A stretch of 64,000 bases of DNA from positions 74,390-138,389 of the forward strand of contig JACQHR010000032.1 of the NCBI GenBank assembly GCA_016198905.1, written 5' to 3'. A model generated the notes under the pieces. The model was given only the letters and a program-made list of their open reading frames with translations, did not search any database and had not been told where the DNA came from. Below are positions 1 through 64,000 of this stretch, in pieces (positions within the stretch are counted from its first letter, which is position 1; each line of letters begins with the position of its first letter). Position numbers and translations under genes: made by a program. This DNA comes from Candidatus Omnitrophota bacterium (GTDB lineage Bacteria > Omnitrophota > Gorgyraeia > Aquiviventales > Aquiviventaceae).

Positions 1-323
1 ACGAGACACTGGTGAACCCGCAGGCGGACCTGCGCCGCGTGACGGAACAACTCTTGAGCCGGTTCTGGCTTGAGCCGACGCGGACCGAAGCCGAGGCGTG
101 GGGTGCTTGCCCATGGGAAGACGGGCTCGGGGCATTGAGCTATTCCATGGCATTTGCGCGACGGTATCGATGGAGAGATAGCGCCAAGGCATGGCTCGCA
201 GGGGAGCTGCCCTCCCATCACCGCGGGGCATGGCCGCACGGATCGCTGGTGCTCACGCCACAACCCCTTCGTCTAGCCGTGCGCCTGGCAACGGTTCTGT
301 CCTTGCGGAAGCCGCATGATTAG
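1..323 (+). CDS. 3' end of a gene entering from upstream (function unknown, partial)
   Basis: Frame is open from the window edge to TAG 321-323. It overlaps the next ATG (316) by 8 nt, as in a coupled operon. No motif recognised. Confidence 0.4.
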   Translation, partial: ETLVNPQADLRRVTEQLLSRFWLEPTRTEAEAWGACPWEDGLGALSYSMAFARRYRWRDSAKAWLAGELPSHHRGAWPHGSLVLTPQPLRLAVRLATVLSLRKPHD

Positions 324-1269
324 CGTCGCGGTCTGTACCTATAACCGCAGCGAAAGTCTGCGCGATACGCTGCGCTCCCTAAGCGCGCAGGTGATGACCG
401 CAGACGATTCGTTGGAAGTGATCGTGGTCGATAACAACAGCACCGATCGCACTGCGGCAGTCGTGCGCGAGGAAGCAGCGCGGATGCGCTGGCCGCTGCG
501 CTACGTGGTAGAGCCTCGGCAGGGCATTGCCTTTGCTCGGAATCTGGGGCTGCAGACCGCGCGCGGACACTACGTCGCGTTTATCGATGATGATGCCATC
601 GCCGATCCGCGGTGGATCGAGTCGCTGTCGCGCGGGATCGCCGACACCGGCGCGGACTTGATCGGCGGGCGGATCGACCCGTGCTGGCTAGCACCGCGGC
701 CGACGTGGCTGACCACGGAGTTGTGCGGTCCGATCACTGCGTTTGACTGCGGTCCGCAGCGGCACCGGTGCACGACGCGGTGCTCGCACGCCTTTCTGAC
801 GACGAATGTCGCCCTCAGGCGCGCGGCGGTTGGCGCGTACGGCCTGTTTGATGTTTCGCTGGGGCGGCGCGGGACGCGCTGGGTCGGAGGCGAGGACTTT
901 GAGCTGTTTCGTCGATGGCTGCGGCAGGGCGCGGCGATCGTGTATGAACCCTCGGCGCTGGTGCAGCACAAGGTGAGTCCGGAGCGGGTGACCCCCGCTT
1001 TCTACCGTCGCTGGTTTGAGGATATCGGTTACACCCAGGCGCATCAGCTTGAGGCAAAGTGGCACCACCGGCTGAGCGTCATGCCCGCCTGGCGCTGGAA
1101 GGCGCTGGCCCTTGCCGGCGCCCGCTACGCGCTGGCTCAAACGCTGGGCGCGCACGGCGCGGACCGGCGGCTGTGCGCCGAGTTGTGGTGGCGGTTTGAG
1201 CGGAGCTTCCTGCTCGAACGGTTGGATCACTGGAGAAGGCGAAAGAACTGCCGCTTCTCACAGGCGTAG
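316..1269 (+). CDS. Glycosyltransferase family 2 (GT-A fold)
   Basis: N-terminal ISVAVCTYNR, VVDNNSTDRT and AFIDDDA (DxD), the typical GT2 signature order. Confidence 0.9.
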   Translation: MISVAVCTYNRSESLRDTLRSLSAQVMTADDSLEVIVVDNNSTDRTAAVVREEAARMRWPLRYVVEPRQGIAFARNLGLQTARGHYVAFIDDDAIADPRWIESLSRGIADTGADLIGGRIDPCWLAPRPTWLTTELCGPITAFDCGPQRHRCTTRCSHAFLTTNVALRRAAVGAYGLFDVSLGRRGTRWVGGEDFELFRRWLRQGAAIVYEPSALVQHKVSPERVTPAFYRRWFEDIGYTQAHQLEAKWHHRLSVMPAWRWKALALAGARYALAQTLGAHGADRRLCAELWWRFERSFLLERLDHWRRRKNCRFSQA

Positions 1270-1272
1270 ATT

Positions 1273-1781
1273 CGTTTCACGTTTCAGGTTTCACGTTTCA
1301 CGTGACGGACGATGACAACCGTACAGCGATTTGAACAATTGGAAGCTTGGCAGAGAGCACGGGAACTTGCCCAAGAGGTTTATGCGATCACAGGGAAGGG
1401 TTCCTTTGCAAAGGATTTTATCCTCAGAGACCAAATTCGGCGAGCTGCGGTTTCGGTTGTCGCGAATATCGCAGAGGGATTTGAGCGCAGCGGCCGAGGT
1501 GAGTTCATCCAATTTCTTGCCGTGGCCAAGGGTTCAGTCGGAGAGTTGAGGTCGCATGTATACATTGCTCACGATCAGGGGTATCTCAGCAAGGCCGAGT
1601 TTGAGCGGTTAAGCGATCTCGCCATCCGGACCGCACAGTTGGTAGGCGGGCTGATGAATTATCTGAGAGGGTCTAGCATTAAAGGCACCAAGTTCAAGAA
1701 GGTTGTCGGACTGAGTGTTGTTTCCACGCGAGGCGACTTTGCCCAACGTGAAACCTGAAACGTGAAACGCGAAACGAAACG
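1273..1781 (+). repeat. E1: heptamer-armed palindromic cassette carrying a four-helix-bundle gene
   Basis: Left arm 1274-1304 is GTTTCAC GTTTCAG GTTTCAC GTTTCAC GTG. Right arm 1747-1781 is CGTGAAAC CTGAAAC GTGAAAC GCGAAAC GAAACG. 1273-1295 is a perfect 23-nt reverse complement of 1747-1769. The cassette starts 4 nt after the upstream TAG and ends at the ATG of the next GT2. Confidence 0.9.
1312..1758 (+). CDS. Four-helix-bundle protein (23S rRNA intervening-sequence protein / S23p family, TIGR02436-like)
   Basis: FEQLEAWQRARELAQEVY...RDQIRRAAVSVVANIAEGFERSG..EFIQFLAVAKGSVGELRSH matches the family hallmark (W-Q-A...ANIAEG...A.GS..E). The stop TGA lies inside the right arm of E1. Confidence 0.85.
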   Translation: MTTVQRFEQLEAWQRARELAQEVYAITGKGSFAKDFILRDQIRRAAVSVVANIAEGFERSGRGEFIQFLAVAKGSVGELRSHVYIAHDQGYLSKAEFERLSDLAIRTAQLVGGLMNYLRGSSIKGTKFKKVVGLSVVSTRGDFAQRET

Positions 1782-2732
1782 ATGAGCATGCCTGCACGTC
1801 CACTAGTAAGCGTGGTCATTCCAACGTTCAACCGCGCGGCGATGCTGCGCGAGGCGCTGGAGAGCGTCTTCCACCAAACGGTCAAGAGCTTCGAGGTGAT
1901 CGTGGTGGACGACGGCTCCACGGATGACACGTCCCGCGTCGTGAAAAGCTTCGCGCACGGCATCGTCTATCTGCGGCAAGAAAACCAAGGGGTCGCGGCG
2001 GCGCGCAATAGCGGCATCAAGGCGGCGAAGGGCCGGTACATCGCCTTTCTGGACTCGGATGACCTGTGGCTGCCGCATAAGCTGGAGCGGCAGATCGACT
2101 ACCTGCGAGCGCATCCGGACGTCGGCCTGCTGTACGCGCGCATGTGGTCCTACCGCACGGAGACACCCCAGGAGCGCCGCCTGGATCCGCACGTGGTGGC
2201 GCGGACATTTGCGGATCTGGTCAACGGCCCCAATGCCATCACGACCTCGACGGTTATGATGAGACGCGAATGTGTGCAGGTCGTGGGCCTGTTCAACCCG
2301 GCGCTGCGCGGGACCGAGGATCACGAGTTTTGGCTGCGGGTCGCGAGGCGGTTTTCCATCGCGTTTCTTGATGAACCGCTGGCCGAATACCGGCGCCACG
2401 GCAAGAGCATCAATGGCGATCCCATCGGCCTGTACGACGCCTACCGGAGGCTCTATGAGATCATCTGGCGAGAGTACCGCCGGGAGTTGCGCGATCCTCG
2501 CGCCGCCGAGCGGCAACTCGCCAAGTTCGAGTACCTCTGCGGCACCACGGCGCTGAAGCGCGGCGACCGTCGACGGGCGCTGAAGCTCATCCGCACGGCC
2601 TTAGCCCGTGATGCGGCGCTGGGGCAGCAGTTCGTGAAGAAAGACACGCCCTGGCACGTGAAAGTCTGGCTGCCGATCAAGCCCTACGCGGCGTTGACGG
2701 TGAGCGCCCTGCAGACGCTTGGGAGGAACTAA
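1782..2732 (+). CDS. Glycosyltransferase family 2
   Basis: VSVVIPTFNR, VVDDGSTDDT, AFLDSDD. The ATG directly abuts E1's right arm. Confidence 0.9.
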   Translation: MSMPARPLVSVVIPTFNRAAMLREALESVFHQTVKSFEVIVVDDGSTDDTSRVVKSFAHGIVYLRQENQGVAAARNSGIKAAKGRYIAFLDSDDLWLPHKLERQIDYLRAHPDVGLLYARMWSYRTETPQERRLDPHVVARTFADLVNGPNAITTSTVMMRRECVQVVGLFNPALRGTEDHEFWLRVARRFSIAFLDEPLAEYRRHGKSINGDPIGLYDAYRRLYEIIWREYRRELRDPRAAERQLAKFEYLCGTTALKRGDRRRALKLIRTALARDAALGQQFVKKDTPWHVKVWLPIKPYAALTVSALQTLGRN

Positions 2733-2740
2733 AGAAGTGA

Positions 2741-3175
2741 CTACGAGAGGACAAACGCGGACAGCAAATACACAAACGGCAACGCGGCCATCCGTCGCTG
2801 CAGGCGCTCATCAGCCGTGACGAAGGGGATGCCGAGTTCCTGAGCGAGGGCTGCGAAGCTGGCATCGTAGAAGGACGCATCGTACGCGTCGGCGAGCTCG
2901 GAGGCGAGCATAGCTTGAGGCAAGGTCAACGGATGAATCGCAACGTTCAGGCTGAAGAACTCAGTAAGAATATCCAACGCGGTACGCCGAGGCATCGGCG
3001 GCCGCAGGTAACGCAGAGCATTTCCCAGTTCGTAGAGACTCAGTGTGGGGACGTGCAGCGTCCGCTTACCGCCGGCGTGTTCGAGCAGGAGTCGTTCGGC
3101 GCGCTGAAACTCAGGCTCCCGTGGCTTGACGTAGCACTTGAGGATGACCGAGGTGTCGACTACGACGTCTTCCAT
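2741..3175 (-). CDS. vapC: PIN-domain toxin VapC
   Basis: MEDVVVDTSVILK (N-terminal acidic D), later YDASF and a C-terminal TAD motif. Overlaps the upstream antitoxin gene by 16 nt. Confidence 0.85.
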   Translation of the reverse strand: MEDVVVDTSVILKCYVKPREPEFQRAERLLLEHAGGKRTLHVPTLSLYELGNALRYLRPPMPRRTALDILTEFFSLNVAIHPLTLPQAMLASELADAYDASFYDASFAALAQELGIPFVTADERLQRRMAALPFVYLLSAFVLS

Positions 3176-3441
3176 GCAGAGCCATACCGGGTGTCTCGCA
3201 GCCGGCGGATGAGCGAAGCGCTCGTCTGGCCTTTAGGCAACCGGAGGTTCGCCCCCAGGATTCGCTTCGCAGCTTGCTGCATGGCCTTTCGAGCGCTCGG
3301 CAGGGGTGGGGTCACCCGAATCGCGACATATGTGCGAATCGCCTCACGCACCAACTCGCTGCGGCTGCGATGTTCCGCGCGGGCCAAGGCATCAACATCG
3401 TGCAAGAAGTTCCGAGGCAACGACACCATCACTTTGCTCAT
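3160..3441 (-). CDS. vapB: Ribbon-helix-helix (CopG/VapB-type) antitoxin
   Basis: MSKVMVSLPRNFLHDVDALARAEHRSRSELVREAIRTYV is an RHH fold pattern. AGGAGG lies about 7 nt upstream of this internal ATG (the track ORF begins earlier, at 3534). Confidence 0.75.
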   Translation of the reverse strand: MSKVMVSLPRNFLHDVDALARAEHRSRSELVREAIRTYVAIRVTPPLPSARKAMQQAAKRILGANLRLPKGQTSASLIRRLRDTRYGSAWKTS

Positions 3442-3523
3442 GAGCAGGTCCTCCTGTGACTGGATCAAGCGTACCATGGCAGGCAATCCAAAGGCAATAC
3501 AAAAGACATACACGACGGCTCGG

Positions 3524-3586
3524 CTGCCGATCAAACCGTATGCGGCGTTGACGGTGAGCGCGCTACAGGCGATAGGGAAGAACTGA
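3524..3586 (+). repeat. Orphan 63-nt copy of the GT2 3' end (duplicate of 2670-2732)
   Basis: Encodes LPIKPYAALTVSALQAIGKN* versus LPIKPYAALTVSALQTLGRN* at 2670-2732. Differences are 5 synonymous codon changes, 3 conservative replacements and a stop-to-stop change. Confidence 0.85.
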
Positions 3587-3608
3587 AATGAGAATAGTGG
3601 AGAGCCAG

Positions 3609-3872
3609 TTACTGAAGAAACCGATAGACGTCCTTGCGCGGGCCGACTTTCAAGAGGACGACCGCTCGGTCACGATCGAGGATGTCGTACAGGACGCGGT
3701 AGGCCCCGACGCGGATGCGCCAGCACATGACGCGGCCCTTCAGCTTCTTGCATCCGGGAGGACGAGGGTCATAACGCAGGTGTTCGATCGCTTCCCGCAA
3801 GGCAGGGACCACATGCGTAGGCAGGTTGTCGAGCTCGCGCTCAACGCGGCGAGGAGTGTGGACGACCCACAT
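3609..3872 (-). CDS. RelE/ParE-family type II toxin
   Basis: 87 aa. The pattern ...KKLKGRVMCWRIRVGAYRVLYDILDRDRAVVLLKVGPRKDVY is typical of RelE/ParE. The gene directly abuts the antitoxin gene. Confidence 0.8.
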   Translation of the reverse strand: MWVVHTPRRVERELDNLPTHVVPALREAIEHLRYDPRPPGCKKLKGRVMCWRIRVGAYRVLYDILDRDRAVVLLKVGPRKDVYRFLQ

Positions 3873-4145
3873 TCAGCGGCGGGAGGGCCTCAGCGCTTTG
3901 GAGCGACCGGCACGATAGTCGCGTCGCGCCTCGGCAACTTCTTGTGCGAGCTCCTCATCCGTTTCATCCAGGCGGTCTTCCAGGTCGCTCATGAGCTGCT
4001 CGTACAGTTCCATCGACAGCAGCGCGGCGACTGCGCGTCCGCTCTTTGTGACAAAACACGGCACATGTTCTTTATGCAGCGACTTCAGCACACTCGAAAA
4101 GTGGCTGCGCACATCACTCGCAGGCAGAATTTTGATCGTCATCAC
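3873..4145 (-). CDS. Phd/YefM-family antitoxin
   Basis: 90 aa. MMTIKILPASDVRSHFSSVLKSL..EHVPCFVTKSGRAVAALLSMELYEQL is a Phd/YefM N-domain. AGGAGGTGAG RBS lies upstream on the minus strand. Confidence 0.8.
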   Translation of the reverse strand: MMTIKILPASDVRSHFSSVLKSLHKEHVPCFVTKSGRAVAALLSMELYEQLMSDLEDRLDETDEELAQEVAEARRDYRAGRSKALRPSRR

Positions 4146-4156
4146 GTCTCACCTCC

Positions 4157-4186
4157 TGTACAGAATATAGCACATGATACTGTGCA
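4157..4186 (-). promoter_or_regulatory. Possible operator/promoter palindrome of the Phd-RelE operon
   Basis: TGTACAG-N16-CTGTGCA imperfect inverted repeat in an AT-rich stretch just upstream of the antitoxin RBS. Confidence 0.3.
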
Positions 4187-4369
4187 ATTAAATGGCCTAT
4201 TTCTGAGGGACGCACGGCTGATTCATTGGGTGGTGACGCGCGACTCACGTATCCCGGAATCGTTTCGATCCCTCGACTCGCACCACCCCGCCTCGGCGGG
4301 GTGGGCTCGCTCGGGATTCCGCCCCACGGGCGAAGAGAAAGGGACCACGGGGTCTGCCCGTGGGGCTCC

Positions 4370-4717
4370 ATGAACGCGCTGTCAGACGCGCGGCCGTGGG
4401 GCCGATGGGAGATTCTCGCGACGGGCAGAGGCTGGCAAGTGAAGCGCCTGACGGTGAAGTCGGGCAAACGGTTGAGCCTGCAGTTTCATCGCCATCGCAG
4501 CGAGTACTGGGTGGTTGTCGCGGGACAGGGTCTGTTGACGCTGGGCAAGCGCACGATCCGGATCGCGCGCGGCTCAACGGCCCATATTCCGATCGGCATG
4601 GTGCATCGCGTGCAGAACACGGGACGCGAACTGTTGCAGATCATTGAAGTGCAGATGGGCCGTCGGATTGCCGAGCGCGACATCGTGCGGTTGGCCGACG
4701 ACTTCGGCCGAGTCTAA
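4370..4717 (+). CDS. Cupin-domain protein (phosphomannose-isomerase type II C-terminal-like)
   Basis: RPWGRWEIL...KRLTVKSGKRLSLQFHRHRSEYWVVV.G......H.IP.G..HR..N is the cupin/MPI motif. Internal ATG chosen at 4370; the region upstream is hairpin-rich non-coding sequence. Confidence 0.75.
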   Translation: MNALSDARPWGRWEILATGRGWQVKRLTVKSGKRLSLQFHRHRSEYWVVVAGQGLLTLGKRTIRIARGSTAHIPIGMVHRVQNTGRELLQIIEVQMGRRIAERDIVRLADDFGRV

Positions 4718-4871
4718 GGAGGCATAATGCGTTCTGGAAACTCATCTCGCGGCAAGGTAGGTCCCGTGTCCCCGGGACTCCCTTTGCTCGTTTCGAGCAG
4801 ACACTCAGAGGTCTGCTCGATCCAGAGAGGCAACCTTGATCGAGAACGACACAAATAGAGGAGGAACGAAC

Positions 4872-5665
4872 ATGTCATTCGTGAACAAGGTACGCGCAAC
4901 ACTACGGGTCGGCGGCACGACCATGTCCTACTTGACCTACAAAGCAATGACGCGTCCACAGGAAGCCAGAGCGTTCTTTCGGGACGTGGCCGATGCGGTG
5001 ACCGAATTTCCGACGCGCTCGCGGAAGCAATTGCGCACGCCAACATTGCCGTCCGTGTCGCTCGACCGCATCTGCCCGGATATCTCGTCGGTTCAGCTGA
5101 CTATTCGACCCCACATTCCTCGCGCGCACGAACTCACTGAGGCCGAATACCTCTCCATGGCCGCGCTGATCGCTTATTACCGTCCGCGCGCGATCTTTGA
5201 GATCGGGACGAATCGCGGTCGAACGACGCGGCTCATGGCTGAGGGAGCTCCCGCGTCGGCGAAAGTCTACACGCTTGATCTTCCGCCGGAGCGCATGAAC
5301 GAAAGCGGCTGTTTTCCGGAGGCGAATGGCGCGCTCATCGGGGAAGCGTTTCGGGATGCGCCCTGCCACACAAAGATCACTCAACTCTACGGTGATAGTC
5401 GGACGTTCGACTTTCGACCGTTCGCCGGAACGATGGATTTCATCTTCATTGACGGCGACCACAGCTATGAGGGCGTCAAGAGCGACACCGCGCATGCGTT
5501 CGAAATCATCTCTCGGGGGGGGTGATCATTTGGGATGACTACCATCCTGTGTATGGCCCCGGCGTGATGCAGTATCTTGAAGAGCTGGCGGCGACACTTC
5601 CGCTGCAGCACATTGGCAATTCGCGGTTTGTCTGGTATCGCGTCCCTGAGGGTCAGACGCCTTGA
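4872..5665 (+). pseudogene. Class I SAM-dependent methyltransferase, reading frame broken at a G8 run
   Basis: GGAGG RBS before ATG 4872. IFEIGTNRGRTT, VYTLDL and FIFIDGDHSY motifs. The frame stops at 5523-5525 right after G8 (5515-5522). The frame starting at 5522 continues VIIWDDYHPVYGPGVMQYLEEL...WYRVPEGQTP* to 5665. Confidence 0.7.
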
Positions 5666-5672
5666 AGCCAAG

Positions 5673-6986
5673 ATGAGCCACCCGACCGCTACCTCACAGC
5701 CGCACCGAACCGGACGACCGATCCGAGTGGGCTATTTTCTCCGAAGCACGGGATTCGGAGGAATGGAGCGGTATCTCATTGTCGTGTTACAGCGACTCGA
5801 TCGAAAGGCGATAGAGCCCATCCTATTCCTCCACACCACCAGTGATTCTCCGCGCGAGCAGTTGCTGCAGACCTTTGCCGACTTGCGCGTCCCAGTCTTC
5901 GAGATTGACCAACGAGGAGTACCGGTGATCGAAACGAACGGCCATGATCAGAGCCATCGCCGGAAAACGCCTCAAGCCGAAGCATCAGTGCAAACCGCTT
6001 CAGGCTTCGGATCGGCCATCACAGTTGCGAAGACGCTCTGGTGGTACTGGGCGTGCATTCGCCGGACGGCTCGCTCTCTTCGACCGCATCGTCTCGATGC
6101 GGTCCACTTTGTCGCTGGATGGTTTCCGTGCTTTGAGCTTGCGGTGCTCGGCAGCCAACTGGCAGGAATTCCTGTCCGGCTCGTCGACGTCATACAGGAA
6201 CCCTACGATTTGGCGTTGCTCGAACCAGAACGGCGATGGATCGTGCGTCTTGCGGGGCGCAGCGCCACGCACGTTCGCGCCATGAACCAGCAGATGCGCC
6301 GCCAACTCGAAACACAGTACGGCATTGCCGCGCGAAAAGTCCACGTGTTGAAAGGCGTCATTGATCTTGAGCGATTTTTCGAAAGCGACAACTCACCTGC
6401 AAGCGACGTGCGAACGTCGCTGGGATTGTCTCTGGATGCGCGCCTGGTAGCGACGTTAGGACGCTTGGGGGAATACAAAGGCAACGATCTCTTCTTGCAG
6501 GCGATTCAGGCGTTGCAGGAGCGGTTTCCCCAGGTGCACTACTTGATCATCGGAGACGGGCCGTTGCGTCACGAGCTACAGGCGCAAGCCAGTCAACTGG
6601 GCCTCAGCCGTCAGGTCCATTTTCTGGGATGGCACGACGACATTCCGCTTCTCTTGCGAGCCGCGGATCTTTTCGTGATGCCTTCGATGAAAGAAGGCGG
6701 GCCATACGTGGTGGTGGAAGCCATGGCATCCGGCACGCCTGTCATTGCCACCGATGTCGGGTTTGTCCGTGAGGTGATGCAGGAGAGGACGACGGGTCGA
6801 ATCGTGCGGTCTGGCAGCGTTGAAGATTTGGTTGCTGCGATGACGGACTTACTCGAGGCGGATCCATCTGTATTGAAACGCATGGGACTTGCTGCGCGGG
6901 AACATGTGCGCACCACGATCTTGCCAGAGCCGTGGTTTGAGCGCTTGCTGAGCATTTATAGCCGGATCACCCCGGGGGTTTCTTGA
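5673..6986 (+). CDS. Glycosyltransferase family 4 (GT-B)
   Basis: C-terminal MPSMKEGGPYVVVEAMASGTPVIATDVG (EX7E region). Start placed at internal ATG 5673 (MSHPTATS), 7 nt after the methyltransferase stop. Confidence 0.85.
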   Translation: MSHPTATSQPHRTGRPIRVGYFLRSTGFGGMERYLIVVLQRLDRKAIEPILFLHTTSDSPREQLLQTFADLRVPVFEIDQRGVPVIETNGHDQSHRRKTPQAEASVQTASGFGSAITVAKTLWWYWACIRRTARSLRPHRLDAVHFVAGWFPCFELAVLGSQLAGIPVRLVDVIQEPYDLALLEPERRWIVRLAGRSATHVRAMNQQMRRQLETQYGIAARKVHVLKGVIDLERFFESDNSPASDVRTSLGLSLDARLVATLGRLGEYKGNDLFLQAIQALQERFPQVHYLIIGDGPLRHELQAQASQLGLSRQVHFLGWHDDIPLLLRAADLFVMPSMKEGGPYVVVEAMASGTPVIATDVGFVREVMQERTTGRIVRSGSVEDLVAAMTDLLEADPSVLKRMGLAAREHVRTTILPEPWFERLLSIYSRITPGVS

Positions 6987-6987
6987 C

Positions 6988-7953
6988 ATGAAGCATTCGG
7001 CGATGCCCCAGGTGAGCGTCATCATCCCCGCCTATCGCTGCGGCCGGTATCTTGGTGCGGCGCTTGCGTCCGTGTTCGCCCAAACGTATCAGACACTTGA
7101 CGTGATCGTGGTCGATGGCTCACCGCAGGAGCACGAGGAGATCTTGAAGCCGTATGCAGATCGCATCCGGCGCATCGTCCGCGAGCCGAAGGGCGTGTCG
7201 GCGGCGCGCAACGTGGGGATTCGGGAAGCGCGGGGCGAGTTCATCGCGTTCCTCGACGGTGATGATACCTGGTTACCGCAGAAGCTCGAGCGGCAGATGG
7301 CGATCTTCGAGCGCTGGCCGGATATCGCCATCGTCTTTACACGCATTGAAGACATCGATGCGCAGGGATGCGCCAAACCGGCGGCGCGCGCCGTTCCTCA
7401 AGGGCCGCATCCGTTCGGCGACTGGATCACCGAGTGCGCAACACACGATCCATGCGTCAGCGTCGGGTCAATCCACCGGACGCTTTTGAAGAACAACTAC
7501 ATCCCGACGTCTTCCGTGCTTGCGCGCCGCGACGCGCTCATCGATGCGGGCCTATTCAACGAGCAGATTCCCGTGTGCGAAGACTACGACGTGTGGCTGC
7601 GCGTGACACGGCGGCATCCGGTGGCGTATCTCAACGACGTGACCGCGCAGTACCGCGTGCGGGAAGATGGGCTCTCCGGCTCAGAGGCGGTGCGCGTCTT
7701 CCGCTGGAAGGAATGGAATGCCCGCGTGCTCGAGGCGCAGTTGGGGACCGTCCCCAATGCTCTGAAACCGATGGTGACCGAAAAGCTCGTCACGCGCTAT
7801 CGGGATGCCGGCTGGTATTGCCTGCGGCACGGACAGATTCGGCAGGCCCGGCAGCTCTTCGGCCTGTCGCTGCGGTATCGGTGGCATCAGCCGAACGCGT
7901 TAGCGGGCTTTGTCGCCTCAACATTGATCCCATCGAAGGTGAACGGTTCATGA
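6988..7953 (+). CDS. Glycosyltransferase family 2
   Basis: VSVIIPAYRC, VVDGSPQEH, AFLDGDD. ATG lies 1 nt after the preceding stop. Confidence 0.9.
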   Translation: MKHSAMPQVSVIIPAYRCGRYLGAALASVFAQTYQTLDVIVVDGSPQEHEEILKPYADRIRRIVREPKGVSAARNVGIREARGEFIAFLDGDDTWLPQKLERQMAIFERWPDIAIVFTRIEDIDAQGCAKPAARAVPQGPHPFGDWITECATHDPCVSVGSIHRTLLKNNYIPTSSVLARRDALIDAGLFNEQIPVCEDYDVWLRVTRRHPVAYLNDVTAQYRVREDGLSGSEAVRVFRWKEWNARVLEAQLGTVPNALKPMVTEKLVTRYRDAGWYCLRHGQIRQARQLFGLSLRYRWHQPNALAGFVASTLIPSKVNGS

Positions 7954-8933
7954 GCGAGCCGATCGTGAGCGTCGTCATCGCCACGCGCAACCGGGCCGCG
8001 ATGCTTAAAGAGGCCATCGCCAGCGTCGGCGCGCAGACGTATCAGGATTGGGAGCTCATCGTGGTGGATGACGGCTCGACCGATCAGACGAAGCGGGTCG
8101 CGCAGCAAGCGGCGAAGGACGATCCGCGCGTCCACTATCTTCGGCAGCCGGCCAGAGGCGGCGTGTCGAAAGCGCGCAATGCCGGCATCCACGCGGCGCG
8201 CGGGCGCTACATTGCGTTTCTCGATGACGATGACCAATTCGTTGCGGAGAAGCTCGCGACTCAAGTGGTGCACCTCGACCGTTCGCCCGAGGTGGGCTTC
8301 GTCTACGCGCAGAGCGAATGGGTGGATCGCCGCGGGACTTCGTTGGGAGTTCAGCCGACGGCGCCAGTGACTGATCTCAAGGGGCTGGTGGAGCACTGCG
8401 CGATCCCCCTGCAAACCGTCATGTGTCGTCGGGAACTGATCGAGCGGGTGGGCGGCTTCGATGAGCGGCTGTCGATCGGCGAAGACTACGACTTGTGGCT
8501 GCGGCTGGCGCGCATCACCCGGTTTGAGTTCGTCGCGCGTCCGCTGGTGCGCTACGGGGTGCATGGCGCCAATACGTGCAACGACAGCATCCGGCTCTAC
8601 GAGCAGCGGGCGATCATCCTGGCGCGCGTGCCGCTCGACCGTGCGCGGGGAATCACGTGGTGGTTCAAGCGCCGGCGCCTGGCGATCAACGCGTATCGGC
8701 TGGCGAGGCTGCACCACGAGGCGCGCGCTTTCGCGCAGGCGTCGGCGCATTTTGCCCGCGCGGTCGTCTACGACCCGATGGTCGGCCTGGCCATGGCCGA
8801 GCCGCGCCCTCGGGGGCTGGCGCGCCTGTGGGTGTCGCTGAAACCCTATCTGGCGATCGTGCTGCTCCTGATCGGGGTCAGTCCCCAAGCACGAAAAGTA
8901 GCGAGATCACCCGATTGGGGTCTGACCCCATGA
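7950..8933 (+). CDS. Glycosyltransferase family 2
   Basis: VSVVIATRNR, VVDDGSTDQT, AFLDDDD. ATGA start/stop overlap with the preceding gene. The track ORF's long N-terminal extension (from 7368) overlaps the previous GT2 out of frame. Confidence 0.9.
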   Translation: MSEPIVSVVIATRNRAAMLKEAIASVGAQTYQDWELIVVDDGSTDQTKRVAQQAAKDDPRVHYLRQPARGGVSKARNAGIHAARGRYIAFLDDDDQFVAEKLATQVVHLDRSPEVGFVYAQSEWVDRRGTSLGVQPTAPVTDLKGLVEHCAIPLQTVMCRRELIERVGGFDERLSIGEDYDLWLRLARITRFEFVARPLVRYGVHGANTCNDSIRLYEQRAIILARVPLDRARGITWWFKRRRLAINAYRLARLHHEARAFAQASAHFARAVVYDPMVGLAMAEPRPRGLARLWVSLKPYLAIVLLLIGVSPQARKVARSPDWGLTP

Positions 8934-11464
8934 GGATTGTGATTGTGGCACCAGAGGTGTTTCCGGTTCCACCGATCCGAGGCGGGGCGGTGGAGACCGT
9001 CATCGAGGAAATCTCCGCGCAGTTCCGTGACCACAAGGTAACCATTCTCGGCATTGCCGACGCGTCACTGCCGGTGCAAGAGACGAAGGAGCATCGGACA
9101 TATCGCCGTTGGAAGCGCACGGTCATTGATCGACTCTTGCTCTCGACGTGGAAGCTGCCGTTCAAACAGAGCAACTCGCCGTGGTACTACTGGCCCTACC
9201 AGCATTGGATCGCCAGGCAGGTGCAACGGCTGCGTCCCGACGTCGTGTGGGTGCACAGCCGCATCCAATTTGCGCCGGCGATTCGCCGCGCCGCCCCTCA
9301 CGCGCGGATGATCGTCAGCGTCCATCAACTGAGCACGCTGCGCGATGAGCGCGTCTGGCAGCAAGCGCGCGTCGCGTGTTGTGATGTGATCGCCGGTGTC
9401 AGCCAATTCATGATCGAGGCCATCGCTGCGCGGTATCCATGGACGCAACCCAAGACGCACGTGCTCTCAAACGGCGTTGACGTGACAGCCTATCAGCCGT
9501 GGTGGGCGCAGTCGGCCAGGCGCGAGCGGATGCGCCGCGAGCAGGGCTGGGGTGACGCGCCGGTGATCTTGTATGCCGGGCGGCTCGTCGAGCAAAAGGG
9601 CGTGCATGTGCTCGCCGATGCTTTCAAACAACTGGTAAGGGGTGAGGGGCGGGAGACAGGGGGCGCGGGATCCAACACGAAACCAATGCTGGTCATTGCC
9701 GGCGGCCACACGTACTCCGATGGGACAGAAACCGACTATATCAGGCAGTTGAAGCGCACGCTTGAGCCGCTGGGATCGCAGGTCGTCTGGCTGGGGTATC
9801 AACCGTCGAGCGCGCTGGTGAGCCTGTACGCGGCCAGCGACGTCGTCGTCGTCCCATCAATCAATCCGGAAGCGTTTTCCATGGTCACGGTTGAAGCGAT
9901 GGCCTCGGGTCTGCCGGTCGTTGCCTTCGCGCACGGCGGCCCAGCGGAGATCATTCGCCACGGCATCGATGGGTTCTTGGTGCCGGTCTCCCGCGGCGCG
10001 GAGGGTCTGGCCGAGGCGCTGCAAGCGTGCGTCAGCAACACCACCCTGCGGGAAGCCATCGGCCGCGAGGCCAGACGGACGGTAGAGGAGCGCTTTACGT
10101 GGCAGCGTGTGGCAGAGAGCTTCCTCAAATTGACTCAGGGACAAGGGACAGGGGACAGGGGGCGAGGGAATGCCCTTCCTACGCCCCGCGCCCCGCGCCC
10201 CGCGCCCCAGACACGCGCCGTCCCTATTCTTATTGCTGAGTCAGGATCAGGCTACGGAGGCAGCGCGAAATACCTCAGCGAGCTGGTGTCGCTGCTGGAT
10301 CGGCGACGCTTCCACGCGCAGGTGGTGGCGGCTGAAGAGGGGCCGTTCATTCGCAAGGTCAAAGAGCAGGGAGTGCCAGTAGCACTGAGGCCAAGTTGGA
10401 GATTCGCTTGGGGGCAGGGGGCGGGAGACGAGGGGCGGGGGAAGGGCCAGCACACAGCACTCAGCACGAACGTGAAACATGAAACGCGAAACGTGAAACG
10501 AACGTCGCATGTCCGGTTCGCGCTGGTTGCTGCTACACAGCTTTTGATCATGGTTCCAGCAATTGCCCTCTGGTTGAAGTGGCGGAGGATCCGGCTGGTG
10601 CATCTGAATAACGAGATCCTCTCGCACGTGCCGCTGGCGCTCGGAGCGAAACTCGCCGGCTGCCGCGTGGTGTGCCACCTGCACGGCTGGCGTCCGTTCA
10701 CGAGGCTGGAGCGCGCTGTGGCCGGTGTCGTTGATGAGTTCGTCTGCATTTCGGAGGCTGGCGCGCGGTACTTCGAATCGCAACTGCCGCATCGCCGGGT
10801 GGCCGCGATTCCCAACGGTATTCTGCTCAATGGTCAGTTGGACGGCCTTGACGTGAAACGAGCGCAGGTCCGTCGGCAGTTGGGGATCCAGCCCCATGAC
10901 GCGGTCATCGCCATCATCGGGCGCTTGGTGCCGTGGAAAGGCCAGGCAGTGTTCTTGAAGGCGTTGGCGGATGTCAGCCAGCGACACCCGGACGTGGTCG
11001 GCCTCATCGTGGGGCACGATGCCTCGCCAGGGCAGAGCTATCTGACACAGTTACAGTCGACTGCGCGTGAGCACGGCCTCGCTGAGCGTGGGCGCGTGCA
11101 CTTTGTCCCGTGGCTCGAGGACGTGTGGGGCATTTATGCCGCGGCGGACATCATCGTGCACGCTTCGACGCAGCCGGAGCCGTTCGGACTCGTGCTCATT
11201 GAAGCGATGGCGGCGGGCAAGCTCGTGATTGCCACGCGATCCGGTGGAGTCGTCGATATCGTCACGGATGGCCGGACAGGACTGCTGGTTGAGCCGGGCG
11301 ATCCGGATGGGCTGGCGCGCGCCATCACGCAGGTGGTGACTGATCCTTCGCGCGCCGCTGCGCTGGCTGAGGCCGGCCGGCAGCGCGCGCGAGACGTGTT
11401 CACCATGGAGCGCAACGCGCAGGCAGTCGCGCAGGTCTATCAGCGGCTGATGGTGTGCCGATGA
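8930..11464 (+). CDS. Double GT4 glycosyltransferase (two complete GT-B modules joined through element E3)
   Basis: Module 1: MRIVIVAPEVFPVPPIRGGAVE...VVPSINPEAFSMVTVEAMASGLPVVAF. Module 2: ILIAESGSGYGGSAKY...ASTQPEPFGLVLIEAMAAGKLVIATRSGG. ATGA overlap at 8930. Contains E2, E3 and E4 in frame. Confidence 0.85.
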   Translation: MRIVIVAPEVFPVPPIRGGAVETVIEEISAQFRDHKVTILGIADASLPVQETKEHRTYRRWKRTVIDRLLLSTWKLPFKQSNSPWYYWPYQHWIARQVQRLRPDVVWVHSRIQFAPAIRRAAPHARMIVSVHQLSTLRDERVWQQARVACCDVIAGVSQFMIEAIAARYPWTQPKTHVLSNGVDVTAYQPWWAQSARRERMRREQGWGDAPVILYAGRLVEQKGVHVLADAFKQLVRGEGRETGGAGSNTKPMLVIAGGHTYSDGTETDYIRQLKRTLEPLGSQVVWLGYQPSSALVSLYAASDVVVVPSINPEAFSMVTVEAMASGLPVVAFAHGGPAEIIRHGIDGFLVPVSRGAEGLAEALQACVSNTTLREAIGREARRTVEERFTWQRVAESFLKLTQGQGTGDRGRGNALPTPRAPRPAPQTRAVPILIAESGSGYGGSAKYLSELVSLLDRRRFHAQVVAAEEGPFIRKVKEQGVPVALRPSWRFAWGQGAGDEGRGKGQHTALSTNVKHETRNVKRTSHVRFALVAATQLLIMVPAIALWLKWRRIRLVHLNNEILSHVPLALGAKLAGCRVVCHLHGWRPFTRLERAVAGVVDEFVCISEAGARYFESQLPHRRVAAIPNGILLNGQLDGLDVKRAQVRRQLGIQPHDAVIAIIGRLVPWKGQAVFLKALADVSQRHPDVVGLIVGHDASPGQSYLTQLQSTAREHGLAERGRVHFVPWLEDVWGIYAAADIIVHASTQPEPFGLVLIEAMAAGKLVIATRSGGVVDIVTDGRTGLLVEPGDPDGLARAITQVVTDPSRAAALAEAGRQRARDVFTMERNAQAVAQVYQRLMVCR
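9637..9669 (+). repeat. E2: solo G-rich arm inside GT4 module 1
   Basis: AAGGGGTGAGGGGCGGGAGACAGGGGGCGCGGGA matches the left-arm consensus and is translated in frame as RGEGRETGGAG. No C-rich partner follows. Confidence 0.8.
10136..10208 (+). repeat. E3: G-arm/C-arm palindromic element fusing two GT4 cistrons
   Basis: Left CAGGGACAAGGGACAGGGGACAGGGGGCGAGGG, loop AATGCCCTTCCTA, right CGCCCCG x3 + CGCCCC. Translated as GQGTGDRGRGNALPTPRAPRPAP with no stop. Confidence 0.85.
10410..10504 (+). repeat. E4: chimeric three-block heptamer element inside GT4 module 2
   Basis: G-arm GGGGGCAGGGGGCGGGAGACGAGGGGCGGGGGAAGGG, then CAGCACA CAGCACT CAGCACG, then AACGTGA AACATGA AACGCGA AACGTGA AACGAAC (the E1-type GTGAAAC arm). 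In frame as GQGAGDEGRGKGQHTALSTNVKHETRNVKRT. Confidence 0.85.
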
Positions 11465-12957
11465 GCGTCGTCAACCAAACCGCAGCCCGCGCAGGCGCAC
11501 GCGCCATACCCCCGCTGCACACCGTGGTCGACCGCCGCATCTGGACGTTTGTCGCGCTCATCGGATTCCTCGGCTGGCTCGTCATGAAGGAAATCACGCT
11601 GCCCTCCGGTCTCATGGCGGCTTGTGCGGGGCTGGGATTGCTCGGGCTGTTCATGGTCAGCGTCCAGCGGCCGGAGCTGTCGCTGTACGTGCTCGTGGCA
11701 TACCTGCCGTTCAGCCGGCTCCTCGTCGGAGATTTCGGCACCGAAGCGTACGCCTTCAACCTCACGAACATCCTGACGCTGTGGGTCCTTAGCGCCTATG
11801 TGCTGCGTTGCATGTCGCAAGGCCGGCAGCCCTTCCAATCCGCCCCGATGAGTCGCCTCGTCCTGGCGTTCTGCGCGCTGAGCGGATTCTCGCTGCTGCA
11901 GGGAGGCTTTGCGTACGGCTCCTGGTACTTCTGGCATTACCTCACTCCGCTGAAGCAGTGGCTGACGCCGATCTTCTTTTACTTTCTGGCGCTCTGGGTG
12001 GTGCGGGATCGGAAAGTTCTCAAGACGGTCGTGGTGCTCATGATGGTCGCCGTCACGGTGGTAGCGCTCATGGCGATCCGGGACTATCTGAACAACTCGG
12101 GCAGCAGCCTCGAGAAATCCCGGGTCGGCGGGATCGCCGAGCAGCCCAACACGCTGGGGGCGTTCTTCGTGTACTACATGTTCTTGTTCGCCGGCTTCTT
12201 CCTGACCTATCGCAAGAAGTTCAAGGTGTGGGGGCTGCTCGTTCCCTTTCTGCTGTGTTTCCGCGGCATCATGGTGACATTTTCCCGCGGGGCCTATTTC
12301 GGATTCGCCGCCGGCGGCCTCGGAGCGTGTTGGCACCGCAATAAGGCGCTGTTTGTGGTCGCCGCCGCGCTGTTATGGTTTGCCGTCATGAATCCCTGGA
12401 TGCTGCCGAAGGGGATTCGGTATCGGATGGGGCAAACCGTCGTCAGCCACGGCAGCGACAACGCACCGGGCGACGCGCCGATCGAGGATACCTTGGAAGC
12501 CAGCGCCGGAAACCGCGTGCGCATTTGGCGGGCGACCATCGAGATGATCAAGGACCATCCGTGGTGGGGGGTGGGCTACGGGGCGTTTCCCGCCTACATC
12601 GGGGTGTACACCGGCGGGCACTTCGAGGCGGTCGATGCCCATAACACGTATTTGCTCCTTGCCGCCGAGTTGGGGATCCCAATACTGGTCGTGTTCTGCG
12701 TGGTGATCCTCGTGGCGTGGTATCACACCAGGCGACTCTACCTGGGGACCCACGACTTCGCTATGAAGGCCATCACCCTAGGTTTCCTCGCCGGGCTGGA
12801 AGGGCTCATTGTGGTGAACATGTTCGGCTCGCGGATGGATGACCAGGCGGTCAGCAGCTACTTTTGGATCTTGTGCGGCCTCATCATGCGCGGCGTGTTG
12901 ATCGAGCGGGAAGAGATGTTGGGGGCATGGGGCGCGAGACGTGGGGCGAGGGCATAG
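11461..12957 (+). CDS. O-antigen ligase / Wzy-like polytopic membrane protein (paralog 1)
   Basis: About 10 or more hydrophobic segments. Central GIMVTFSRGAYFGFA and periplasmic-loop ...HNTYLLLAAELGI (Wzy_C-like). ATGA overlap with the upstream gene. The C-terminal tail LGAWGARRGARA is encoded by the E5 left arm. Confidence 0.8.
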   Translation: MSVVNQTAARAGARAIPPLHTVVDRRIWTFVALIGFLGWLVMKEITLPSGLMAACAGLGLLGLFMVSVQRPELSLYVLVAYLPFSRLLVGDFGTEAYAFNLTNILTLWVLSAYVLRCMSQGRQPFQSAPMSRLVLAFCALSGFSLLQGGFAYGSWYFWHYLTPLKQWLTPIFFYFLALWVVRDRKVLKTVVVLMMVAVTVVALMAIRDYLNNSGSSLEKSRVGGIAEQPNTLGAFFVYYMFLFAGFFLTYRKKFKVWGLLVPFLLCFRGIMVTFSRGAYFGFAAGGLGACWHRNKALFVVAAALLWFAVMNPWMLPKGIRYRMGQTVVSHGSDNAPGDAPIEDTLEASAGNRVRIWRATIEMIKDHPWWGVGYGAFPAYIGVYTGGHFEAVDAHNTYLLLAAELGIPILVVFCVVILVAWYHTRRLYLGTHDFAMKAITLGFLAGLEGLIVVNMFGSRMDDQAVSSYFWILCGLIMRGVLIEREEMLGAWGARRGARA

Positions 12958-12997
12958 TCATATGCCAACCATACCCCCACCCCCCGCCCCCCGCCCC
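12919..12997 (+). repeat. E5: palindromic element with upstream stop and downstream start codon in its loop
   Basis: Left TTGGGGGCATGGGGCGCGAGACGTGGGGCGAGGG, loop CATAGTCATATGCCAACCATA (TAG 12955-57, ATG 12962), right CCCCCACCCCCCGCCCCCCGCCCC. Confidence 0.85.
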
Positions 12998-14344
12998 ATA
13001 CTTGGTTGTATCTTGAGTCAATTCCCGCGATACGATGAGGCGTTCATTCTGCGCGAGCTTGTCGCGTTGTCGCAGGACTCGCCGCGGCTCGTGATCTTCT
13101 CGCTGCGTCCGTGCCGCGATCGCGTGATCCACGAGCAGGCGAAAGCCCTGCAGCCGCAGACAGTCTACGCGCCCTTCGTGTGGTCATGGCAGGTCTGGCG
13201 CAGCCACGCGCATGTCCTTCAGCACAATCTGAGAGGATATCTTCGCGCGCTTGGATGGATCATCAGCCGGCATTGGCGGCATCCGGTGATTCTGGTGAAG
13301 ACGCTGGCATTTTTCCCAAAGACCGTGCACTTCGCGAGGCTGGCCCAACAGCGGGGCGTCACGCATGTGCATGCGTTTTGGGCGACGTACCCGGCGGCGG
13401 CGGCGATGATCATGCGTGAGCTGACCGGCATCCCATTTAGCATGTCCGGCCACGCGCATGATATTCACACGATCAATCCGACGCTGACCGAGAAGATGCA
13501 GCATGCGCGCTTTGTCGTGACCTGCACGCAGGCGAATCGTGACTATTTGTTATCGTTAGTCAATAGTCATGGGGCAAGGGGCGGGAGACAGGGGGCAGGG
13601 ACAACCAAAACTATTGTGGAAGGTTTTTCCACGCCCCCCGTCCCCCGCCCCCCGTCCCATGTTATGGTGAGCTACCACGGCGTCGATCTTTCCCGCTTCG
13701 CCGCGCGGCCGAAGGATCACGGGCCGGTGTGCCGGATCCTCGCGGTGGGCAGCCTGTTGCCGTGCAAAGGGTATGAGACGCTGATTGAGGGCTGCACGCG
13801 GCTGCGTGAGCGCGGCGCGGCGTTTCACGTGACCATCGCCGGCGGCGGGCCGCTCGAACGCGCGCTGCGCCAGCGGATCGCGAAGCATGCGCTTACGCAG
13901 CAGGTGACGATGACGGGCTTTGTCAGCCAGGAAACGGTCGCAGCGCTCTATCAGCAAGCGCACCTCGTGATCCTGCCCTTGGTGTCCAAGATCCATTGGG
14001 GCATCCCGAACGTCCTGATCGAAGCGCTGGCTACGAAGACGCCGGTCATCTGCTGCGATCTGCCGTCGATGCGCGAGCTGGTGGTGCACGGCGAAAGCGG
14101 CTGGATCATCCCTGAGAACGACCCCAACGCGTTAGCGACTTCAATCGTGACGCTCTGGAAAGACGCCGCGTTGCGGCAGCGGATCGCCGACGCAGGGTAT
14201 CAGCGCGTGGTCGAGCGGTTTTCGCTGGAGGAAACTGGACGAAAGCTACGAGAGATCTTTAGTCAGGGGCAGGGGGCGGGAGACAGGGGGCAGGTGCAGA
14301 CCGATTTTCCCGCGCCCCGCGCCCCGCGCCCCAAAGTTCCTTAA
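12962..14344 (+). CDS. Glycosyltransferase family 4
   Basis: GT-B C-domain: ...ILPLVSKIHWGIPNVLIEALATKTPVICCDLPSMRELV. Start ATG lies in the E5 loop (alternative GTG 12941). Contains E6 in frame, and E7 forms its C-terminal tail. Confidence 0.8.
   Translation: MPTIPPPPAPRPILGCILSQFPRYDEAFILRELVALSQDSPRLVIFSLRPCRDRVIHEQAKALQPQTVYAPFVWSWQVWRSHAHVLQHNLRGYLRALGWIISRHWRHPVILVKTLAFFPKTVHFARLAQQRGVTHVHAFWATYPAAAAMIMRELTGIPFSMSGHAHDIHTINPTLTEKMQHARFVVTCTQANRDYLLSLVNSHGARGGRQGAGTTKTIVEGFSTPPVPRPPSHVMVSYHGVDLSRFAARPKDHGPVCRILAVGSLLPCKGYETLIEGCTRLRERGAAFHVTIAGGGPLERALRQRIAKHALTQQVTMTGFVSQETVAALYQQAHLVILPLVSKIHWGIPNVLIEALATKTPVICCDLPSMRELVVHGESGWIIPENDPNALATSIVTLWKDAALRQRIADAGYQRVVERFSLEETGRKLREIFSQGQGAGDRGQVQTDFPAPRAPRPKVP
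13568..13661 (+). repeat. E6: palindromic element in frame inside GT4
   Basis: Left CATGGGGCAAGGGGCGGGAGACAGGGGGCAGGG, 30-nt loop, right ACGCCCCCCGTCCCCCGCCCCCCGTCCCATG. Translated as HGARGGRQGAGTTKTIVEGFSTPPVPRPPSH. Confidence 0.85.
14264..14332 (+). repeat. E7: palindromic element forming the C-terminal tail of GT4
   Basis: Left CAGGGGCAGGGGGCGGGAGACAGGGGGCAGG, loop TGCAGACCGATTTTCC, right CGCGCCCCGCGCCCCGCGCCCC. Translated as GQGAGDRGQVQTDFPAPRAPRP, followed by the TAATG junction at 14342-14346. Confidence 0.85.
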
Positions 14345-15204
14345 TGGCCATTCTGCGCACAGTCCTCAGCGATATCACCTATCATGCGAGGCGATTGACA
14401 CCTGGCGATGGAGAAGGATTGCGCATCCTGATGTACCATCGCGTCACCGATGCGCATCCCGGGAATCGGCTGTGCGTGCCGGTGGCGCGGTTTGCGGATC
14501 AGATGCGGTGGCTGGCGGAGCAGGGGTACCGCACAATCTCATTCGCTGAGGCGGTGGAGTTAGTGAGGGGGCAGGGGGCAGGGGGCGGGAGACGGGGGAA
14601 TAGCCGACAAGCAGAATCTGCGGCATTCCCTCGCCCCGCGCCCCGCGCCCCGCGCCCCAAACTGATTGTCCTGACATTTGATGACGGCTTCGAGGATAAT
14701 TTTCTCTACGCCTATCGCGCGCTGGCGCAGTACGGCTTCACCGGCTGCTTCTTCGTGCCAAGTGCCTTTATCGCGTCCGGACAAACCGGGCATGAGGCGG
14801 TCGATCAACCGATGAGCTGGGCGCAATTGAGTGAGCTCGCACGGGAAGGCCACGAAGTAGGAGCGCATTCGATCAGCCACGCGAAGCTCACACACATTGA
14901 TCCGGTGCAGATGCGCGAGGAAGTGCGAGGATCGAAAGAAGCGATCGAGCAAGGACTGCAGCAGCCCGTGAGATTCTTCTGTTACCCGTCGGGTGACTAT
15001 AATGCGGCCGTGAAACAGGCGGTGCGCGACAGCGGCTACGACGGGGCGTGCACCGTGGAGCCGGGCGCGAACCGTTCCGGGGCTGATCCCTTTGCGTTGA
15101 CACGCACGGAGATCAGCGCGTTTGATTCGCTGTGGGATTTTGAGAAGAAGATCGCGGGCGCGTTTGATTGGATGCATCGCGTCGTCCAATGGACGAAACG
15201 ATGA
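14344..15204 (+). CDS. Polysaccharide deacetylase (CE4/NodB-type), paralog 1, with in-frame E8 insertion
   Basis: LTFDDGFEDN, GAHSISH and YPSGDYN motifs. TAATG 1-nt overlap with the upstream gene. Confidence 0.85.
   Translation: MAILRTVLSDITYHARRLTPGDGEGLRILMYHRVTDAHPGNRLCVPVARFADQMRWLAEQGYRTISFAEAVELVRGQGAGGGRRGNSRQAESAAFPRPAPRAPRPKLIVLTFDDGFEDNFLYAYRALAQYGFTGCFFVPSAFIASGQTGHEAVDQPMSWAQLSELAREGHEVGAHSISHAKLTHIDPVQMREEVRGSKEAIEQGLQQPVRFFCYPSGDYNAAVKQAVRDSGYDGACTVEPGANRSGADPFALTRTEISAFDSLWDFEKKIAGAFDWMHRVVQWTKR
14565..14658 (+). repeat. E8: palindromic element in frame inside the deacetylase
   Basis: Left GAGGGGGCAGGGGGCAGGGGGCGGGAGACGGGGG, loop AATAGCCGACAAGCAGAATCTGCGGCATT, right CCCTCGCCCCGCGCCCCGCGCCCCGCGCCCC. 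Translated as GQGAGGGRRGNSRQAESAAFPRPAPRAPRP. Confidence 0.9.
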
Positions 15205-16466
15205 TCAGACATCAGACCTCAGACATCAGACCACAGTCGGACTCAAGACCCAAGACCCAAGACCCAACAGGTGCATTTTCAGCCCCGAGTCTTGAGTCCC
15301 GAGTCTTGAGTCCCGAGTCTCGGGTCCCAGTGAAGGTCATATTCATCATTTGGTCGCTTGGATTAGGCGGCGCAGAACAGGTTGTGATCCGGTTAGCAGC
15401 CGGGCTTGATCGTCGCCGATTCGCGCCGATCATTTGCTGCATGAACGAGCCCGGGCCGTTTGCCACGCAAGCGATCAGCCGCGGCATCGAGGTGATTGCG
15501 CTGCATAAGCGCGGCGCGATCGATCTGGGCATGCTGATCAGGCTCACGCGCGTGATGCGGCAGCGTCGGCCCGGCATCGTGCACACGCATCTGTGGGGCG
15601 CCAGCTTCTGGGGGCGTCTCGCGGCGCGTCTGGCGCGCGTCCCGGTAGTCATCGTCCATGAGCACGGCATGCAGCCCTATCGCGGGGCCTTCCATTTTTT
15701 CTGCGATCGATGGTTAGCGCGGGTCACGTCGCGCATCCTGTTTGCCTCGCAGCACGTCCTGCAGATCTACCGGGCAAAGACGGCCGTCGCGGAATCCAAG
15801 TGCATGGTGATTCCGAATGGTGTCGCGGTGTTACGGCTGCCGGATCGAATCGCGGCTAGGCGCGCGCGCGGATGGTCGCCGGACGATCAAGTGATCCTCA
15901 GCGTCGGGCGGCTCTCGCCGGAAAAAGGCTATGAGGATTTGCTGAAGGCCTTCGCGCTCATCGCTTCCCGCGCGCCGCACGCGCGGCTGGTGCTCGTGGG
16001 AGATGGCGCGCAACGCGCGGCGCTTCAGACGCTGCAGGCGCAGTCAGGGCTCAATGGCCGCGTGACGTTTGCGGGCCGGCAAGAGGATGTCACGGGATGG
16101 CTGGCCGCGGCGGATCTCTACGTGCAGCCCTCGCATCGAGAAGGGCTGCCGCTGGCGGTGCTGGAGGCGATGGCCGCCGGCGTGCCGGTGGTGGCCACCG
16201 ACGTCGGCGATCTGCGCTACGTCATCACCGAGGGACGCACCGGCTACCTCGTGCCGGCCCGGCAGCCGGACACGCTGGCTGCGCGATTGGTCGACGTCCT
16301 GGAACATCCCGAGCAACAGCCGCGCATCGCCGAGGCCGCGCGAGCGCTCGTGCGCACGCGCTTCTCCGACGAACAGATGATCCGCGCCATTGAGCGCGTG
16401 TATGAGGACGAGCTGTCGTGTTGGGGCAAGGGGCAGGAGACGGGGGGCGGGGGAGGGAACCGCTGA
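15201..16466 (+). CDS. Glycosyltransferase family 4
   Basis: VKVIFIIWSLGLGGAEQVVIRLAAGL... and QPSHREGLPLAVLEAMAAGVPVVATDVGD. ATGA overlap at 15201. The first ~43 codons are E9 heptamer repeats, so the true start could be later (e.g. GTG 15331). Confidence 0.8.
   Translation: MIRHQTSDIRPQSDSRPKTQDPTGAFSAPSLESRVLSPESRVPVKVIFIIWSLGLGGAEQVVIRLAAGLDRRRFAPIICCMNEPGPFATQAISRGIEVIALHKRGAIDLGMLIRLTRVMRQRRPGIVHTHLWGASFWGRLAARLARVPVVIVHEHGMQPYRGAFHFFCDRWLARVTSRILFASQHVLQIYRAKTAVAESKCMVIPNGVAVLRLPDRIAARRARGWSPDDQVILSVGRLSPEKGYEDLLKAFALIASRAPHARLVLVGDGAQRAALQTLQAQSGLNGRVTFAGRQEDVTGWLAAADLYVQPSHREGLPLAVLEAMAAGVPVVATDVGDLRYVITEGRTGYLVPARQPDTLAARLVDVLEHPEQQPRIAEAARALVRTRFSDEQMIRAIERVYEDELSCWGKGQETGGGGGNR
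15205..15328 (+). repeat. E9: variant heptamer element (different unit sequences)
   Basis: TCAGACA TCAGACC TCAGACA TCAGACC; then ACTCAAG ACCCAAG ACCCAAG ACCC; loop GGTGCATTTTCAG; then GAGTCTT GAGTCCC GAGTCTT GAGTCCC GAGTCTC GGGTCCC. GGACTCAAGAC is complementary to GTCTTGAGTCC. Confidence 0.8.
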
Positions 16467-16495
16467 ATGCGGAACGCGGAGTGCGGAATCGAGGA
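16422..16495 (+). repeat. E10: G-rich arm followed by a TGCGGAA heptamer block (no C-arm)
   Basis: TGGGGCAAGGGGCAGGAGACGGGGGGCGGGGGAGGG ... TGCGGAA CGCGGAG TGCGGAA TCGAGGA. The GT4 stop TGA 16464-66 lies between the two blocks. Confidence 0.8.
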
Positions 16496-16540
16496 AGCAA
16501 TTGAGACCTAACGCGAAGCGAACGTCACGTTGGGGCGGCG

Positions 16541-18025
16541 ATGAGGAGTGACGCGGTCTTGCCGGCAGCGATGGTGAGGCGCCTGCTGCCCGAGGTGGAT
16601 GAGCGGGCGTGGATGTTCGTGCTCGCGATCGGCGCCTTCGCCGTGTTGGGGCTCAAAGAGATGCCGTTATCGGCACCCCTGGTCTTGGGTCTCTTCGCTG
16701 CCGGTGTGGTCGGGTTGATTGCGGCCGGCTGGCTGGGACCCGAAGCACCGCTGTACGCGCTCATCGCGTACTTGCCCTTCAGCGGGCTGCTGGCCGGTGG
16801 CGCGTCCATCCCGTTTCTCAACCTGACGAATTTGCTTATCCTACTCATCGTGGTCAGCCACATTTGGCGGCAGCGTCGGAATGAGCTGCAGGTCTTGACG
16901 TCTGCGCCGATGAATGCGGTCATCGCGCTTTTCGCCGCGCTGGCGGTTCTGTCGTGGATGCGCGCCGGATGGATGTATGGCGGCTGGTACGCGTCGACGC
17001 ATGCCGTGGCTCTCTTGCGTTGGCTGCGCCCGATGGCGTTCTACTTCGTGGCGCTGTGGGCCGTGCGGGATGCGCGCGCACTAAAGACCGTGCTTGCGCT
17101 CATCGCGGTGGCGGTGACGGTCGTCGCGCTGATGGCGCTGTGGGAGTATCTCGATCGCGCCGGCAGCACCATCGAGCGCTCGCGCGTGCAGGGAATCGCC
17201 GGCGAAGCCAACCGCATGGGGGCGTTCTTCGTGACGTACATGTTCCTGTTCCTTGGCTATTTCTTCGTGACACCGCTGCGTCGCTACGGGTGGCTGATGC
17301 TCGTGCCGTTTCTCTTGTGCGTGCGCGGCATCATGGTGACCTTCTCGCGCGGGGCGCATGTGGCGTTCGCTGCGGGGGTGCTCGTCGCTTGTTGGATGCG
17401 CAGCAAGTGGCTCTTCGTGGTTGCGGCCGCCGCCGCGGCATTCATCATCACGCATCCGGCCCTGCTGCCGGGAGGATTTCGCACCCGCATCGAGCAGACC
17501 ATTCGTCCTGGTCAGCGACTCGACCTGGACGCCGGCACCTCGCAGGAGCTCTCGCGGCAATTGGAGCCCAGCGTCGGGCGACGGGTTGAAGCATGGAACG
17601 GCGGCTTGGCGATGGTGCGCGCGCATCCCTGGGTTGGCGTCGGGTTCGGAGGATTCCGGCGGTTCATTCCCCACTACACGCAGGGCCGAGTGAGCTCCAT
17701 GGCGGCGCACAACACGTACCTGTGGCTGGCGTCGGAGATGGGCATCCCCACGCTGCTGGTGTTTCTGCTGTTTCTCGACCTGCTGGCGTACCACACGGTG
17801 TGGCTGTATCGGCACAGCCAGGATGTCTGGCTGCGGGCTCTTGGCCTTGGCGTGTTGGCCGGCGCCGCGGCGCTGTCTGTGGCCAACGGTTTCAGCGAGT
17901 GCCTCGATTCCTCCGAGGAGGTCGTGGGTTATTTCTGGATCCTCTGCGCGCTCGTCATGAGAGGCGTCCTGCTTGAAAAACAACAGGCTGGGGCAAGGGG
18001 CGTGAGACAGGGGGCGGGGGAATAG
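16541..18025 (+). CDS. O-antigen ligase / Wzy-like polytopic membrane protein (paralog 2)
   Basis: Collinear with 11461..12957 (e.g. GIMVTFSRGAHVAFAAG, AHNTYLWLASEMGIP). The tail GARGVRQGAGE is encoded by the E11 left arm. Confidence 0.8.
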   Translation: MRSDAVLPAAMVRRLLPEVDERAWMFVLAIGAFAVLGLKEMPLSAPLVLGLFAAGVVGLIAAGWLGPEAPLYALIAYLPFSGLLAGGASIPFLNLTNLLILLIVVSHIWRQRRNELQVLTSAPMNAVIALFAALAVLSWMRAGWMYGGWYASTHAVALLRWLRPMAFYFVALWAVRDARALKTVLALIAVAVTVVALMALWEYLDRAGSTIERSRVQGIAGEANRMGAFFVTYMFLFLGYFFVTPLRRYGWLMLVPFLLCVRGIMVTFSRGAHVAFAAGVLVACWMRSKWLFVVAAAAAAFIITHPALLPGGFRTRIEQTIRPGQRLDLDAGTSQELSRQLEPSVGRRVEAWNGGLAMVRAHPWVGVGFGGFRRFIPHYTQGRVSSMAAHNTYLWLASEMGIPTLLVFLLFLDLLAYHTVWLYRHSQDVWLRALGLGVLAGAAALSVANGFSECLDSSEEVVGYFWILCALVMRGVLLEKQQAGARGVRQGAGE

Positions 18026-18437
18026 CAATGCCTATGACGTCTGCAGCGATCACAACCTTCAAAGACCTTCGCGTCTGGCAGGAAGGCATCCAGTTGGTCA
18101 AGGAGATCTATGCCCTCTGCGTCAAATTGCCGAAGGAAGAACTCTACGGCTTAGCGAGTCAGATGAAGCGCGCGGCGGTGTCGGTTCCATCCAACGTAGC
18201 AGAAGGCCATGCTCGAAAACACCGCGCCGAGTACAGACAGTACGTGTATATTGCGATCGGCTCGCTTGCGGAACTCGAGACGCACGTGCTCATTGCTAAG
18301 GAGTTGAACTTGTCTAATGGTGATGAGCTGACCCCGGTCCTTACACGCATTGACCGTTTGCGAGGGATGTTGCTGACGCTCGGGAGACGACTCGGATGAC
18401 GCCGTCCCCTCGCCCCTCGCCCCTCGCCCCTCGCCCC
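17989..18437 (+). repeat. E11: G-arm/C-arm palindromic cassette carrying a second four-helix-bundle gene
   Basis: Left TGGGGCAAGGGGCGTGAGACAGGGGGCGGGGG (17989-18020). Right (CCCCTCG)x4 + CCCCA (18406-18437). About 25 of 32 positions are complementary by hand alignment. Confidence 0.9.
18028..18399 (+). CDS. Four-helix-bundle protein (23S rRNA intervening-sequence protein family), second, divergent copy
   Basis: FKDLRVWQEGIQLVKEIY...QMKRAAVSVPSNVAEGHARKH..EYRQYVYIAIGSLAELETH. Starts 2 nt after the ligase TAG and has an ATGA overlap with the next GT4. Confidence 0.85.
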   Translation: MPMTSAAITTFKDLRVWQEGIQLVKEIYALCVKLPKEELYGLASQMKRAAVSVPSNVAEGHARKHRAEYRQYVYIAIGSLAELETHVLIAKELNLSNGDELTPVLTRIDRLRGMLLTLGRRLG

Positions 18438-20717
18438 ATTCGCGTGATGTTCGTGATCTGGTCGCTCGGCCTCGGCGGAGCGGAGCAGGCGGTGATCCGG
18501 CTGGCCGCGGGCCTTCGGCGCGAAGGGTTCGAGCCGTTGATCTGCTGTCTCAACGAGCCGGGTCCCTTCGCTGTGCAAGCGCAGGCCGCCGGCGTGCCCG
18601 TCGTGGCGCTGCACAAACGGTGGCGCTATGACGCGCGCGTGCTCTGGCGCTTGATGCGGTTGATGCGGCAGTGGCATCCGGACGTCGTGCACACGCATCT
18701 GTGGGGCGGCAACGCGTGGGGGCGGACGGCGGCCTGGCTGGTGGGTGTTCCGGTCATCGTCACGAGCGAGCGGAATCTGGATCCTTGGAAACGCTGGTAC
18801 TATTTTGTGATCGACCGCGTGCTCGCAGCGCGGACCACGACGTTGCTGGCCGTCTCCGAGTCCGTGCGGGCGTTCTACGAGCAGCACGGGGTCGGCCGCG
18901 GCCGCTGGCAAGTCTGCTACAACGGCGTCGATATCGCCGACGTAACACCCCGGCAGCGAGGAGCCGTGTTCGCGCAACTGGGCGCGCAGCATGGCGAGCC
19001 GGTCGTCGGCTTCATCGGACGCTTGGCTTCGGCAAAGGCTCCGGATGTGTTCGTCGAGGCGGTCGCACAGGCGCGCCGAACACTCCCTTCGCTGAAAGCG
19101 CTCATCGTCGGCGACGGGCCGCTGCGCAGCGAGGTTGAAGCCTTGGCGCGTCGATTGGGATTGGATGGGCATCTCGTGGTGACCGGCGTGCGCGAGGATA
19201 TCCCGGAGCTGCTGGCGGGGATGGACGCGCTGATGGTGTCGTCCGAGCGCGAGGGGCTCTCCATGGCGATGTTGGAGGCCATGGCGGCAGGAGTCCCGGT
19301 TATCGCGACTCGAGTAGGAGGCACTCCTGAACTCATCGAGCCGGGGATGACCGGACTGCTTGCGCCTCCAGGCGCGCCCGACGCATTGGCGCGCCAGTTG
19401 GTGGCACTCCTGACCAATCCCGCGCACGCGCAGGCCATTCGCGATGCGGCCCGCGCGCGAGTGGCGAAGGATTTTTCCATGCAGCGCGTGGTGGCGACGC
19501 ATGCAGCAGTGTACCGCCGCGGCCTCAAGCAGGCCAACCGTGCAGGACTCAGTGATCGCGTCAAAGAGGCGGCGGCATCGCTTCCCATCGCTCACCGCGC
19601 TCGCCTCCGCGTCATGCATGTCATCGACGATCTCGGACTCGGAGGCGCGCAGCGGCAGCTCGTGGAGCTCGTCAAGGCGTTCCCGCGGGATCGCTATGAG
19701 CTGCACGTTGTGAGTCTCTCGACGACGAAGACGGACTACGCGGAGGCGCTCCACGCAGCGGAGATTCGCCTGACGCAAATCCCGCAGGCCGGCAAATGGG
19801 ATGGCCGTTGTTTTTCGACGCTCTCCACGCTGATCAAAACCGAGAAGCCTTCCATCGTCCACACGTGGCTCTTTACCGCCGACCTCTATGGCCGCATGGC
19901 GGCGTGGGTGGCGCATGTGCCGGTCATCATCAGCGCGGTGCGCAGTGTGGAGCCGGATAAGCCCGCGCACTACGTCGTGGTGGATCGCGTCCTGCGCAAC
20001 ATCACCAGTGCCTTCACCGTCAATGCGCGCGCGATTGGCGAGGTGCTGACGGCGCGCGAGCATGTGCCGACGGAGAAGATTCATACGATCTATAACGGGC
20101 TCGATCTGCGCGCCCTGGATCCATCCCGCGTGAATGGAGCGATTCGGCGCGCCATCGCCGTCGGCGCCGACGTCCCCCTGATCGGGATCGTCGGGCGTCT
20201 AGCGCCGGTGAAGGATCACGCCACGTTTCTGCGCGCGGCAGTGCGCGTGCATCGTGAAGCGCCACAGGCGCGGTTTCTCATCGTCGGCAACGGTTTGCTT
20301 CACGGCGAGCTCGAGCAGTTGAGCCAATCATTGGGCCTGAGCGATGTCGTTCGCTTTCTCGAGAGCCAATCCAACGTAGCCGAGGTGTTCGCCGCGCTCG
20401 ATGTCGTCGTCGTGTCCTCCCTCTATGAAGGCTGCTGCAACGTGATCCTCGAAGCGATGGCGATGGGCAAGCCCGTGATCGCCACAGCCGTCGGGGGCAA
20501 TCCTGAGCTCATCAGCGACGGGCAAACCGGGCTGCTCGTGCCCGTGGGCGATGATGCGAAGCTGGCCGAGGCGATGGTGAGCCTGCTGCGTGATCCGCAG
20601 CGCGCGCAGGCGATGGGCCGCTCGGGGCGAGCGCGCGTGGAGTGCGACTTCGCCATCGAGCGGATGGTCGTCGCAACCGATCGCGTCTATCAGAAACTGT
20701 TGAGTCGCGCCCCATGA
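18396..20717 (+). CDS. Double GT4 glycosyltransferase (natural tandem fusion, no element at the joint)
   Basis: Module 1: IRVMFVIWSLGLGGAEQAVIRLAAGL...SSEREGLSMAMLEAMAAGVPVIATRVGG. Module 2: LRVMHVIDDLGLGGAQRQL...SSLYEGCCNVILEAMAMGKPVIATAVGG. The N-terminal MTPSPRPSPLAPRP is the E11 right arm (alternative ATG 18447). Confidence 0.85.
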   Translation: MTPSPRPSPLAPRPIRVMFVIWSLGLGGAEQAVIRLAAGLRREGFEPLICCLNEPGPFAVQAQAAGVPVVALHKRWRYDARVLWRLMRLMRQWHPDVVHTHLWGGNAWGRTAAWLVGVPVIVTSERNLDPWKRWYYFVIDRVLAARTTTLLAVSESVRAFYEQHGVGRGRWQVCYNGVDIADVTPRQRGAVFAQLGAQHGEPVVGFIGRLASAKAPDVFVEAVAQARRTLPSLKALIVGDGPLRSEVEALARRLGLDGHLVVTGVREDIPELLAGMDALMVSSEREGLSMAMLEAMAAGVPVIATRVGGTPELIEPGMTGLLAPPGAPDALARQLVALLTNPAHAQAIRDAARARVAKDFSMQRVVATHAAVYRRGLKQANRAGLSDRVKEAAASLPIAHRARLRVMHVIDDLGLGGAQRQLVELVKAFPRDRYELHVVSLSTTKTDYAEALHAAEIRLTQIPQAGKWDGRCFSTLSTLIKTEKPSIVHTWLFTADLYGRMAAWVAHVPVIISAVRSVEPDKPAHYVVVDRVLRNITSAFTVNARAIGEVLTAREHVPTEKIHTIYNGLDLRALDPSRVNGAIRRAIAVGADVPLIGIVGRLAPVKDHATFLRAAVRVHREAPQARFLIVGNGLLHGELEQLSQSLGLSDVVRFLESQSNVAEVFAALDVVVVSSLYEGCCNVILEAMAMGKPVIATAVGGNPELISDGQTGLLVPVGDDAKLAEAMVSLLRDPQRAQAMGRSGRARVECDFAIERMVVATDRVYQKLLSRAP

Positions 20718-23700
20718 ACGTGATCAAACTTCTGAAACTGGCGTTTGTGGCCGCGCATGCCGGCGTCATCGGGCTGGTGATCCTCCGGGCGTGGAGCCTA
20801 AGCCTTGCCGAATCGCGCGCGGTCGCGGGGCGGTTTCTGCGCGTCGCCCTGACGCGGTTGCTCCTGGTCGTGATGGTGGAGCTCAGCCCGTATGTCTACG
20901 CCAGGTTCGTGGAGCCCAACATGGTGGTCGTCACGCGCCTGAGGGTGGCGCAGGATCAACTGGCGCACGCGTTGGGCGGTCGGCGCGTGGTGCAGATCAC
21001 CGATCTGCATATCACGACGATCGGCGCTCGCGAGCGGCGGCTCATCCAGCGCGTCAATCGGCAGCGCCCGGACTGGATTGTCATCACCGGCGATTTGATC
21101 AATGACGCCGCAGGCTGGCGCGCAGCCCTCGAGGTCATCGGCCGCCTGAAGGCGACGCAAGGGATTTGGGTCGTTCCCGGCAATACCGATAACGCGATCC
21201 TCAGCCCGGACTCGTTTGCCCAGGGCCTGGCCGGTGTCAACGCCAAGGTGCTGCGCAACAGCCGCATCCGAATGGCCGAGACCGACGCGTGGCTGGTAGG
21301 CGTCGACGATCCGGTGGAGCGCCGCGACAGCCTCGACGAAGCGCTCAAGGGAATGGATCGCAGCGCGCCACCTCCCATGATCCTGCTCGCCCACTCGCCG
21401 GACATCCTGGATGCTGCGGTTGCCGCGCGCATCCCGCTGGTGCTGGTGGGCCACACGCATGGAGGCCAGCTGGGTATTCCCTGGCTGCGCCGGTTGTCCT
21501 CCTACGCCGACCGCGGTCCCTACGTCGGCGGCGGACGCTATCACGTGGAGCAGACCACGATGTATGTCAACCGCGGCATCGGCTGGAAAGAAATCCCGCA
21601 CCGATTCCTTGCGCCGCCCGAAGTGCTGGTCATCGAGTTTAGACCGCAGGGAAAGCGAGCCGCACCGACGGCGGAGAGCCCGCCGGTTCGCGCGGAAGTC
21701 TGGCTGAGCGACTTCGAGCGCGATGGCGAAGAAGCGGTGCTGTGGAACGTGTTCAACGCATTCGCCACCCACAGCCGCGAGCACGCGAGCCACGGGCAGG
21801 CCTGCGCGAAGGTCACGCTGAAAGCCGGGTTCTCATCTTCCTACGCGTTGGAGGACGACTTTCTCACGCGCGATCCCGCGCGCCGCGACTGGACGCGCGA
21901 CGAAGCGCTCGCCTTCGATGTGTACAACGCGCAATCCGTTCCGGAGCCGCTGATCGTGCGGATCCGCGACGACGGAAAAGGCCTGTACGAGGAGACGATA
22001 ACCCTGCCAAGCCGAGTCCCGCACACGGTCACGCTGTCGCTCGCAGATCTGAGCCGCTCGCTTGATCTCTCGCGCGTCAGTGGGCTCGCGCTCTTGCGCA
22101 AAGACTCGACGCACGACGTCGTCCTGTACCTCGATGCGGTGCGGCTGCTGCCGCGGCGCGCGGGTGCGCCGGCTTCCGGCGTGTCGACGGGGGCGGCCAC
22201 CGAAGAGCCAAGTGCGCTTGAGGACGCCGCCGTCACCCCGCACATGTTGGGCCGCTGGCACTTCGAGCATGATCTCGTCTCGCGCTGGCGCGCGGCCGAT
22301 CCTGCCACAGGACGTTCGGTTGTGCGCGTGCCGCTTACCGTCGTCGGGCCGCAGATGCCGCTCTCCGTCGGGCAGCCGATCGCAGGCGGGATTCCATTTG
22401 CGATGGGGCAGTTGGCGGCGAACGCCGCAATCCGCGTGCATGACATGAACGGGGCCGTCTGGCCGGCGCAGACGCGGCCCTTGGCGGTGTGGGAAGACGG
22501 CAGCGTGAAATGGCTGCTCGTCACCGCCCAGGTGCCGATGACGGCGCGCAGCCGGCAGCTCTGGCTCGAATACGGCGAACCGGTTGCGGCCGACCCGGCC
22601 CCTCAGCCGCGCGTGCGTGTGGACGACACGCCGCAAGCCGTGACCGTCACGACCGGCCCGCTTCGCTTCACGGTCAGCCGGCGGCACTTTACGCTCTTTG
22701 ACTCAACCTTCGTCGACAGGAACCGCGATGGCGTGTTTGCGGAGGCGGAGCGGCTGGCCAGCGCCGGAGATTTGGTGCTGAAGCGCGGCGACACTGAATT
22801 TCGCAGCTCGCGCGACACGGTCTCTTACATGCTGCAGGTCGAAGAAGCCGGCCCTGTGCGCGCGACGCTGAAGGCCAGCGGGTGGTTCCGCGATGCGGCG
22901 GGCCGCGGATTCTGCCAGTTCACCGTGCGGCTGCAGGCCTTCGCCGGGCTGCCGCAGGTGCGGGTGTACCACACCTTCATCTATACCGGCTATCCGGCGA
23001 ACCTCTACAACCCCAACTACGAGGGCATCAAGCTGCCGGCCAACGAGACGATCCAGGACATCAGCCTCGAGCTGCCGGTCACACTCGGCGCCACGACGCA
23101 GCTGATCACCGCGGATGAGCAAGGCCTGGTGACCGCGCCGCTTACCAACCCGACGAGCATCTCGCAGCTGGCGCACGACGCGTATCAGATTCGGCAGCAA
23201 GGTGCGGCATCACCGCTGCGCGCCGGCGCGCACCATGAGGGCTGGCTGCTCATGCAGGATAGCAACGCCGGAGTCATGGTAGGTGTGCGCGACGCCTGGC
23301 AGCAGTATCCCAAGGCGTTCGAGGTTGACGCAGCGTCGCGTCGGCTGATCGTGCGCCTGTGGCCGTCATCGGCGGGAGACTTGAACTTGGAGACCGGAGC
23401 CGACGCGTACGGGCCGGATGCGGTCGCGCGCGGCAGCGCCTTCGGATTGGCGAAAACGCATGAGCTGTGGGTCGGGTTTCTCGGAGCGGTGATCGACGGC
23501 TCGACGGCCCGCGCGCTGGCCGGGTTGTGGCAAGAACCCTGGTTGCTGTCGGCGCATCCGGCGTGGGTCCAGGATACCGACGCGCTCGGCACCGTCGGTC
23601 CAGCAGAGATGGATCGGTTTCCCGAGCAGGAAGCGATGCTCGAGGACGTCTTCGGCTGGGCAAAGCGGCAGCCGCAGCGCTTCGACTGGTACGGGATGCT

Positions 23701-26383
23701 CGACTATGGCGATACGCGGACGTGGTATCGCAAGGACGCTTACGACAAATCCTACGACGACTGGGGCTGGCACCCGGAGGGCCGCTGGGGCTGGCACAAC
23801 TGCGAGGCGGTGGGCAGCCACGGGGGCGCGCTGATGAGCTTCCTGCGGACGCAGGAGCTCAAGTACTTCCGCTTCGGCGAGGCGAAGGCGCGCCACGTGA
23901 TGGACGTCGACACCGTCCACTACGATACGATTGCCAACGACTCGCGGCTTTCGCGCAAGCTCTCGGATGAGTTCTCGAAGGTCGGCTCCATGCACCGCCA
24001 CAACGCCTATCACTGGGGCGGGCGCAACGAGGAGGCCACGCACACGAACGTCGCCGGGCTGCTCCTCTACTACTATCTCACCGGCTATGAGCGCGCGCTG
24101 GATGTCGCGAAGGAAGCCGGCGGCTTCATGCTGTTTGATCCGGTGACCTACACCAAGCATCCGGACATCGCCCCCTCGCGCGCGATCGGCAACGTGCTCT
24201 GGAACGATACACTCCTCTTTGAAGCCACCGGCGAGCGGCGCTACCGCACCGCGGCCGAGCGGTGGGTGCGCGTGCTGCTCAAAGGCCAGCAGAAAGACGG
24301 CACGTGGCTGGAGACGTACAATCCGCGCAACGGCACCTGGTACGGCGATGTCAAGACGAACTACCTCTGCTACCACGTGCTGCCGGCGCTCATCGCCTAC
24401 CACCGCCTGACCGGCAACCCGGCCGTCGCCCAGGCGATTGTGATGGGCACCAATGCGATGATCGCCAAGGAGCCGTACCTGCAGTTCTTCGACGCGCTGG
24501 CCTACAGCTTTCTCATCACGGGCAAGGGCGAGTACGTTGATGAAGGGCTGCGGCGAGCGATGGCGCTGTATCGGTCGCAGCGGCGCGATGAAGATCCGGC
24601 GTTCAACGGCACCGTTTTTGAGAAGGCAACCTATGACCGTGTGGGGCCGATCCTGTATTCCGTGCCGTTTGCCATCGGCGCGATGGACGCGACGGATTTT
24701 CCAACGCTGGAGCAGTCCTTCCAACCCCCATCACGACCAACGAGCACGCCTCCTCGCTCGACACAGACCAGTCAGCAGGCTTCCCCCACAGCCACCGCGC
24801 AGACCGGCGCATCCTATGAAGTGCTTGTCGTCCCGTCGATGGAAAAAGTGTTTCCTCAGGATCAGCGGCCGGCGAGCGCGCACAGCAATCCGGCGGTGCT
24901 GGCACTCGCCCGCAACGAATATGAGTCCGTCCAGCTCGTGCTACGAGCCAGCGCCCCGCTGGAACAGGTGACGGTTGAGACGCACGATCTGACGCGCACC
25001 GACGGCACGGGTGTCATTCCTCGTGACGCGCTGACGTGGTTTCCGGTCGGGTTTGTGAAGACGAGGCAGCCGGACTATGACGTCTCGCGCGTGGGCTGGT
25101 GGCCTGATCCGTTGCTCGATCCAACACCGTTTGCCGTCCAGGCAGGATGGTGGCAGCCGATGTGGCTGACGGTGTACGCAGCCCCCGGCACGCCTGCAGG
25201 AGAGTACACGGGCACCGTGACGATCCGGCCAGGCAATGCGCCGCCCAAAGACGTCGAGGTGAAGGTGCGGGTGTGGGATTTCGACTTGCCGGCGACCCCG
25301 ACGCTCAAAAGCGCGTTTGACGTCTATCCGGCGAGAATCGACAGCGCCTACCGCCAATTCTTTCCGCAGTGGTGGCCGCGCGTGCAGGGACGGACCGCGC
25401 AGCTGACGCAGTGGATCGATGACGACCTCCTTCGCCATCGTCTGGCACCGATGCTCAACGCGGATCTCCAGCGGCCCGAGACGATGAGCGAGCTGCGGCG
25501 CCTGCGCGCGAAGGGGCTGAGCGCATTCGCCATCGGTCGCTACAGCGGCAGCTTCGACAACAACTGGCCCACGGACGGCACGCAGCTCGAGCAGCTCCAA
25601 CCCGTGTACCGGGCGTATGGCTACCAGCTGCGCGACGCCAAGCTGATCGATCGGCACTACATCTATACGTACGATGAACCGGCGCCGGGGCTGCCGCATG
25701 TCGCCGCAGTCGCGCACATGGTGCACGACGCGGATCCGCAACTGAAGAACCTGGTAACACTCGGCGCGCCGATGGATGTGACAGCGCTCGCCGGGTGGTT
25801 GAAGGACATCGATATCGTCTGCCTGCGCAACGTGATCGCGCAGTCGGAATCGATCCGCGCCCTGCAGCAGATGGGCAAAGAAGTCTGGCTCTACGTCTCC
25901 GGGCCGAAGCCGCCGTATCCGACGCTGGTGATCGATTATCCGTCGCTGGCCTATCGCATCCTGCCGTGGATGTGCTGGAAGTACGGCATCCGCGGACTGC
26001 TCTATTGGAGCGTCAATTACTGGACGACGAACCCGTACGAGCAGCCGATGAATACGCCGTGGCAACAAAACGGCAACGGCTCGTTGTACTATCCAGGACC
26101 CGAGGGCCCGCGCCCGTCGCTGCGGCTGGAAGTGCTGCGCGATGGGATGGAGGACTACGAGTATCTGTCCCGGTTGCGCGAGTTGATCCAATCAGCGAAG
26201 GCCGGCGGGCGCATCGATGCCGCGACGTTGGCCCGGGCGGAACAGTTGGTGAACGTGAATGACGGGTTCGTGGAGTCGCTGCGCGTCTACTCGAATGATC
26301 CCGCGGTGCTGTTGGCGCAGCGTCAGGCGATTGCAGAGATGATCGAGAAGCTCCAAAACATACTGAAGGGGCAAGGGGCATGA
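20714..26383 (+). CDS. Giant membrane-anchored multidomain protein: metallophosphoesterase + polysaccharide lyase/hydrolase-like region + DUF4091-like domain
   Basis: Two N-terminal hydrophobic helices. Phosphoesterase motifs: QITDLHIT, ITGDLIND, VPGNTDN, LLAHSPD, GHTHGGQ. A long beta/alpha-toroid-like middle region (tentatively PcRGLX/YetA-like). P/S/T/Q linker (PPSRPTSTPPRSTQTSQQASPTATAQ). C-terminal WWPDPL...LLYWSVNYW (DUF4091/GH123-like). ATGA overlap at the start. Stop lies inside the E12 left arm. Confidence 0.7.
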   Translation: MNVIKLLKLAFVAAHAGVIGLVILRAWSLSLAESRAVAGRFLRVALTRLLLVVMVELSPYVYARFVEPNMVVVTRLRVAQDQLAHALGGRRVVQITDLHITTIGARERRLIQRVNRQRPDWIVITGDLINDAAGWRAALEVIGRLKATQGIWVVPGNTDNAILSPDSFAQGLAGVNAKVLRNSRIRMAETDAWLVGVDDPVERRDSLDEALKGMDRSAPPPMILLAHSPDILDAAVAARIPLVLVGHTHGGQLGIPWLRRLSSYADRGPYVGGGRYHVEQTTMYVNRGIGWKEIPHRFLAPPEVLVIEFRPQGKRAAPTAESPPVRAEVWLSDFERDGEEAVLWNVFNAFATHSREHASHGQACAKVTLKAGFSSSYALEDDFLTRDPARRDWTRDEALAFDVYNAQSVPEPLIVRIRDDGKGLYEETITLPSRVPHTVTLSLADLSRSLDLSRVSGLALLRKDSTHDVVLYLDAVRLLPRRAGAPASGVSTGAATEEPSALEDAAVTPHMLGRWHFEHDLVSRWRAADPATGRSVVRVPLTVVGPQMPLSVGQPIAGGIPFAMGQLAANAAIRVHDMNGAVWPAQTRPLAVWEDGSVKWLLVTAQVPMTARSRQLWLEYGEPVAADPAPQPRVRVDDTPQAVTVTTGPLRFTVSRRHFTLFDSTFVDRNRDGVFAEAERLASAGDLVLKRGDTEFRSSRDTVSYMLQVEEAGPVRATLKASGWFRDAAGRGFCQFTVRLQAFAGLPQVRVYHTFIYTGYPANLYNPNYEGIKLPANETIQDISLELPVTLGATTQLITADEQGLVTAPLTNPTSISQLAHDAYQIRQQGAASPLRAGAHHEGWLLMQDSNAGVMVGVRDAWQQYPKAFEVDAASRRLIVRLWPSSAGDLNLETGADAYGPDAVARGSAFGLAKTHELWVGFLGAVIDGSTARALAGLWQEPWLLSAHPAWVQDTDALGTVGPAEMDRFPEQEAMLEDVFGWAKRQPQRFDWYGMLDYGDTRTWYRKDAYDKSYDDWGWHPEGRWGWHNCEAVGSHGGALMSFLRTQELKYFRFGEAKARHVMDVDTVHYDTIANDSRLSRKLSDEFSKVGSMHRHNAYHWGGRNEEATHTNVAGLLLYYYLTGYERALDVAKEAGGFMLFDPVTYTKHPDIAPSRAIGNVLWNDTLLFEATGERRYRTAAERWVRVLLKGQQKDGTWLETYNPRNGTWYGDVKTNYLCYHVLPALIAYHRLTGNPAVAQAIVMGTNAMIAKEPYLQFFDALAYSFLITGKGEYVDEGLRRAMALYRSQRRDEDPAFNGTVFEKATYDRVGPILYSVPFAIGAMDATDFPTLEQSFQPPSRPTSTPPRSTQTSQQASPTATAQTGASYEVLVVPSMEKVFPQDQRPASAHSNPAVLALARNEYESVQLVLRASAPLEQVTVETHDLTRTDGTGVIPRDALTWFPVGFVKTRQPDYDVSRVGWWPDPLLDPTPFAVQAGWWQPMWLTVYAAPGTPAGEYTGTVTIRPGNAPPKDVEVKVRVWDFDLPATPTLKSAFDVYPARIDSAYRQFFPQWWPRVQGRTAQLTQWIDDDLLRHRLAPMLNADLQRPETMSELRRLRAKGLSAFAIGRYSGSFDNNWPTDGTQLEQLQPVYRAYGYQLRDAKLIDRHYIYTYDEPAPGLPHVAAVAHMVHDADPQLKNLVTLGAPMDVTALAGWLKDIDIVCLRNVIAQSESIRALQQMGKEVWLYVSGPKPPYPTLVIDYPSLAYRILPWMCWKYGIRGLLYWSVNYWTTNPYEQPMNTPWQQNGNGSLYYPGPEGPRPSLRLEVLRDGMEDYEYLSRLRELIQSAKAGGRIDAATLARAEQLVNVNDGFVESLRVYSNDPAVLLAQRQAIAEMIEKLQNILKGQGA

Positions 26384-26456
26384 GACGCGGGGCAGGAAAA
26401 ACCAAATTTGGTATTGAGGATTTTCCCACGCCCCGTGCCCCCGTCTCCCGCCCCTT
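26366..26456 (+). repeat. E12: palindromic element at the giant-protein / deacetylase junction
   Basis: Left AAGGGGCAAGGGGCATGAGACGCGGGGCAGG. The loop has a GGAAAA...TTTTCC clamp and an internal CCAAATTTGG palindrome. Right CACGCCCCGTGCCCCCGTCTCCCGCCCCTT. Confidence 0.85.
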
Positions 26457-26476
26457 AGTCTAGAGGAGTCTAATCG

Positions 26477-27265
26477 ATGCGCATTGTAGCGCTAACCTTT
26501 CACGATATTGTTCCTAACGGCAACGACGCCGCGATCAAGAGCGATGAGTTCTACCGCATCACCACGAGTGAATTCGAGAAGCTCCTCTCACAGTTGCGCA
26601 AGCTCGGCTATCAAACGGTCAGCTCCCGCACGTTTCGCGCCTGGCAGCAAGGCTCAGGCACGCTGCCCGAGCGCACCGTCGTCCTCACGTTCGATGACGG
26701 CCACGCGAATCATTTCGAGCTCGTCGCGCCGTTGCTGGTGCGATATCGATTCACCGGCACGTTCTTCGTCACGAGCGGATTCATCGGCACACCCGGCTAT
26801 ATGAATTGGGAGCAGCTGCGCAAGCTCGTGTTCCTCGGCATGGAGATCGGCTCGCATGGCGCCACCCATCGGCCGCTGACGCAACTAGCTCGCGCGGCAG
26901 TGGTCGACGAGCTTGCGTCATCGAAGACGCTCTTGGAGCAGCGGCTGGGCATTCCGGTTCAGGCGATGGCAGCACCCGGCGGGTTCTGGAATCACACCAT
27001 AGCCGATGCGTCCAAAGAGGCGGGCTACGAGGCGGTGTGGGTCTCGACGATCGGCACGAACGGCAAGGAGACGAGCCCGCTGGCGTTGCGCCGCGTCGTC
27101 GTGCGGCAGCCGTTTTCCGTCGAGCGGATCGTGGCGATGGTCGAGGGCTGGCAACCGGCCTTCTGGTGGGCGGCGAATCAACAATTGCTCATTCGGCTGC
27201 TCAAGCGCGTCCTCGGCGTCTATTGGTACGAACAACTCAAGCGCCGCCTCGTTCCCAATGCCTAG
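26477..27265 (+). CDS. Polysaccharide deacetylase (CE4/NodB-type), paralog 2, without element insertion
   Basis: LTFDDGHANH, GSHGATH and APGGFWN motifs. Confidence 0.85.
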   Translation: MRIVALTFHDIVPNGNDAAIKSDEFYRITTSEFEKLLSQLRKLGYQTVSSRTFRAWQQGSGTLPERTVVLTFDDGHANHFELVAPLLVRYRFTGTFFVTSGFIGTPGYMNWEQLRKLVFLGMEIGSHGATHRPLTQLARAAVVDELASSKTLLEQRLGIPVQAMAAPGGFWNHTIADASKEAGYEAVWVSTIGTNGKETSPLALRRVVVRQPFSVERIVAMVEGWQPAFWWAANQQLLIRLLKRVLGVYWYEQLKRRLVPNA

Positions 27266-27341
27266 AGGGAGCGTGGGGCGTGGGGCGTGGGGCGTGGGAA
27301 AACCGCTTTTCCCTCGCCCCCCATCTCCTGTCCCTTGCCCC
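27266..27341 (+). repeat. E13: palindromic element at the deacetylase / GT2 junction
   Basis: Left AGGGA + (GCGTGGG)x4. Inner clamp GGGAAAA-CCGC-TTTTCCC (27296-27313). Right CTCGCCCCCCATCTCCTGTCCCTTGCCCC, which is close to the reverse complement of the E10-type G-arm. Confidence 0.85.
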
Positions 27342-27349
27342 AATCTGTG

Positions 27350-28483
27350 ATGATCTTCATGTGTTGGTTGTCGCTTGCCACCCTAAGTTACATCTACGCG
27401 GGCTATCCGCTCCTCGTCTGGCTGCTCGCGCATCTCTTTGGACGCGAGCCGCAGCGTCGGGAAATCACGCCGACGGTGTCGCTGCTCATTCCCGCCTATA
27501 ACGAGGACGCGCACCTCGAGCGCAAGCTGCGCAACAGCCTCGCGCTCGACTACCCCAAACATCTTCTTGAGATCACCGTCGCCAGCGACGGCTCGACCGA
27601 CCGGACCGATGCGATCGCGCAGTCCTTTCACGCGCAGGGCGTGGCACTCATGCGCATGCCCTCCAACGTCGGCAAATCCGCGATGCTCAACGCGGTCGTG
27701 CCGCATCTGCGCGGCGAGATCGTGGTCTTTTCCGACGCGTCAGGCGATCTGGAACCGGATGCGCTGCGGCGGCTCTTACGAAATTTTGCCGATCCGCGCG
27801 TGGGCTGCGTCTCCGGGCTGTATCGTCTGCGCGCGACGGGTAGCGATCTGCGCGGAGAAGGCGAAGGGCTGTATTGGACGTATGAGACGTTCATCAAAGA
27901 GCAGGAAAGCCGGCTGCATTCGATTCTCGGCGCGCACGGGGCGTTCTACGCGATCCGCGCCGCGCTGTTTCAGCCGCTGCGCGATGGTGCGATCAACGAC
28001 GACTATTTAATTCCCATGCAGGTCGTCGCCCAGGGTTATCGAGCGGTGTACGAGCCCGAAGCCAAAGCGTGGGAACACGAGACCGCGTCGGTTGAGAGCG
28101 AGTTTGCCCGTCGACGGCGCATCGCGGCCGGAAACTGCCAGCAAATCGTCGAACTGCGGCGTCTCTTTCATCCTCGCTATGGATGGGTGGCGTTGACGTT
28201 TTTCTCACACAAAGTGCTGCGCACGCTCGCACCACTCTTCATGATCACGCTGCTCCTCTCCAGTGCGTGGCTGCCGCGGCCATGGGCGACGCTGATGCTC
28301 GGACTACAGGCCGTGTTCTACGGCAGCGCGTGGATCGGCTACATCTGTCAGCGACGCGGCCATGCCGTGAAGTGGCTTTCACCGTCGCTCTACTTCTGCC
28401 TGGGCAACCTCGCCATGCTCGCCGGAGTGCTCGCCTACTGCCTCGCTCCCCAGCACGTCGTCTGGGGACGTCCTCGCTCGTAA
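27350..28483 (+). CDS. Membrane-bound glycosyltransferase family 2 (processive synthase-like)
   Basis: N-terminal TM, VSLLIPAYNED, VASDGSTDRT, VFSDAS and RRRIAAG (QxxRW-position variant), then C-terminal TM helices. Start at internal ATG 27350, just after E13. Confidence 0.8.
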   Translation: MIFMCWLSLATLSYIYAGYPLLVWLLAHLFGREPQRREITPTVSLLIPAYNEDAHLERKLRNSLALDYPKHLLEITVASDGSTDRTDAIAQSFHAQGVALMRMPSNVGKSAMLNAVVPHLRGEIVVFSDASGDLEPDALRRLLRNFADPRVGCVSGLYRLRATGSDLRGEGEGLYWTYETFIKEQESRLHSILGAHGAFYAIRAALFQPLRDGAINDDYLIPMQVVAQGYRAVYEPEAKAWEHETASVESEFARRRRIAAGNCQQIVELRRLFHPRYGWVALTFFSHKVLRTLAPLFMITLLLSSAWLPRPWATLMLGLQAVFYGSAWIGYICQRRGHAVKWLSPSLYFCLGNLAMLAGVLAYCLAPQHVVWGRPRS

Positions 28484-28679
28484 CGCACCGTCGAACCTTT
28501 CGATTGTTCCAAGCTCCGCTGCGCGCCCGACCGCCATCTAGCCAATCGATCTGCTGAACTTGTTTGTGTGACTGGATATTAGGTACACTCTTCTTAGTTG
28601 TGGTAACTCTCTGTATAAACTACCACTCACAAAAATCCACAGAATCGAAGCAGAAGATGGCTTTCCTTGGAGGGCAGGG

Positions 28680-31313
28680 ATGAGCGTACGCCGCCGATCG
28701 CTCGGCTGGACGATCGCATTAGTTGCAGTGCTCGTGGCGCCTCGCTGTGTAGTCGGTGTCGCGGCGGACGACACTCGACTTTCCGCCAAACAGGAGATCG
28801 CTTTCGAGGCTTCTGGATTAGCAGGACCCGATGAATCAGCAGATGAAAGCGACCGTCGGGGCATGCATCAGTGGTTTCTCGAGCAGCGGCTCGGCACCGA
28901 GGAAATTTTCCCAGAGAACTACCGCCTCAATGTATATCAGCAGGCAGCAGCATCCTTTGGCCCCCAACTCCAAGATCACTTCGCAGCTCTCACGAGGAGC
29001 GCCGCGGTTGCCACAGCACCCCGAGCTGTACCCGTTTACGCCAACAGCCGGCTTGCATGGCGGGCGATCGGACCAAGCCCAGAATATCGTTATTATGACG
29101 GGTTGCCGGTCGCCAACACCGGGCGCGTCGATGCCATCGCGGTGCATCCCAGAGATACGCAGACCATCTACCTTGGCGCCCACACTGGCGGCGTCTGGAA
29201 GACGACGAATGGCGGTTCAACGTGGACACCGCTCACGGATGAGATGCCGGATTTGAACGTCAACGCACTCGCCGTGGACCCGCAGAGCCCTGAGACGATC
29301 TACTGGGGCCTTGGGGATGATTTCGTACGGGTGGCGGGCCTGAAACTGCTCAAGTCCATCAATGGAGGATTGACCTGGTCGTACCTGCCGCTGGCGTTCA
29401 GCCCCTATGCGAATGTTACTAAGATCCAAGTGCATCCCCGGAAGAGCGACGTCGTGTATGTAGCGGCTGATGGCATCTACAAGACGGAGGATAGCGGTAT
29501 GAGTTGGACGCGAATCCTCGCAGCCTCAAGCGTACACGATATCTGCACTTTCGCGCTCCATCCGCGTTTTCCCAGAATCCTCTATGCGGGTTGTCCCCAC
29601 CAAGGGTTCTTCCGCTCCTCGAATGGTGGCGCCTCCTGGACGCCTCTGACCCAGTTGCCCAGTACTAATCTCGGAATCATCTACGGGATCGATTTCTCCC
29701 CGTCAACACCTAGCGTCATCTATATCTTCGCAAGTGCGTTCTATCCCGGCATCGAACATGGCTGGTACCGCTCTACGGACGATGGGGTCACATGGAGTGT
29801 ACGCAAGTTCCCAACAGCCACGGCGTGCGGAGTACTGAACGGTGAGGGATACGCGGCCATTGCCGTGCATCCTGCATCCCCGGATCGAGTGTATGTTGCC
29901 GGCGCGCCGCTCTGCCTGACGACAGACGGAGGTGAAACCTGGACATCCCTGAACAAGTTGCAGCAACCACCTCCAATGATCCACGCGGATGTCAGAGCAC
30001 TCACTGTGGATTCACGCACTGGACGCGTCTACATTGGTACCGATGGAGGCCCTTGGCGATCCGACGAAGCAGGAGCGGCGTTCAGCCACCTCAATAACTC
30101 TCCTCTGCAAATTGCGCAGTTTTACACGTTGGGGCTGAGCGAAGCAAGACCCTCTCAGATATTCGGAGGAACGCAGGACAATGGTAACATCTATGTCGAT
30201 CGTCGAGCTGGGCTGCGGGGGGAGGGCTTCAATGGCGCCGATGGAGGCTTCGTTGTTGTTGACCCTGACGAGTCTGATATCGTCTATGCTGAGAGTCAGA
30301 ATGGCGCCGGCCTCAGCCAGTGCAACTTACAGATACCGCGCGGAGCCTCTCGATGCCAGTTGTTTAGGACAGGTATCGGGGAGTACGGCGCCTGGATGCA
30401 GCCACTCATCATGAGCCCGTTCGATCGTGAGACGTTGTATACAGCCACATCGTATGTGTACCAGCGAAGGCCTGGCGCAACTTCTTGGTACCCCATCAGC
30501 TCAAAGTTCGGGTCATCGCCGGTCACCTGGCTGGCTGCAGATCCGACAGATCCAGCGATTCTCTACGCTATCCAGGGAAGATCTGTATTCCGGAAAACAT
30601 CGGGTTCGGACTGGACGAACATTCGTCCAGAAACAGTTGGAGGCTATCGCGCCGCCACGAGCCTTGTGGTCAATCCGAGAGACCCCAGGACACTGTATCT
30701 GACCATCTCCGGGTTCATCAGTAGGGGTTCCACGACGACTCCCGGGCACGTGTTCAAGAGTCGCGATCGAGGAGCAACGTGGGAAGACATTACCGGCAAT
30801 CTGCCCGACATGCCGGTGAATACGTTGCTACTGCACCCAGATGACCCAGCACAGCTCCTCGTGGGGACAGACTTTGGGGTCTTCGTGACGACGAACGGGG
30901 GACAAGCCTGGCAAAAGTCGCGGGGGATCCCCAACGTGATCGTCACCGCGCTGGGCCTGACGAAGGACCGATATGTCACAGCGGCGACGTTCGGCCGAGG
31001 ACTGTTCAGTGCGCCGCTAGTCGATCTTCATAGCCCACCCCTGGTGAGCCTCGTCATCAATCCGTTGCAGGGTGGCGACCAAGTCCAGGGAGTCGTTACG
31101 ATACGGGCGGACATCGACAGTACGCTGCGGATCCGGCGGACCCAATTTTGGCTCGACGGGAAACGGATGGCGACCGTCAGGAAGGCTCCGTACACGTGGA
31201 CATGGGACACGTCAACGGCCGCCCGCGGGCCACACACGATAGAGGCCAGAGCCTATGAGGTCGATGGCGACCAAGGAAAAGCTTCAAGAAAGGTGATAGT
31301 CATTGGACCCTAA
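28680..31313 (+). CDS. Secreted BNR/Asp-box repeat beta-propeller protein with C-terminal Ig-like domain
   Basis: Signal peptide MSVRRRSLGWTIALVAVLVAP. At least 8 Asp-box motifs (NGGSTWTP, NGGLTWSY, DSGMSWTR, NGGASWTP, DDGVTWSV, DGGETWTS, DRGATWED, NGGQAWQK). The C-terminal Ig-like segment resembles the one in the next protein. Confidence 0.8.
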   Translation: MSVRRRSLGWTIALVAVLVAPRCVVGVAADDTRLSAKQEIAFEASGLAGPDESADESDRRGMHQWFLEQRLGTEEIFPENYRLNVYQQAAASFGPQLQDHFAALTRSAAVATAPRAVPVYANSRLAWRAIGPSPEYRYYDGLPVANTGRVDAIAVHPRDTQTIYLGAHTGGVWKTTNGGSTWTPLTDEMPDLNVNALAVDPQSPETIYWGLGDDFVRVAGLKLLKSINGGLTWSYLPLAFSPYANVTKIQVHPRKSDVVYVAADGIYKTEDSGMSWTRILAASSVHDICTFALHPRFPRILYAGCPHQGFFRSSNGGASWTPLTQLPSTNLGIIYGIDFSPSTPSVIYIFASAFYPGIEHGWYRSTDDGVTWSVRKFPTATACGVLNGEGYAAIAVHPASPDRVYVAGAPLCLTTDGGETWTSLNKLQQPPPMIHADVRALTVDSRTGRVYIGTDGGPWRSDEAGAAFSHLNNSPLQIAQFYTLGLSEARPSQIFGGTQDNGNIYVDRRAGLRGEGFNGADGGFVVVDPDESDIVYAESQNGAGLSQCNLQIPRGASRCQLFRTGIGEYGAWMQPLIMSPFDRETLYTATSYVYQRRPGATSWYPISSKFGSSPVTWLAADPTDPAILYAIQGRSVFRKTSGSDWTNIRPETVGGYRAATSLVVNPRDPRTLYLTISGFISRGSTTTPGHVFKSRDRGATWEDITGNLPDMPVNTLLLHPDDPAQLLVGTDFGVFVTTNGGQAWQKSRGIPNVIVTALGLTKDRYVTAATFGRGLFSAPLVDLHSPPLVSLVINPLQGGDQVQGVVTIRADIDSTLRIRRTQFWLDGKRMATVRKAPYTWTWDTSTAARGPHTIEARAYEVDGDQGKASRKVIVIGP

Positions 31314-31663
31314 GACTATTTGATCTATCGCAAGAACGGACGTATCAGGATTTGACGACGCAGACTGGCCTCACGTTACGTTTCCTCCAGAAGGAAATCC
31401 CTTCCTCGCAGCGATCCAGCCCGCACGCAGCCAGCTCAACTATCCGGTAGCAGCGCTAGCAACACCGTACGACTTTAGTTAAGGACAGCACAACCGTCCA
31501 TCGGTCTTCTCAGCGCGTCAACGGCTCAGGTATACTTCAGGTGATTTCCAATTCAAAAGGCCAGTACGGCCCCCACGGATATAACGGTGGGGCAGGCCGC
31601 GGACGCTGACTGAACTGAATCGCGCCGCAGTATCGCGCGAGACGCAGACTTCAGATACAGAGA

Positions 31664-31698
31664 GCCGGGCTACCGATTACGGTAGCTCGGCATTTTTT
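31664..31698 (+). terminator. Rho-independent terminator
   Basis: 12-bp stem GCCGGGCTACCG / CGGTAGCTCGGC (one G-U pair), ATTA tetraloop, then ATTTTTTG. Confidence 0.7.
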
Positions 31699-31769
31699 GT
31701 TGCGCGGCATCACATGCAAATGTAGCGGCACCTTCCGGGCATGCCGGCGGGTCAGAGAAGGGGGCGCAG

Positions 31770-33872
31770 ATGAGGATGAGCGGCGCAAGGGTGGCGGTGG
31801 GGATCGTGATGGCGCTGACCATGATGTGCGGGATCTGCCTGGTGTCCGACGTGCGGGCAGGAGAGAGTCGCGCGCGAGGACGGTGGCAGATGCCGGATGT
31901 GGTTCTGGATGATGGAGACCTCGCGGCACCTCAACCGATTTTGGAGATCCATCTGAAGTATCGCGCGGAAGACACACCGGTGTTGCACATCAAGCGGATG
32001 GCGATCAAGCGCGGGTACGCCCCACAGGTCGAGCCGCTCGAGAGCGGCTACGCGCTCTCGCTGCACGCTGCCGACGGGAGCGTGCTCTCGAGCCTGACGT
32101 TCCAGATTCCCAATCGGGTGTTCGATCCGCCGCCGGAATCCGGGACGTTTGCGGATGGCGCGCCGGTCATCCTGCGCGCGATGGAGTTTTCGCTGACGGT
32201 GCCTTGGATCGCCGAGGCCATCGAGCTGCGTATCGCCGATCCGGAGGGGCAGGTCATCATCACCGAGTCGCTGCAGGGCATTCCCGTGAAAGCCGCTCGC
32301 CCGAACTTTCATTCCATCCGGCACGCGCCTGCGCCGCGGACGCCAAACGCCGTTCCCTCGCTGCCGAAGAAGCACGATCGTGGAGCTTCGCTGTTTGATT
32401 GGTTGATGGAGACGGCGGAGGCGGCGACGACGGATGGCACGGCGCTGGACATCACGTTCGTCGGCGATAAGTACACGGCGACCGATCTGCCGATTTTTCA
32501 ACAGGATGTCGATCGTGCGATCGCGCACCTCATCACGTACGAGCCGTACGCCTCGCGGGCGGATCAGGTCTTCTTCCACCGCGTGGATAACGCGACGGTC
32601 GATTTAGGCTGTCTTCACAGCGCGACGACGAATCGGCTCATCACCTGCAATACCTCGACGGTGACGACGGTGGTCAACGACGCCGGATCTCCGTATGATA
32701 AGATCATCGTGCTGGTGAACGATGGCGCGTACGGCGGATCGGGCGGATCGATTGCGGTCTCCTACAACGGCGGCAGCATGCCGGAAGTGGTGACCCACGA
32801 GTTCGGCCATACCCTTGGTGGATTACTGGACGAGTACAATCTGTACTCCACGAATGGCACCACAAGCAGCCAGACGTACGCGAACTGCTTTGCCGGCACG
32901 CCGCCCGCGGCGGACTGGAACGGTCTTGTAGACCCGAGTGCGTATGCGACGGGGTGCAAGTATCCGAATTGGTTTCGCTCCTCCCCATGCAGTATCATGT
33001 TGAGCCTCGGCTGCCCGTACTTTAATGCGGTGTCGCAGCGGCAGCTCAACGCGAAGCTCGACCTGTTCGCAGGCCGCACAGTCCCCACGGTGACGTTGAC
33101 GGCATCCCCATCGATGATCGGCCTGAGCGGTGCGGCCACGCTGACGTGGTCGGCGAGCCACGTGACCGAATGTCATGCCACGGATGGATGGAGCGGGACG
33201 CAGCCTTTGAGCGGATCCCAGACGGTCACGCTGAGTGCTACGACGAAATTCGGACTCACTTGCAGCAACGCGCTCGGCTCAGCCTCGCAGCAAGTGACCG
33301 TGACCGTGGATGCGCAAGCGCCGAGTGTCGCCATCAGCGCTCCGGCCAATGGGGCGACGATACAAGGCACAGTTACCGTTGCCGCAACCGCCACGGATAA
33401 TCGCGGGGTGGACCGTGTGGACTTTTATCGTGACGGCGGGCTGATCGGCTCGGATAACAACGCGCCGTTTAGCCTGCTCTGGGATACGACGCAGGACGCG
33501 GTGGGCAGCCACGCCTTAGTCGCGCAGGCCACCGACGTGGCGGGCAATGTGGCCGCATCGGCACCGACGACGGTGACGGTCCAGCGCAACAGCGATACAG
33601 AAGCCCCGCAAGTGACCATCCTGACGCCGATCGACGGCAGCGTCGTGTCCAGTGTGATCAAGGTGTCCTCGAGGGCGACGGATAACGTCAAGGTCGTGCG
33701 GTTGGAGCTCTACATTGACGGGGTGCTAAGAACTTCTCGCACGAAAGGCGTCCTTAACATAACATGGAATGTCAGAAGCCATTTAGTAGCTCCCGGTCCG
33801 CACACGATTACGGCGTTGGCTACCGATGCGGCGGGCAACGTTGGACAGACGATGGTCACCATCATCAAATAA
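31770..33872 (+). CDS. Secreted peptidase-M64-like metalloprotein with tandem C-terminal Ig-like domains
   Basis: Signal peptide MRMSGARVAVGIVMALTMMCGICLVSDVRA. VTHEFGHTLGGLLDEY (HExxH...DEY, M64-type). Repeated Ig-like modules (..ISAPANGATIQGTVTVAATATDNRGVDRVDFY.. and ..ILTPIDGSVVSSVIKVSSRATDNVKVVRLELY..). Confidence 0.7.
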   Translation: MRMSGARVAVGIVMALTMMCGICLVSDVRAGESRARGRWQMPDVVLDDGDLAAPQPILEIHLKYRAEDTPVLHIKRMAIKRGYAPQVEPLESGYALSLHAADGSVLSSLTFQIPNRVFDPPPESGTFADGAPVILRAMEFSLTVPWIAEAIELRIADPEGQVIITESLQGIPVKAARPNFHSIRHAPAPRTPNAVPSLPKKHDRGASLFDWLMETAEAATTDGTALDITFVGDKYTATDLPIFQQDVDRAIAHLITYEPYASRADQVFFHRVDNATVDLGCLHSATTNRLITCNTSTVTTVVNDAGSPYDKIIVLVNDGAYGGSGGSIAVSYNGGSMPEVVTHEFGHTLGGLLDEYNLYSTNGTTSSQTYANCFAGTPPAADWNGLVDPSAYATGCKYPNWFRSSPCSIMLSLGCPYFNAVSQRQLNAKLDLFAGRTVPTVTLTASPSMIGLSGAATLTWSASHVTECHATDGWSGTQPLSGSQTVTLSATTKFGLTCSNALGSASQQVTVTVDAQAPSVAISAPANGATIQGTVTVAATATDNRGVDRVDFYRDGGLIGSDNNAPFSLLWDTTQDAVGSHALVAQATDVAGNVAASAPTTVTVQRNSDTEAPQVTILTPIDGSVVSSVIKVSSRATDNVKVVRLELYIDGVLRTSRTKGVLNITWNVRSHLVAPGPHTITALATDAAGNVGQTMVTIIK

Positions 33873-33885
33873 TGATTCTGGGGAC

Positions 33886-34353
33886 ATGATCCACCGTATC
33901 AGTCGAGTGATTGCAACAGCCTGCGGCGTGGGGTATGCGCCGCAGGCTCCTGGAACGGTGGCCAGCCTCCTGGCGCTGCTGCTGTGGTACTGGCTGCAGC
34001 CCTCCGTGTGGATCCAGGGCATCGCAGCCGTTTTCGTGATGCTCATCGGGGGCTGGGCTGCGGGAGACTGCGCCAAACAGCAGCATGACCCGGATCCTTC
34101 CTGCGTCGTGGTTGATGAGGTGGCCGGCATGTGGCTTGCCCTCATCGGCCTTCCCAGGCATCTCGTGATTGTCCTAATCGCGTTCATCTTGTTCCGTGCC
34201 CTGGATATCATCAAAATCCCACCGATCAGACAGCTCGAACGCCTCCCAGGCGGGCTTGGGATTATGTTGGACGATGTCGCCGCTGGATTGTGCGCTCGAA
34301 GCTTGGTTGCCGTTCTCATGCCCGTCATTCTCAGCTCACCCGCAATACGTTAA
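33886..34353 (+). CDS. pgpA: Phosphatidylglycerophosphatase A
   Basis: GVGYAPQAPGTVASL, VVVDEVAGMW, FRALDIIKIPPIRQLERLPGGLGIMLDDVAAG. Confidence 0.85.
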   Translation: MIHRISRVIATACGVGYAPQAPGTVASLLALLLWYWLQPSVWIQGIAAVFVMLIGGWAAGDCAKQQHDPDPSCVVVDEVAGMWLALIGLPRHLVIVLIAFILFRALDIIKIPPIRQLERLPGGLGIMLDDVAAGLCARSLVAVLMPVILSSPAIR

Positions 34354-34576
34354 GTCCTACCAGCAAAGTCTAAACCGAGTCGCTCCAATTCACCGTTCCA
34401 ACAAAAGAGCGCGCACCACAACAACCTGTTGCGACAAGCCTACGCTTTCCACATCGTAAACGGGTTGCGAGGCATTCTTAAAAATACGCAGGCGCACCAA
34501 GAGCATAAAAACTCCGTAACCTATTGAAAATACAGTAGATAGTTGAAAGTGAGAAATCGGTGGTCAGTTGTCAGTC

Positions 34577-34592
34577 TGGCACAGGACATGCT
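34577..34592 (+). promoter_or_regulatory. Sigma-54 (-24/-12) promoter candidate
   Basis: TGGCACaggacATGCT has GG and GC with canonical spacing (consensus TGGCAC-N5-TTGCW). It lies in an AT-rich 300-nt intergenic region, 69 nt upstream of ATG 34661. Confidence 0.65.
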
Positions 34593-34660
34593 TATTAAGT
34601 TACATGTTCGGTGGGAACTTTCATTAAAGACTGATTAAAAGAGTAGAGATAAGTGAGGAT

Positions 34661-35362
34661 ATGAGTGTCTTGGTGGCAAGGTTGATGAGCGTGAGAGAAG
34701 AGCTTGCACTTGAGCTACAACGCTTCACGCTGCTGTGGCGCTATCAGCACCACGTGCCCCCATTTACGCTGTGGTGGCGCTTGGTGCTCAAGCGCATCTT
34801 TGATGCCGCCTCAGCGCTTGTTGGTGTGCTCCTTGTCAGCCCGGTCATGGCTCTGATCGCGCTGGCGGTCAAATTGGAATCTAAGGGTGCTGTGATTTAT
34901 GCGCAAGAACGCGTCGGGCGGTTTGGCCAGACGTTCAAGATGTACAAATTTCGCTCCATGCGCATCGATGCCGAATTGAGCGGCCCTGTGTGGGCATCGG
35001 CCGAGCATGATCCTCGCCTCACGCGCCTCGGCGGCTTCCTTCGCCACACGCATCTCGATGAACTTCCCCAACTCTTCAACGTCATCAAAGGCGACATGAG
35101 CTTGGTAGGGCCGCGTCCTGAGCGGCCCTATTTTGTTGAGTCGCTCAACCGAGAGATTGCTCGCTACGACGAGCGGCTCCTGATCAAGCCGGGCATGACA
35201 GGCCTCGCCCAGGTCCACTATCGCTACGACCAAACGATCGCAGACGTCGAGAAGAAGCTTCGCTACGACTTGCTCTACGTCAAGCGCATGTGCCTCATGC
35301 TGGACGCGCGAATTCTCGCGTGGACATTGCTCGTGGTGGTGAGTGGACGAGGCATTCGGTAA
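34661..35362 (+). CDS. Polyprenyl-phosphate sugar-1-phosphate transferase (bacterial sugar transferase, EpsL/WbaP C-domain type)
   Basis: KRIFDAASALVGVLLVSPV, YKFRSM, DELPQLFNVIKGDMSLVGPRPERP. Confidence 0.9.
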   Translation: MSVLVARLMSVREELALELQRFTLLWRYQHHVPPFTLWWRLVLKRIFDAASALVGVLLVSPVMALIALAVKLESKGAVIYAQERVGRFGQTFKMYKFRSMRIDAELSGPVWASAEHDPRLTRLGGFLRHTHLDELPQLFNVIKGDMSLVGPRPERPYFVESLNREIARYDERLLIKPGMTGLAQVHYRYDQTIADVEKKLRYDLLYVKRMCLMLDARILAWTLLVVVSGRGIR

Positions 35363-35413
35363 ATGTGGAAACAAGGGTTGGTGAGTTTCATGTCACAACA
35401 CAAGGAGGGGTTG

Positions 35414-36343
35414 ATGAAGCGGTACGCAGTAGCAGTGATTGGAATCCTGCTGAGCCTCGGAGTCGTGGCGACTCCAGCGTCAGCAGCGGTTTTTGTCGCC
35501 GGTGCGGACAACCAGGTTTTCTTCGTGAACTTCGAGAACCTCTATGACTCCACAGGAAAGTGGCTCAACCCGTTTACGGCACCTGTCCCGGGACAGATCT
35601 TGTCCGGGATCATTGGGTTGAACGGTCTTCGTGTCAACAATGTCGACTCCGACTTCGATGACACGACGTTTCAGTTGAGCGGTGTCTTCGCGCAGGAAAT
35701 CGTGTCGATTGACGCCATGACTGGCACGTTAACACTTGGCGTTCCGACAGTGACCACCTACTACAAGGACTTGGACTTGAGTGGTGGGATCACCGCAGGG
35801 GATGACGTGTATAGCACGGGTCTTGCTCCGGGGTCTGAAATGTTCGCCTTCTACCTGCAGCAGAGCCCGGATCCTGTTACCACACTCGAATCCGACGGTA
35901 CGATGCTGGACGACGTGACCAAGGCGACGGACGGTAGCCTATTCCTGACCCTCGGATTCACCGACCCAGGTGCTGGTGTGGACCCTGGATACGCGTTCAC
36001 GGCCTTATTTCCGCCTCCCCTGTTTCCGGCCGGGCTGTCTTTTGCCGGTTTGAACTTGATCCAGAACAACTCAGGGTTCACCTTTGCGGGACTGGACAAC
36101 CCATTTGAGAACGTCTTCAATGGGACCCTTCAGCAGGTTGTGTACCAGACGTCATTTAACCTGAACCCGCCTGGTTTGAACAACCCGAATCCTGATCCAG
36201 GAACTTCGCCCTGGGAGTTCATCAGCAATGACCCGGCACTGATCCACCCTGACACTGTCATTCCTGAGCCGTCCTCGATGTGGTTGCTCGGGATGGGTCT
36301 GGGTAGCTTCGGCGTGTTCCGCCGCAAGAAGTTCTTGGTGTAA
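35414..36343 (+). CDS. PEP-CTERM sorting-domain secreted protein
   Basis: AAGGAGGGG RBS. Signal peptide MKRYAVAVIGILLSLGVVATPASA. C-terminus VIPEPSSMWLLGMGLGSFGVFRRKKFLV (PEP motif + TM + basic tail). Confidence 0.9.
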   Translation: MKRYAVAVIGILLSLGVVATPASAAVFVAGADNQVFFVNFENLYDSTGKWLNPFTAPVPGQILSGIIGLNGLRVNNVDSDFDDTTFQLSGVFAQEIVSIDAMTGTLTLGVPTVTTYYKDLDLSGGITAGDDVYSTGLAPGSEMFAFYLQQSPDPVTTLESDGTMLDDVTKATDGSLFLTLGFTDPGAGVDPGYAFTALFPPPLFPAGLSFAGLNLIQNNSGFTFAGLDNPFENVFNGTLQQVVYQTSFNLNPPGLNNPNPDPGTSPWEFISNDPALIHPDTVIPEPSSMWLLGMGLGSFGVFRRKKFLV

Positions 36344-36377
36344 GACCGTTCGACAAGTGCTTCACCAACCCCTCAAC

Positions 36378-36417
36378 AACACCGCCTCTCTGGGCAGAGA
36401 GGCGGTGTTGTTTGTGT
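36378..36417 (+). terminator. Rho-independent terminator
   Basis: 14-bp perfect stem AACACCGCCTCTCT / AGAGAGGCGGTGTT, GGGC loop, then GTTTGTGTG. Confidence 0.7.
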
Positions 36418-36631
36418 GCCCAGCATGTGGACATGACGAGGAGGTGCAAGTCCTCTGAGGGAGCAGGTCGCAGCGACCTCAAGCGAACCGCAAGGCGACG
36501 ACCGTGAGGTCGGCGCTGAAAGAAGCGGGGAGCGAAGCCGCGCGTCGACGAACAGGAACCGGATACGAGGCGAAGCCGGCCAGCGAATTCTGGGGACAAT
36601 ACGGAATTCTGTTTTGGGGCGGTCGCTTGAG

Positions 36632-37192
36632 CTAGGGACGTGAACGGAAACAGGCGTTGAGGAAGTCCAACAGCTCCGGCTGAGCGAAGGCCTTCGACAA
36701 CTCGCGGACAGTGCGCGTGAGATATCGGCGGTCAAGCCGCGGTCCCTGGTGGCGGACAACCGCTCGCACGTCTTCGCGGTCTTTGGGGCGATTGGAAATG
36801 ATCTTATGGATGATGAGATCCTCGGGGCGGCAGACGCGTACCTGGTGACCGGCGACCTGCTCGAGGGTCGCGCGGGCAATGGCTTTGTGTTCGTAGGGCA
36901 GTGTCGCCCATACCAAGTCGATGCGCACGCCCCCGCGGGTTTCCACTGGCAAGACGTGAGTATCACGAAGGAAGTCGAGCGGCTTCCGAGGAACGATGCG
37001 GAACGCCCGGCGGAGGTCCTGGATCAACGCCGGCCACGCCGTCTCCTCCACTAGCAGGGCAGCATCGACGTCCAGCGTCGCTCGCGGCTCACCCCACACC
37101 AGATTGGCAACGCCCCCGATCACCATGTAGGGCACGCGGTGCTCTTCGAGGAATCTCGCGAGCGCACCCACCGCCTGCTCCAGGGCATTCAT
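36632..37192 (-). CDS. Nucleotidyltransferase-fold protein (putative toxin partner of the RHH protein)
   Basis: YMVIGGVANLVWGEPRATLDVDAALLV fits the minimal NTase pattern G[GS]-x9-13-DxD. ATGA overlap with the upstream RHH gene. Confidence 0.55.
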   Translation of the reverse strand: MNALEQAVGALARFLEEHRVPYMVIGGVANLVWGEPRATLDVDAALLVEETAWPALIQDLRRAFRIVPRKPLDFLRDTHVLPVETRGGVRIDLVWATLPYEHKAIARATLEQVAGHQVRVCRPEDLIIHKIISNRPKDREDVRAVVRHQGPRLDRRYLTRTVRELSKAFAQPELLDFLNACFRSRP

Positions 37193-37491
37193 AGATCGAG
37201 GCCTTGAAGGCGCTCGTGGGTCTTCCGTACACCCCTGAACATCCGGCGGAGCTCGGCTTCGGTGGGCTGGCGGGTCGCCGCACGCTGTCGGTATACATCG
37301 GCCAGCTCCCCTACGCGCGCGAGGCGCTCAGACGCGCCTGCGGCAATCGGCCGGTCACGTTGGATGAGATACAGGCGCAGCGCCTCCCGCACCAGCTCGC
37401 TTTTGGTCCGGTGTTCCTCATCGGCCAACTGCGCCGCCAGCCGGCTCAATTCCGGTGGCATCGAGATCGTCCAGGTCCGCGTCGCCCGCAT
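37189..37491 (-). CDS. Ribbon-helix-helix (CopG-family) DNA-binding protein, putative antitoxin
   Basis: WTISMPPELSRLAAQLADEEHRTKSELVREALRLYL is an RHH pattern. Confidence 0.7.
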   Translation of the reverse strand: MRATRTWTISMPPELSRLAAQLADEEHRTKSELVREALRLYLIQRDRPIAAGASERLARVGELADVYRQRAATRQPTEAELRRMFRGVRKTHERLQGLDL

Positions 37492-37518
37492 GTACCCTCC
37501 ACCTATTGATGTATTACT

Positions 37519-37539
37519 TTATCTTACTAAGTAAGATAA
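37519..37539 (-). promoter_or_regulatory. Perfect palindrome, candidate RHH operator
   Basis: TTATCTTAC-TAA-GTAAGATAA lies 28 nt upstream of the RHH start on the minus strand, in AT-rich sequence. Confidence 0.4.
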
Positions 37540-37604
37540 CATATTTCCTCCTCCCCGTCAACGAAATCGACAGAAGGCTCAGAGGGGTGAAGGAAAAATA
37601 CAAC

Positions 37605-38948
37605 TTAGAAGAAGTAGGCGAGTTCGGTGTAGAGGCGGCTGTTGTCGTTGAAGCGGCCGAACAGCCCTGAGGAATTGCCCTGAAAGACATCCGCACCAAC
37701 CCGCACTTGCAGGCTGTTGGTGGCTTTCCAGGTGAGTTGTGGCCGGTAGAGCAGATCCTCTTTGCCAATGCCGGCGATAAGCAGGATCTCCGGCTCAAGC
37801 TTGCCATCCAGCAGGTCGGTCTTGAGCCGCATGGAGAGATGCGTGCGCAGGGCTTCCTCATTCGCCAGAAACCCCTCAAAGTTGCCGATGACGCGCTGCA
37901 TGAGCTGTACGTTGGCCTCGATGTGGCCAAACGACCGGTCCACCCCGAGCAGATAATCGACGACCGGTCGATGGACCACGCCATCAGGATCTTGCGTATC
38001 AAACGTGGAGAAAAAAGCGTGCGGGTTGACCACGAGCTCGCCCTTGAGCACAATGTCCTCCAAGTCCTTCGAGAAGCTCACTCCTAAGAAGTTCGCCCGC
38101 CGATACTCCGGGGCAAACGTGTAGACCCCGCCGTTAATCGTCCGAAAGAGCACCGGGAACTTGTCCCACGTATAAAAGTAAAATGCGCTCACATCCCACC
38201 CATCCAACAAGTAGCCGACCCGCCCCCCAACTTCGCTATTGCTGAAGCTCGCAGGCGGTTTCGAGGGATCGGTGAATGAGGCCGAGCGGCCTTCCGGGAC
38301 GGGCAGCGGGAAGACGAACTCCGAACCACTGACGCCGAGCTTGTGAAACGCGCGCACCGGCAGCCACACGAATTCACCGTGCGCGTTGCCCTCGGAGGCC
38401 TCGACATCAAGGGCCCACTGCGGGATGCGAATCAAATCAAAATCCGGCAGGACGTACTCTCGCAGATTTTTCGCGTTGACGACGTCGGCGAAAAACAAGC
38501 CCACCGCATCGCCCCACACGATCTGCTGCTTGCCAAGCCGCACATCGAAGGGGCCGTTCGAGTAGTCCAGATACGTTTCGCGGATCTCTCCGACGAGCTG
38601 TTGGCTATGCTTGGCGGGGCTCGAGAAGTTATCCGTCGCCGCGTACACCGGATCGTAGTACGCGCGCTGGGTGGCTCGGTAGCTTAACGCGTCGGTGAGA
38701 TGGCCGCGTTCGGTGAGGAGCACGCCATTTCTGGTTTTGGTGAATTCGCGTGGATGTCCGACACGGTAGGCGGTTTCTTGGAAGAGTTTGCCGCTCAGTC
38801 CCAACCGCTGTTTGATGGAGATGAGCGTCGAAGCGATTACGGCCTCGCGCGGCGATGGTGCTCTCGTCGTCTCATCCGCAGGCTCGGCAAAGGCGGCCAC
38901 TGAACCGAAGACTAACGAGCACACAAGCCACCACGGAGTCGCACACAT
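37605..38948 (-). CDS. Outer-membrane beta-barrel protein (unknown family)
   Basis: Signal peptide MCATPWWLVCSLVFGSVAAFA. Alternating-hydrophobicity strands. C-terminal ...LYTELAYFF (terminal Phe, an OMP signature). Confidence 0.6.
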   Translation of the reverse strand: MCATPWWLVCSLVFGSVAAFAEPADETTRAPSPREAVIASTLISIKQRLGLSGKLFQETAYRVGHPREFTKTRNGVLLTERGHLTDALSYRATQRAYYDPVYAATDNFSSPAKHSQQLVGEIRETYLDYSNGPFDVRLGKQQIVWGDAVGLFFADVVNAKNLREYVLPDFDLIRIPQWALDVEASEGNAHGEFVWLPVRAFHKLGVSGSEFVFPLPVPEGRSASFTDPSKPPASFSNSEVGGRVGYLLDGWDVSAFYFYTWDKFPVLFRTINGGVYTFAPEYRRANFLGVSFSKDLEDIVLKGELVVNPHAFFSTFDTQDPDGVVHRPVVDYLLGVDRSFGHIEANVQLMQRVIGNFEGFLANEEALRTHLSMRLKTDLLDGKLEPEILLIAGIGKEDLLYRPQLTWKATNSLQVRVGADVFQGNSSGLFGRFNDNSRLYTELAYFF

Positions 38949-38957
38949 GCGCCTATC

Positions 38958-39725
38958 TTACTCCATAAACTTCTTCATGTAATCCTTTGTGAAGTATTTC
39001 TCGGGCAGCGGGGTCACCGTCATCTGATCATACGTGATCGTGGAGCGCTGATCCTTCACCGTCGCGTCATGCATGACGAGTTGTGAGGGCCGCAGCATCC
39101 CGCCCAGCAGCCGGTAGTCTTCATAGGAACAGGTTTTGAGGAGGCGTCCAGACACGGCGTAAAACTCCGCGCGAGCAGGCGCAAACGTGTCGTGGTCCAC
39201 CCACAGCACGACTCGGGCATACGTGACATCCGGTGCCTTCGCTTTCAAGTCGAGCACGTCGTAGGTGCGATCCTCGAGGCGCTCTTGCTTCGTGAGCGCG
39301 GGAGTGTAGTCCCCGGAGAAATTAGCCCGCGCGATGTCGCCGTTTGCCACGTCGCCCATCAGCCGTTCACGCAACGAAATGCGCAGGGGTTTCGAAATCG
39401 TCGGGAGAAAGACCCACAGATCCTTGCCGCGCATGAGCATGACGCGCCCCGTATCGATCGGAGGGCTCAGGGTTTGCACGACGGCGCGGTCGCGCCCCTT
39501 CACGAGCACGCGGTACGTGGCCGTCGTCGACGAGCCGTGCGGCTTCACGCTCGTGATGGTCGCCATCACGATGTAGTCCATCTGGGGATTTCTCACCTCG
39601 TCGGCTTTCTCGAGAATCGCCTCAGCGGTGAGGGACGGCTCCTCGGCGGCGACGGGAGAGACGGCACGAGCGCACAGGAGCGTGATCGCGACGCTCGCGA
39701 AGAGCTCACGCATGACGCAGCGCAT
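38958..39725 (-). CDS. LolA-like outer-membrane lipoprotein-sorting / lipid-carrier protein
   Basis: Signal peptide, then ILEKADEVRNPQMDY..., LMRGKDLWVFLP and ISLRERLMG, as in the LolA-like (DUF4367/LolA_like) family. Confidence 0.6.
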   Translation of the reverse strand: MRCVMRELFASVAITLLCARAVSPVAAEEPSLTAEAILEKADEVRNPQMDYIVMATITSVKPHGSSTTATYRVLVKGRDRAVVQTLSPPIDTGRVMLMRGKDLWVFLPTISKPLRISLRERLMGDVANGDIARANFSGDYTPALTKQERLEDRTYDVLDLKAKAPDVTYARVVLWVDHDTFAPARAEFYAVSGRLLKTCSYEDYRLLGGMLRPSQLVMHDATVKDQRSTITYDQMTVTPLPEKYFTKDYMKKFME

Positions 39726-40968
39726 CGGCCACGCTCAGGCGCGAGGCCTGATAGGCCGGGAAGAACGAGGAGATGAGCGACGTGATGAGCGAGAGGACGA
39801 AGGAAAAGACGAGCACCGACGGCACGATGACCGGCTCCGAGATCCACGACATCGACGCCCCCGGCGGAGGCGGCATCGGGATGCCGACGTGCCGGATGAG
39901 CAGCGTGATCGCCGTCCCAATGGCGATCCCCAGGCACCCGCCGATCAAGCCTAACGTCGCGCCCTCCAACAGGAAGAGCTGCCACACTCCTTGGCGTGTG
40001 GTGCCCAGCGCCATGATCGTGCCGATCTCGCTCGTGCGCTCCACGACCGCCATGTTCATCGTGTTGTAGATGCTGAGGATGACAATGGTCGCGACGACCG
40101 CCTTGAGGATCAAGAACATCCGCCAGAGAAACGCCTTCGACTTGCCGTACTCGTCATTCAATTCCTGCCACGCTTTGACTTCGAGCGATAGGTGGCGTTG
40201 GACGAAGAGCTCTCTGAGGGTCAGCTTGACGCGATCGGTATCCGACGTGCGTCGGAGCATCACCACGAGCGACTGCACCGACTCGGTTTGCAGCAGCTGC
40301 TGCGTGGTGCCAAGGGGCAGACGCACGGCGTAATCGTCAAACGCTTTGGACGTGGTATAAAAGATACCCGCCACCGTCGCATCGATGGCGTTGATGGAGC
40401 CTGCAATGGTGTGCGAGACGAGGATGAGTCCATCGCCGGGTTTCGCGTCGATACCTTTGGCGAGCCCTCGGCCGAGGATGATGTGATACGGCTCATTCGC
40501 GTTGAGCGGCTCGCCGGATTCGATGATCGCGCCACCCAGTAGGGCCACGTTGCGCCCGGCCGCGGAGCGGTCGGTCAGACGGACCGAGGGCTCGTAGTCC
40601 GGCTCGACCCCCTGCCCAAAACACGAGACCGTATTCTCGCCCGTGCTCAACAGTCCGGAAAACTGCAGCCGGCGCGCAACCGAAACCACCCCAGGGACCT
40701 TCTTGACCAGCGCGATGATATCATCCGGATGATCGATGAGATAAGAGAACGGACGGGCGCTGCCTTTGTCGAAGAATCCCCGCGTGTAAATTTGTAGGTG
40801 CCCGGTGTGCGCCTTGATGTAGCTTTCCTGCATGCGGTACAGGATGTCCTCAAAGAATCCGCCGACGAAGATGATCGCCGTGCAGCCAAAGGCGATTGCC
40901 GCGAGCGTGATCACCGAGCGCGTGCGGTGCCTGAAGACGTTGCGGATCGCCAGACGCAGGGTGATCAT
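39706..40968 (-). CDS. ABC transporter permease, FtsX/MacB/LolCE type
   Basis: N-terminal TM, a ~230-aa periplasmic domain, and a C-terminal FtsX 3-TM bundle (VERTSEIGTIMALGTTRQGVWQLFLLEG). Confidence 0.85.
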   Translation of the reverse strand: MITLRLAIRNVFRHRTRSVITLAAIAFGCTAIIFVGGFFEDILYRMQESYIKAHTGHLQIYTRGFFDKGSARPFSYLIDHPDDIIALVKKVPGVVSVARRLQFSGLLSTGENTVSCFGQGVEPDYEPSVRLTDRSAAGRNVALLGGAIIESGEPLNANEPYHIILGRGLAKGIDAKPGDGLILVSHTIAGSINAIDATVAGIFYTTSKAFDDYAVRLPLGTTQQLLQTESVQSLVVMLRRTSDTDRVKLTLRELFVQRHLSLEVKAWQELNDEYGKSKAFLWRMFLILKAVVATIVILSIYNTMNMAVVERTSEIGTIMALGTTRQGVWQLFLLEGATLGLIGGCLGIAIGTAITLLIRHVGIPMPPPPGASMSWISEPVIVPSVLVFSFVLSLITSLISSFFPAYQASRLSVADALRHA

Positions 40969-41645
40969 GCGGCACGCGCGAGTTGGCCGTCGGAGAGCAT
41001 GACGATGCGGTTGGCCATCTGCATGACTTTTTGGTCATGCGTCGAGAAGATAAACGTGGTGCCTCGTTGCTGGTTGATGGATTTCATCAGCGCCAGGATG
41101 TCCTGGCCGGTCTTGTGGTCGAGGTTGGCGGTGGGTTCGTCAGCGAGAATGATCAGCGGTTGGGTCACGATGGCGCGGGCAATGGCCACGCGCTGGCGCT
41201 GGCCGCCGCTCAACTCTAAGGGTTTGTGGCGCTCGAACGTGGCAAGTCCGACGCTGGCGAGCGCTTCTTGGGCGTGTCGGCGTCGTTCGCGCGACGAGAT
41301 ATCGCGCGTCGCTAAGGGATACTCGACGTTTTCGAGTGCCGTGAGGACCGGCAACAGGTTGAAATTTTGGAAGATGAACCCAAGCTTGACGGCGCGGATG
41401 ACGGCGAGCTCATCCGAGGAGCGCGTGGCGATGTCGACCTGGTCGATTCGCACCGTGCCGGACGTTGGCATCTCGATGCAGCCGATGAGATTCAACAGCG
41501 TCGTTTTGCCACTACCTGAGGGGCCAGCAATGGCGAGAAATTCGCCGCGTTTGACGACGAGGTCCACGCCTTTCAGGGCAGGCACCCGGACCTTCCCGAG
41601 CCAGTATTCCTTGGCGGCTTGCGCGACTTCAACGAGCGGCGTCAA
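40965..41645 (-). CDS. ABC transporter ATP-binding protein, LolD/MacB type
   Basis: GPSGSGKTTLLN (Walker A), LSGGQRQRVAIARA (signature), ILADEPTANLD (Walker B). ATGA overlap with the permease gene. Confidence 0.9.
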   Translation of the reverse strand: MTPLVEVAQAAKEYWLGKVRVPALKGVDLVVKRGEFLAIAGPSGSGKTTLLNLIGCIEMPTSGTVRIDQVDIATRSSDELAVIRAVKLGFIFQNFNLLPVLTALENVEYPLATRDISSRERRRHAQEALASVGLATFERHKPLELSGGQRQRVAIARAIVTQPLIILADEPTANLDHKTGQDILALMKSINQQRGTTFIFSTHDQKVMQMANRIVMLSDGQLARAA

Positions 41646-41662
41646 CAGATTCCACCCATGTG

Positions 41663-42736
41663 TTAGCTCTCCAGACTCAAAACGTCTTCAACCGGCCGAC
41701 GGGGCGTGCGCGCCGTCGGGGGTGCCGCGAATCCAATCCTAAACAGCATGATCGGTGTGCGGTGCGCGAGCGCAGGAAACACCCTCGCCAATTGCGCTCC
41801 TGTGTCTTCGACGAGCGCGCGATGACGGGGCGAGAGCCCTTGACCCTCCGCAAGCCGGCAGCGCAAGAGCAAGCAGATCATGCCGGTGATGGGTTGAAAC
41901 GCGAGTCCTTGCAACGTCGACGTCAGCCACAACCGCTCGAGCACTTCACCGGCGTGGACAAAATCCTCCGGCCGCTGCCCCTCCACCGTCAACAGCCCAA
42001 GCGCGGCAGAGCGTTGATACGTCCGTTGCGTGCGAAGCGGCAGCAAGCGCGTGACACCGCACGCCGCAAGCGTGTGCGCGACAGGCCACGAGCCGAGCAG
42101 GTGAAAGCCCGGCCGCTCAACGGGATGGAGTTCGAGTGATCCGATGGGCATGCCGTCGCCGCTTCCTTGCGGCGTCCATCGCAGCCATCGGTAGAGACCA
42201 TCATGCAGCGCGCGATTCTCGAAGAGAATTTGGTCGTTGCGGGCAGCCAGCGCGGCGGCAGTTCGTTTAGCTTGATTAGTCTCAACGAGCTCGAGCGACG
42301 TGCCAGGGCCGTTGCGGGCGATCGCCAGCAGTGCATCGCGAAGGGCTGCGGTGAGCGGCGTGCGCTGATACGGCCGCCGATTCGCGCAACGCGCTTCCAG
42401 GGCTGACATCAGAGGATCATGGTGCGGCGTCATAGGCTGAAACGAGATGCGTGCGGCATGAGACTCTCCATGTCCACGAGGGAACAGCTCCGCAGAAACG
42501 TCATACCCGCGAGACCGGGCCACGAGGCGCATGTTGGTGATGGTCGCCCCCAACGCGATCCATGAGGCGGTATGCTGCACGTCGTAGAGAGACTCGGCTC
42601 GCTCATAGACCAACATGAGATCAAGCTCCCGCTCGTTCCAGACGAAACGCCACGGCTGACAATTATCGCCCGAGGGAGCGAGCAGGCCCGCGCGGACGAT
42701 CTGCGCGACGATGCTGCGTTCAAGGTGAGGCGCCAT
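41663..42736 (-). CDS. Nitroreductase-family protein (double-length)
   Basis: IVRAGLLAPSGDNCQPWRFVW is the nitroreductase N-terminal signature. At 357 aa it suggests a duplicated or extended fold. Confidence 0.65.
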   Translation of the reverse strand: MAPHLERSIVAQIVRAGLLAPSGDNCQPWRFVWNERELDLMLVYERAESLYDVQHTASWIALGATITNMRLVARSRGYDVSAELFPRGHGESHAARISFQPMTPHHDPLMSALEARCANRRPYQRTPLTAALRDALLAIARNGPGTSLELVETNQAKRTAAALAARNDQILFENRALHDGLYRWLRWTPQGSGDGMPIGSLELHPVERPGFHLLGSWPVAHTLAACGVTRLLPLRTQRTYQRSAALGLLTVEGQRPEDFVHAGEVLERLWLTSTLQGLAFQPITGMICLLLRCRLAEGQGLSPRHRALVEDTGAQLARVFPALAHRTPIMLFRIGFAAPPTARTPRRPVEDVLSLES

Positions 42737-43613
42737 GCCCGAACGTGCGCCGGATATACCACAGTTTCAATTGCTGCCACGGATGACGATTGCCGCCCCA
42801 CAGGGTGCCGATACGATAGCGCAACCGATAAGGATCAAATTGGGCGTAGCGAGGCACGCCCAGCGGCGCGCGGCGTTTGAGGATCAGGTTCATGACCTCT
42901 GCGGCGACGACGCCGGCGCACAAGTTGATCGCGATGCTCGAGGAGGGGCCGCGATGTTCTTTCAAGTTGACGCTGGCGGGATCGAGGTAGGGCAGGTGCA
43001 ATGCGGCGGGTGCAAGGCCGACCGCAAAGCGCGCCAGTTGCTCAAACGCGCTCATCGAATCATCGATGGCCATGAACCGATCAAAGCTTGGGCCATCAGG
43101 CATGAAGACCAACAAGGCTGCGCTGAATCCCATCGGCCCGCATGTCACGATGGGAAGACGCTTGGCGTGCGCGCGCTGAAAGAGCAGCCGCCGCGCCTCT
43201 ATGCAGAAGAAATCCAGTCCATCGACGACGACGTCGCATCCTGTGAGAAACTCGTCGATGTTGTTGGCATGAATGCCCTCAGGGAAGCTTCGGATCGATG
43301 CGGCGGGGTTGATGGTCTTAGCCATGTCTGCCATCACCGTGGTCTTCGGTTGCCCGATGGTCTGGAGCGTTGCGCCGGGCTGTCGGTTGAAGTTTCTGAG
43401 CTCGAACGTGTCGTGATCCGCAATCGTGAAACGCTCGAACCCTAGGCGAGTTAACGCGAGGAGATGGGCCCCGCCAACGCCACCCATGCCAGGAATGGCG
43501 ACGGTGGCTTGCCGGAGCCGTTGTTGTTCGTCAGAGGTGAGGAGGCCACGATTCGCCGCAAAGGCTTCTTCATAACTGAACGGTGCAGTCATCGGCATTG
43601 GAACAGGTGCCAT
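42720..43613 (-). CDS. ThiF/MoeB/HesA-family E1-like adenylyltransferase
   Basis: VAIPGMGGVGGAHLLALTRLGFERFTIADHDTFELRNFNRQ (GxGxxG Rossmann + NxNRQ). Confidence 0.85.
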   Translation of the reverse strand: MAPVPMPMTAPFSYEEAFAANRGLLTSDEQQRLRQATVAIPGMGGVGGAHLLALTRLGFERFTIADHDTFELRNFNRQPGATLQTIGQPKTTVMADMAKTINPAASIRSFPEGIHANNIDEFLTGCDVVVDGLDFFCIEARRLLFQRAHAKRLPIVTCGPMGFSAALLVFMPDGPSFDRFMAIDDSMSAFEQLARFAVGLAPAALHLPYLDPASVNLKEHRGPSSSIAINLCAGVVAAEVMNLILKRRAPLGVPRYAQFDPYRLRYRIGTLWGGNRHPWQQLKLWYIRRTFGHGASP

Positions 43614-43671
43614 TATAGCACAGCACCGTGGCGCACATGGCGACGAGAGCGACCGGAAAGGCGCGAAGGAC

Positions 43672-44559
43672 TTACGACTGCGGAAGCATCAATCCAAACT
43701 GGGGCGGGCTGGTGTGCGCAGCATTGAGGATATCCGCGAACGGATATGTGGGATAGCAGCTTTTGATGTGCGCCAGTTCAGTCGGGCTGGCCGAGGCGAA
43801 GACAGGCAGCGTATGAACGAACAGCGTTTCCAAGTCGCTTGGTGAAAACTTCAGCTTCTCTGCGAACGGGGCCGGTGAAGGTTTCTTGCCATAAAAGAGT
43901 TGGTAGGCCGCATGCGAGGCGGCGTGCTGCTCAGTGTCCCGGATGTTCAGGTGTCTGGCCACGGAAGGATTGCTGTTGGCGGCCGTATATGTTTTAAGCC
44001 CCCCCAATGGTTGGAGCTGGAGAAATTCGTAAAGAATCTGATGCTTCGGGTTGAAGCATGCAACCAGTTCATCAGTCGGGGTCGAGCTACGGAGATAGTC
44101 GAACATGATTTTGAACAATCTCAGCGTGAAGAGCAGCTTCTTCGCGTGGAATAGGGTGAATACCTTTTGGCCGAAGAGCCGGCCATCTAAGGCCAGCATG
44201 GACACTTCAGCCACCCGAAGGCCTTGACGACGTAGTACGTCTACCTCGGTCTTGTACGCCTCATCCATGGGTAAGCCTAGAGGGGAATCTTCGACGACGG
44301 AGACCGTTCCAATAATACCCAAGCGACGGTGCACGGCAATGAAGGTCGCCGTTGTGGGAAGCGCATGGTACAAAGACAGCTTCAGCCGCGCAGGATTCGG
44401 TTTGACGTAGTTGCGTTTCAGGTACTCGGTATAGACAAGCTGACTGGCAATCTTGAACTCCTCAACGGTTTTCACGATGCGGAACTCGACCGGACGAAGA
44501 AATTGAGGGACCGTGTCATAGAGTCGGCCAAGCAGTGAAATCGAAGGACCGGTGGTCAT
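43672..44559 (-). CDS. N-acyl amino acid synthase-like acyltransferase (FeeM/NasY-like; PEP-CTERM/exosortase-associated type)
   Basis: FRIVKTVEEFKIASQLVYTEYLKRNYV...GTVSVVEDSPLGLPMDE...VAEVSMLAL resembles the LuxI-like GNAT N-acyl amino acid synthases. Assignment is from pattern memory only. Confidence 0.55.
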   Translation of the reverse strand: MTTGPSISLLGRLYDTVPQFLRPVEFRIVKTVEEFKIASQLVYTEYLKRNYVKPNPARLKLSLYHALPTTATFIAVHRRLGIIGTVSVVEDSPLGLPMDEAYKTEVDVLRRQGLRVAEVSMLALDGRLFGQKVFTLFHAKKLLFTLRLFKIMFDYLRSSTPTDELVACFNPKHQILYEFLQLQPLGGLKTYTAANSNPSVARHLNIRDTEQHAASHAAYQLFYGKKPSPAPFAEKLKFSPSDLETLFVHTLPVFASASPTELAHIKSCYPTYPFADILNAAHTSPPQFGLMLPQS

Positions 44560-44561
44560 AA

Positions 44562-44990
44562 TTACTGCAAATACCTCTTCAGCAGCTCTGCCGCAACGAA
44601 ATGGCAGTACTGAGCAAAGGTTGTTTCATTGCGGGCAGGAGAAAATGTCACCCCGACGGCGTAGTCTTTACCTCCACGCTTCTGACGACACCAACCGATC
44701 TGCCCAAAGAGCATGAGCGGTTCAGGTCGATCCAGCATGGCGAGGACAATCTGACACGGACTGGCCACAGCGATCATTTGTGAGATGGAGAACTCGATGC
44801 CAGCGCCACTGATCGTCATTGTCTTGCTGGAGCCGGTAATCTGTTCATCGCCGGATCGAATAGTGTAGGACAATGTGAGGGTGAGCGGCAGGCGTTCCGC
44901 TGCTCGCTGATCGACGGACAAGACATGCATTTCCGTCGCGTCCTGCCGAATGGCGACGTCATGCTGCACTGTGGTTTCTCGTTTCCGCAT
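44562..44990 (-). CDS. PilZ-domain (c-di-GMP-binding) protein
   Basis: QRAAER (RxxxR) followed by TISGAGIEF (D/N-x-S-x-x-G-like). 142 aa. First gene of the minus-strand operon. Confidence 0.65.
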   Translation of the reverse strand: MRKRETTVQHDVAIRQDATEMHVLSVDQRAAERLPLTLTLSYTIRSGDEQITGSSKTMTISGAGIEFSISQMIAVASPCQIVLAMLDRPEPLMLFGQIGWCRQKRGGKDYAVGVTFSPARNETTFAQYCHFVAAELLKRYLQ

Positions 44991-45344
44991 TCAGCACTCG
45001 CTCGGTTCGTTAATCTGTTTAAACAACCAGACGAACTATACCATATAGAGCACGATATTATCAAGATTTCAACTACTTAAATAATCATTACACTTTTGAT
45101 GTATCTTTTTGAAATTCAGAGTGTTGTTTTATGTACGTTTCGATGGCTCATTTCACCACTCTACACGTTGTAACTGCCCTGATTTTTGGACACTATGTCT
45201 AAAAAAGCAGACATCGGTATGATGTTCTGGATTTGTGGTACAGCGCATAGTGTTTATATAGGTATTTTTATAGTTATTTATCGTAACATATTTAACAGTA
45301 GCATGTTATGAGCAGTACGGATAATGTAGCCACTTACTAGGAGT

Positions 45345-45360
45345 TGGTACAGAACCTGCT
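45345..45360 (+). promoter_or_regulatory. Sigma-54 (-24/-12) promoter candidate
   Basis: TGGTACagaacCTGCT has GG-N10-GC spacing. It lies in a 430-nt AT-rich divergent intergenic region, 65 nt upstream of ATG 45425. Confidence 0.6.
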
Positions 45361-45424
45361 CTTAATCTCTCTCAAATAATTGGAATTTCCTTGGCCTAAA
45401 TAGCCTAAGGAGGAAAGACAAGGC

Positions 45425-45892
45425 ATGCGAAACACATCTCGGTGTCTGCTCATTGGATTGGCGATCTCCGTACAACTTCTAACATCAGGTTGTGGGAGCG
45501 GTATCGGGGGGTTCTCCAGCCTTTTTGGCGCGAAGGCGTTCGCGGATCTGCTGGATTCCTTAAACGGCGGCTCAGGGGGGTCCGGTTCCGAAGGAGATCT
45601 GAACATCGCATCCATCACGCAGAACTTTTTTGGGAGCGACAGCGGGGTGTTCAATGAGCTCTACGATGAGTTGGGAGATTGGGATGATGAGGATCTCTCT
45701 TCATTGTTTGGAGACTCTGGCCATCCGGGAAGCGGTAATGGTAATAATGAGGGTTCGACGTCAACAACGGTCGTCGAGCAACAAGTTGCCAGACTGCACA
45801 ACCCTGAACCAGCCAGCCTCGCCTTGTTCGGCAGCGGCTTAACGGGTGTCGCCTGCCTTCGACGGCGCAAGACGCGCAAGACATCGTCCTGA
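45425..45892 (+). CDS. Small acidic PEP-CTERM protein with lipoprotein-type signal peptide
   Basis: N-terminus MRNTSRCLLIGLAISVQLLTSGCGSG (Cys after the hydrophobic core). C-terminus NPEPASLALFGSGLTGVACLRRRKTRKTSS. Confidence 0.85.
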   Translation: MRNTSRCLLIGLAISVQLLTSGCGSGIGGFSSLFGAKAFADLLDSLNGGSGGSGSEGDLNIASITQNFFGSDSGVFNELYDELGDWDDEDLSSLFGDSGHPGSGNGNNEGSTSTTVVEQQVARLHNPEPASLALFGSGLTGVACLRRRKTRKTSS

Positions 45893-46004
45893 CGATCGTT
45901 CACACGGTGCAGGGCGCGCGCGTGACTGCGCGTTTTGCAAGAGGTCCTGAAGCGCCCCATACTGATTCATCGCGGTCCACGTAACTCCAGACACGAGGAG
46001 CACC

Positions 46005-46904
46005 ATGCGAGCACTCTTACTGGCAGTTCGCGAGACAGCACAATTGTTTGGCAGGCAGCGCATATTATGGCTGCCATTTGTGTGTGTGACATTCGTTGAA
46101 GCGCTCTTCGTAGGACTTGTGTGGCTTGCCCCGCACGCCCCGTTTTCCGACGTCCTAGCTCCCCCGATCCGATTCTTTTTTGGAGATCGCGTCCTGCATT
46201 ATCCGGCCCATCTGTGGTTTCTCTACCATGTGACCCGACATGCCTACATCGCCGCCACGGTGCTCGTCGGAGCATTTATGACCGGGGTCGCCTGCGCCAT
46301 GGTCGGTCAGATCCACACCGGAGCGATGTTGTCGTTTCGTGACGTGCTCGTTAATCGGCAAGTGCATTACGGCCGCATGCTGCTGGTATGGATCATCAGC
46401 TGGGGAATCGCGACGAGCATCGCGGAAGGATCAGCCCGCGTTGCGCCGAAAAGCCTTCTGGGACTGCTCGTTGTCGTCGGCATTACCGTGGTACTTCAGG
46501 CGTTGTTTGTCTACGCGATTCCTGCGGCGGTGTTTCAGCGCGCAAAGTGGTGGAAAGCCCTGCTCTCCAGCGTGCGAGAAACAGCCCGATATCCTCTCAG
46601 CACCTTAGCTGTTGTGACGCCTCCCACGCTTCTTGTGATTGGGCTCGCAGTCCTCGTGCCGCCCGTGAAAGTGGCGGAATGGATGGGACGCACGCAGCCC
46701 GAATGGGCGGTGGCTTGCGTGGCAGTTCGGCTCATCGTGTGGATGGTGGCCGATGCGCTATTGACCGTCGCGACGGCACACCTGTGGTGGACGCATCGAG
46801 CGGTTTCGCGTGCCGCGAATCCCGCGGTTCAGGTCGCTACAGCGCGTCATCCGCACAAAGCGGCGCAGCAGCCACCAACGCAGAAACACCCTCTTGTCGC
46901 CTAA
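46005..46904 (+). CDS. Polytopic membrane protein, unknown function
   Basis: About 6 hydrophobic segments and no recognised motif. It precedes the TPR lipoprotein and the exosortase. Confidence 0.5.
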   Translation: MRALLLAVRETAQLFGRQRILWLPFVCVTFVEALFVGLVWLAPHAPFSDVLAPPIRFFFGDRVLHYPAHLWFLYHVTRHAYIAATVLVGAFMTGVACAMVGQIHTGAMLSFRDVLVNRQVHYGRMLLVWIISWGIATSIAEGSARVAPKSLLGLLVVVGITVVLQALFVYAIPAAVFQRAKWWKALLSSVRETARYPLSTLAVVTPPTLLVIGLAVLVPPVKVAEWMGRTQPEWAVACVAVRLIVWMVADALLTVATAHLWWTHRAVSRAANPAVQVATARHPHKAAQQPPTQKHPLVA

Positions 46905-46944
46905 CGCGTCACATCGATCACACAAACCTGCAGCGGAGTTGGTG

Positions 46945-47907
46945 ATGTTGAGAATGAGTAGAACACGCACGAGCGACACGAACGTGCGATTCTGCGTTGT
47001 TTCATGCGCCTCGATCCTGTCTGCAGTGGTCATCCTGACTGGTTGTAGCGCCAACTACAACGGCGAGCGCCTCTTTTGGAAGGCGCAACAATTGCAAGCG
47101 GCTATTATCAAGGATCCTGCCAAAGCGTCGCCTGCGCAGTTTGCTACCGCGGTGAATGCGTTTGACCAGGTTATCCAGAAGGTGCCAGGGACGATGTGGG
47201 CGGCGCGAGCCCAGGTATCCATCGGGTCACTGTACGCGATGGAGCGACAGTATGAGAAAGCGAGAGCGGCCTATGCGCTCGTCCTCCAAAATTACAATCA
47301 ATATAAGCAGTTCTGCTTGGCGGCCCGTTTGGCGACAGCGAGAACGTATGAACTGGAGCAAAATGGACCGGAAGCGATCGCGGTCTACAAGGATATCTCC
47401 GAGTACTACCCCTGGAGCGTGCCCGGGCTAGAATCCCCGCTGCATATCGCCCGGATGTATGAGCAGCGCAAGGATACCGAAGCAGCGACACAGGCCTACC
47501 AGCGCGCGGTCCGTATGTATACCAGGCTCCTTCCAGATGCGCCGACTCCTGAATTGACGATGCAGATCAAAGGGTATCTGACCTTGGCCTACCAGCGGCT
47601 CGGCCAGTGGGAGGACGCAGTGAATTTGCTCCAGGAACTTGCTGCGGTCAAGAGCGGCGTCAACAAACCGCTTGTGCTGCTCACGTTGGCGTCAATCTAT
47701 CAAACGAAGCTCAAAGAGACGCAGAAAGCTCAAACTGTGTACACACAGCTCGTTCAGGAGTTTCCAACGAATCCATTTGCGAAAGCCGCGAAAGCGCAGC
47801 TCGAACAGTTGGGCGCTCCGGTGCCGGAGACCGCTGCGGAGACGTCTGCGGTCCAGACACCAGCGATTCCGGCCACACCTGTGAAGGGGCCGGCTGGAGG
47901 CCGATAA
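46945..47907 (+). CDS. TPR-repeat lipoprotein
   Basis: Lipobox AVVILTGC. Repeated A-x-Y..A/L helical-pair patterns (e.g. AQVSIGSLYAMERQYEKARAAYALVLQNY). Start placed at internal ATG 46945. Confidence 0.7.
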   Translation: MLRMSRTRTSDTNVRFCVVSCASILSAVVILTGCSANYNGERLFWKAQQLQAAIIKDPAKASPAQFATAVNAFDQVIQKVPGTMWAARAQVSIGSLYAMERQYEKARAAYALVLQNYNQYKQFCLAARLATARTYELEQNGPEAIAVYKDISEYYPWSVPGLESPLHIARMYEQRKDTEAATQAYQRAVRMYTRLLPDAPTPELTMQIKGYLTLAYQRLGQWEDAVNLLQELAAVKSGVNKPLVLLTLASIYQTKLKETQKAQTVYTQLVQEFPTNPFAKAAKAQLEQLGAPVPETAAETSAVQTPAIPATPVKGPAGGR

Positions 47908-47910
47908 CGC

Positions 47911-48789
47911 ATGGGAGTTTTGCCTCGTTCAATCCAACCCACCTCTCGCCAGCTGATATTTAGTCTCTTTTACGCGGCCTGCTTCATGGCGCTCTTCTGG
48001 CCGACATTTACCTGGCTGGCCGAGCGGTTTGATGCCCACGACTCCTTCTATTCGCACGGCTGGCTCATTCCATTTGCCAGCGCGTGGCTGATTTGGCAGC
48101 GTCGCGTTCAATGGGAGGCGTGTCCCCGAGCCGCCAGCTATCGCGGGTTAGCGCTGCTCGCACCGTCACTCCTCATCCATCTCGTGGCGACGCGGCTTGA
48201 CCTGCATTTCGCATCGGGATTTGCGATGTTGGGCGCGATCTGGGGACTGGTGTGGACGTGTTGGGGTTGGCGGATGTTATGGACCTTGCGGTTTCCGATG
48301 CTGTTTCTCCTCTTCATGGTGCCGCTGCCAGGCGTCTTGCTCATTTCCATCAGCTTCAAGATGAAAATGATGGCGGCGACTCTCGCGACTCACGCGCTGC
48401 ACCTTATGCAGATTCCCGCGGAACGAGCCGGCTCAACCATCAACGTCCCCGGAGTCTCGGTCGTGGTCGATGATACCTGCAGCGGCCTCCGCTCGCTCAT
48501 CAGCCTGATCGCGCTGTCGGTGTTTTGGACGTCGTGTATGCCGGCCGCCTCGCGTCAGTGGCAGAAGCTGGCCATCGTGGCCGCGTCGATACCTATTGCG
48601 TTGGCGGCGAACATGGTGCGGATTCTTGCTCTGGTCTTGCTTGCGGCCATCTACGGATCGCACGCCGCTGAAGGCTACTTGCACTACGGCTCTGGGATTG
48701 TGGTGTTTGTCGTCGCACTGGCCATCCTCGCGTGGATGACCCGATGGATTCAACAATGGTCACGTCCCTCACTCGGCCTCAACCAATAG
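47911..48789 (+). CDS. Exosortase (EpsH/Xrt family)
   Basis: W..D..FYSHGWLIPF, VVDDTCSGLRSLISL (catalytic Cys context), ANMVRI and HYGSG. 8 or more TM segments. Confidence 0.9.
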   Translation: MGVLPRSIQPTSRQLIFSLFYAACFMALFWPTFTWLAERFDAHDSFYSHGWLIPFASAWLIWQRRVQWEACPRAASYRGLALLAPSLLIHLVATRLDLHFASGFAMLGAIWGLVWTCWGWRMLWTLRFPMLFLLFMVPLPGVLLISISFKMKMMAATLATHALHLMQIPAERAGSTINVPGVSVVVDDTCSGLRSLISLIALSVFWTSCMPAASRQWQKLAIVAASIPIALAANMVRILALVLLAAIYGSHAAEGYLHYGSGIVVFVVALAILAWMTRWIQQWSRPSLGLNQ

Positions 48790-49379
48790 CCCTTCTCTTC
48801 TTGGCGGCTTCCGCAGGCTTGCTGTGGACGGGGCAGCACCATGCCTCGCGCCCTGTGATGGCGCGCGAACCCATGCCCACGACGCTGGGAACATGGACCT
48901 CGACACCCATCCCGGTGGATCGGCGCGCGATCGACATTCTGGAAACAGAAGACGTCGAGCTGCTGGAGTATAAGCAAGCTCAGGAGCCTCCAGTGTGGCT
49001 GGCGCATGTGGGCGGCTTCGGGAACCGAGCCGCGTTTCACCCGCCGGAACTCTGCTATGTTGGAAGCCATTTCGAGGTGTTGGAACGCGGACCGATCACG
49101 GTCACCGCCAATGGCCAGTCGCGCCGACTGATGCGGCTGGTGATCGGGCAGGAAAAGGCGCGGTTCGAGGCGTGGTACTGGTTTACCGCCAATGGCCGCG
49201 TGACGCCCAACTACTATCAGCAGCAACTCTGGCTGCTCTTGGATGCGCTCTACAGCAAGCCCATGGGCGGGACGCTCATGCGCATTTCGACGGCTTTTGA
49301 TGACCCTGCGCGGTCACACCAGCGCTTGCTGGCATTTCTGACGGCTTGGGAGACCAGGCATCAACCGACGACACCATAA
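48732..49379 (+). CDS. EpsI-family exosortase-associated protein
   Basis: N-terminal TM and FHPPELCYVGSHFE (the conserved H-x-P-x-x-C of EpsI). Overlaps the exosortase 3' end. Start is ambiguous (48732, 48744 or 48756). Confidence 0.75.
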   Translation: MDDPMDSTMVTSLTRPQPIALLFLAASAGLLWTGQHHASRPVMAREPMPTTLGTWTSTPIPVDRRAIDILETEDVELLEYKQAQEPPVWLAHVGGFGNRAAFHPPELCYVGSHFEVLERGPITVTANGQSRRLMRLVIGQEKARFEAWYWFTANGRVTPNYYQQQLWLLLDALYSKPMGGTLMRISTAFDDPARSHQRLLAFLTAWETRHQPTTP

Positions 49380-49385
49380 CCGCCC

Positions 49386-50585
49386 ATGGCACAACGCTTA
49401 TTGACCCAACCGATCCCCGCTCCGCTTGACGCTCTGAGGAGAGCATGGTATCCTACCAAGTTCCAGACCTCCCCTCGTCGTCAAAAACCAACTGGTGTTC
49501 GGATGGTTCCATCGAATCGACATAGTGATGAGTGGGCACAGCTCTTCGATGTGGCGCCATGCGGATTGGTGTTGATTGATAACCACGCCGTGATTCAGTT
49601 ATTCAACCCAACCGCATTTCGGCTACTTGGTCTCGAGGATCAAGACGTCATTGGGCAATCATTGCTTGACGTGCTGCCGACCTGGAAAGACACTCCGTTC
49701 TACGCCAGCCTTCCGTCGTTCTTCGGTGCTCAATCCACGTTTGAGTGCATGGAGTTCGACATTCCGAGCCCCAACAACAAACGTCTGCGCGTCTCCGCGG
49801 CATTTGTCCCGAACGGCTCCGAGCATGCTCGCGGGGTCTTGCTGACCATTACCGAGAGCGCCGATGTGGCCAGCCTTGAGCAACGGCTGCACCGGGCTGA
49901 GTACCAGGCATCAATCGGCAAGCTCGCACGCGGCATTGCGCATGAGCTGAACAGCCCGCTCGACGGCGTACTGCGCTACACGCACTTGGCCCTGGAACAC
50001 CTGACCGAAGATTCGCCGGTGCGCGAGTATCTGGTCCATGTCAAGGAAGGATTGGATCGTATGGTGCGCGCGGTTCGCGCCTTCCTTGAGTTCTCCCGCC
50101 AAGTCACCACCCCGGTCAATCGCCTCGCGAATCTCAACCAATTGGTTGATGATGCGCTCCTCTTAGTCCAACATCGCGCCAAGTTCCAGCAGATTCGGGT
50201 CGTCAAGCGGCTGGATGACGGGCTGCCGGCTGTCCTCGATGGAGGGCTGCAGCACGCCATTGTGAATCTCATCAAGAACGCCTTTGATGCCATGCCGCGA
50301 GGGGGCACGCTTACGATTACGACGCGGGCGACGAATGAGCATGTGCATGTCGATGTCGAGGACACCGGGTCCGGCATTCCCGAAGAAATCCGCCCCAGAA
50401 TTTTCGAGCCGTTTTTCTCCACCAAACCGATTCATCAGGGCAGCGGGTTGGGATTGATCATCGCCAAGGAAGTGTTGGAGCGTTCGGGCGGCAGCATCGA
50501 ATTTACCAGCCAATCCGGCGTGGGCACGACCTTCCGCGTGCACGTGCCCATCGCCCCCATTGAGGCCAAGCCGCATGGATCGTAG
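49386..50585 (+). CDS. Soluble PAS sensor histidine kinase
   Basis: PAS-like LFDVAPCGLVLIDNHAVIQLFNPTAFRLLG. H-box ARGIAHELNSPL. N/G boxes NLIKNAFDAM, DTGSGIPEEI, GSGLGL. Alternative start at 49503. Confidence 0.85.
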   Translation: MAQRLLTQPIPAPLDALRRAWYPTKFQTSPRRQKPTGVRMVPSNRHSDEWAQLFDVAPCGLVLIDNHAVIQLFNPTAFRLLGLEDQDVIGQSLLDVLPTWKDTPFYASLPSFFGAQSTFECMEFDIPSPNNKRLRVSAAFVPNGSEHARGVLLTITESADVASLEQRLHRAEYQASIGKLARGIAHELNSPLDGVLRYTHLALEHLTEDSPVREYLVHVKEGLDRMVRAVRAFLEFSRQVTTPVNRLANLNQLVDDALLLVQHRAKFQQIRVVKRLDDGLPAVLDGGLQHAIVNLIKNAFDAMPRGGTLTITTRATNEHVHVDVEDTGSGIPEEIRPRIFEPFFSTKPIHQGSGLGLIIAKEVLERSGGSIEFTSQSGVGTTFRVHVPIAPIEAKPHGS

Positions 50586-51975
50586 CCGCATCCTCGTCGT
50601 CGACGATGATCCGCTGATTCGCGGCTCGCTCTATGAGATGCTGCGCGGGCGGCGCTTCGACGTCGAGATGGCTTCAGATGGCGCGGAGGCGATGGAACAT
50701 CTACAGCGACGGACGTTCCACCTCGTCATTACGGACTGGAAGATGCCGCAAGTCGACGGCGTGAGCCTGCTCAACCACATCAAATCGAAATATCCCGAGG
50801 TCAACGTCGTGCTCATCACCGGTTTTGGCAACATCAACTCCGCGGTCGAAGCGATTCGCCAGGGTGCCTTTGATTATCTGACCAAACCGATTCAGCCCGA
50901 GGAGCTCGAGGCGACGATCCAGCGGGCCCTGAGCGAATACATCGCCCCCCCCGAGACGATCGATGATCCCTTCGCGGGTGTCATCGGGCAACATCCGACG
51001 ATGCAGAAGCTGTTCGCGATGATCCAGTCGGTGGCCGCCAGTCCGGCGACCGTGCTGCTTGAAGGCGAAAGCGGCACAGGCAAGCGCGTGATCGCGCAGG
51101 CCATCCACCGGGCGGATGCGAAGCGGCGCAGCCACCCCTTCGTCGAAATCAGCTGTGGGGCGCTGCCCGAGACGTTGCTCGAAAGCGAACTCTTCGGTCA
51201 CATCCGCGGCTCCTTCACCGGGGCGATTCGCGATAAGCAGGGCCGCTTTGAGCTGGCCGACGGCGGCACGATCCTCCTCGATGAAATCGACGCGTTCAGC
51301 TCGGCGTTGCAGGTGAAGCTCCTGCGCGTCATCCAGGAACGCTTGTATGAGCGCGTGGGTGATACGCGCACGATGCGCGTCGATGTGCGGATCATCGCGG
51401 CGACCAACCGCCGGCTCCTTGACCTCGTCAAGCAAGGTAAATTCCGCGAAGATCTCTATTATCGGCTCAATGTGATCCCCATGCGCTTGCCGTCGCTGAG
51501 GGAGCGTCGCAGCGACCTGCCGTTATTGGTCGATCACTTCATTGCGCGCAGCTCGCGGGCGATGGGCAAAACGATCAGCGGCGTGACGGACGAAGCGATG
51601 AACGTCTTTATGGAGTACCAGTGGCCGGGCAATATCCGCCAGCTCGAGAACGTGCTTGAGCGCGCGGTGATTCTGGCAAAACGTGCGCGGCTCGACGTTG
51701 ACGATCTTCCGGAAGAATTGCGTTTTCGTTCCGATGCGACCTCCATGGCGATTGACGACCAGGAAGAAGGCGCCAAAGAGGCGGAGGGTGCCTTCTCGAA
51801 AGACGACAGTGTGCAGTTGAAAGACGCCCTGAAGATGCCAGAGCGGGAACTCATCCTCAAAGTGCTGGCCGAAGTCCGATGGAACCGCTCCGAAGCCGCC
51901 AAGCGGTTGGGGATCCATCGGTCAACGCTCTACCACAAAATCCGACAACTCGGGATCCAAACTTCTTCGTCGTAA
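50575..51975 (+). CDS. Sigma-54-dependent response regulator (NtrC family; PrsR-like)
   Basis: Receiver ILVVDDDP...VITDWKMP. AAA+ domain GESGTGKRVIAQAIH, ESELFGHIRGSFTGA, LLDEID. C-terminal HTH AAKRLGIHRSTLYHKIRQLGI. Overlaps the kinase stop. Confidence 0.9.
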   Translation: MDRSRILVVDDDPLIRGSLYEMLRGRRFDVEMASDGAEAMEHLQRRTFHLVITDWKMPQVDGVSLLNHIKSKYPEVNVVLITGFGNINSAVEAIRQGAFDYLTKPIQPEELEATIQRALSEYIAPPETIDDPFAGVIGQHPTMQKLFAMIQSVAASPATVLLEGESGTGKRVIAQAIHRADAKRRSHPFVEISCGALPETLLESELFGHIRGSFTGAIRDKQGRFELADGGTILLDEIDAFSSALQVKLLRVIQERLYERVGDTRTMRVDVRIIAATNRRLLDLVKQGKFREDLYYRLNVIPMRLPSLRERRSDLPLLVDHFIARSSRAMGKTISGVTDEAMNVFMEYQWPGNIRQLENVLERAVILAKRARLDVDDLPEELRFRSDATSMAIDDQEEGAKEAEGAFSKDDSVQLKDALKMPERELILKVLAEVRWNRSEAAKRLGIHRSTLYHKIRQLGIQTSSS

Positions 51976-52040
51976 CTGCACGGGACGCCAAGTCCGTGAC
52001 GTTGTAATCTACAGCTCATGTCTGAGTCTTGGGACGGGTG

Positions 52041-53093
52041 ATGCAGATCCCTAAGGCACCCGTGCTTTCCCTGCCAGAACTGGTCGAGCCGCTCAAGTGG
52101 CAACGCCTCCAAGATCATTTTGCCAACGTGCTTGGCATGATGTTGCGGACGGTGAGTCCCACACATGCGCTGCTGGCCAGCCCAAGTTGGCCTTCCAGCT
52201 TCGATGCGGAGCGGGCCATCCGCTTGCTGCGCATCGGTGATGAGCTGGAGCAGCTCTTGCCGATCGGCGCGGCACCGCTGAGCATCTCAAGCCTGACGAC
52301 CCCCTTGGGCATTACGTATGCGGCGGTGCCCATTCGTCCGACTCCCGACTCCATCACCTCCTACATCGTGGTCGGCCCGGTCATCGTCGGTCCGAGGGAA
52401 GATGAGATCAAGTTCTTCGAGCGGGTGACCGCGATGGGGATGGACGCGGCGTCTATATGGTCAGCGCTTCTCTCCCTGAAGCTGTACACGTTCGCCAGCA
52501 TCCGTTCAGCCTTGAACCTTCTTGAAGAAGTCGGCTCTTCGATCGTTGAGCTGGCCTATCAGGCGAAGCAAATCTCGAGCCTGTTCCCACCCACCAGCCG
52601 CATTAACCAAGCGGTGGTGGCGCATCATACGGATCATATCGTGCGCTCCCTGTTGGAGGCGGCGACCCTCGCGACCAAGGCCGATGGTGGGTCGGTGATG
52701 ATGTATGATGCGCGCAGCAGCGCCTTTCAACTCAAAGCGGCCCAAGGGCTCAGCCGTGAGATCGTGGAGGGGTTGCGCGTCAAGCGCGGCGAGGGGATTG
52801 CGGGGTTAGTGGCCACGCAGCGGAACATCATGCTGATCGACGATCAGATCAGCGATGAACGCATCAAGCGCCGCATGACGCGTCCTGACGTGGTGTCCTC
52901 GATCGTCGCACCCATCAGCTTAGATGCGAAGCACGATCCGATCGGCGTGTTGAGCCTGCGCACGACGAGTGCCCAGCGACGGTTTACACAGGAGCACGTC
53001 GAAGTGCTGCGACCGCTTCTGGATTTGGCCTGCTTAGCCCTCAACAGTCTCGGGACGTTCTTTGCCGAGGCGCAAACCCCGCTGCCTTCCTAG
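52041..53093 (+). CDS. GAF-domain protein with PocR-like N-terminal region
   Basis: N-terminus WQRLQDHFANVLGMMLRTVSP (PocR-like). C-terminal GAF: ADGGSVMMYD...GEGIAGLVATQRNIMLIDD...VSSIVAPI...IGVLSLR. Confidence 0.65.
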   Translation: MQIPKAPVLSLPELVEPLKWQRLQDHFANVLGMMLRTVSPTHALLASPSWPSSFDAERAIRLLRIGDELEQLLPIGAAPLSISSLTTPLGITYAAVPIRPTPDSITSYIVVGPVIVGPREDEIKFFERVTAMGMDAASIWSALLSLKLYTFASIRSALNLLEEVGSSIVELAYQAKQISSLFPPTSRINQAVVAHHTDHIVRSLLEAATLATKADGGSVMMYDARSSAFQLKAAQGLSREIVEGLRVKRGEGIAGLVATQRNIMLIDDQISDERIKRRMTRPDVVSSIVAPISLDAKHDPIGVLSLRTTSAQRRFTQEHVEVLRPLLDLACLALNSLGTFFAEAQTPLPS

Positions 53094-53129
53094 AGCCCAT
53101 CCCACCTAAGATTGCCGTGTCTGGAGAAA

Positions 53130-54536
53130 TTACAGGCGGTGCTTGCGCAGGTGCGCAGGAAGGATTTTCAGGGCGGTGCGGTACTTGGCGACGGTGCGCC
53201 GCGCAACGATGATGCTGCGCTGGGCCATCTCTTTGACCAGCGCTTCGTCGCTTAAGGGGGCGTGGGGATCTTCCTCACCGATGAGCCGCTGCATTTCCGC
53301 CTTGATCTTCTCGTCGGAGATGGCTCCGTTATCAGCGTGCTGGGGCACATTGCTGGCGAAGAGTTGTTCCAAGCGGTAGATCCCATACGGAGTATCGATG
53401 GTCTTGCCGGCGATGGCGCGGCTCACGGTTGATGGATGCCGGCCGATGAGGTGCGCGACTTGCGCCTGTGTGAGCGGCGTGATCGCTTTCGACCCCTGCT
53501 CCAAGAAGTCACGCTGGAGGCTGATGAGGCAGCGGCCGATCGAGAGCAGGGTGGCGTTGCGCTCATCGATCGCCTTAATCAACCAGCTGGCCTTGCGGAA
53601 CTTCTGGGCGAGGAACTCCTTGGCGTCGTCCGGGGTGGCGGGGTCTTTGAGCATCCGGTAATAGGTGCGGCTGACGGTGACGCGCGGCATGTGATGGTCG
53701 TTGAGCTCGACGTCGTAATGCTTTTCTCGGTGGTGGACCACCAGGTCTGGGACGACGGATGGCGACACATCCCCTGAAAAAATACGTCCCGGTCTCGGGT
53801 TCAAAGCTTTCAGCGCCTCAAGCGCGTGGGTGACCTGCTCAAGGGAGGATCGGGTCACTTTGGCCAGCGCGCTCAGCCGTCGCTCGGCAAAGAGCGGGAA
53901 ATGGTCCTTGAGGATGCGGTAGGCGAGGCTCTCTGTGGCACCCTCTTGTTCGAGCTGAATCATGAGGCATTCCCGCAGGTCCCGCGCTCCAACACCCGGA
54001 GGGTCGAATTGTTGGATGATCGTCAACACGGCCTCCAGCTGTGCCGGAGTGGCTCCGGCGGCTGTGGAGAGCTCTTCCAGGGGGCTGTCGAGGTAGCCGT
54101 TTTCGTCCAAACGGGTGATCAGCAGCTCTCCTAGGCGGCGTTCCTCATCCGCCATGGATTGGCATCCAAGTTGGAGTTGGAGTGATTCGTGGAGTGACTG
54201 GGGGGTCACCAGCCGTTGGTCCATCATCCGATCGCGCCGCTCATCTTCATCCGTCGGATCCTCGGATTCGCCTGCCAGCTGCCAATGTGACATCCAATCC
54301 TCATCCAACCCATTGGTGGGAGCCTCCTCGGTGCCGTTGGTTTGAGGCTCCTCAGCTGAGGCAGCCGCCTCATCGTTTTGGGATTCTTCGATCTCGAGGA
54401 GGGGATTTTCTTCACACTGCTGTTCGAGGAATGCCTGGAGCTCGAGGAGGGGCATATGGAGCACTTCCAGCGCCAACGTCACGTTCGGCGCCAGCATGAG
54501 CCGTTGTTGCGTTGTTTGCTTGGCTTGTAGGGCCAT
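53130..54536 (-). CDS. rpoN: RNA polymerase sigma-54 factor
   Basis: N-terminus LQAKQTTQQRLMLAP..L....L, acidic region, HTH, and RpoN box ARRTVAKYR near the C-terminus. Confidence 0.95.
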   Translation of the reverse strand: MALQAKQTTQQRLMLAPNVTLALEVLHMPLLELQAFLEQQCEENPLLEIEESQNDEAAASAEEPQTNGTEEAPTNGLDEDWMSHWQLAGESEDPTDEDERRDRMMDQRLVTPQSLHESLQLQLGCQSMADEERRLGELLITRLDENGYLDSPLEELSTAAGATPAQLEAVLTIIQQFDPPGVGARDLRECLMIQLEQEGATESLAYRILKDHFPLFAERRLSALAKVTRSSLEQVTHALEALKALNPRPGRIFSGDVSPSVVPDLVVHHREKHYDVELNDHHMPRVTVSRTYYRMLKDPATPDDAKEFLAQKFRKASWLIKAIDERNATLLSIGRCLISLQRDFLEQGSKAITPLTQAQVAHLIGRHPSTVSRAIAGKTIDTPYGIYRLEQLFASNVPQHADNGAISDEKIKAEMQRLIGEEDPHAPLSDEALVKEMAQRSIIVARRTVAKYRTALKILPAHLRKHRL

Positions 54537-54820
54537 TATGTGTCGGGAAGGTACGATATTTCAGAATTGTAACCATCATAGCACATTTCATGCCAATCGG
54601 CAAATGGCTCGTTGTGGCGGCTCTGGAGTCGTTCAGAGCCAGCCCCGAGCGTTAACTCCTCTTCCGATAACGAGATCGCGCTTGATTTCGAAGAAGAGAT
54701 AGGCTAACGTAGACCCACTTTCCGTGGCACCCATCCGGACAACGGGTGGTGAAACGATGCGTTGCGACCTTCAGGCCAAGCAACGGCGTCCGTCACGCAA
54801 GCCAACGATAAGGAGGGTGG

Positions 54821-55372
54821 ATGCGTTACGCGTACCATCGACAGGTCGCAGGGGTTGTCTGCGGCGCGCTGCTCGGCGTGGGACTGGGCGTGTCAGGAAC
54901 GGGAGCGCAGGCGTGGGCTGAGGAGACACCAAAGGCGGCAGTCCAAAACAACATGGATGTCGGGCTGGAATACACCTTAACCGTGGATGGCGCGGTGGTC
55001 GACACCACCGAGGGCAAGCCGGCGTTTCACTACATCCAGGGAAAAGGCCAGATCATCCCGGGGCTTGAGCGGCAATTGGTCGGCCTCCATATTGGGGATG
55101 CCAAAGAGATTACCGTGACGCCGGAGGAAGGCTACGGGAAGTTTGATCCGGCTGCCATCGTCGAGGTGCCCAAAGAGCAGCTCCCCAAGGACATGACGCC
55201 CGCGGTCGGAATGGCGCTGCGAGGGGTCAATCCAGACGGCAAGAACTTTCGAGCGATGGTGCATGAGGTGAAGGAGAAGACCGTGGTCCTTGACCTTAAT
55301 CACCCCTTGGCCGGCAAGACCCTCAACTTCAAGGTAAAAGTGGTCGGCATCGCGCCAGCGTCGGCCTCATAA
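54821..55372 (+). CDS. FKBP-type peptidyl-prolyl cis-trans isomerase (SlyD-like) with signal peptide
   Basis: YIQGKGQIIPGLERQLVGLHIGDAKEITVTPEEGYG ... DLNHPLAGKTLNFKVKVVGI. Confidence 0.85.
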   Translation: MRYAYHRQVAGVVCGALLGVGLGVSGTGAQAWAEETPKAAVQNNMDVGLEYTLTVDGAVVDTTEGKPAFHYIQGKGQIIPGLERQLVGLHIGDAKEITVTPEEGYGKFDPAAIVEVPKEQLPKDMTPAVGMALRGVNPDGKNFRAMVHEVKEKTVVLDLNHPLAGKTLNFKVKVVGIAPASAS

Positions 55373-55399
55373 TTCCTTCCGACTTCCGGGGCCTCCAGG

Positions 55400-56017
55400 A
55401 TGCTGACGGCGCACTGTAAGCAGGGATGGGAGCGTTTCTTCAGGCCCCTTGCGAATATCCTCGTACGCCTCGGTGTGTCTCCGACCGTTCTGACACTCGC
55501 CTGTCCTCTCCTGACGGCGTTGGTATGCGCGTGGTTGATCCGTACGCGCGCCGTCCTGCCGTTTAGCCTGATCATGGTCCTGGTGAGCGCGTTGGATATG
55601 CTCGATGGCGCCGTGGCCCGCGCAAGCGGCCGGGTGACACGGTTCGGAGCCTATCTGGATGCGGTGGCCGACCGGTACGTCGACGCGATCGTCGCCTTCT
55701 CGGTGGCGTGGGTGACCGGCTACTGGCTGCTGACGATGTTGGTGCTGGTTGGCTCGCTACTCGTCAGCTACACCAAGGCGCGCGCGGCCATGGAAGTGCC
55801 CATCACCAACCTCGAGTGGCCGGACCTCATGGAGCGTACCGAACGCATCCTGCTCTTCCTAGCGGGTCTTGCGGCAAGCCGACTGGTGCCGTGGAAGCCG
55901 CTGGGCCACGATCTGTTCTGGTGGACGCTCGTCCTTCTGATTATCCTGATCCACCTGACCGTCATTCAACGCATCCTCCGCGCACGCCGCTTTATCCTTC
56001 AACGCAGCTCCTCGTAA
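55400..56017 (+). CDS. CDP-alcohol phosphatidyltransferase family protein
   Basis: DMLDGAVARASGRVTRFGAYLDAVADRYVD = D-G-x2-A-R-x8-G-x3-D-x3-D. Multiple TM helices. Confidence 0.9.
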   Translation: MLTAHCKQGWERFFRPLANILVRLGVSPTVLTLACPLLTALVCAWLIRTRAVLPFSLIMVLVSALDMLDGAVARASGRVTRFGAYLDAVADRYVDAIVAFSVAWVTGYWLLTMLVLVGSLLVSYTKARAAMEVPITNLEWPDLMERTERILLFLAGLAASRLVPWKPLGHDLFWWTLVLLIILIHLTVIQRILRARRFILQRSSS

Positions 56018-56070
56018 GCGCCATACCACCGCAGATAGCAAGGCCCGTTCCAAGTCACTGATGAAGCATG

Positions 56071-57495
56071 TTACTTACTTGGAGTTGTTGTCGGGGAGGA
56101 TGCTGGAGCGGGAGTTGGGGAAGGCGAGACGGACTGCAATTGATCGAGCGTGGTGGCGAGCAGCTCTGTCACGGTCTGAGGGAGCCTCACGATCGCGGCG
56201 CGTCCCTCAATACGTCCATAGCGATCGCTCGATTGACCCAATGTTCTTCCGACCGTGAGGCGTTGCGGCGTTTCCTGAGCGACGGTCCACACCGCGATCG
56301 TGTTTGTTGCAGGTGCCAGTTCGTAGTGCGCCAGGTCACCCGGCGTTTCATCAACGAATCCGACAAGGCGTAATCCGAGAATACGCGCCAACCACTCCTC
56401 CACTTTTTTAGTCTCCAGCAGGGTGGCTGACCCAGGGACTTTCCATTGACCGTCGCTTCGCTCGATCGTCCAACTCACACCATCGCGCATGACGTCCACT
56501 TTGGTGACGTTGCCTGCGGCGGCGTGAAAACAGGTTGTCGCGCGCAGCTCGTTCGGGTCCTTCACGATCGCTTCCAGATTAGCAGCAGCTATTGCGTAGA
56601 GAAACGGCTCATCGCTGCGTTTGGCGTACAGGAGTGTGGCGTGATCCGGCAGCGGCTGGCCAAAGAAGACCGTGATCGGCTCTGCTGTGTTGTCGCCCTG
56701 GCGCACGGCCACCTCGGCCTTCGGATGATCAAAGCCCCACATCGCGAGCTGCTCCACCTGCGGGGCATCGCTGACAAACTGCTCGATCTCCACTTCAGCG
56801 AATGCGTTGAGGAGATTATTCGTCGCCGCTCGATCGGCGAGATCCGAAATGAGCGGGGCTCCGGGAATCGACACGTGCCAGTCCTCTCCATGGTGGCTCA
56901 GCGTGTACGTCGCCGTAGCACTCGTGACACTGACGTCCTGCGCGGCGAATGGGGTAAAGGGCAGCAGGAGATGGTCGCGATACGCCTCGAGGGGCTGGTT
57001 CGCGTGGTCAAAGAGCGTCGAAGACACCACGAAGATCTCCGGCCGATTGTGCACCTGCGCGTACCGCCCGCCCGCAACGGGGGTTGCATTACCGAAGAGT
57101 ACGGTGGTGTCGCCCTCCGCCGTCGTGATGCGCAGCGATCCTGCGGCGGGTGCCAGCCCGAAGAGCTCGGGGTTGAGCGGTTGGTGCGGCGTCCCCACCA
57201 GCACGCGTGAGGCGGTCAGCGGCGAGAGCCGATCCAAGAGGTCGCTCACCACGTTGGCGTCAGCCCGGACATGGTTGGGCGCCAGGCGCCAGCCGGTGTG
57301 GTCGCGGGTGAGCGTGGTCTTCACTTGCGGCAGATCGAGGACGAGTTGCGTGACGCGCTCCGGGGGAATATCGAACACCTGCCGTGCGCGCCGTTCACGG
57401 TCTTCGGGAAGCGGCTGCTTGATTTCGTAGAGCGAAATATACGCGCCGACGCCAACGGTCGCCACGAGCAAGACGAGCGTCGTTTTCCAGCGCAT
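56071..57495 (-). CDS. DUF4340-like periplasmic protein (GldG-ABC system accessory)
   Basis: N-terminal anchor MRWKTTLVLLVATVGVGAYI. Position immediately downstream of a GldG-type gene. Family call rests on context and overall pattern. Confidence 0.55.
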   Translation of the reverse strand: MRWKTTLVLLVATVGVGAYISLYEIKQPLPEDRERRARQVFDIPPERVTQLVLDLPQVKTTLTRDHTGWRLAPNHVRADANVVSDLLDRLSPLTASRVLVGTPHQPLNPELFGLAPAAGSLRITTAEGDTTVLFGNATPVAGGRYAQVHNRPEIFVVSSTLFDHANQPLEAYRDHLLLPFTPFAAQDVSVTSATATYTLSHHGEDWHVSIPGAPLISDLADRAATNNLLNAFAEVEIEQFVSDAPQVEQLAMWGFDHPKAEVAVRQGDNTAEPITVFFGQPLPDHATLLYAKRSDEPFLYAIAAANLEAIVKDPNELRATTCFHAAAGNVTKVDVMRDGVSWTIERSDGQWKVPGSATLLETKKVEEWLARILGLRLVGFVDETPGDLAHYELAPATNTIAVWTVAQETPQRLTVGRTLGQSSDRYGRIEGRAAIVRLPQTVTELLATTLDQLQSVSPSPTPAPASSPTTTPSK

Positions 57496-57507
57496 GCAGC
57501 TTGAGCG

Positions 57508-58953
57508 TTATCGGCGACGGAGCCACCACAGGGCAGCCCCGGCCACGCCGCAGAGAAGCGGCATCACCAAGAGGCTGGCCCAGAAAAATCGGCCAAGCTG
57601 CGCGCCGGTCAGGTTGAGGCGGATGGTCTCGAGGGGTTTGGCCCCGATCCCGATCAATTGTTCCTGTTCGATCAGCCAGTAGGTAGCACCCAGCACGAAA
57701 TCTCGATTGCCGGCGCTCGGCAGCTGCTCGTTGCCCACAAAATCCGAGTCACCAATGACGACGAGGCGGGTGCGGATCGGCGCGGCTCGCTCCACCGCCA
57801 CCGCGATCGAAACCGGCCCCTTCACGTCTTTCCCCTCGTCATATTGGAACCTCTTCACCGACGTGGTGGTTTCTCCCCATCCCTCTGGCGAGGTCAAGGC
57901 AAGCGGCGTGATCGTCAGCCACGCCGGGGCAGGCTGAATGGGACGGACAGAGCGGGTCAGCGGGAACAGCGTCATGAGGGTTTGCATCTTCTGCACCATG
58001 GGGTGCTTGGTGTACGTCGTGACGAACAGGTTGGCCGCAGACACAAAGGGCAGCTGCCGTGCGGGATCGACGACGATGTCCATGCCTAAGTCGACGCCCC
58101 ATTTTGCGAGGAATCCATCAAGCCCGGTTTGCACGAGGGGGTCGATCATGACGAGTAACCGCCCGCCCTGTTCCACATAAGACTCCAACACGAGCAGTTC
58201 CTGTTCCGTGAAGCGGCGCGTGGGGCCTGCGATGACGACGAGTTTGACGTTCGGATCGATCGTGGGATGTTCAAGCAGTGTCGTCGGCTGCACCGACAGG
58301 TGTTGCTGTTCCAGGTATTTCTTCACATGGCTCAAGCCGACCGGGTCGTCCGCTTCAAGCGATTTCTCGCCGTGGCCTTGGGTCATCCAGACCAGCGGGG
58401 CTTCGGCTTGCGTGACGCTGAGGATCGCGGAAGAAAACGCGTCTTCGCCTTTGAAGGCTTTGACGTGCGGCTGGCCCATCGTGCCCATCGTGCTGTAGTC
58501 GTACTCAGCCAGGTCGGTGTCTGAGAGGTACTTGTGGGCTGTTCCGGATTGGAAAATGATCCGGTTCAGGGCATTCGGGTCGTTGGGGTCGCCCGCGTTG
58601 ATTTGGAACTCCTGCACGAGCTGTTGCGCGCGGGCCACGTCACGCTGGGGATCCACGTACTCGACCTTCACCTTCGGACTCACGCGCTCATATTCGTCCA
58701 GCTGATCATGGATGAGGTCATAGAGGCGCTGGTTCGGCTGGTAGAACACGATGACGGACACCGGATCCTTGAGCGATCGAAGCAGCTGGAGGGTGCGGTC
58801 CGACACGGCCGTGATTTTGTGTTTGGTGAAATCCCAGCGCGCGTAGCGGCGGCTGGCAATAAAATTGACCATGATGAACAAGACGCCCATCAGGATGATC
58901 GTCGTGACGAGGTTGGCGGAGCGCACCAGCCGGCGCCACATCACGAGCGCCAC
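57508..58953 (-). CDS. GldG-like ABC-2 transporter auxiliary protein
   Basis: N- and C-terminal TM anchors flank a large periplasmic domain, with ...VVIGDSDFVGNEQL... near the C-terminus. Overlaps the upstream permease gene. Confidence 0.7.
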   Translation of the reverse strand: MALVMWRRLVRSANLVTTIILMGVLFIMVNFIASRRYARWDFTKHKITAVSDRTLQLLRSLKDPVSVIVFYQPNQRLYDLIHDQLDEYERVSPKVKVEYVDPQRDVARAQQLVQEFQINAGDPNDPNALNRIIFQSGTAHKYLSDTDLAEYDYSTMGTMGQPHVKAFKGEDAFSSAILSVTQAEAPLVWMTQGHGEKSLEADDPVGLSHVKKYLEQQHLSVQPTTLLEHPTIDPNVKLVVIAGPTRRFTEQELLVLESYVEQGGRLLVMIDPLVQTGLDGFLAKWGVDLGMDIVVDPARQLPFVSAANLFVTTYTKHPMVQKMQTLMTLFPLTRSVRPIQPAPAWLTITPLALTSPEGWGETTTSVKRFQYDEGKDVKGPVSIAVAVERAAPIRTRLVVIGDSDFVGNEQLPSAGNRDFVLGATYWLIEQEQLIGIGAKPLETIRLNLTGAQLGRFFWASLLVMPLLCGVAGAALWWLRRR

Positions 58954-59687
58954 CGCGGGCTGTTGATGACGCGGCCGGTCAGAAACAGACAGATCGCCGT
59001 GAGGGTGGTGTAGAGCACCATCGGCCGCGTGTCGAGGATGCCCTTGGAGAAGTCGTTGAGATGCTCAAGCAGCGAGAGGTAGCGGATCGTCTTGCTCGTT
59101 TCCGGATCGCGGATGAACCACTCAAAGATGCCAAGCGAGAAGAGCAATAAGAGGGTGACGAAAGACAGGATCGCAGCGACCACTTGATTGCGCGTCAGGC
59201 TCGAAGCGAGCACGCCGATGGCAATCAACACGGCCCCCAACATCCAGGCGCCGAGATAGCCGGTGAGCACCGGGCCCCAGTCGAACGCGGTCAACTGTCG
59301 CAGGCCGATGAAATAGACGACGGTCAGCCCCCAGAGAATGACGTAGGCCAGCCACGCGCCAAGAAACTTCGAGAGGACCACTTGCATGTCCGTGACGGGC
59401 GCGGTGAGCAAGAGCTCGATGGAGCCGGTGCGTTTCTCTTCGCTGAACGTGCGCATCGTCAGAAACGGCGCGGTAATCAGAATGGAAATCGAGTAAAAGA
59501 ACGTCGGCCCGAAGAACGCTTGCGCGATGGAAATCGACACGTCCGCCGCAGGATCATTGAGCGCCGTGATGAGCAACCCGAACACGTAGCCTTGGAGCAG
59601 GAGAAAGAGCGCGCCGACCACGTAGGCGACCGGCGAGTACCAGAACGACTTCAACTCTCGCGAGGTGAGGGCAAGGAGATTCTGCAT
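58941..59687 (-). CDS. ABC-2 type transporter permease
   Basis: 6 hydrophobic segments. EEKRTGSIELLLTAPV motif, typical of GldF/ABC-2 permeases. Confidence 0.8.
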   Translation of the reverse strand: MQNLLALTSRELKSFWYSPVAYVVGALFLLLQGYVFGLLITALNDPAADVSISIAQAFFGPTFFYSISILITAPFLTMRTFSEEKRTGSIELLLTAPVTDMQVVLSKFLGAWLAYVILWGLTVVYFIGLRQLTAFDWGPVLTGYLGAWMLGAVLIAIGVLASSLTRNQVVAAILSFVTLLLLFSLGIFEWFIRDPETSKTIRYLSLLEHLNDFSKGILDTRPMVLYTTLTAICLFLTGRVINSPRWRS

Positions 59688-59693
59688 GGCGCG

Positions 59694-60644
59694 TTACGCG
59701 TCTTGCTCTTTGGTCGTCAGATGGATGAACACGTCTTCCAGCGAGGCCTGCGTTTGTGCCAGCTCGCGCAGGACCCATTGCCGCTCCACGGCCAGCCGAA
59801 AGATCGCTTCGCGCACGTCCGCGCCGGCCGCGGTTGCTAACTCAAAGGCCGCGACGCCGTCCACCTGACCGTGTGAGGTGACGCGCGCCACACCCGGCAC
59901 GCGCCGCAACGCCTCTTCAATGGCACGCGCCTCGCCGCGCAGCTGGACGCGGACAAGCGGAATACCGTGCATGCGCTGGCGCAGATTTGCGGGCGTATCG
60001 ACGGCCACGATCCGTCCCTTATCGATGATCGCTACGCGCCGGCACGTCATTTCCACTTCCGGCAGGATGTGCGTCGAAAGCAGAATCGTCGTGGTGCGCC
60101 CGAGGGCGGTGATGAGCTCGCGCGTTTGCCGGATCTGATGAGGATCGAGTCCGACCGTCGGTTCATCGAGGATCAGAATGCGGGGTTGGCTAATGAGACA
60201 GTCCGCGAGCGCGACACGTTGGCGATAGCCTTTGGAGAGGCGGCCGATCAGCTGGCGCCTGACATCCATCAAGCCGCACTGGGCCAAAGCCGTGTCGATT
60301 CGCGTCCGGCGATGGCTGCGAACTACCCCTTTGATGGCCGCGCGGTAACTGAGATATTCCTGGATGCGCAGCTCGGGGTAGAGCGCGATGGTCTCCGGCA
60401 TGTACCCGATGCGCCGCCGCACCTCGACCGGGCGTTCGGTCGCGTCCAGGTCTTCGATGCGCACCGTGCCGCTCGTCGGCGCGATCATGCCGGTCAGGAT
60501 GCGCAGGGCCGTGGTCTTGCCCGCGCCGTTGGGTCCCAGGAAGCCCATGATTTCGCCGGACTCGACGGCGAGGGAGATGTCCGACAGCGCCGTGACCGTG
60601 TCGTATCGTTTCGTCAGATTGGAGATCGCAATAGCTGTCGTCAT
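59694..60644 (-). CDS. ABC transporter ATP-binding protein (ABC-2/GldA type)
   Basis: GFLGPNGAGKTT, LSKGYRQRVALA, ILILDEPTVGLD. Confidence 0.9.
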   Translation of the reverse strand: MTTAIAISNLTKRYDTVTALSDISLAVESGEIMGFLGPNGAGKTTALRILTGMIAPTSGTVRIEDLDATERPVEVRRRIGYMPETIALYPELRIQEYLSYRAAIKGVVRSHRRTRIDTALAQCGLMDVRRQLIGRLSKGYRQRVALADCLISQPRILILDEPTVGLDPHQIRQTRELITALGRTTTILLSTHILPEVEMTCRRVAIIDKGRIVAVDTPANLRQRMHGIPLVRVQLRGEARAIEEALRRVPGVARVTSHGQVDGVAAFELATAAGADVREAIFRLAVERQWVLRELAQTQASLEDVFIHLTTKEQDA

Positions 60645-60719
60645 GAATGATTCTTGTAGTTCTAGCGAGATGAGGGGTGCTTGTCAAGGGGATGCTTTTG
60701 GAGTAGCATACCCACTGAT

Positions 60720-61088
60720 ATGTCTCACCGAGCATTTCTCGTCGCTAGCGTCATGGTCCTCAGCGGTTGCGCCGCGATGCCTCCGGCGCAAGTCGGCCAG
60801 ACCGCAGGAACGGTTGTGGGAGCCGTGCTGGCACCCGGAATCGGAGCCCCCATCGGGTCTATGATCGGCTTGGTCACGGGCCTGTTGGTCCAAGGCCAGA
60901 TTGATAAGGTGACCGAGAAGAAGGAGCGCCAGCAGCTCGGGGATCAGTTGGCGTCAGGGCCGAACCCTCCAGCAGCTCCTGAGATGAGTGCCTCATCCCA
61001 AGGCACGCCGACCCGCGTGTGGGTGGATGAGTCGGTACGCGACGGGCGGATGGTGGCCGGCCACTTCGACGTCCGGTATCTTCCATAA
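60720..61088 (+). CDS. Small lipoprotein with glycine-zipper segment
   Basis: Lipobox VMVLSGC. GAVLAPGIGAPIGSMIGLVTGLLV glycine zipper. Confidence 0.6.
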   Translation: MSHRAFLVASVMVLSGCAAMPPAQVGQTAGTVVGAVLAPGIGAPIGSMIGLVTGLLVQGQIDKVTEKKERQQLGDQLASGPNPPAAPEMSASSQGTPTRVWVDESVRDGRMVAGHFDVRYLP

Positions 61089-61177
61089 GACAGTCTCGAC
61101 GCGACGGTGTAGATCTCGTCCACCTCTGGTCAGGTTAACGGCCGAGGTGGACTCTTACTCTCTGCAAGGACGCTCAC

Positions 61178-62803
61178 ATGGCGGATGCCACGCAACCCAG
61201 CGACACGTTGAGTACCGTTCTTGGCCAATGTTGCGCCCGGTACCGCAACGCGCTGCTGCTCAAGAGCGGGATCGTGATGGCGCTGGCGGGCGGCTGTCTT
61301 GCCCTGCTGGCGTGGCACCTCTCCTACTGGCGCGTGCCAGCGGCGTGGCGGATGGGCACGGCTGCCACCCTAATGGCGCTGGTGAGTGCGGGAGTGGGGT
61401 GGTGGATGCATCGCCGCTGGGTGTCTTCGCACGCGACGGCGGCATACGTCGATCACGCATTAGGGCTGCAACAGCGGCTGACGACGGCCGCCGAGTTCGC
61501 GCAGGCCCCGCAGCCGCCGCTCCTCTATGGGTTGTTGGTGGAGGACATGCAGCAGCGGTGGACGGCGAACGATCTGCGAGTCCCTCGACTTGTTGATCGC
61601 GCGACGATCGCCATAGCGGCACTGCTCGTGCTGCTCTTGTTGTGGCCGCATGGCGGAAAGACCGCGCTCCAGTTCGCGCAGCTGCCTCGTCCCGCGACAC
61701 CTCCGCCGCGGCCCGATCTCCTAGTCCCTCCGCAACAGAACCCGCAGGACCAGCAACGCACAGGCGCTGCGCAACAGTCCTCGCCATCCGCCTCCAGTCA
61801 ATCGCAGCAGTCCTCCGGCGATGGCTCCGCATCGCCACAGCCTCAACAGGGCGGCATCGGACAACCGCAACCCTCCTCAATAGAACAGTCCTTGGGCGCG
61901 CAGCAGAATCAAGCGCAGAATGGATCCCCCTCACACGCCAGCGGCCAACAGATCCCGCAACCAAATCAAGGCAACCAGCCACAGGGGACGACACGACCGT
62001 CACCGGAGGGCACCTCGCCCGAGCAGTCCGGTCAGTCGCAGCGAGGGGCGCAGCAGATGAATTCAGCCCAGCAGCCATCGAAGCAGGGACAATCTACGCA
62101 AGGCCAGCAACAAGCGGGACAACAAGGACAGCAGGGCCCCTCCGGCACGACGCAAGCGAATGCGCAATCAGCAGGACAGAGCGGCCAGCAGGGGACGAAC
62201 CAGAGCCGGCAATCCGCGGGACAGCAAGGGCAAGGCCAATCACCGCAGTCGAGTGCGACGCGTCAGAGCGCGTCCACGCAAGGCAAAGGCGCGCAACAGA
62301 GCAATGTGGAAGGCGGTCAACAGAGCGCGCAAGCCGCCTCTATGGCGCAGCAGCAATCCGGATCAGGCGCCGGACAGTCGTCCGTCGGACAAGATGCGCT
62401 GAAGGCGGATATTCAGCAGCTGCTCAAGGAAGTCTCCGGAGAATTGAAACAACTCCAAACGCAGATGGATGCCGCGCAGCACCAGCCGCAGATCGGGACC
62501 GGCACCGATCCCAATCTCTACGACGCCCCGACGCCGGTGGATGTAACGACGGGTTCGTCTATGCCCGTCCAATTGCAGACCGATCAAGCCACGACGAAAA
62601 CGCCGCGACCAGGCAGCGGTGTTGGCCGGCCCTCGGGCGAGGTGTCGGCGGCCACTCCTCAAGCGAAGGCGGAAGCGGCGCAACTGTCCGACCAGCCGCT
62701 CGAAGAAACACCCGTGCCTCGCGAGGCGGTGCCGCCCGAGTATCGGCCCATTTTTGATCGCTTGCATCAGCAGACCACGCAACCCAGCGAGCAGACACAA
62801 TGA
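61178..62803 (+). CDS. Membrane protein with a very long Gln/Ser/Gly-rich low-complexity region (DUF4175-like, MoxR-operon associated)
   Basis: 3 N-terminal TM segments, a Q/S/G/P-rich stretch of about 230 aa or more, a coiled segment (DALKADIQQLLKEVSGELKQLQTQMD), and C-terminal VPPEYRPIFDRL. Confidence 0.6.
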   Translation: MADATQPSDTLSTVLGQCCARYRNALLLKSGIVMALAGGCLALLAWHLSYWRVPAAWRMGTAATLMALVSAGVGWWMHRRWVSSHATAAYVDHALGLQQRLTTAAEFAQAPQPPLLYGLLVEDMQQRWTANDLRVPRLVDRATIAIAALLVLLLLWPHGGKTALQFAQLPRPATPPPRPDLLVPPQQNPQDQQRTGAAQQSSPSASSQSQQSSGDGSASPQPQQGGIGQPQPSSIEQSLGAQQNQAQNGSPSHASGQQIPQPNQGNQPQGTTRPSPEGTSPEQSGQSQRGAQQMNSAQQPSKQGQSTQGQQQAGQQGQQGPSGTTQANAQSAGQSGQQGTNQSRQSAGQQGQGQSPQSSATRQSASTQGKGAQQSNVEGGQQSAQAASMAQQQSGSGAGQSSVGQDALKADIQQLLKEVSGELKQLQTQMDAAQHQPQIGTGTDPNLYDAPTPVDVTTGSSMPVQLQTDQATTKTPRPGSGVGRPSGEVSAATPQAKAEAAQLSDQPLEETPVPREAVPPEYRPIFDRLHQQTTQPSEQTQ

Positions 62804-63813
62804 CCCCATTGGCGCTACACCCGGATGAATTTCGCAACACCTTCAACGCGCTGCGCGAGGAGCTCGGCCGTATGATCGTCGGACAACAGGACGTGACCGA
62901 ACGGCTGTTGATCGCGTTCTTCGCCGGCGGGCACGTGCTGCTGGAGGGCGTGCCGGGATTGGGCAAAACGCTGCTGGCGAAATCCTTCGCCCAGGCGCTG
63001 GGCCTCTCGTTCAAGCGGATTCAATGCACGCCCGACCTCATGCCCGCCGACATCCTCGGCACGCAGCTGGTGGTGGATAAGGCGGGGCATAAGATCTTCG
63101 AGTTCGCGAAAGGGCCGATCTTTACGCACATCCTGCTCACGGATGAAATCAACCGGGCGACCCCCAAGACGCAATCAGCACTCCTAGAGGCCATGGAAGA
63201 GCATCAAGTCAGCGTGGCCGGCACGACGTTTACCTTGGACGAACCTTTCTTCGTGATGGCGACGCAAAACCCGATTGAAATGGAAGGCACGTTTCCGCTG
63301 CCCGAGGCCCAATTGGACCGCTTCCTCTTTAAGATTTTTGTCGGCTATCCGTCGCCGGCGGAGCTGTCGCAAATCATCCGGCAGACGACGATCGCCGAGC
63401 GCGTGGAAATCCGCACGGTGCTGCCGCACGATCACGCGCAAGAGTGGATCGTCAACGCGCGACGATTGGTGCGCGAAGTCTTGGTGGCCACGCCGGTGGA
63501 AGAATATGTGGTGCAACTCGTGACCGCCACGCGACCGACGGATCACGGCGCGTCGGACCCGGCCAGCCGCTACTTGCGCTACGGGGCCTCGCCGCGCGGC
63601 GCGCAGGCGATCTTGATGGGGGCAAAAGTCATGGCACTCATCAACGGGAGAGTCAACGTGAGCTTCGAGGACGTGGACCGGATGCTCGTGCCCGCGCTCA
63701 ATCACCGCGTGGTGCTCTCCTTTGAAGCGGAGGCGGATAAACGCACCTCGACGGAGATTTTGGAAGAAATCACCGGACCGCTTCGCAAAAGCGCGTCGGA
63801 CGCGCGCGCGTAA
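62800..63813 (+). CDS. MoxR-family AAA+ ATPase
   Basis: LLEGVPGLGKT (Walker A), ILLTDEINRATPKTQSALLEAMEE (Walker B), ATQNPIEMEGTFPLPEAQLDRF. ATGA overlap with the upstream gene. Confidence 0.95.
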   Translation: MTPLALHPDEFRNTFNALREELGRMIVGQQDVTERLLIAFFAGGHVLLEGVPGLGKTLLAKSFAQALGLSFKRIQCTPDLMPADILGTQLVVDKAGHKIFEFAKGPIFTHILLTDEINRATPKTQSALLEAMEEHQVSVAGTTFTLDEPFFVMATQNPIEMEGTFPLPEAQLDRFLFKIFVGYPSPAELSQIIRQTTIAERVEIRTVLPHDHAQEWIVNARRLVREVLVATPVEEYVVQLVTATRPTDHGASDPASRYLRYGASPRGAQAILMGAKVMALINGRVNVSFEDVDRMLVPALNHRVVLSFEAEADKRTSTEILEEITGPLRKSASDARA

Positions 63814-63832
63814 CCCCTCCGCGTCCACGCCC

Positions 63833-64000
63833 ATGCCGGCCATCGAGTGGTTGACCCCGCAATTCATCAGCCGACTCGAAGCGTTGCAGCTGTCCGTCAA
63901 GTGGGTCCGAGCCGGCAACAAGCTCGGCGGTCGCTTCCCGATCAATCGGCGCGGCTCGTCCATCGAGTTCGCGGATTATGCCGAGTACGCCGCCGGCGAC
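63833..64000 (+). CDS. DUF58-family protein (partial, runs off the window)
   Basis: My translation gives MPAIEWLTPQFISRLEALQLSVKWVRAGNKLGGRFPINRRGSSIEFADYAEYAAGD, which has the G.....G...EF...R.Y..GD pattern of DUF58 that follows MoxR genes. Confidence 0.7.
   Translation, partial: MPAIEWLTPQFISRLEALQLSVKWVRAGNKLGGRFPINRRGSSIEFADYAEYAAGD

Follow-up and report, generated by a model that had tools for sequence, protein, structure and literature searches.

Locus Setting and Four-Block Architecture

The 64-kb window analyzed here (the whole stretch of DNA, from an Omnitrophota metagenome-assembled genome) includes a 28-kb glycan cluster, within which element E9 occupies 124 bases (15205–15328). 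Upstream on the plus strand lies a polysaccharide deacetylase gene (14344–15204; PF01522 by Pfam match), whose ortholog alignment ends in ...VVQWTKR and a stop codon. That stop, TGA 15202–15204, is overlapped by ATG 15201, forming an ATGA stop/start junction (15201–15204) whose ATG is the probable start, by translational coupling, of a GT4 glycosyltransferase ORF (15201–16466, plus strand; Pfam). The ORF encodes 421 aa with its leader and 378 aa from an in-frame GTG; the GT4 domains begin at residue 56 of the 421 (Pfam), and homologs align to residues ~44–421 only. E9 is the entire gap between the deacetylase stop and the conserved GT4 N terminus. The genes on either side share one orientation, and although E9 begins right behind the stop codon of the first, its GT4 frame is kept free of stops.

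Tandem Repeats Finder together with a repeat search recovered the four blocks that an earlier note had described, as (TCAGACM)4, (GACYCAA)4, a 19-nt loop, and (GAGTCYY)6, all read on the plus strand. Block 1 (15205–15232), an unpaired heptamer array, is a perfect 14-mer repeated twice, (TCAGACA TCAGACC)×2; a degenerate unit, ACAGTCG (15233–15239), with local pairing in the predicted fold, joins it to the 5′ arm. Block 2, the 5′ arm (15240–15267), reads GACTCAA (GACCCAA)×3; with the register shifted, it is the array previously given as (AAGACCC)3. The loop, CAGGTGCATTTTCAGCCCC (15268–15286), is unpaired in folds of both strands and is followed by block 4, the 3′ arm (15287–15328), (GAGTCTT GAGTCCC)×2 GAGTCTC GGGTCCC. 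Copy numbers in the three arrays are 4, 4, and 6.4, and the longest perfect tracts span 24–28 nt, that is, 2 × 14 or 3.4 × 7.

E9 shares its architecture with sibling elements but is built from unrelated units, as had been proposed, and within the window these units were found at 15205–15328 only. Period 7 is the sole enriched period there (7 perfect arrays versus 0 in shuffles); perfect arrays of periods 4–6 or 8–12 were absent from the window. All ~14 such elements fall within the glycan cluster, with none in the other 35 kb. Enrichment for GANTC sites of the CcrM/HinfI type was rejected as the cause of the GAGTC units (223 observed versus 225 expected).

Blocks 2 and 4 Form a Long Imperfect Hairpin

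The partial complementarity previously noted between blocks 2 and 4 amounts to a long imperfect hairpin, with an 11/11 core (15239–15249 against 15289–15299) and 84% pairing over 25 nt (15239–15263 against 15289–15313). Predicted folding energies are −46.4 kcal/mol on the plus strand (z −4.3) and −68.5 kcal/mol on the minus strand (z −7.4), and 0 of 200 shuffles fold as well. The favored strand is minus in the window and in orthologs L001 and L003, and plus in L002.

Three candidate RNA roles were rejected. A strand-specific antisense sRNA is at odds with the differing favored strands among orthologs, and neither strand of E9 carries a promoter-like site. An intrinsic terminator or REP-like 3′ stabilizer would have a GC-rich stem and then a U-run; a terminator scan placed its matches elsewhere, with none in 15100–15450. 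Finally, an Rfam 15 scan of 9–21 kb returned only look-alikes of miRNA precursors, at 23–25 bits versus thresholds of 65–98.

A Stop-Free Frame Points to a Translated Leader

Beginning directly after the ATGA junction, the frame from ATG 15201 runs 43 codons without a stop before it reaches VKVIFIIWSLGLGG, in line with the ~43 added residues of the earlier note; E9 is probably translated as a GT4 N-terminal leader of ~43 residues, including the predicted peptide SDIRPQSDSRPK. The reading-frame record across orthologs argues for this. Over 11 junction elements, E9 among them, 22 stop triplets occur, 0 of them in the GT4 frame and all 22 in the other two; when the last 21 nt, which are certainly coding, are set aside, 0 of 14 fall in the GT4 frame (P = 0.0034; L031, with no clear repeat element, was left out of these later frame tests). 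Within E9 itself, TGA triplets at 15293 and 15307 in block 4 are out of frame, and in the 3′ arm the third 14-mer carries CGG at 15321–15323, exactly where a perfect repeat would give an in-frame TGA.

Related loci show the same pattern of open frames. In orthologs L171 and L003, the stretch from the upstream ATG to the GT4 core offers no further start codon, such that the junction ATG of L171 is its sole available start. In eight Omnitrophota loci, deacetylase and GT4 are fused into one ORF with the junction segment as linker, and four such fused ORFs (L010, L012, L016, and L036) carry heptamer arrays in the linker. Sibling elements in the window likewise occur as in-frame insertions inside the deacetylase and a neighboring glycosyltransferase.

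Initiation may also occur, alone or in addition to ATG 15201, at an in-frame GTG (15330–15332, plus strand; one base before the position given earlier). Leaderless homologs start M-[RK]-[IV]-x-[YF]-V-IWSL, as in MRIAYVIWSL, and this GTG lies exactly at their Met; inspection of the sequence upstream of it found no Shine–Dalgarno-like purine run. The NCBI call (P0001; 360 aa) begins later still, within the invariant IWSLGLGGAEQ region, and excludes the leader. The earlier note had offered, as the outcome that would overturn its reading, an untranslated spacer devoid of structure; E9 is instead structured, and none of the 11 junction elements has a stop in the GT4 frame.

Orthologous Junctions Carry Single Copies of the E9 Units

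The junction sequence RRACGATGA is common to orthologs L169, L171, L172, L173, and L002, and the closest orthologs pair the same ACGATGA junction with leaders of only 6–12 codons. Homology by blastn ends at 15204 and resumes at ~15336–15348, with ACGATGA-TCAGRC and TCCAGYGARGGT anchoring the alignment across the gap. The words from which E9 is built lie in these short leaders. In L169, the closest ortholog, the leader reads ATGA-ATCAGGC-...-CAGCTCCAGCGAGAGTG-ATGTTC, with a single ATCAGGC at the position of block 1; L171 (...CCTCCCAAGACGG...) has one CCCAAGAC, the counterpart of block 2; and L170 bears a (CAGTCTC)4 array at the same site, homologous to the 3′ arm. The arrays vary in length and sequence at each of the orthologous junctions. 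L169 could, on the other hand, be a contracted array and not the ancestral state.

These single copies of E9 units in ortholog leaders point to local heptamer amplification with an inverted copy, not to insertion. No target-site duplication flanks E9, and neither a transposase nor a gene remnant in the 19-nt loop was found. On balance we favor, with moderate confidence, the reading of E9 as a home-grown imperfect palindrome of heptamer repeats in a hypervariable GT4 leader. A short leader of 6–12 codons between the deacetylase–ATGA junction and the GT4 core would be ancestral; the 7-nt leader words ATCAGRC, CCCAAGA, and CAGTCCC would have been amplified in tandem, presumably by replication slippage; and an inverted copy of one amplified block, made probably by template switching, would then have given the hairpin. 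Only stop-free, in-frame versions would have been kept. The seed matches, at 7–8 nt, are short, a counterpoint to local growth.

Placement at the junction is explained in the same terms. The earlier note had taken different elements at the same relative site of paralogs to suggest junction targeting rather than sequence targeting, and the paralogous GT4 at 18396 does have an ATGA followed by (CCCCTCG)4.6 (18406–18437) ahead of IRVMFVIWSLGLGG. Orthologs with an empty site, however, have the terminal units once each at matching positions, and local seeding together with the indel tolerance of protein termini accounts for the position, so targeting is not needed. Repeats recurring at gene ends are expected from that tolerance, SSRs being concentrated at permissive protein ends (Lin & Kussell, PMC3315296), and E9 would persist because the junction segment, an interdomain linker in other Omnitrophota, tolerates insertions.

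In operation, ribosomes ending the deacetylase at TGA 15202–15204 would restart at the overlapping ATG 15201 and traverse the hairpin, adding ~43 predicted disordered residues rich in Ser, Pro, Arg, and Gln to GT4. With the hairpin starting 14 nt past the ATG, 30S subunits should load less readily on their own, and GT4 synthesis would then depend on upstream translation. Since neither 7 nor 14 is divisible by 3, any added or lost unit would turn GT4 off.

Junction hairpins are absent from L169, L171, and L172, among the closest relatives, and present in 4 of 4 nearest leader-bearing relatives despite unrelated sequences; their presence in all four hints at selection for the structure itself.

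E9 Is an Unusual Variant of Known Heptamer Repeats

We place E9 among the known bacterial heptamer repeats, as an unusual variant and not as a new system. Heptamers are described as the commonest long simple sequence repeats (SSRs) in many bacteria, with slippage as the proposed cause (Mrazek 2007, as cited in PMC4692102 and PMC4679880). Known examples include the cyanobacterial STRR sequences and the GGGAATC arrays of Xanthomonas, some of them paired convergently as inverted repeats (Rehm et al. 2015, PMC4692102). Such arrays match E9 in their tandem 7-nt units, usually in 3–6 copies, in lying between co-oriented ORFs near the upstream stop codon, and in forming complementary pairs able to fold into a stem-loop; their positions are likewise kept among relatives while length and sequence vary highly (PMC4692102). 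Two features set E9 apart. STRR and Xanthomonas genomes have one dominant unit family, whereas here the units differ by site and by ortholog, with period 8 in L002; and the known arrays are reported as intergenic and under-represented in coding regions, whereas E9 and its siblings are in frame and stop-free in ORF leaders, linkers, loops, and tails.

Repeat Slippage as a Possible Switch for GT4

SSR contingency loci with repeats at the 5′ end of an ORF include CTCTT in Neisseria opa and tetramers in the Haemophilus lipooligosaccharide (LOS) glycosyltransferase genes lic2A and lgtC. By analogy, E9 could be an adaptive contingency locus in which slippage by 7 or 14 nt turns GT4 on and off, with the other arrays of the cluster doing likewise to give combinatorial variation of surface glycans, a possibility that we consider unlikely. 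As in those loci, a unit length indivisible by 3 lies just past the start of a surface-glycan glycosyltransferase, if ATG 15201 is used. In silico, changes of +7, −7, and −14 nt truncate the protein by bringing TGA into frame at codons 26–33, and −21 nt restores the frame. Confinement of the ~14 elements to the glycan cluster and variation in array length and sequence at every orthologous junction would also fit, and an N-terminal excess of SSRs is a recognized signature of phase variation (PMC3315296).

Against this reading, perfect tracts of 2 to 3.4 copies are far below those of typical phase-variable loci, the units are of 7 or 14 nt, and a complementary second array forms a hairpin that has no role in the switching model. 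A restart at GTG 15330, 21–35 nt past the frameshift stops, could bypass the switch. Length variants were not found: A metagenome scan with (GAGTCYY)3.7 as query returned >120 contigs, none of them a second copy of the E9 locus, and the protein cluster has one member. By the same scan, the GAGTCYY array is widespread as an SSR in environmental sequences, and most such arrays lack a complementary partner (present in 4 of 123).

PF05635 Cassettes and the Sibling Elements

G-rich and C-rich siblings have near-identical arms at at least 7 sites in the window, where the 12-mer GGGGCGGGAGAC has 11 matches versus 0.6 expected. This looks like copying between sites and suggests a copy mechanism in the genome that could have supplied the inverted arm of E9. 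The loop of E9 also resembles the loop CAGGTGCAGACCGATTTTC of a sibling 900 nt upstream (14266–14332), a likeness that again points to copying between sites.

Two siblings (1272–1777 and 17997–18437) are cassettes containing PF05635 genes (1312–1758 and 18028–18399); each of these genes falls precisely between operon genes, with complementary heptamer arrays on both sides. Heptamer-bracketed PF05635 genes also occur in the unrelated contigs L053, L058, L131, L143, and L152, and in L005 a PF05635 gene occupies the very junction held by E9 in the window. The literature searched on PF05635 and repeats contained no account of operon-borne PF05635 cassettes with repeat arms; the nearest papers concern the Coxiella intervening sequence and DGRs.

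Intervening sequences (IVSs) of 23S rRNA, with or without an S23p/PF05635 ORF, are known from Coxiella, Leptospira, and Salmonella (PMC4990558). Like the E9 family, they have a stem of terminal complementary sequences enclosing either a short loop or a PF05635 ORF, and ORF-plus and ORF-less versions coexist; the two ORF-bearing siblings fit this architecture. E9 differs in lying at an mRNA operon junction instead of helix 25 or 45 of 23S rRNA (no rRNA match was found in 9–21 kb), in having stems made of tandem heptamer arrays, and in lacking an ORF; excision by RNase III would, moreover, be incompatible with its in-frame translation. Heptamer-armed hairpins such as E9 could conceivably be the ORF-less state of undescribed "messenger-RNA intervening sequences," in whose loops PF05635 cassettes settle at operon junctions as IVSs do in 23S rRNA hairpin loops, but we hold this idea only tentatively and think it rather improbable.

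It seems quite unlikely that E9 is an untranslated intercistronic hairpin, with GT4 initiated at GTG 15330 and the element serving as an RNase III site, a 3′-exonuclease barrier, or a stem that joins the stop at 15204 to the restart at 15330 for reinitiation across 125 nt. In its favor, the hairpin-bearing element spans exactly from stop+1 to GTG−2, the GTG sits where leaderless homologs have Met, a hairpin recurs in all four nearest leader-bearing relatives whose sequences are unrelated, and the ORF-bearing siblings share the architecture of 23S rRNA intervening sequences that RNase III excises (PMC4990558). An untranslated spacer, however, would not be required to keep the GT4 frame free of stops in E9 and 10 other junction elements. 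Identical elements lie within coding sequences, which cleavage would destroy. The favored strand varies among orthologs, L169, L171, and L172 are hairpin-free, the GTG lacks an upstream SD-like sequence, and E9 has neither a terminator-like tail nor an Rfam family.

Most doubtful is acquisition of E9 by insertion or gene conversion, as an ORF-less relic or empty landing site of the PF05635 (23S-rRNA-IVS/Avd-like) stem-loop cassette family, in the manner of a MITE or a Rickettsia palindromic element (RPE). The cassettes at operon junctions, here and in the five unrelated contigs, the PF05635 gene at the E9 junction of L005, and the dispersed G/C-type siblings speak for such a family. In-frame palindromic insertions are known in Rickettsia, where RPEs and in-frame MITEs resemble E9 as palindromes of ~100–150 nt tolerated in frame that add a peptide at permissive surface positions (PMC10969869), and E9 is indeed present, stop-free, within an ORF. 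RPEs, however, are dispersed families with conserved sequence and encoded peptide, whereas E9 is a singleton in the 64-kb window, with no near-identical copies there, and consists of tandem heptamers that match their own flanks. The terminal units persist once each in empty-site orthologs, in contrast to the clean empty sites left by MITE-type insertions; this is the signature of local duplication. The missing target-site duplication, transposase, and gene remnant also speak against insertion.

Implications for Heptamer Repeats in Omnitrophota

For these abundant heptanucleotide repeats, the E9 junction provides a natural series of unusual clarity, running from an empty site through single units and arrays to a hairpin and then to a hairpin that encloses a gene. 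The series shows the local birth of a heptamer element within a segment that is probably translated. It also indicates that in Omnitrophota, a phylum known here from metagenome assemblies alone, heptamer repeats can be translated as leaders and linkers of proteins. For annotation it carries a warning, because the NCBI start of the E9-linked GT4 cuts the invariant IWSLGLGGAEQ motif.

Two further consequences are conditional. Slippage of the arrays at useful rates would make the entire glycan cluster a combinatorial device for surface variation. If the PF05635 link holds, it would offer a way to learn what a large orphan protein family does, and a messenger-RNA intervening sequence, were it real, would tie together bacterial heptamer repeats, free-standing PF05635 genes, and the origin of rRNA intervening sequences.

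E9 in the window is best read as a home-grown heptamer-SSR palindrome within a tolerant, translated leader, an interpretation we hold to be somewhat probable.

Anatomy and fold of E9

The element (15205–15328) separates a polysaccharide deacetylase gene (14344–15204) from a GT4 glycosyltransferase core beginning at about 15330. Sequence inspection, Tandem Repeats Finder, and a repeat search bore out the four-part structure described in the earlier note: block 1, (TCAGACA TCAGACC)x2, at 15205–15232; block 2, GACTCAA (GACCCAA)x3, at 15240–15267; a loop, CAGGTGCATTTTCAGCCCC, at 15268–15286; and block 4, (GAGTCTT GAGTCCC)x2 GAGTCTC GGGTCCC, at 15287–15328. The partial complementarity it saw between blocks 2 and 4 was confirmed, with an 11/11 core and 84% across 25 nt. 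Predicted RNA folds reach −46.4 kcal/mol (z −4.3) for the plus strand and −68.5 kcal/mol (z −7.4) for the minus strand, and no shuffled E9 sequence matched E9's fold energy; arm mismatches are C·A on the plus strand and G·U on the minus strand. Across the window, tandem-period enrichment is limited to period 7 (seven perfect arrays versus zero expected), with no perfect arrays of neighboring periods and no E9 units found elsewhere.

Probable translation of the leader and the GT4 start

The ATG at 15201 overlaps the upstream gene's stop (ATGA) and opens a frame of 43 codons, to VKVIFIIWSLGLGG. Several lines agree that a leader of about 43 residues, as the earlier note proposed, is probable, and that E9 is probably translated as part of the GT4. 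In the 11 junction elements compared, each lying ahead of a GT4 core, stops number 0 in the GT4 frame and 22 in the other two (P = 1.3e-4); when the 21 nt of certain coding status are left out, 14 stops remain, again none in the GT4 frame (P = 0.0034). Within E9, the 14-mer CTTGAGT... places TGA out of frame at 15293 and 15307, and its third copy reads CGG at 15321, where TGA would be in frame. Two orthologous loci, L171 and L003, offer no start codon after the upstream ATG until the conserved core is reached. The RRACGATGA overlap is kept in six loci, and P-x-[RK]-V is conserved among leader-bearing orthologs just ahead of the M[FY]VIWSL Met position, where most orthologs show Met and the window ATA. 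Sibling elements within the deacetylase and a neighboring GT are in-frame insertions, at loops also variable in orthologs. The paralog at 18396 likewise has ATGA at its start and then (CCCCTCG)4.6, in the position where the earlier note placed a C-arm.

An adaptive slipped-strand switch is rather unlikely: ±7 or −14 nt frameshifts would bring a stop at codons 26–33, but the repeat tracts are short and no polymorphism was seen at the E9 locus, represented here by one sequence. It is quite unlikely that E9 stays untranslated and serves as a processing or bridging hairpin, with the GT4 starting at GTG. This codon, at 15330 and thus one base before the position first assigned to it, coincides exactly with the start of leaderless homologs (MRIAYVIWSL), which counts against the leader, and initiation may occur there; the frame-specific lack of stops favors the translated leader. 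The NCBI GT4 model (P0001, 360 aa, MIRLAAG...) starts at 15384, 18 codons into the conserved N-terminus. Judged by conservation, this start is certainly wrong: It lies inside an invariant motif, IWSLGLGGAEQ, and removes it, probably because the repeat hairpin misled the gene caller.

Orthologous junctions and probable local origin

Syntenic loci were retrieved via the GT4 protein. Their homology to the window ends at 15204 and restarts at about 15336–15348; E9 is therefore exactly the non-homologous gap. Three relatives (57–67% identity) carry a repeat-armed hairpin with unrelated units at the same junction: L001 (arms GGGGACA//CGTCCCC), L002 (GAGTTCGC//GCGAACTC, period 8), and L003 (AGAAGCT//CCACCCT). 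The layout of E9 recurs at a further junction, L011, where a heptamer block without a pairing partner precedes a hairpin whose arms have period 7. In eight more distant Omnitrophota (L009, L010, L012, L016, L017, L023, L036, and L039), deacetylase and GT4 form a single fused ORF with the junction as linker—unlike the window's lineage, where the genes are split with an ATGA overlap. Plain heptamer arrays occupy this linker in L010, L012, L016, and L036, and the fused proteins must necessarily translate them.

Three of the closest relatives (65–71% identical) have "empty" sites, with short leaders of 10 codons in L169 (...GGACGAAACGATGA-ATCAGGC-AGCAGCTCCAGCGAGAGTG-ATGTTC...), 12 codons in L171 (one copy of CCCAAGAC), and 6 codons in L172. 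At the L170 junction, a (CAGTCTC)4 array aligns with the E9 3′ arm, the right flank TCCCAGYGAAGGT being common to both. These matches, though the seeds are short, indicate that E9's terminal units are tandem copies of words at the same positions in a short ancestral leader. Such positional agreement is, in these alignments, the signature of local slippage as opposed to foreign-element insertion, and we consider it very unlikely that E9 derives from a mobile cassette as a copy lacking its ORF. Block 2 begins with GGGACTCAAGACTC, and the 3′ arm repeats the reverse complement of this word with a period of 14, a pattern that fits duplication in inverted orientation and subsequent independent amplification of the two arms.

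Repeat elements of the glycan cluster

A protein search traced the window to an NCBI "Candidatus Omnitrophica" MAG, on a 145-kb contig; the genomes nearest to this source are groundwater Omnitrophota. A glycan-biosynthesis cluster (0.3–28.5 kb) comprising GT2 and GT4 transferases, two Wzy-like proteins, two deacetylases, and a GH123-type giant protein contains all of the window's approximately 14 repeat-armed elements; the 35 kb of unrelated genes beyond contain none. The other elements have common G-rich/C-rich heptamer arms (GGGGCAG.../CCCGCGC...), and the 12-mer GGGGCGGGAGAC has 11 matches versus 0.6 expected, pointing to some copying between sites. E9's loop (15268–15283, CAGGTGCATTTTC) resembles that of a G/C element 900 nt upstream (14293–14312, CAGGTGCAGACCGATTTTC) despite unrelated arms, which may be a trace of inter-element copying.

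Further elements lie within genes. A 962-aa ORF (8576–11464) contains two complete GT4 modules fused in frame via a G/C heptamer hairpin (10136–10212), an additional G-arm (9646), and, at 10400–10500, a composite array in which a G-arm precedes (CAGCACA)3 and (AACGTGA)4.6 without a complementary partner. A second repeat hotspot is the deacetylase loop ahead of the TFDDG motif (14566–14662): A 97-nt G/C hairpin adds 24 aa in the window, L001 and L173 have (GCAGAAG)3 (both 2–64), and L002 has only GQGH-LPPRP (5430–5470), a possible proto-element. The neighboring GT carries hairpins with unrelated units in one internal loop and the C-terminal tail across all three orthologs (window 13571–13658 and 14266–14332; L002 4416–4489 and 5120–5185; L003 3120–3197); because L002 uses period 8 throughout, the period is apparently lineage-specific. 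Two G/C-type hairpins (26366–26460 and 27266–27345) flank the second deacetylase gene (26477–27265), one after the 1913-aa GH123-type ORF and the other at the deacetylase–GT2 junction with (GCGTGGG)4.

PF05635 cassettes and the wider repeat family

Two window elements hold in their loop a gene of PF05635 ("23S rRNA intervening sequence protein," an Avd-like four-helix bundle): 1312–1758, between (CGTTTCA)4 and (TGAAACG)4 in element 1272–1777, and 18028–18399, between a G-arm and (CCCCTCG)4.6 in element 17997–18437. Each occupies precisely the space between two genes of an operon. In L005, a PF05635 gene bracketed by complementary heptamer arrays (element 3540–4000) sits at the very junction that E9 occupies in the window.

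A metagenome scan with (GAGTCYY)3.7 matched >120 contigs among those listed, at GC 34–73%, marking the unit as a common environmental SSR. Among the matches listed (L049–L168), (GAGTCCC/GAGTCCT/GAGTCTT)n arrays of 3–17 units occur widely in soil, sediment, and water metagenomes and often adjoin other heptamer arrays (GAGTGCT, CCCAATC, GGACAGA, and others); in five of these contigs (L053, L058, L131, L143, and L152), complementary heptamer arrays bracket PF05635 genes that, as in the window, lie exactly between operon genes. Across all these cassettes, those of the window and L005 included, the bracketing units differ: CGTTTCA//TGAAACG, GAGTCCT//AGGACTC, GGGACTC//GAGTCCC, and CCGAGTT//AACTCGG. 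rRNA intervening sequences are built in the same way, their complementary ends pairing into a stem whose loop holds an S23p ORF (PMC4990558), whereas the present cassettes are in mRNA; the searchable literature yielded no description of repeat-bracketed PF05635 genes in mRNA operons.

Proposed mechanism and significance

Heptanucleotide SSRs are familiar in bacteria, and in Xanthomonas they include convergent pairs that create inverted repeats between ORFs of the same orientation; they are still without explanation (PMC4692102, PMC4679880). Rickettsia provides examples of in-frame palindromic elements (PMC10969869). New here is the combination of site-specific units, a traceable local origin, and in-frame upkeep within a glycan cluster, in leaders, linkers, loops, and tails alike, together with the association of heptamer-array arms with PF05635 genes.

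For a home-grown palindrome, the junction targeting suggested in the earlier note is not needed: Local seeding and the tolerance of protein termini and linkers for SSR indels (PMC3315296) suffice to account for recurrence at the same relative site. The GT4 leader would start at ATG 15201 by termination–reinitiation, and the hairpin, probably by blocking independent initiation, would enforce coupling, mirroring the 1:1 stoichiometry of the deacetylase–GT4 fusions elsewhere.

Follow-up and report, generated by a model that had tools for sequence, protein, structure and literature searches.

E11 is very likely an inserted cassette of the intervening sequence (IVS) type, and its design, a gene for a four-helix-bundle protein between inverted arrays of heptamers, is found around most sampled homologues of that gene, in many bacterial phyla as well as on viral contigs. 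In this study, the window was a stretch of 64,000 nt of Candidatus Omnitrophota bacterium (GCA_016198905.1, JACQHR010000032.1, positions 74,390-138,389, forward strand), in which the whole E11 unit occupies positions 17989-18438 of the plus strand (450 nt, arm to arm). These results suggest an insertion cassette that is widespread and has for the most part gone undescribed.

Structure of the E11 cassette

The host gene at the left of E11 (16541..18025, plus strand) encodes a Wzy_C/O-antigen-polymerase-like membrane protein (Pfam PF04932, E=4.9e-21), and the final 12 of its codons, starting at 17990, consist of left-arm DNA. This G-rich arm (TGGGGCAAGGGGCGTGAGACAGGGGGCGGGGG, 17989-18020, plus strand) was found as one side of inverted repeat I1 and by a consensus scan, and it differs from the 26-nt family consensus GGGGCAAGGGGCGGGAGACAGGGGGC by one mismatch. 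The Wzy_C stop codon TAG (18023-18025) lies within GAATAGC, and the ATG of the cargo gene follows 2 nt later, at 18028. The spacing between the 3' G run of the left arm and this ATG is 7 nt, so that the run may stand in a Shine-Dalgarno-like position.

The cargo (18028..18399, plus strand) is a 123-aa four-helix-bundle protein, assigned by profile matches to the S23p/23S_rRNA_IVP/TIGR02436 family, which is related to Avd. It matched Pfam PF05635 23S_rRNA_IVP with E=1.5e-34, NCBIfam TIGR02436 'four helix bundle protein' with 110 bits, above the curated cut-offs, and PDB 2GSC XCC0516 with E=1.5e-21. The core RxxxSxxxNxxEG, a conserved motif of the family (PMC3936711), is retained as R48, S52, N56, E59, and G60, which are invariant or nearly invariant across the homologue alignment. 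The NCBI start of the identical protein (P0001, 121 aa) is at 18034, two codons downstream; we favored 18028 because of the lengths of the homologues and the 7 nt that separate it from the G run.

The TGA of the cargo (18397-18399) overlaps the ATG (18396-18398) of a double GT4 glycosyltransferase gene (18396..20717, plus strand, Pfam) in the sequence ATGA (18396..18399, plus strand). The glycosyltransferase ORF opens with the 14 codons MTPSPRPSPLAPRP, of which codons 4-14 lie on the right C-rich arm (18406..18438, plus strand), which consists of (CCCCTCG)x4.6 followed by CCCCA (TRF score 64, 100% matches; inverted repeat I1). Its perfect heptamer array covers 18406-18437. In BLASTP, the similarity of the double GT4 to its homologue in locus L083 runs from residue 12 (PRPIRVMFVIWSL) onward; therefore, the first approximately 11-14 residues would be an extension encoded by the element. 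The preliminary description had proposed a four-helix-bundle gene in a G-arm/C-arm stem at 17989-18437, a left arm that encodes the Wzy-like tail, and an ATGA overlap with the opening glycosyltransferase codons over the right arm, and all of these were confirmed.

The two arms (17989-18020 and 18407-18438) are 32 nt long, are 78% complementary, and enclose 386 nt. The GC content of the cargo is 54.8% (GC3 66%), compared with 65-66% (GC3 79-82%) for its neighbors, and no promoter-like or terminator-like site was found within the cassette. On the reading frames, E11 is predicted to be chained into the translation of the operon by stop-free arms and by stop/start junctions on both sides.

Insertion into the operon

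A relative (L081) shows 92.8% DNA identity to the window over 1426 nt, and this homology ends at 17986, 3 nt before the left arm. Beyond this point, L081 has another array, (AGACCGG)x3, inside which its contig stops. The tails of orthologous Wzy_C proteins diverge exactly at the start of the left arm. Two related operons (L082 and L083) run from GT4 to Wzy to the next gene with 4-nt overlaps, and they have no cassette, no arms, and essentially no heptamer arrays; as empty sites they are limited, their Wzy being approximately 50% identical and their glycosyltransferase genes not being strict orthologues. A metagenome scan with a 23-nt motif from the Wzy 3' end that is common to the window and L081 returned 0 matches. 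These comparisons show that E11 was gained or exchanged at the junction of Wzy and glycosyltransferase after the split from the approximately 93% identical relative.

A sister cassette and cargo-less hairpins in the window

The window holds a second cassette, E1 (1273..1776, plus strand), with a divergent four-helix-bundle gene at 1312..1758 whose product is a cargo of the TIGR02436 type. Its arms, (CGTTTCA)x4.4 at 1273-1303 and (AACGTGA)x4.6 at 1745-1776, have units unlike those of E11, and its inverted-repeat score across the flanks is 51, compared with a control maximum of 32. The cargoes of E1 and E11 share 32-35% identity. Thus E1 and E11 do have the same architecture with different arms, and the earlier statement that E11 is not a recent copy of E1 was right.

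The arm family of E11 also occurs without cargo. One cargo-less hairpin (14566..14660, plus strand) lies in frame inside a polysaccharide deacetylase ORF, and its loop opens with GAATAGC, as in E11. Further cargo-less copies are at 10138-10209, 12918-12999, 13570-13660, 14265-14334, 26366-26456, and, on the minus strand, 27267-27345, and lone G arms are at 9639-9674, 10411-10445, and 16423-16465. In total, the 64 kb contain about 12 cargo-less copies of this family and one copy with cargo. The 26-nt left-arm consensus has at least 11 forward copies in the window, with approximately 0 hits in shuffled windows, and different host ORFs read it in phases 0, 1, and 2. The window has two cargo types with one arm family apiece, and both of these families are also found cargo-less. 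Period-7 arrays were present in 20 of 751 sub-windows, whereas periods 4-6 and 8-11 were present in none.

The same cassette in other Omnitrophota

Homologues of the cargo with 66-73% identity were found in other Omnitrophota, where the same arm family surrounds them at four other gene junctions. The arm family of E11 was seen at differing host junctions (L001, L084, L086/87, L088, L089/90, L092, and L094), and the left-arm sequence, including a GAGAC core, is conserved across the Omnitrophota copies. For example, L084 adjoins a Wzt ABC transporter and L088 adjoins a UDP-glucose dehydrogenase, both in polysaccharide loci; other copies of the cassette lie at the YggS/ProC junction, at the UDG/PriA junction, and between tRNA-Thr and tRNA-Tyr.

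At each of the four other host sites in this sub-lineage, the cargo ends in an overlap of the same type (ATGA, GTGA, or TAATG). Five of five host sites, all independent, have a start codon that overlaps the cargo stop and is in frame with the downstream gene; the chance expectation for five in frame is about (1/3)^5. Judging by these frames, a translationally chained layout recurs in the sub-lineage and is not peculiar to the E11 site.

Occurrence across bacterial phyla

About 180 relatives were sampled: 77 loci in genomes of many phyla, 66 metagenome loci, and 34 loci on viral contigs. Inverted repeats in the flanks stood far above local controls at 121 of the 143 cellular loci, that is, at 61 of 77 genome loci (threshold empirical p<=0.01) and at 60 of 66 metagenome loci (above the pooled 99th percentile of controls). 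On viral contigs they were significant at 26 of 34 loci, and the genes retrieved there are relatives of the cassette type, not the Avd genes of diversity-generating retroelements (DGRs) that were meant as a negative control. Period-7 arrays occur in 52-85% of homologue flanks compared with 5% of control windows, an enrichment of at least 10-fold. The median array has 4.0 heptamer copies (IQR 3.4-4.4) and seldom more than 5. On each side, the neighboring gene lies on the strand of the cassette in 77 cases and on the opposite strand in 6; the cassettes are nearly always co-directional with both neighbors.

The preliminary description took E1 and E11 for two independent cassettes that speak for a real class of elements, and two tests of this view were set beforehand. 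The first asked for arms around other paralogues or homologues, which are present at both cassettes in the window as well as at the majority of cellular loci given above. The second asked whether the arms are conserved merely as protein, and they are not: L081 lacks the arm, the consensus is read in three phases, and L082 and L083 are armless. Both results support the class.

Across 53 loci, the similarity of the arms correlates with the similarity of the cargoes (Spearman 0.26, Mantel p<0.0005). Strong arm matches between loci were in the same orientation in 22 cases and reversed in 3, and cross-phylum pairs are among them. Arms and cargo are thus shown to be inherited together as a unit. Between sub-lineages, the sequence of the arm unit is wholly different, and the period of 7 and the approximately 4 copies are retained. 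Irregular variants of the heptamer are mirrored in both arms, for example in L019 and L031. A G-quadruplex was rejected as a general principle, because in other phyla the arm families mostly lack a high G content.

No target-site duplication was detected in 74 cassettes, whose longest flanking direct repeat averaged 1.42, compared with 1.39 +/- 0.14 in shuffled pairings; the boundaries are placed only to within a few nt, and very short duplications could escape this test. There was no transposase-like gene in or beside the inspected cassettes. Reverse transcriptase was absent from the gene tables of 8 loci and was not seen in a crude motif scan of the 34 viral loci. Rfam found no rRNA in the window and no known RNA family at E11, and none of 20 homologue loci, including CPR loci, was in rRNA. 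In PADLOC, neither the E11 nor the E1 cargo matched any defence model, and the PHROG Avd profile did not reach the E11 cargo and reached that of E1 only weakly (6.4e-05). A defence or phage function was rejected on these grounds.

Pairing of the arms

The inverted-repeat score of the E11 flanks is 30, compared with 16.8 +/- 3.0 at 2000 random window positions of the same spacing, of which 0.4% reach 30. The predicted duplex of the arms has -59.1 kcal/mol and 33 pairs (27 GC, 3 AU, and 3 GU), and shuffles of the same arm composition gave -46.1 +/- 4.7 kcal/mol, 0.6% of them being as low. Much of the pairing energy of E11 is compositional (G-rich against C-rich), and the stem is imperfect. The right arm has been homogenized to a pure array and has lost its mirror of the left arm's GAGAC core.

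The tests at the RNA level were negative or weak. The whole-cassette RNA fold of E11 had no extra stability over shuffles (z = -1.09), and in the Omnitrophota family the two arms of one element paired no better than arms exchanged among elements (permutation p = 0.15-0.19). The arm mismatches in 53 cassettes comprised 41 that are compatible with G·U and 48 A·C (p=0.53). There is no excess of G·U over A·C and therefore no signature of selection on a sense-strand RNA stem.

Comparison with known systems

The closest known relative of E11 is the rRNA intervening sequence that bears an ORF. The IVS of Coxiella has 428-444 nt and a 28-bp stem of terminal inverted repeats, with 2-3 tandem GACAGAT heptamers and one degenerate heptamer ahead of the S23p ATG; it is cut by RNase III at the first repeat, and its S23p is apparently unexpressed and decaying (PMC4990558). 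E11 resembles it in size (approximately 450 nt), in stem length (about 28-33 pairs in the two), in a cargo of the same PF05635/S23p family, and in tandem heptamers upstream of the ORF, whose copy number varies among Coxiella strains. Neither has its own promoter, and each is viewed as a selfish element that was acquired horizontally. The perfect heptamer array of E11 forms its right arm, the left being degenerate.

In contrast to an rRNA IVS, E11 is intercistronic in a protein-coding operon and not in helix 9, 25, or 45 of 23S rRNA, and its arms would be translated as the tail and head of neighboring proteins. Its cargo is predicted to be translationally coupled on both sides, whereas the S23p of Coxiella is seemingly not made. 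Excision by RNase III has been demonstrated for the rRNA IVSs of Coxiella, Leptospira, and Salmonella; for E11 it would be proposed by analogy, and it would be damaging on a translated mRNA. We made the link between E11 and rRNA IVSs through the literature, as none of the 20 loci tested with Rfam is in rRNA.

Avd of DGRs (PDB 4DWL) has a homologous four-helix-bundle fold and is a positively charged pentamer. Studies have shown that the Avd pentamer binds an RNA stem-loop and that an RNA duplex is formed in DGRs from sequences that flank the template (bioRxiv 10.1101/2023.10.23.563531). Unlike a DGR, E11 adjoins neither a reverse transcriptase nor template and variable repeats, its neighbors being Wzy and GT4, and membership of E11 in a DGR was rejected for this reason.

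Heptameric tandem repeats are known from several bacteria. The STRR repeats of heterocystous cyanobacteria were reportedly described by Mazel in 1990. Bacterial heptameric tandem repeats resemble the E11 arms in having a unit of 7 in 2-6 copies at gene junctions; they often end a few nt from a start codon, sometimes form inverted pairs, and are G-rich in some lineages. For example, Xanthomonas has GGGAATC heptamers with approximately 70 convergent pairs and Nostoc has GGGGAYT (PMC4692102), and Beggiatoaceae have TAACTGA (PMC4679880). The functions proposed for such repeats are G-quadruplex formation or translational regulation (PMC4692102, PMC4679880), and a term search of these two papers turned up no mention of any gene of the four-helix-bundle, S23, or intervening-sequence kind lying between arms. 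Among the literature covered, which was incomplete, nothing linked PF05635 genes generally to inverted heptamer arrays, and an earlier description may exist; the Coxiella IVS paper alone mentions heptamers, and only locally (PMC4990558).

Short dispersed hairpins offer a further parallel in form. Rickettsia palindromic elements, reportedly described by Ogata et al. in 2000, and MITE/REPIN-type hairpins are like the cargo-less copies in being short, palindromic, dispersed within one genome, and tolerated in frame inside genes; by description, neither has a heptamer substructure or a four-helix-bundle cargo. REPINs have a dedicated RAYT transposase. E11 shares terminal inverted repeats with cut-and-paste transposons and MITEs, but a target-site duplication was not found.

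Proposed mechanism and alternative explanations

We consider it probable that E11 is a single-gene cassette of the IVS type, bracketed by inverted arrays of approximately four heptamers, that works as follows. Translation of Wzy_C would run through the G-rich arm and terminate at the TAG, and the cargo would start 2 nt later; termination of the cargo at its TGA would give way to the overlapping new ATG, from which the glycosyltransferase would be read through the C-rich arm. We speculated that the cassette is a selfish or near-neutral passenger whose cargo would be expressed by termination-reinitiation, keeping the polarity on the host operon minimal. The arms would be the ends of the element, and the peptides that they encode would be by-products. 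That this translational chaining is functional seems somewhat more probable than that it is incidental, judging from the frames. In untranslated transcripts, the arms might form a stem with about 33 pairs, which RNase III would take as a substrate, by analogy with rRNA IVSs, and the stem might also bind the pentameric cargo protein, as the DGR relative Avd binds an RNA stem-loop. A mid-stem cut would remove the Wzy stop and the downstream ATG and would be harmful unless translation holds the stem open; that the stem is formed and processed in the E11 mRNA seems somewhat less likely than not. The cargo-less hairpins in the window may be deletion derivatives or landing pads, related through recombination.

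The reading that a Gly/Arg-rich protein tail and a Pro-rich N-terminus are merely G-rich and C-rich beside an unrelated small gene is effectively refuted and has next to no probability left. The compositional share of the duplex energy would suit it, as shuffled arms still reach -46 kcal/mol, but the positional and shuffle controls, the design common to 121 of 143 homologue loci, the missing arm in the 93% identical relative, the three reading phases of the consensus, and the same arms with homologous cargo at other sites all speak against it. A benefit to the host is very improbable. E11 would then have been domesticated to regulate the polysaccharide operon, for instance as an RNase III site that uncouples the stability of upstream and downstream mRNA, and its four-helix-bundle protein would have a role in polysaccharide synthesis. 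The tight predicted integration into translation on both sides and the sub-lineage copies in polysaccharide loci (L084 and L088) agree with such a role; copies at YggS/ProC, at UDG/PriA, between the two tRNA genes, and in rRNA (PMC4990558), 23S_rRNA_IVP genes reported between cas genes (PMC3936711), and related operons that work without the cassette do not.

Two alternatives carry more weight. It is rather unlikely that the element moves at the DNA level like a transposon or MITE, the arms being terminal inverted repeats made of iterated binding sites that a recombinase or transposase with its gene elsewhere recognizes as DNA, the RNA stem playing no part, the four-helix-bundle gene being a passenger, and the cargo-less hairpins being the non-autonomous majority. 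The symmetry of G·U and A·C mismatches is what neutrally decaying DNA repeats would give, and the conserved left arm with its GAGAC core, the roughly twelve cargo-less copies to one with cargo, and the heptamer variants mirrored between arms (L019, L031) fit as well. This model lacks a target-site duplication in the 74 cassettes and a transposase-like gene in or beside those inspected, and arm units that are wholly different between sub-lineages are hard to square with a single trans-acting recombinase. Less likely still, the pentameric protein would recognize its own arrays, each subunit taking about one heptamer of RNA or single-stranded DNA, and work in trans on every array of the family; the purpose would be autoregulation or propagation, the latter perhaps with a reverse transcriptase as Avd does in DGRs. 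The median of 4.0 copies, seldom above 5, would suit the pentamers known in the family (PDB 2GSC; Avd, which binds structured RNA and is needed by its reverse transcriptase), and the arms follow the cargo in similarity with fixed orientation, both cargo types in the window having an arm family of their own that is also found cargo-less. Co-inheritance explains the correlation of arms and cargo equally well, however, no reverse transcriptase was found beside the inspected cassettes (8 gene tables and the crude scan of 34 viral loci), and the S23p of Coxiella is apparently unexpressed and decaying (PMC4990558). We retain the inserted cassette of the IVS type as the best explanation.

A broader proposal is conceivable, but we would not expect it to hold in full: all PF05635/TIGR02436 genes with inverted heptamer arrays would form one unrecognized, pan-bacterial class of mobile cassettes without a transposase. 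The rRNA IVSs would be copies that landed in rRNA, and STRR, the Xanthomonas GGGAATC and Beggiatoa TAACTGA repeats, and the hairpins inside genes would be cargo-less derivatives. The pentamer would recognize its own approximately 4-5 heptamers and drive or license the spread, possibly via an RNA intermediate as with Avd.

Implications

PF05635/TIGR02436 is a large family of unknown function, with many paralogues scattered through the genomes of most bacterial phyla, and its genes have repeatedly been read as 'associated' with the host operon, for example with cas genes (PMC3936711). Should these genes prove to be cargo of a self-contained cassette, such guilt-by-association inferences would need to be reconsidered, and three bodies of literature would become connected, on rRNA intervening sequences, on heptameric tandem repeats, and on Avd, the accessory protein of DGRs. 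The stop-free G/C arms illustrate how an element can occupy coding sequence or gene junctions, be read through, and supply new stop/start overlaps. As 7 leaves a remainder of 1 on division by 3, one repeat gained or lost shifts the reading frame by one, and heptamer arrays could in this way tune or break gene fusions.

Structure and Insertion of Cassette E11

In the window, which has a G+C content of 61%, a Wzy_C-type ORF (16541..18025) runs through the G-rich left arm of cassette E11 (17989-18020, TGGGGCAAGGGGCGTGAGACAGGGGGCGGGGG) and ends at the TAG 18023-18025. The 123-codon cargo ORF, a four-helix-bundle gene (18028..18399), begins with an ATG 2 nt after this TAG, and its TGA is overlapped by the start codon (ATG, 18396) of a gene for a double GT4 glycosyltransferase; codons 4-14 of this gene are the right arm, a perfect (CCCCTCG)x4.6 array (18406-18437). 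The ORFs, the arms, the TAG/ATG gap and the TGA/ATG overlap were checked, and the sequence at 17989-18438 matches the preliminary description. E11 is co-directional with the operon, linked to it by the 2-nt gap on the Wzy side and a 4-nt overlap on the glycosyltransferase side, and no promoter-like or terminator-like sites were seen in the cassette. The cargo is foreign in composition relative to its neighbours (GC 54.8% and GC3 66%, versus 65-66% and 79-82%). A protein identical to it is on record in a Candidatus Omnitrophica metagenome-assembled genome (P0001).

The repeat search gave arms of 32 nt that are 78% complementary at a spacing of 386 nt. The inverted-repeat score of the flanks was 30, a value attained at 0.4% of 2000 positions drawn at random from the window with the same spacing, and the arm duplex had 33 pairs and -59.1 kcal/mol, compared with -46.1 ± 4.7 for arm-composition shuffles. 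These position and shuffle controls indicate that the pairing is real, yet partly compositional. The fold of the whole cassette RNA had no unusual stability (z = -1.09). Period-7 arrays were present in 20/751 sub-windows of the window, whereas periods 4-6 and 8-11 gave 0/751.

The Wzy gene of the Logan contig L081 has 92.8% DNA identity to that of the window over 1426 nt, and the homology stops at window position 17986, 3 nt ahead of the left arm. Past this gene (1462-1506), L081 has an ATGA stop/start overlap of its own and then (AGACCGG)x3, an array in which the contig breaks off; the two also differ at the upstream Wzy junction. The Wzy 3' junction is hypervariable among close relatives (the window and the 93%-identical L081), and heptamer arrays such as that of L081 probably disrupt short-read assembly. 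In two Omnitrophota operons with Wzy 52-54% identical (L083 and L082), GT4, Wzy and the next gene are linked via 4-nt overlaps, without a cassette and essentially without heptamer arrays. These junctions are a syntenic analogue, short of a proven empty site, because strict orthology does not hold for the glycosyltransferases. In the window, the 26-nt left-arm consensus GGGGCAAGGGGCGGGAGACAGGGGGC has 11 forward-arm copies, compared with about 0 in shuffles, and different host ORFs translate it in phases 0, 1 and 2. Because it is read in all three phases, conservation of the arm as protein was excluded. E11 is an insertion, and its arms are nucleotide-level features.

Recurrent Coupling in Omnitrophota

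The closest cargo homologues (66-73% identical) lie on other Omnitrophota contigs at differing host junctions, namely YggS|ProC (L001, L086/87, L092), UDG|PriA (L089/90/93), and between an unnamed upstream gene and either a Wzt ABC transporter (L084/85/91) or UDP-glucose dehydrogenase (L088). The E11 arm family is present at all these sites, with GGGGCAAGGGGC.GAGAC..GGGG as the left arm of the sub-lineage and C-rich heptamers with the terminus CCCCTTGCCCC or CCCCA as the right arm. At every site a start codon overlaps the cargo stop (ATGA, GTGA or TAATG), and the downstream gene then reads the right arm. The fusion is in frame at 5/5 independent sites, for which chance would give approximately (1/3)^5, and the fusion into translational coupling is therefore a recurrent design of the sub-lineage, one made possible by arms without a stop codon in any frame.

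Possible Roles of the Arms and Cargo-Less Copies

E11 is an inserted unit of arms and cargo. The cargo is probably translated by ribosomes coming from Wzy, the left-arm G run serving as a Shine-Dalgarno-like site 7 nt ahead of its ATG, and the glycosyltransferase by reinitiation at the ATGA. The glycosyltransferase would gain a Pro-rich head of 11-14 residues, and Wzy a 12-residue Gly/Arg tail. On transcripts free of ribosomes the arms could pair; by analogy with rRNA intervening sequences (IVSs), the stem would be a substrate of RNase III and perhaps bind the cargo pentamer. Against a purely RNA-level role, arm mismatches are not skewed towards G·U relative to A·C (41 vs 48), arms show no preference for pairing with their own partner within the arm family, and mid-stem cleavage in E11 would take away the Wzy stop and the downstream start codon. 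A serious rival view is that the arms act at the DNA level, as the ends of the element, but no target-site duplication was found and no transposase was seen.

Roughly a dozen hairpins of the E11 arm family also occur in the window without cargo, including 9639-9674, 10138-10209, 10411-10445, 12918-12999, 13570-13660, 14265-14334, 14566-14660, 16423-16465, 26366-26456 and 27267-27345(-), as G-arm/short loop/C-arm hairpins or a lone G arm. Several lie in frame within ORFs (GT4 inter-domain linkers and residues ~75-105 of a polysaccharide deacetylase) and resemble Rickettsia palindromic elements, and others lie at gene ends or junctions. The hairpin 14566-14660 has GAATAGC, as found after the E11 left arm. 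These copies look like non-autonomous derivatives or landing pads; in the latter case, recombination over the ~30-bp arms could swap their cargo.

Further heptamer families occur in the window. A hairpin of (ATCAGAC), (GACCCAA) and (CCCGAGTCTTGAGT) units at 15201-15330 starts where an ATGA overlaps the deacetylase stop, and it forms a ~51-residue N-terminal extension of the GT4 at 15168..16466; the L083 homologue aligns from residue 53 on only. A (GAATGCG)-type array (16456-16496) lies between this GT4 and Wzy, and (CAGCACA) and (AACGTGA) arrays lie at 10448-10500, the latter being the right-arm unit of the sister cassette E1, here without cargo. At 49848-49952 (+), tblastn gives a weak similarity to the cargo (38.6% over 44 residues, E=0.18), which may reflect either noise or the decayed remains of a third four-helix-bundle gene. 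The segment 36498-36612 (+) matches the Rfam group II intron domains D1-D4 (RF02001, 44 bits vs gathering score 32); because the same strand has no ORF of 150 aa or more after it, this intron may be truncated or lack an ORF.

Comparison with Known Systems

The name of the cargo family (23S_rRNA_IVP, S23p) derives from 23S rRNA intervening sequences. The Coxiella burnetii IVS is 428-444 nt long, carries an S23p ORF, and has inverted-repeat borders forming a 28-bp stem within which RNase III cuts; 2 or 3 tandem GACAGAT, strain-variable in copy number, and one degenerate heptamer stand immediately 5' of its ATG (PMC4990558). E11 is like it in size, protein family, kind of stem and heptamer substructure, and differs only in the defining location, which is outside rRNA; any RNase III processing of E11 is putative. 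The pentameric DGR accessory protein Avd is homologous and binds an RNA stem-loop, and flanking sequences form a duplex in its RNA (bioRxiv 10.1101/2023.10.23.563531), as the cassette arms would. 23S_rRNA_IVP genes between cas genes have been interpreted as functional partners (PMC3936711). Heptameric tandem repeats have been described in Xanthomonas (~70 convergent pairs), Nostoc and Beggiatoaceae as a peculiarity that lacks an explanation (PMC4692102, PMC4679880), and in a term search neither paper referred to a gene of the four-helix-bundle, S23 or intervening-sequence kind. Our incomplete literature search found no general description of a gene-plus-inverted-heptamer cassette, which amounts to no more than absence of evidence. 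The best classification of E11 is an S23p-type intervening-sequence element that resides in a protein-coding operon and is wired into its translation.

Inverted Heptamer Arms across Bacteria

Homologue loci were fetched from species-representative genomes of many phyla (80) and from metagenomes (80), and the flank score was the best local alignment of the 150-nt upstream flank with the reverse complement of the 150-nt downstream flank. At 61 of 77 genome loci, no more than 1% of 100 random positions with equal spacing in the same locus reached the observed score; 60 of 66 metagenome loci exceeded the pooled 99th percentile of 6566 controls, as did 26 of 34 viral-contig loci (IMG/VR, L171-L204) for the same metagenome percentile. 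No RT-like ORF turned up within 2.5 kb of the viral-contig loci in a crude motif scan, and these contigs, classified as viral, may be vehicles of horizontal spread, or prophage/host contamination.

The arms are nearly always tandem heptamers with units varying among lineages (GTGACNA, TAGTGGY, GTGAAGC, GGGGTCA, CGAAAAC, CTTAAGG and others) in a median of 4.0 copies per array (IQR 3.4-4.4, seldom >5). Period-7 arrays occurred in 62% of upstream and 52% of downstream flanks in the genome set, and in 82% and 85% in the metagenome set, compared with 5% of control windows. Long ORFs neighbouring the cassettes were on the same strand in 77 cases vs 6 on the opposite strand, on each side. Arm similarity correlated with cargo similarity (Spearman 0.26, Mantel p<0.0005), and strong arm matches, 22 in the same orientation vs 3 in reverse, included cross-phylum ones such as Acidobacteriota/Chromatiales and Planctomycetota/Verrucomicrobiota.

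In L098 (1382-2001) and L097 (568-1045), arms of the (GTATTGN) type flank a four-helix-bundle gene, and this cassette lies between tRNA-Thr(TGT) and tRNA-Tyr(GTA), and thus within a stable-RNA operon, like rRNA IVSs. The right arm is frequently 2-5 nt from the downstream ATG (e.g., L104, L105, L109, L123, L132, L137), and there is therefore no space for a conventional Shine-Dalgarno sequence; this echoes the TAACTGA arrays of Beggiatoa, which end 1 nt before start codons (PMC4679880). One homologue, P0031, carries an insertion of ~50 residues rich in Arg, Pro and Gly midway through its four-helix-bundle ORF (alignment columns ~107-158), which may be a hairpin element nested within a cassette gene.

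The inverted heptamer arms around most sampled homologues support the proposal that E11 belongs to a real element class. This broad result outweighs the single case of E11, in that most sampled members of a large family of unknown function share inverted-heptamer arms across phyla.

Follow-up and report, generated by a model that had tools for sequence, protein, structure and literature searches.

The locus lies in a window of 64,000 nt (the whole stretch of DNA that was analysed) from an uncultivated Candidatus Omnitrophota bacterium and contains the following genes:

34661-35362 (+), priming sugar transferase (Bac_transf, 233 aa; PF02397; TIGR03025 290.8 bits, cut-off 295.55)
35414-36343 (+), PEP-CTERM protein 1 (TIGR02595 23.6 bits, cut-off 16)
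44562-44990 (-), divergent PilZ-domain gene with its own sigma-70-like promoter at 45064-45035 (-)
45425-45892 (+), small PEP-CTERM protein 2 (155 aa; TIGR02595 21.2 bits, cut-off 16)
46005-46904 (+), multi-pass membrane protein of 299 aa, so far Omnitrophota-specific
46810-47907 (+), TPR protein, not PrsT, start uncertain
47911-48789 (+), exosortase, passing the generic exosortase family
48732-49379 (+), EpsI, exosortase-associated protein (TIGR02914 76.8 bits, cut-off 42.8)
49386-50585 (+), soluble PAS-HisKA-HATPase histidine kinase (H-box HELNSP at residue 186)
50575-51975 (+), NtrC-type sigma-54 activator with REC, AAA+ (Walker A 164, GSFTGA 212) and Fis-type HTH
52029-53093 (+), PocR/GAF sensor-domain protein
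53130-54536 (-), rpoN (sigma-54; TIGR02395 402 bits, cut-off 277; RpoN box ARRTVAKYR at residue 445)

About 50 syntenic loci from other Candidatus Omnitrophota served as comparison set, and more than 20 Omnitrophota contigs share the gene order. The PocR/GAF gene is found between the regulator gene and rpoN in all 12 loci with enough sequence, rpoN is convergent to the operon in 11 of 12, and the PilZ gene takes the same position in loci L006 and L011. The NCBI version of the priming transferase is 225 aa long and starts 8 codons later. The open reading frame of PEP-CTERM protein 1 begins at 35363, its start being likely at 35414 and followed by a signal peptide. PEP-CTERM protein 2 is Gly/Ser/Asp-rich and combines a lipobox-like signal with the C-terminal tail HNPEPAS...RRRK; proteins of this tail family are located downstream of the module in many loci. 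The 299-aa family has no match in Pfam or NCBIfam, and the exosortase reached 175.5 bits with the XrtA model, which is under the cut-off of 208.

Two predicted sigma-54 promoters precede the transferase/PEP-CTERM operon and the second PEP-CTERM gene, respectively:

34577-34592 (+), TGGCACaggacATGCT, promoter A, predicted start near 34603
45345-45360 (+), TGGTACagaacCTGCT, promoter B, predicted start near 45371

Direct reading of the sequence places the GG of TGGCAC-aggac-ATGCT (A) at 34578-79 and its GC at 34590-91, which therefore gives the GG-N10-GC spacing, and those of TGGTAC-agaac-CTGCT (B) at 45346-47 and 45358-59. From the final base of the site to the ATG there are 69 nt for A (ATG at 34661) and 65 nt for B (ATG at 45425). 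The initial annotation had reported these positions, the spacing and the distance of 65-69 nt, all of which proved exact on re-reading, and its description of the intergenic DNA as unusually AT-rich holds as well. The mean GC content of the window is 0.613, and 300-nt segments below 0.47 occur only in the intergenic regions 34354-34660 (GC 0.44) and 44991-45424 (GC 0.36), so that the sites fall in its two most AT-rich stretches. On the plus strand, no good sigma-70-type promoter was found near either site; a weak sigma-70-like match (45058-45085, 9/12) may be an additional promoter.

That both sites arose by chance in AT-rich intergenic DNA is a reading to which we assign almost no probability, even if short patterns would allow for it. 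The pattern TGGYAC-N6-TGCT, which was picked after the fact, occurs three times in the window versus 0.17 expected, but the third match (36132-36147, -), antisense within the gene for PEP-CTERM protein 1, is probably due to chance and shows that a match to the motif by itself need not be functional. When two mismatches are tolerated, the consensus is no commoner than chance (36 matches versus 32.7 expected). Against this reading stand the scores of a weight matrix that approximates the published Barrios 1999 consensus and was not derived from the original counts. Both sites are within its top five matches (128 kb, counting both strands), and shuffled regions scored as well in just 5 of 5000 (region A) and 24 of 5000 cases (region B). 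Comparable matches have a background of at most 1.4e-5 per strand-nucleotide, corresponding to 0.004 per 300 nt.

The decisive evidence comes, at the level of sequence comparison, from conservation in related loci. Upstream of Bac_transf, a -24/-12 site of at least 14.4 bits is present on the coding strand in 15 of 16 non-redundant loci, 50-139 nt from the gene start, and the opposite strand, used as control, yielded a maximum of 10.6 bits. 5' of either the small PEP-CTERM gene or the 299-aa gene that follows it, a site scoring 12 bits or more was detected in about 30 of about 45 loci, and TGGTAY-N5-CTGCT is kept there in about 30; roughly one third of the loci lack such a site before the 299-aa gene, and in part of these the upstream sequence is short or truncated. 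The intergenic DNA flanking the sites is otherwise not alignable across the dozens of loci that keep them. This recurrence at orthologous positions, together with the coupling to a dyad at fixed distance described below, refutes the chance-match reading. Judged by this conservation, A and B are real, evolutionarily conserved sigma-54 promoters, in agreement with the initial assignment.

At both promoters we newly recognised a putative activator-binding palindrome:

34517-34541 (+), TAACCTATTG-N5-..GATA, enhancer UAS-A, left half-site perfect, right half a GATA variant
45284-45308 (+), TAACatatttaacagtagcatGTTA, enhancer UAS-B, exact TAAC-N17-GTTA

The 5' ends of UAS-A and UAS-B are located 60 and 61 nt before the TGG of their promoters. 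The matrix gave 95 matches at 12 bits or above in 510 kb. TAAC-N17-GTTA with at most one mismatch accompanies 39 of these, in 52 non-redundant loci; for 31 of the 39, the dyad 5' end lies 58-62 nt before the TGG. The inner positions are symmetric, too (T at +8, A at +16); the right half-site is often GTTACA and reads GATA for GTTA in 7 of the 39 sites, UAS-A included. Matches of the rpoN class and chance matches show at least three mismatches to the dyad. The exact TAAC-N17-GTTA occurs once in the 64-kb window, at UAS-B (0.09 expected), and the genes 3' of promoter-dyad modules always encode Bac_transf, PEP-CTERM proteins or the 299-aa family. Activator sites had been anticipated about 80-150 bp upstream; a conserved dyad was indeed found, but its centre is closer, about 74 nt 5' of the predicted start. 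The gap of 35 bp between dyad and TGG is unusually short, and inspection by eye revealed no IHF-like site.

The dyad half-sites are two helical turns apart, which suits a dimeric regulator with a Fis-type HTH. In our reading, the dyad is probably bound by the NtrC-type regulator encoded in the same locus. It is quite improbable that the palindrome instead serves another factor (for example a repressor, an architectural protein or one that regulates the divergent PilZ gene), with the true enhancer elsewhere or absent. The promoter distance is short for DNA looping, A/T-rich palindromes arise more readily in AT-rich DNA and UAS-B sits in the intergenic region common to the PilZ gene, but the dyad follows the sigma-54 sites, including Bac_transf promoters that have no PilZ gene next to them, keeps a fixed phase to the TGG and is missing at the rpoN-class sites.

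The initial annotation had placed rpoN, an NtrC-type activator and its kinase near the exosortase, and the RpoN box and TIGR02395 score, the REC-AAA+-HTH architecture and the PAS kinase all bear this out. Sequence analysis of the kinase detected no hydrophobic segment and no membrane domain. The regulator carries a merely generic name at NCBI, its best family matches are NtrC (435 bits, cut-off 558.6), AtoC (424.7 bits, cut-off 714) and ZraR, and it is present in 23 loci with 59-82 % identity. This protein is presumed to bind the dyads. Since the binder is inferred, since only 64 kb of the genome are visible and since the regulator is closest to NtrC/AtoC/ZraR and not to a PEP-CTERM-specific family, the promoters could be real while their enhancer-binding protein is encoded elsewhere and the adjacent pair controls something else. 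We regard this as unlikely: kinase and regulator belong to the exosortase's strand-continuous gene string 3' of promoter B, they accompany the module on every contig that extends far enough, and the regulator is the sole sigma-54-activator family match among the 40 scanned proteins of the window.

A further sigma-54 site was found upstream of rpoN:

54575-54603 (-), composite rpoN promoter of sigma-70 type: TTGCCG, 17-nt spacer, TATGAT with TG before it
54595-54580 (-), TGGCATgaaatGTGCT, sigma-54 site embedded in this spacer

This is the best matrix match of the window; the earlier list of two sites stands for both of its entries, but had missed it. The sigma-54 site before rpoN recurs in 15 of 16 loci (consensus TTG...gTTGGCA...AATgTGCTATagT), and in the dyad comparison at sigma-54 matrix matches the dyad enhancer was absent from the composite promoter. 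A conserved sigma-54 site within a sigma-70-type promoter suggests that rpoN is autoregulated.

Taken together, A and B are most probably enhancer-dependent sigma-54 promoters of one conserved module, the Omnitrophota exosortase/PEP-CTERM locus. In the proposed mechanism, sigma-54 RNA polymerase, with rpoN encoded next door, would wait as a closed complex on TGGYAY-N5-CTGCT. Upon an intracellular cue, the soluble PAS kinase would phosphorylate the adjacent response regulator, which would bind the 25-bp TAAC-N17-GTTA (centre about 50 bp 5' of the -24 GG, at about -74 relative to the predicted start), oligomerise and use ATP for promoter opening. Promoter A would then yield the priming sugar transferase and a PEP-CTERM protein; the priming transferase step is the committed step of exopolysaccharide synthesis. 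From promoter B, the small PEP-CTERM protein would be made in abundance. This promoter probably drives, beyond the PEP-CTERM gene alone, the entire exosortase-kinase-regulator operon, with read-through into the genes for the 299-aa membrane protein, the TPR protein, exosortase, EpsI, kinase, regulator and PocR/GAF protein. As the read-through includes the kinase and regulator genes, we propose positive feedback. For rpoN, the most likely effect of the embedded, enhancer-less site would be self-limitation by occlusion.

Similar arrangements are known for rpoN itself. Negative autoregulation of rpoN in Rhizobium leguminosarum is cited in PMC3538637, sigma-54 promoters were predicted before rpoN in several classes (PMC12316311), and repression by overlapping sigma-54 sites is cited in PMC4591121. 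As in these cases, a strong sigma-54 site just 5' of rpoN overlaps sigma-70-type promoter elements. In contrast to them, the Omnitrophota site fits exactly within the 17-nt spacer (TTG-N5-TGGCAY-N5-TGC-TATAGT), and this embedded arrangement is conserved across one uncultivated phylum.

With classical NtrC/AtoC/ZraR control, its best full-length family matches, the Omnitrophota regulator shares the domain architecture and motifs (Walker A, GAFTGA-type loop, Fis-type HTH), a putative dyad-symmetric binding site and, probably, autoregulation of the kinase-regulator operon. Unlike these proteins, it remains under all equivalog cut-offs, its targets would be cell-surface and exopolysaccharide genes, and its putative dyad, apparently a single one, lies nearer to the promoter than is usual for such sites (-100 to -150).

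The closest parallel in function is the PrsK/PrsR/PrsT system of Proteobacteria. Sigma-54 sites with an enhancer were predicted 5' of proteobacterial PEP-CTERM genes, the motif being found in Proteobacteria only (Haft et al., 2006; PMC1569441), and pepA of Aquincola tertiaricarbonis, whose start site was mapped, was shown to depend on RpoN1 and carries TGGCAC..CTGCTT elements (PMC9850573). Both systems have -24/-12 promoters and an upstream activator site before PEP-CTERM genes with long non-coding leaders, as well as a REC-AAA+-Fis-HTH response regulator and a histidine kinase near exosortase/exopolysaccharide genes. The -12 element CTGCT is shared with pepA, the promoter-to-start-codon distance is similar (65-69 nt versus a mean of 71 nt; PMC1569441), a TPR protein is nearby, and the right half-site GTTACA recalls the TTTACA end of motif 1. 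Despite these similarities, the locus is very unlikely to belong to the proteobacterial system by orthology. The regulator scored 376.8 bits with the PrsR model (cut-off 502.6), below NtrC, AtoC, ZraR and LuxO, and the kinase 82.5 bits with the PrsK model (cut-off 300), matching in the ATPase domain only. PrsK is a multi-pass membrane kinase, whereas the kinase here is soluble, and the family-model search of the locus proteins gave no match to PrsT. The 25-bp dyad lies 35 bp from the promoter, in contrast to the proteobacterial 17-nt motif 1 at about 63 nt. Moreover, the Omnitrophota module extends to the priming transferase and probably also to the exosortase operon, of which the regulator gene is part, and rpoN is physically linked to the locus. 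Of the PrsK/PrsR model put forward in the initial annotation, the functional logic is thus retained and membership is not: because both proteins score under the cut-offs of the PrsR and PrsK models and the enhancer is a different one, the system is, by these sequence criteria, an analogue. A regulatory logic already known from Proteobacteria appears to be built from different parts in Omnitrophota.

Two sigma-54-type sites were found in the window, which belongs to a Candidatus Omnitrophica/Omnitrophota metagenome-assembled genome (MAG), exactly where the initial annotation had placed them, ahead of the priming transferase/PEP-CTERM operon and of the second PEP-CTERM gene. Site 1, TGGCAC-aggac-ATGCT, occupies positions 34577-34592 (+), with its GG at 34578-79 and its GC at 34590-91, and site 2, TGGTAC-agaac-CTGCT, lies at 45345-45360 (+). 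Both keep the GG-N10-GC spacing, and the claimed distance of 65-69 nt to the start codon was recovered as well, the last base of site 1 being 69 nt before ATG 34661 and that of site 2 65 nt before ATG 45425. The intergenic DNA around them is indeed AT-rich: GC content is 0.44 in 34354-34660 and 0.36 in 44991-45424 versus 0.613 for the window, and in a GC profile of the window the only 300-nt windows below 0.47 fall in these two regions. The genes directly downstream are:

34661-35362 (+): Bac_transf-type priming sugar transferase, short form of 233 aa
35363 (ORF opening; likely start 35414) (+): PEP-CTERM protein after the transferase
45425-45892 (+): small PEP-CTERM protein

The small PEP-CTERM gene is followed on the same strand by genes for a 299-aa membrane protein, a TPR protein, the exosortase, EpsI, a PAS histidine kinase, a sigma-54 activator of REC-AAA+-HTH architecture and a PocR/GAF protein, while rpoN (53130-54536) is convergent to this string. 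The annotated identities of the priming transferase/PEP-CTERM operon, the second PEP-CTERM gene, rpoN, the NtrC-type activator and the kinase next to the exosortase also hold. In detail, the rpoN product was verified as sigma-54 by TIGR02395 (402 bits vs 277) and carries the RpoN box, and the regulator has a REC domain, the Walker A motif GESGTGK, a GSFTGA loop and a Fis-type HTH. The kinase (PAS-HisKA-HATPase, H-box at residue 186) has no hydrophobic segment and is thus soluble. The exosortase (TIGR02602, 146.3 bits vs a cut-off of 105.55), EpsI (TIGR02914, 76.8 vs 42.8) and both PEP-CTERM substrates (TIGR02595, 23.6 and 21.2 vs 16) all score above their family thresholds. Below threshold were the XrtA subtype for the exosortase (TIGR03109, 175.5 bits vs 208) and the EpsB_2 glycosyltransferase for the transferase (TIGR03013, 273.5 vs 393.35). 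By these family models, the locus is a predicted exosortase/PEP-CTERM sorting system outside the XrtA subtype.

Three further genes of the locus deserve mention. The 299-aa protein (46005-46904, +) is a multi-pass membrane protein with the invariant motifs LHYPxHLWF and WLAPHPPF and had no Pfam or NCBIfam match. Its 71 homologues (40-58% identity) are all encoded on Omnitrophota-type contigs, and their genes invariably stand after the small PEP-CTERM gene and before those for the TPR protein and the exosortase. To date the family is confined to Omnitrophota, and the protein is a candidate new component of the exosortase system. The PocR/GAF protein (52029-53093, +), encoded between the regulator gene and rpoN, has a sensor domain and no output domain; its gene is kept in all 12 loci with enough sequence, and the protein might modulate the activator or serve as a co-sensor. 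Divergent from site 2, a PilZ-domain gene (44562-44990, -; also at 4117-4569 in locus L006 and 8218-8667 in locus L011 from other Omnitrophota) has its own sigma-70-like promoter at 45064-45035 and keeps its position in some relatives. PilZ is a possible c-di-GMP receptor, and the conserved position may point to a connection of the surface programme with c-di-GMP.

Site 1 fits the consensus TGGCAC-N5-TTGCW at 10 of 11 positions and site 2 at 9 of 11; with a weight matrix that approximates the Barrios 1999 consensus they scored 15.2 and 13.9 bits. The five best matrix matches of the window are a site before rpoN, sites 1 and 2, and two badly placed ones. Shuffled sequences reached the observed score in 5 of 5000 cases for the region of site 1, 24 of 5000 for that of site 2 and 3 of 5000 for the rpoN upstream region. 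The loose consensus with 2 mismatches is uninformative, its 36 matches against 32.7 expected being at chance level in the window. A stricter pattern, TGGYAC-N6-TGCT, gave 3 matches against 0.17 expected, although it was picked after the fact, and its third match lies antisense inside the first PEP-CTERM gene, so that the bare motif is insufficient as evidence. This third match, TGGTACacaacCTGCT at 36132-36147 (-), is one position off site 2; the + strand codes QQVVYQ there, the upstream dyad described below is absent (4 mismatches), and the matrix matches of the related loci include no comparable antisense site. It is probably a chance occurrence; intragenic sigma-54 binding may nevertheless take place there. 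Two more candidates were set aside: TGGTAC at 45236, which has no GC element, and TGGAACgggccTTGCT at 56052-56037 (-), which stands between convergent genes without the dyad and was taken as chance. Sites 1 and 2 are intergenic, on the coding strand and at a plausible distance from the downstream gene. No convincing sigma-70-type promoter was seen on the + strand beside either of them, Rfam at gathering thresholds returned no known RNA family such as a riboswitch in either leader, and neither the leaders nor the gap after the small PEP-CTERM gene folded into a structure that beats shuffles.

Stronger evidence comes from related loci. When genomes were scanned for the FeeM-like neighbour, just two distant loci came up; relatives were gathered instead via the 299-aa protein, using the contigs of its homologues and a metagenome scan, which yielded about 50 related loci. 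Their gene order is constant (small PEP-CTERM, 299-aa, TPR, exosortase, EpsI, PAS kinase, regulator, PocR/GAF, convergent rpoN), with the divergent PilZ gene heading the cluster in some loci only and a Bac_transf gene with one or two PEP-CTERM genes often nearby. Conservation was scored as the best coding-strand matrix match per non-redundant locus. Upstream of Bac_transf, a match of at least 14.4 bits was present in 15 of 16 non-redundant loci, 50-139 nt from the start, and the opposite strand, taken as control, never exceeded 10.6 bits. Upstream of the small PEP-CTERM or the 299-aa gene, about 30 of about 45 loci had at least 12 bits. Outside these classes, comparable matches number at most 1.4e-5 per strand-nucleotide, which amounts to about 0.004 in a region of 300 nt, and against this background the recurrence is not due to chance. 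Motif-anchored alignments showed the intergenic DNA around the sites to be otherwise unconserved. The base at -23 is class-specific throughout the phylum, C at transferase promoters (TGGCAY-N5-CTGCT) and T at small PEP-CTERM promoters (TGGTAY-N5-CTGCT), which suggests deliberately different, tuned promoter strengths. Further strong sigma-54 sites precede a signal-peptide protein in locus L013 (6743-6758, +; dyad absent) and larger PEP-CTERM proteins in loci L011 (1337-1352, +) and L016 (597-612, +), so the regulon differs between lineages.

Aligning the upstream regions on the TGG revealed a 25-bp palindrome, TAAC-N17-GTTA. Together, 52 non-redundant loci (510 kb) contain 95 matrix matches of 12 bits or more, of which 39 have this dyad with at most one mismatch. 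For 31 of these, the 5' end of the dyad is 58-62 nt upstream of the TGG; the 3' end is about 35 nt upstream of it. Symmetry extends to the inner positions (T at +8 and A at +16, 33 of 39 each), and the best copies read TAACCTATTG-N5-CAATAGGTTA. Matches of the rpoN class and chance matches have at least three mismatches to the dyad. The genes that follow a dyad-promoter module are always Bac_transf, the small PEP-CTERM gene (tail HNPEPAS...RRR), the 299-aa homologue or a larger PEP-CTERM protein. The two copies in the window are:

34517-34541: UAS-A, upstream of site 1; left half perfect, right half GATA, a variant seen in 7 of the 39 sites
45284-45308: UAS-B, upstream of site 2; the sole exact TAAC-N17-GTTA in 64 kb, against 0.09 expected

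The initial annotation had advised a search for activator sites at 80-150 bp upstream. A conserved dyad does exist, but it is nearer: its centre is about 50 bp upstream of the -24 GG and at about -74 from the predicted transcription starts near 34603 and 45371. We infer that the dyad is a probable enhancer with the regulator as its binding partner. Conservation of sites 1 and 2 at orthologous positions, an activator-type site at a fixed offset upstream, and the intact motifs of rpoN and the activator back their reading as sigma-54 promoters, hereafter promoters A and B.

In the mechanism we propose, the soluble PAS kinase would respond to a presumed signal by phosphorylating the adjacent regulator, a dimer of which would bind the dyad; once oligomerised, the regulator would remodel the closed complex formed by E-sigma54 at TGGYAY-N5-CTGCT. 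Promoter A would gate the first committed exopolysaccharide step together with a PEP-CTERM protein, and promoter B would drive the small PEP-CTERM protein. The genes below promoter B share its strand, the gaps between them do not exceed 112 nt, and a terminator scan detected no terminator below the small PEP-CTERM gene. Transcription from promoter B therefore probably extends through the exosortase operon, kinase and regulator included. The presence of these two genes in the operon would create positive feedback. Control of the exosortase operon is supported by five loci in which the module immediately precedes the 299-aa gene. Just after the small PEP-CTERM gene, at about 45917-45936 (+), a 5-bp GC hairpin with a 6-nt loop is followed by UUUU; it is too weak for a terminator, with a stability no better than shuffles, and might attenuate read-through into the exosortase operon. 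The glycosyltransferase/Wzy/deacetylase cluster at 5.5-28.5 kb has no dyad-promoter module. Within this exopolysaccharide cluster, a 1913-aa ORF (20642-26383, +) lies among GT4, Wzy-like, deacetylase and GT2 genes.

The best sigma-54 match of the window, TGGCATgaaatGTGCT at 54595-54580 (-), ends 44 nt before the rpoN ATG. It is kept in 15 of 16 loci (among others at L006 13904, L009 18357, L011 18057, L012 18578 and L013 18551), and the dyad enhancer is absent there. In 11 of 12 loci with enough downstream sequence, rpoN is convergent with the regulator operon. The alignment reads TTG...gT-TGGCA...AATgTGC-TATagT. It has the layout of a sigma-70-type promoter, in which a spacer of 17 nt separates the TTG at -35 from an extended -10 (TGn-TATAGT); the sigma-54 site fills this spacer exactly:

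54575-54603 (-): composite rpoN promoter, TTGCCG-N17-TATGAT, with TG before the -10

The most economical reading of the alignment is that E-sigma54 would occlude the housekeeping rpoN promoter, resulting in negative autoregulation; positive, activator-dependent autoregulation is the less likely reading. Work cited in a passage of PMC4591121 has sigma-54 repressing transcription where its site overlaps another promoter, and a passage of PMC3538637 cites negative autoregulation of rpoN in Rhizobium leguminosarum. An enrichment of sigma-54 promoters ahead of rpoN has been described for several classes, Verrucomicrobiia and Planctomycetia among them (PMC12316311).

The DNA between the two promoters holds several other features. 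In the gap after operon A, the transcription unit of promoter A, the only Rfam match of the window is a group II intron fragment (D1-D4-3, RF02001) at 36498-36612 (+), with 44 bits vs a gathering threshold of 32; no obvious intron-encoded protein is near it, and it may be an intron remnant. The stretch 36632-37491 (-) encodes a CopG-type ribbon-helix-helix protein and, paired with it, an AbiEii- and DUF2204-related nucleotidyltransferase; the pair resembles a toxin-antitoxin system inserted between operon A and the DUF1302 cluster. This conserved neighbour cluster (37605-44559, -; L009 175-8815; L015 214-8729) encodes one or more FeeM-like N-acyl synthases, a ThiF-like adenylyltransferase, an Acg/nitroreductase-like protein, a MacB/LolCDE-like ABC transporter, a LolA-like protein and DUF1302, and may be a lipid or lipopeptide export system tied to the exosortase locus.

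Omnitrophota are an uncultivated phylum of the PVC group, and cells of this lineage are very small and possibly host-dependent. The cis-regulatory code found here (TAAC-N17-GTTA, about 35 bp, TGGYAY-N5-CTGCT) lets regulons of this phylum be read from MAGs. A single switch may govern the sortase and its substrates, the regulator itself and the committed step of exopolysaccharide synthesis. A bolder and rather unlikely idea is that sigma-54 in this lineage is a locus-dedicated sigma factor, with a self-limited rpoN hard-wired to the exosortase cassette. If so, rpoN, kinase, activator, PocR/GAF, sortase, substrates and priming transferase would form a self-contained unit gating the whole cell-surface and exopolysaccharide programme, and this might be the lineage's only sigma-54 regulon.

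The initial annotation had matched the locus to the PrsK/PrsR model, the kinase and regulator of proteobacterial PEP-CTERM genes. The working logic is the same, with a sigma-54 motif upstream of PEP-CTERM genes in both cases, but none of the specific components could be recovered. The regulator reached 376.8 bits vs 502.6 for PrsR (TIGR02915), which ranked fifth after NtrC, AtoC, ZraR and LuxO, and its NCBI name is generic only (sigma-54-dependent Fis-family regulator). The kinase scored 82.5 bits vs 300 for PrsK (TIGR02916), with the C-terminal ATPase region alone aligning; PrsK is a transmembrane kinase, whereas the Omnitrophota kinase is devoid of a hydrophobic segment. The TPR protein (46810-47907) had no match to the TPR lipoprotein PrsT (TIGR02917) at E <= 0.001, and its best matches, YbgF and BamD, were both under cut-off. 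Membership in PrsK, PrsR, PrsT and XrtA is thus ruled out by curated score cut-offs.

The cis elements differ as well. Passages of Haft et al. (2006; PMC1569441) describe, ahead of proteobacterial PEP-CTERM genes, a motif 1 of 17 nt with TTTACA at its end, followed by a spacer of about 63 nt and the sigma-54 motif; there, the profile of this arrangement agrees with PrsK, PrsR and PrsT, and the motifs are common to Proteobacteria only. Measured against this text description of motif 1, the Omnitrophota have a 25-bp dyad about 35 nt upstream instead. With PrsR and PrsK below cut-offs, no PrsT, another enhancer and spacing and another phylum, the Omnitrophota system is, as judged from its sequence, an analogue of PrsK/PrsR and not a member.

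The 2006 prediction of sigma-54 control over PEP-CTERM genes was limited to Proteobacteria (PMC1569441). Its experimental test so far concerns one betaproteobacterium, Aquincola, in which pepA depends on RpoN1, its start has been mapped and the elements read TGGCAC/CTGCTT (PMC9850573). The comparative sigma-54 analysis of Francke et al. (2011; PMC3162934) contains nothing on PEP-CTERM. The kind of regulation is already known, and the idea will not surprise a specialist; what is added is a conserved, testable enhancer-promoter code, a regulon enlarged by the priming transferase and the exosortase operon, and a conserved composite rpoN promoter. In Omnitrophota the known sigma-54/PEP-CTERM logic recurs with a kinase and a regulator that are not orthologous and with another enhancer. 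The same logic, built from different parts in another phylum, argues that the sigma-54 link to exosortase-sorted surface proteins is a recurrent design, possibly a convergent one.
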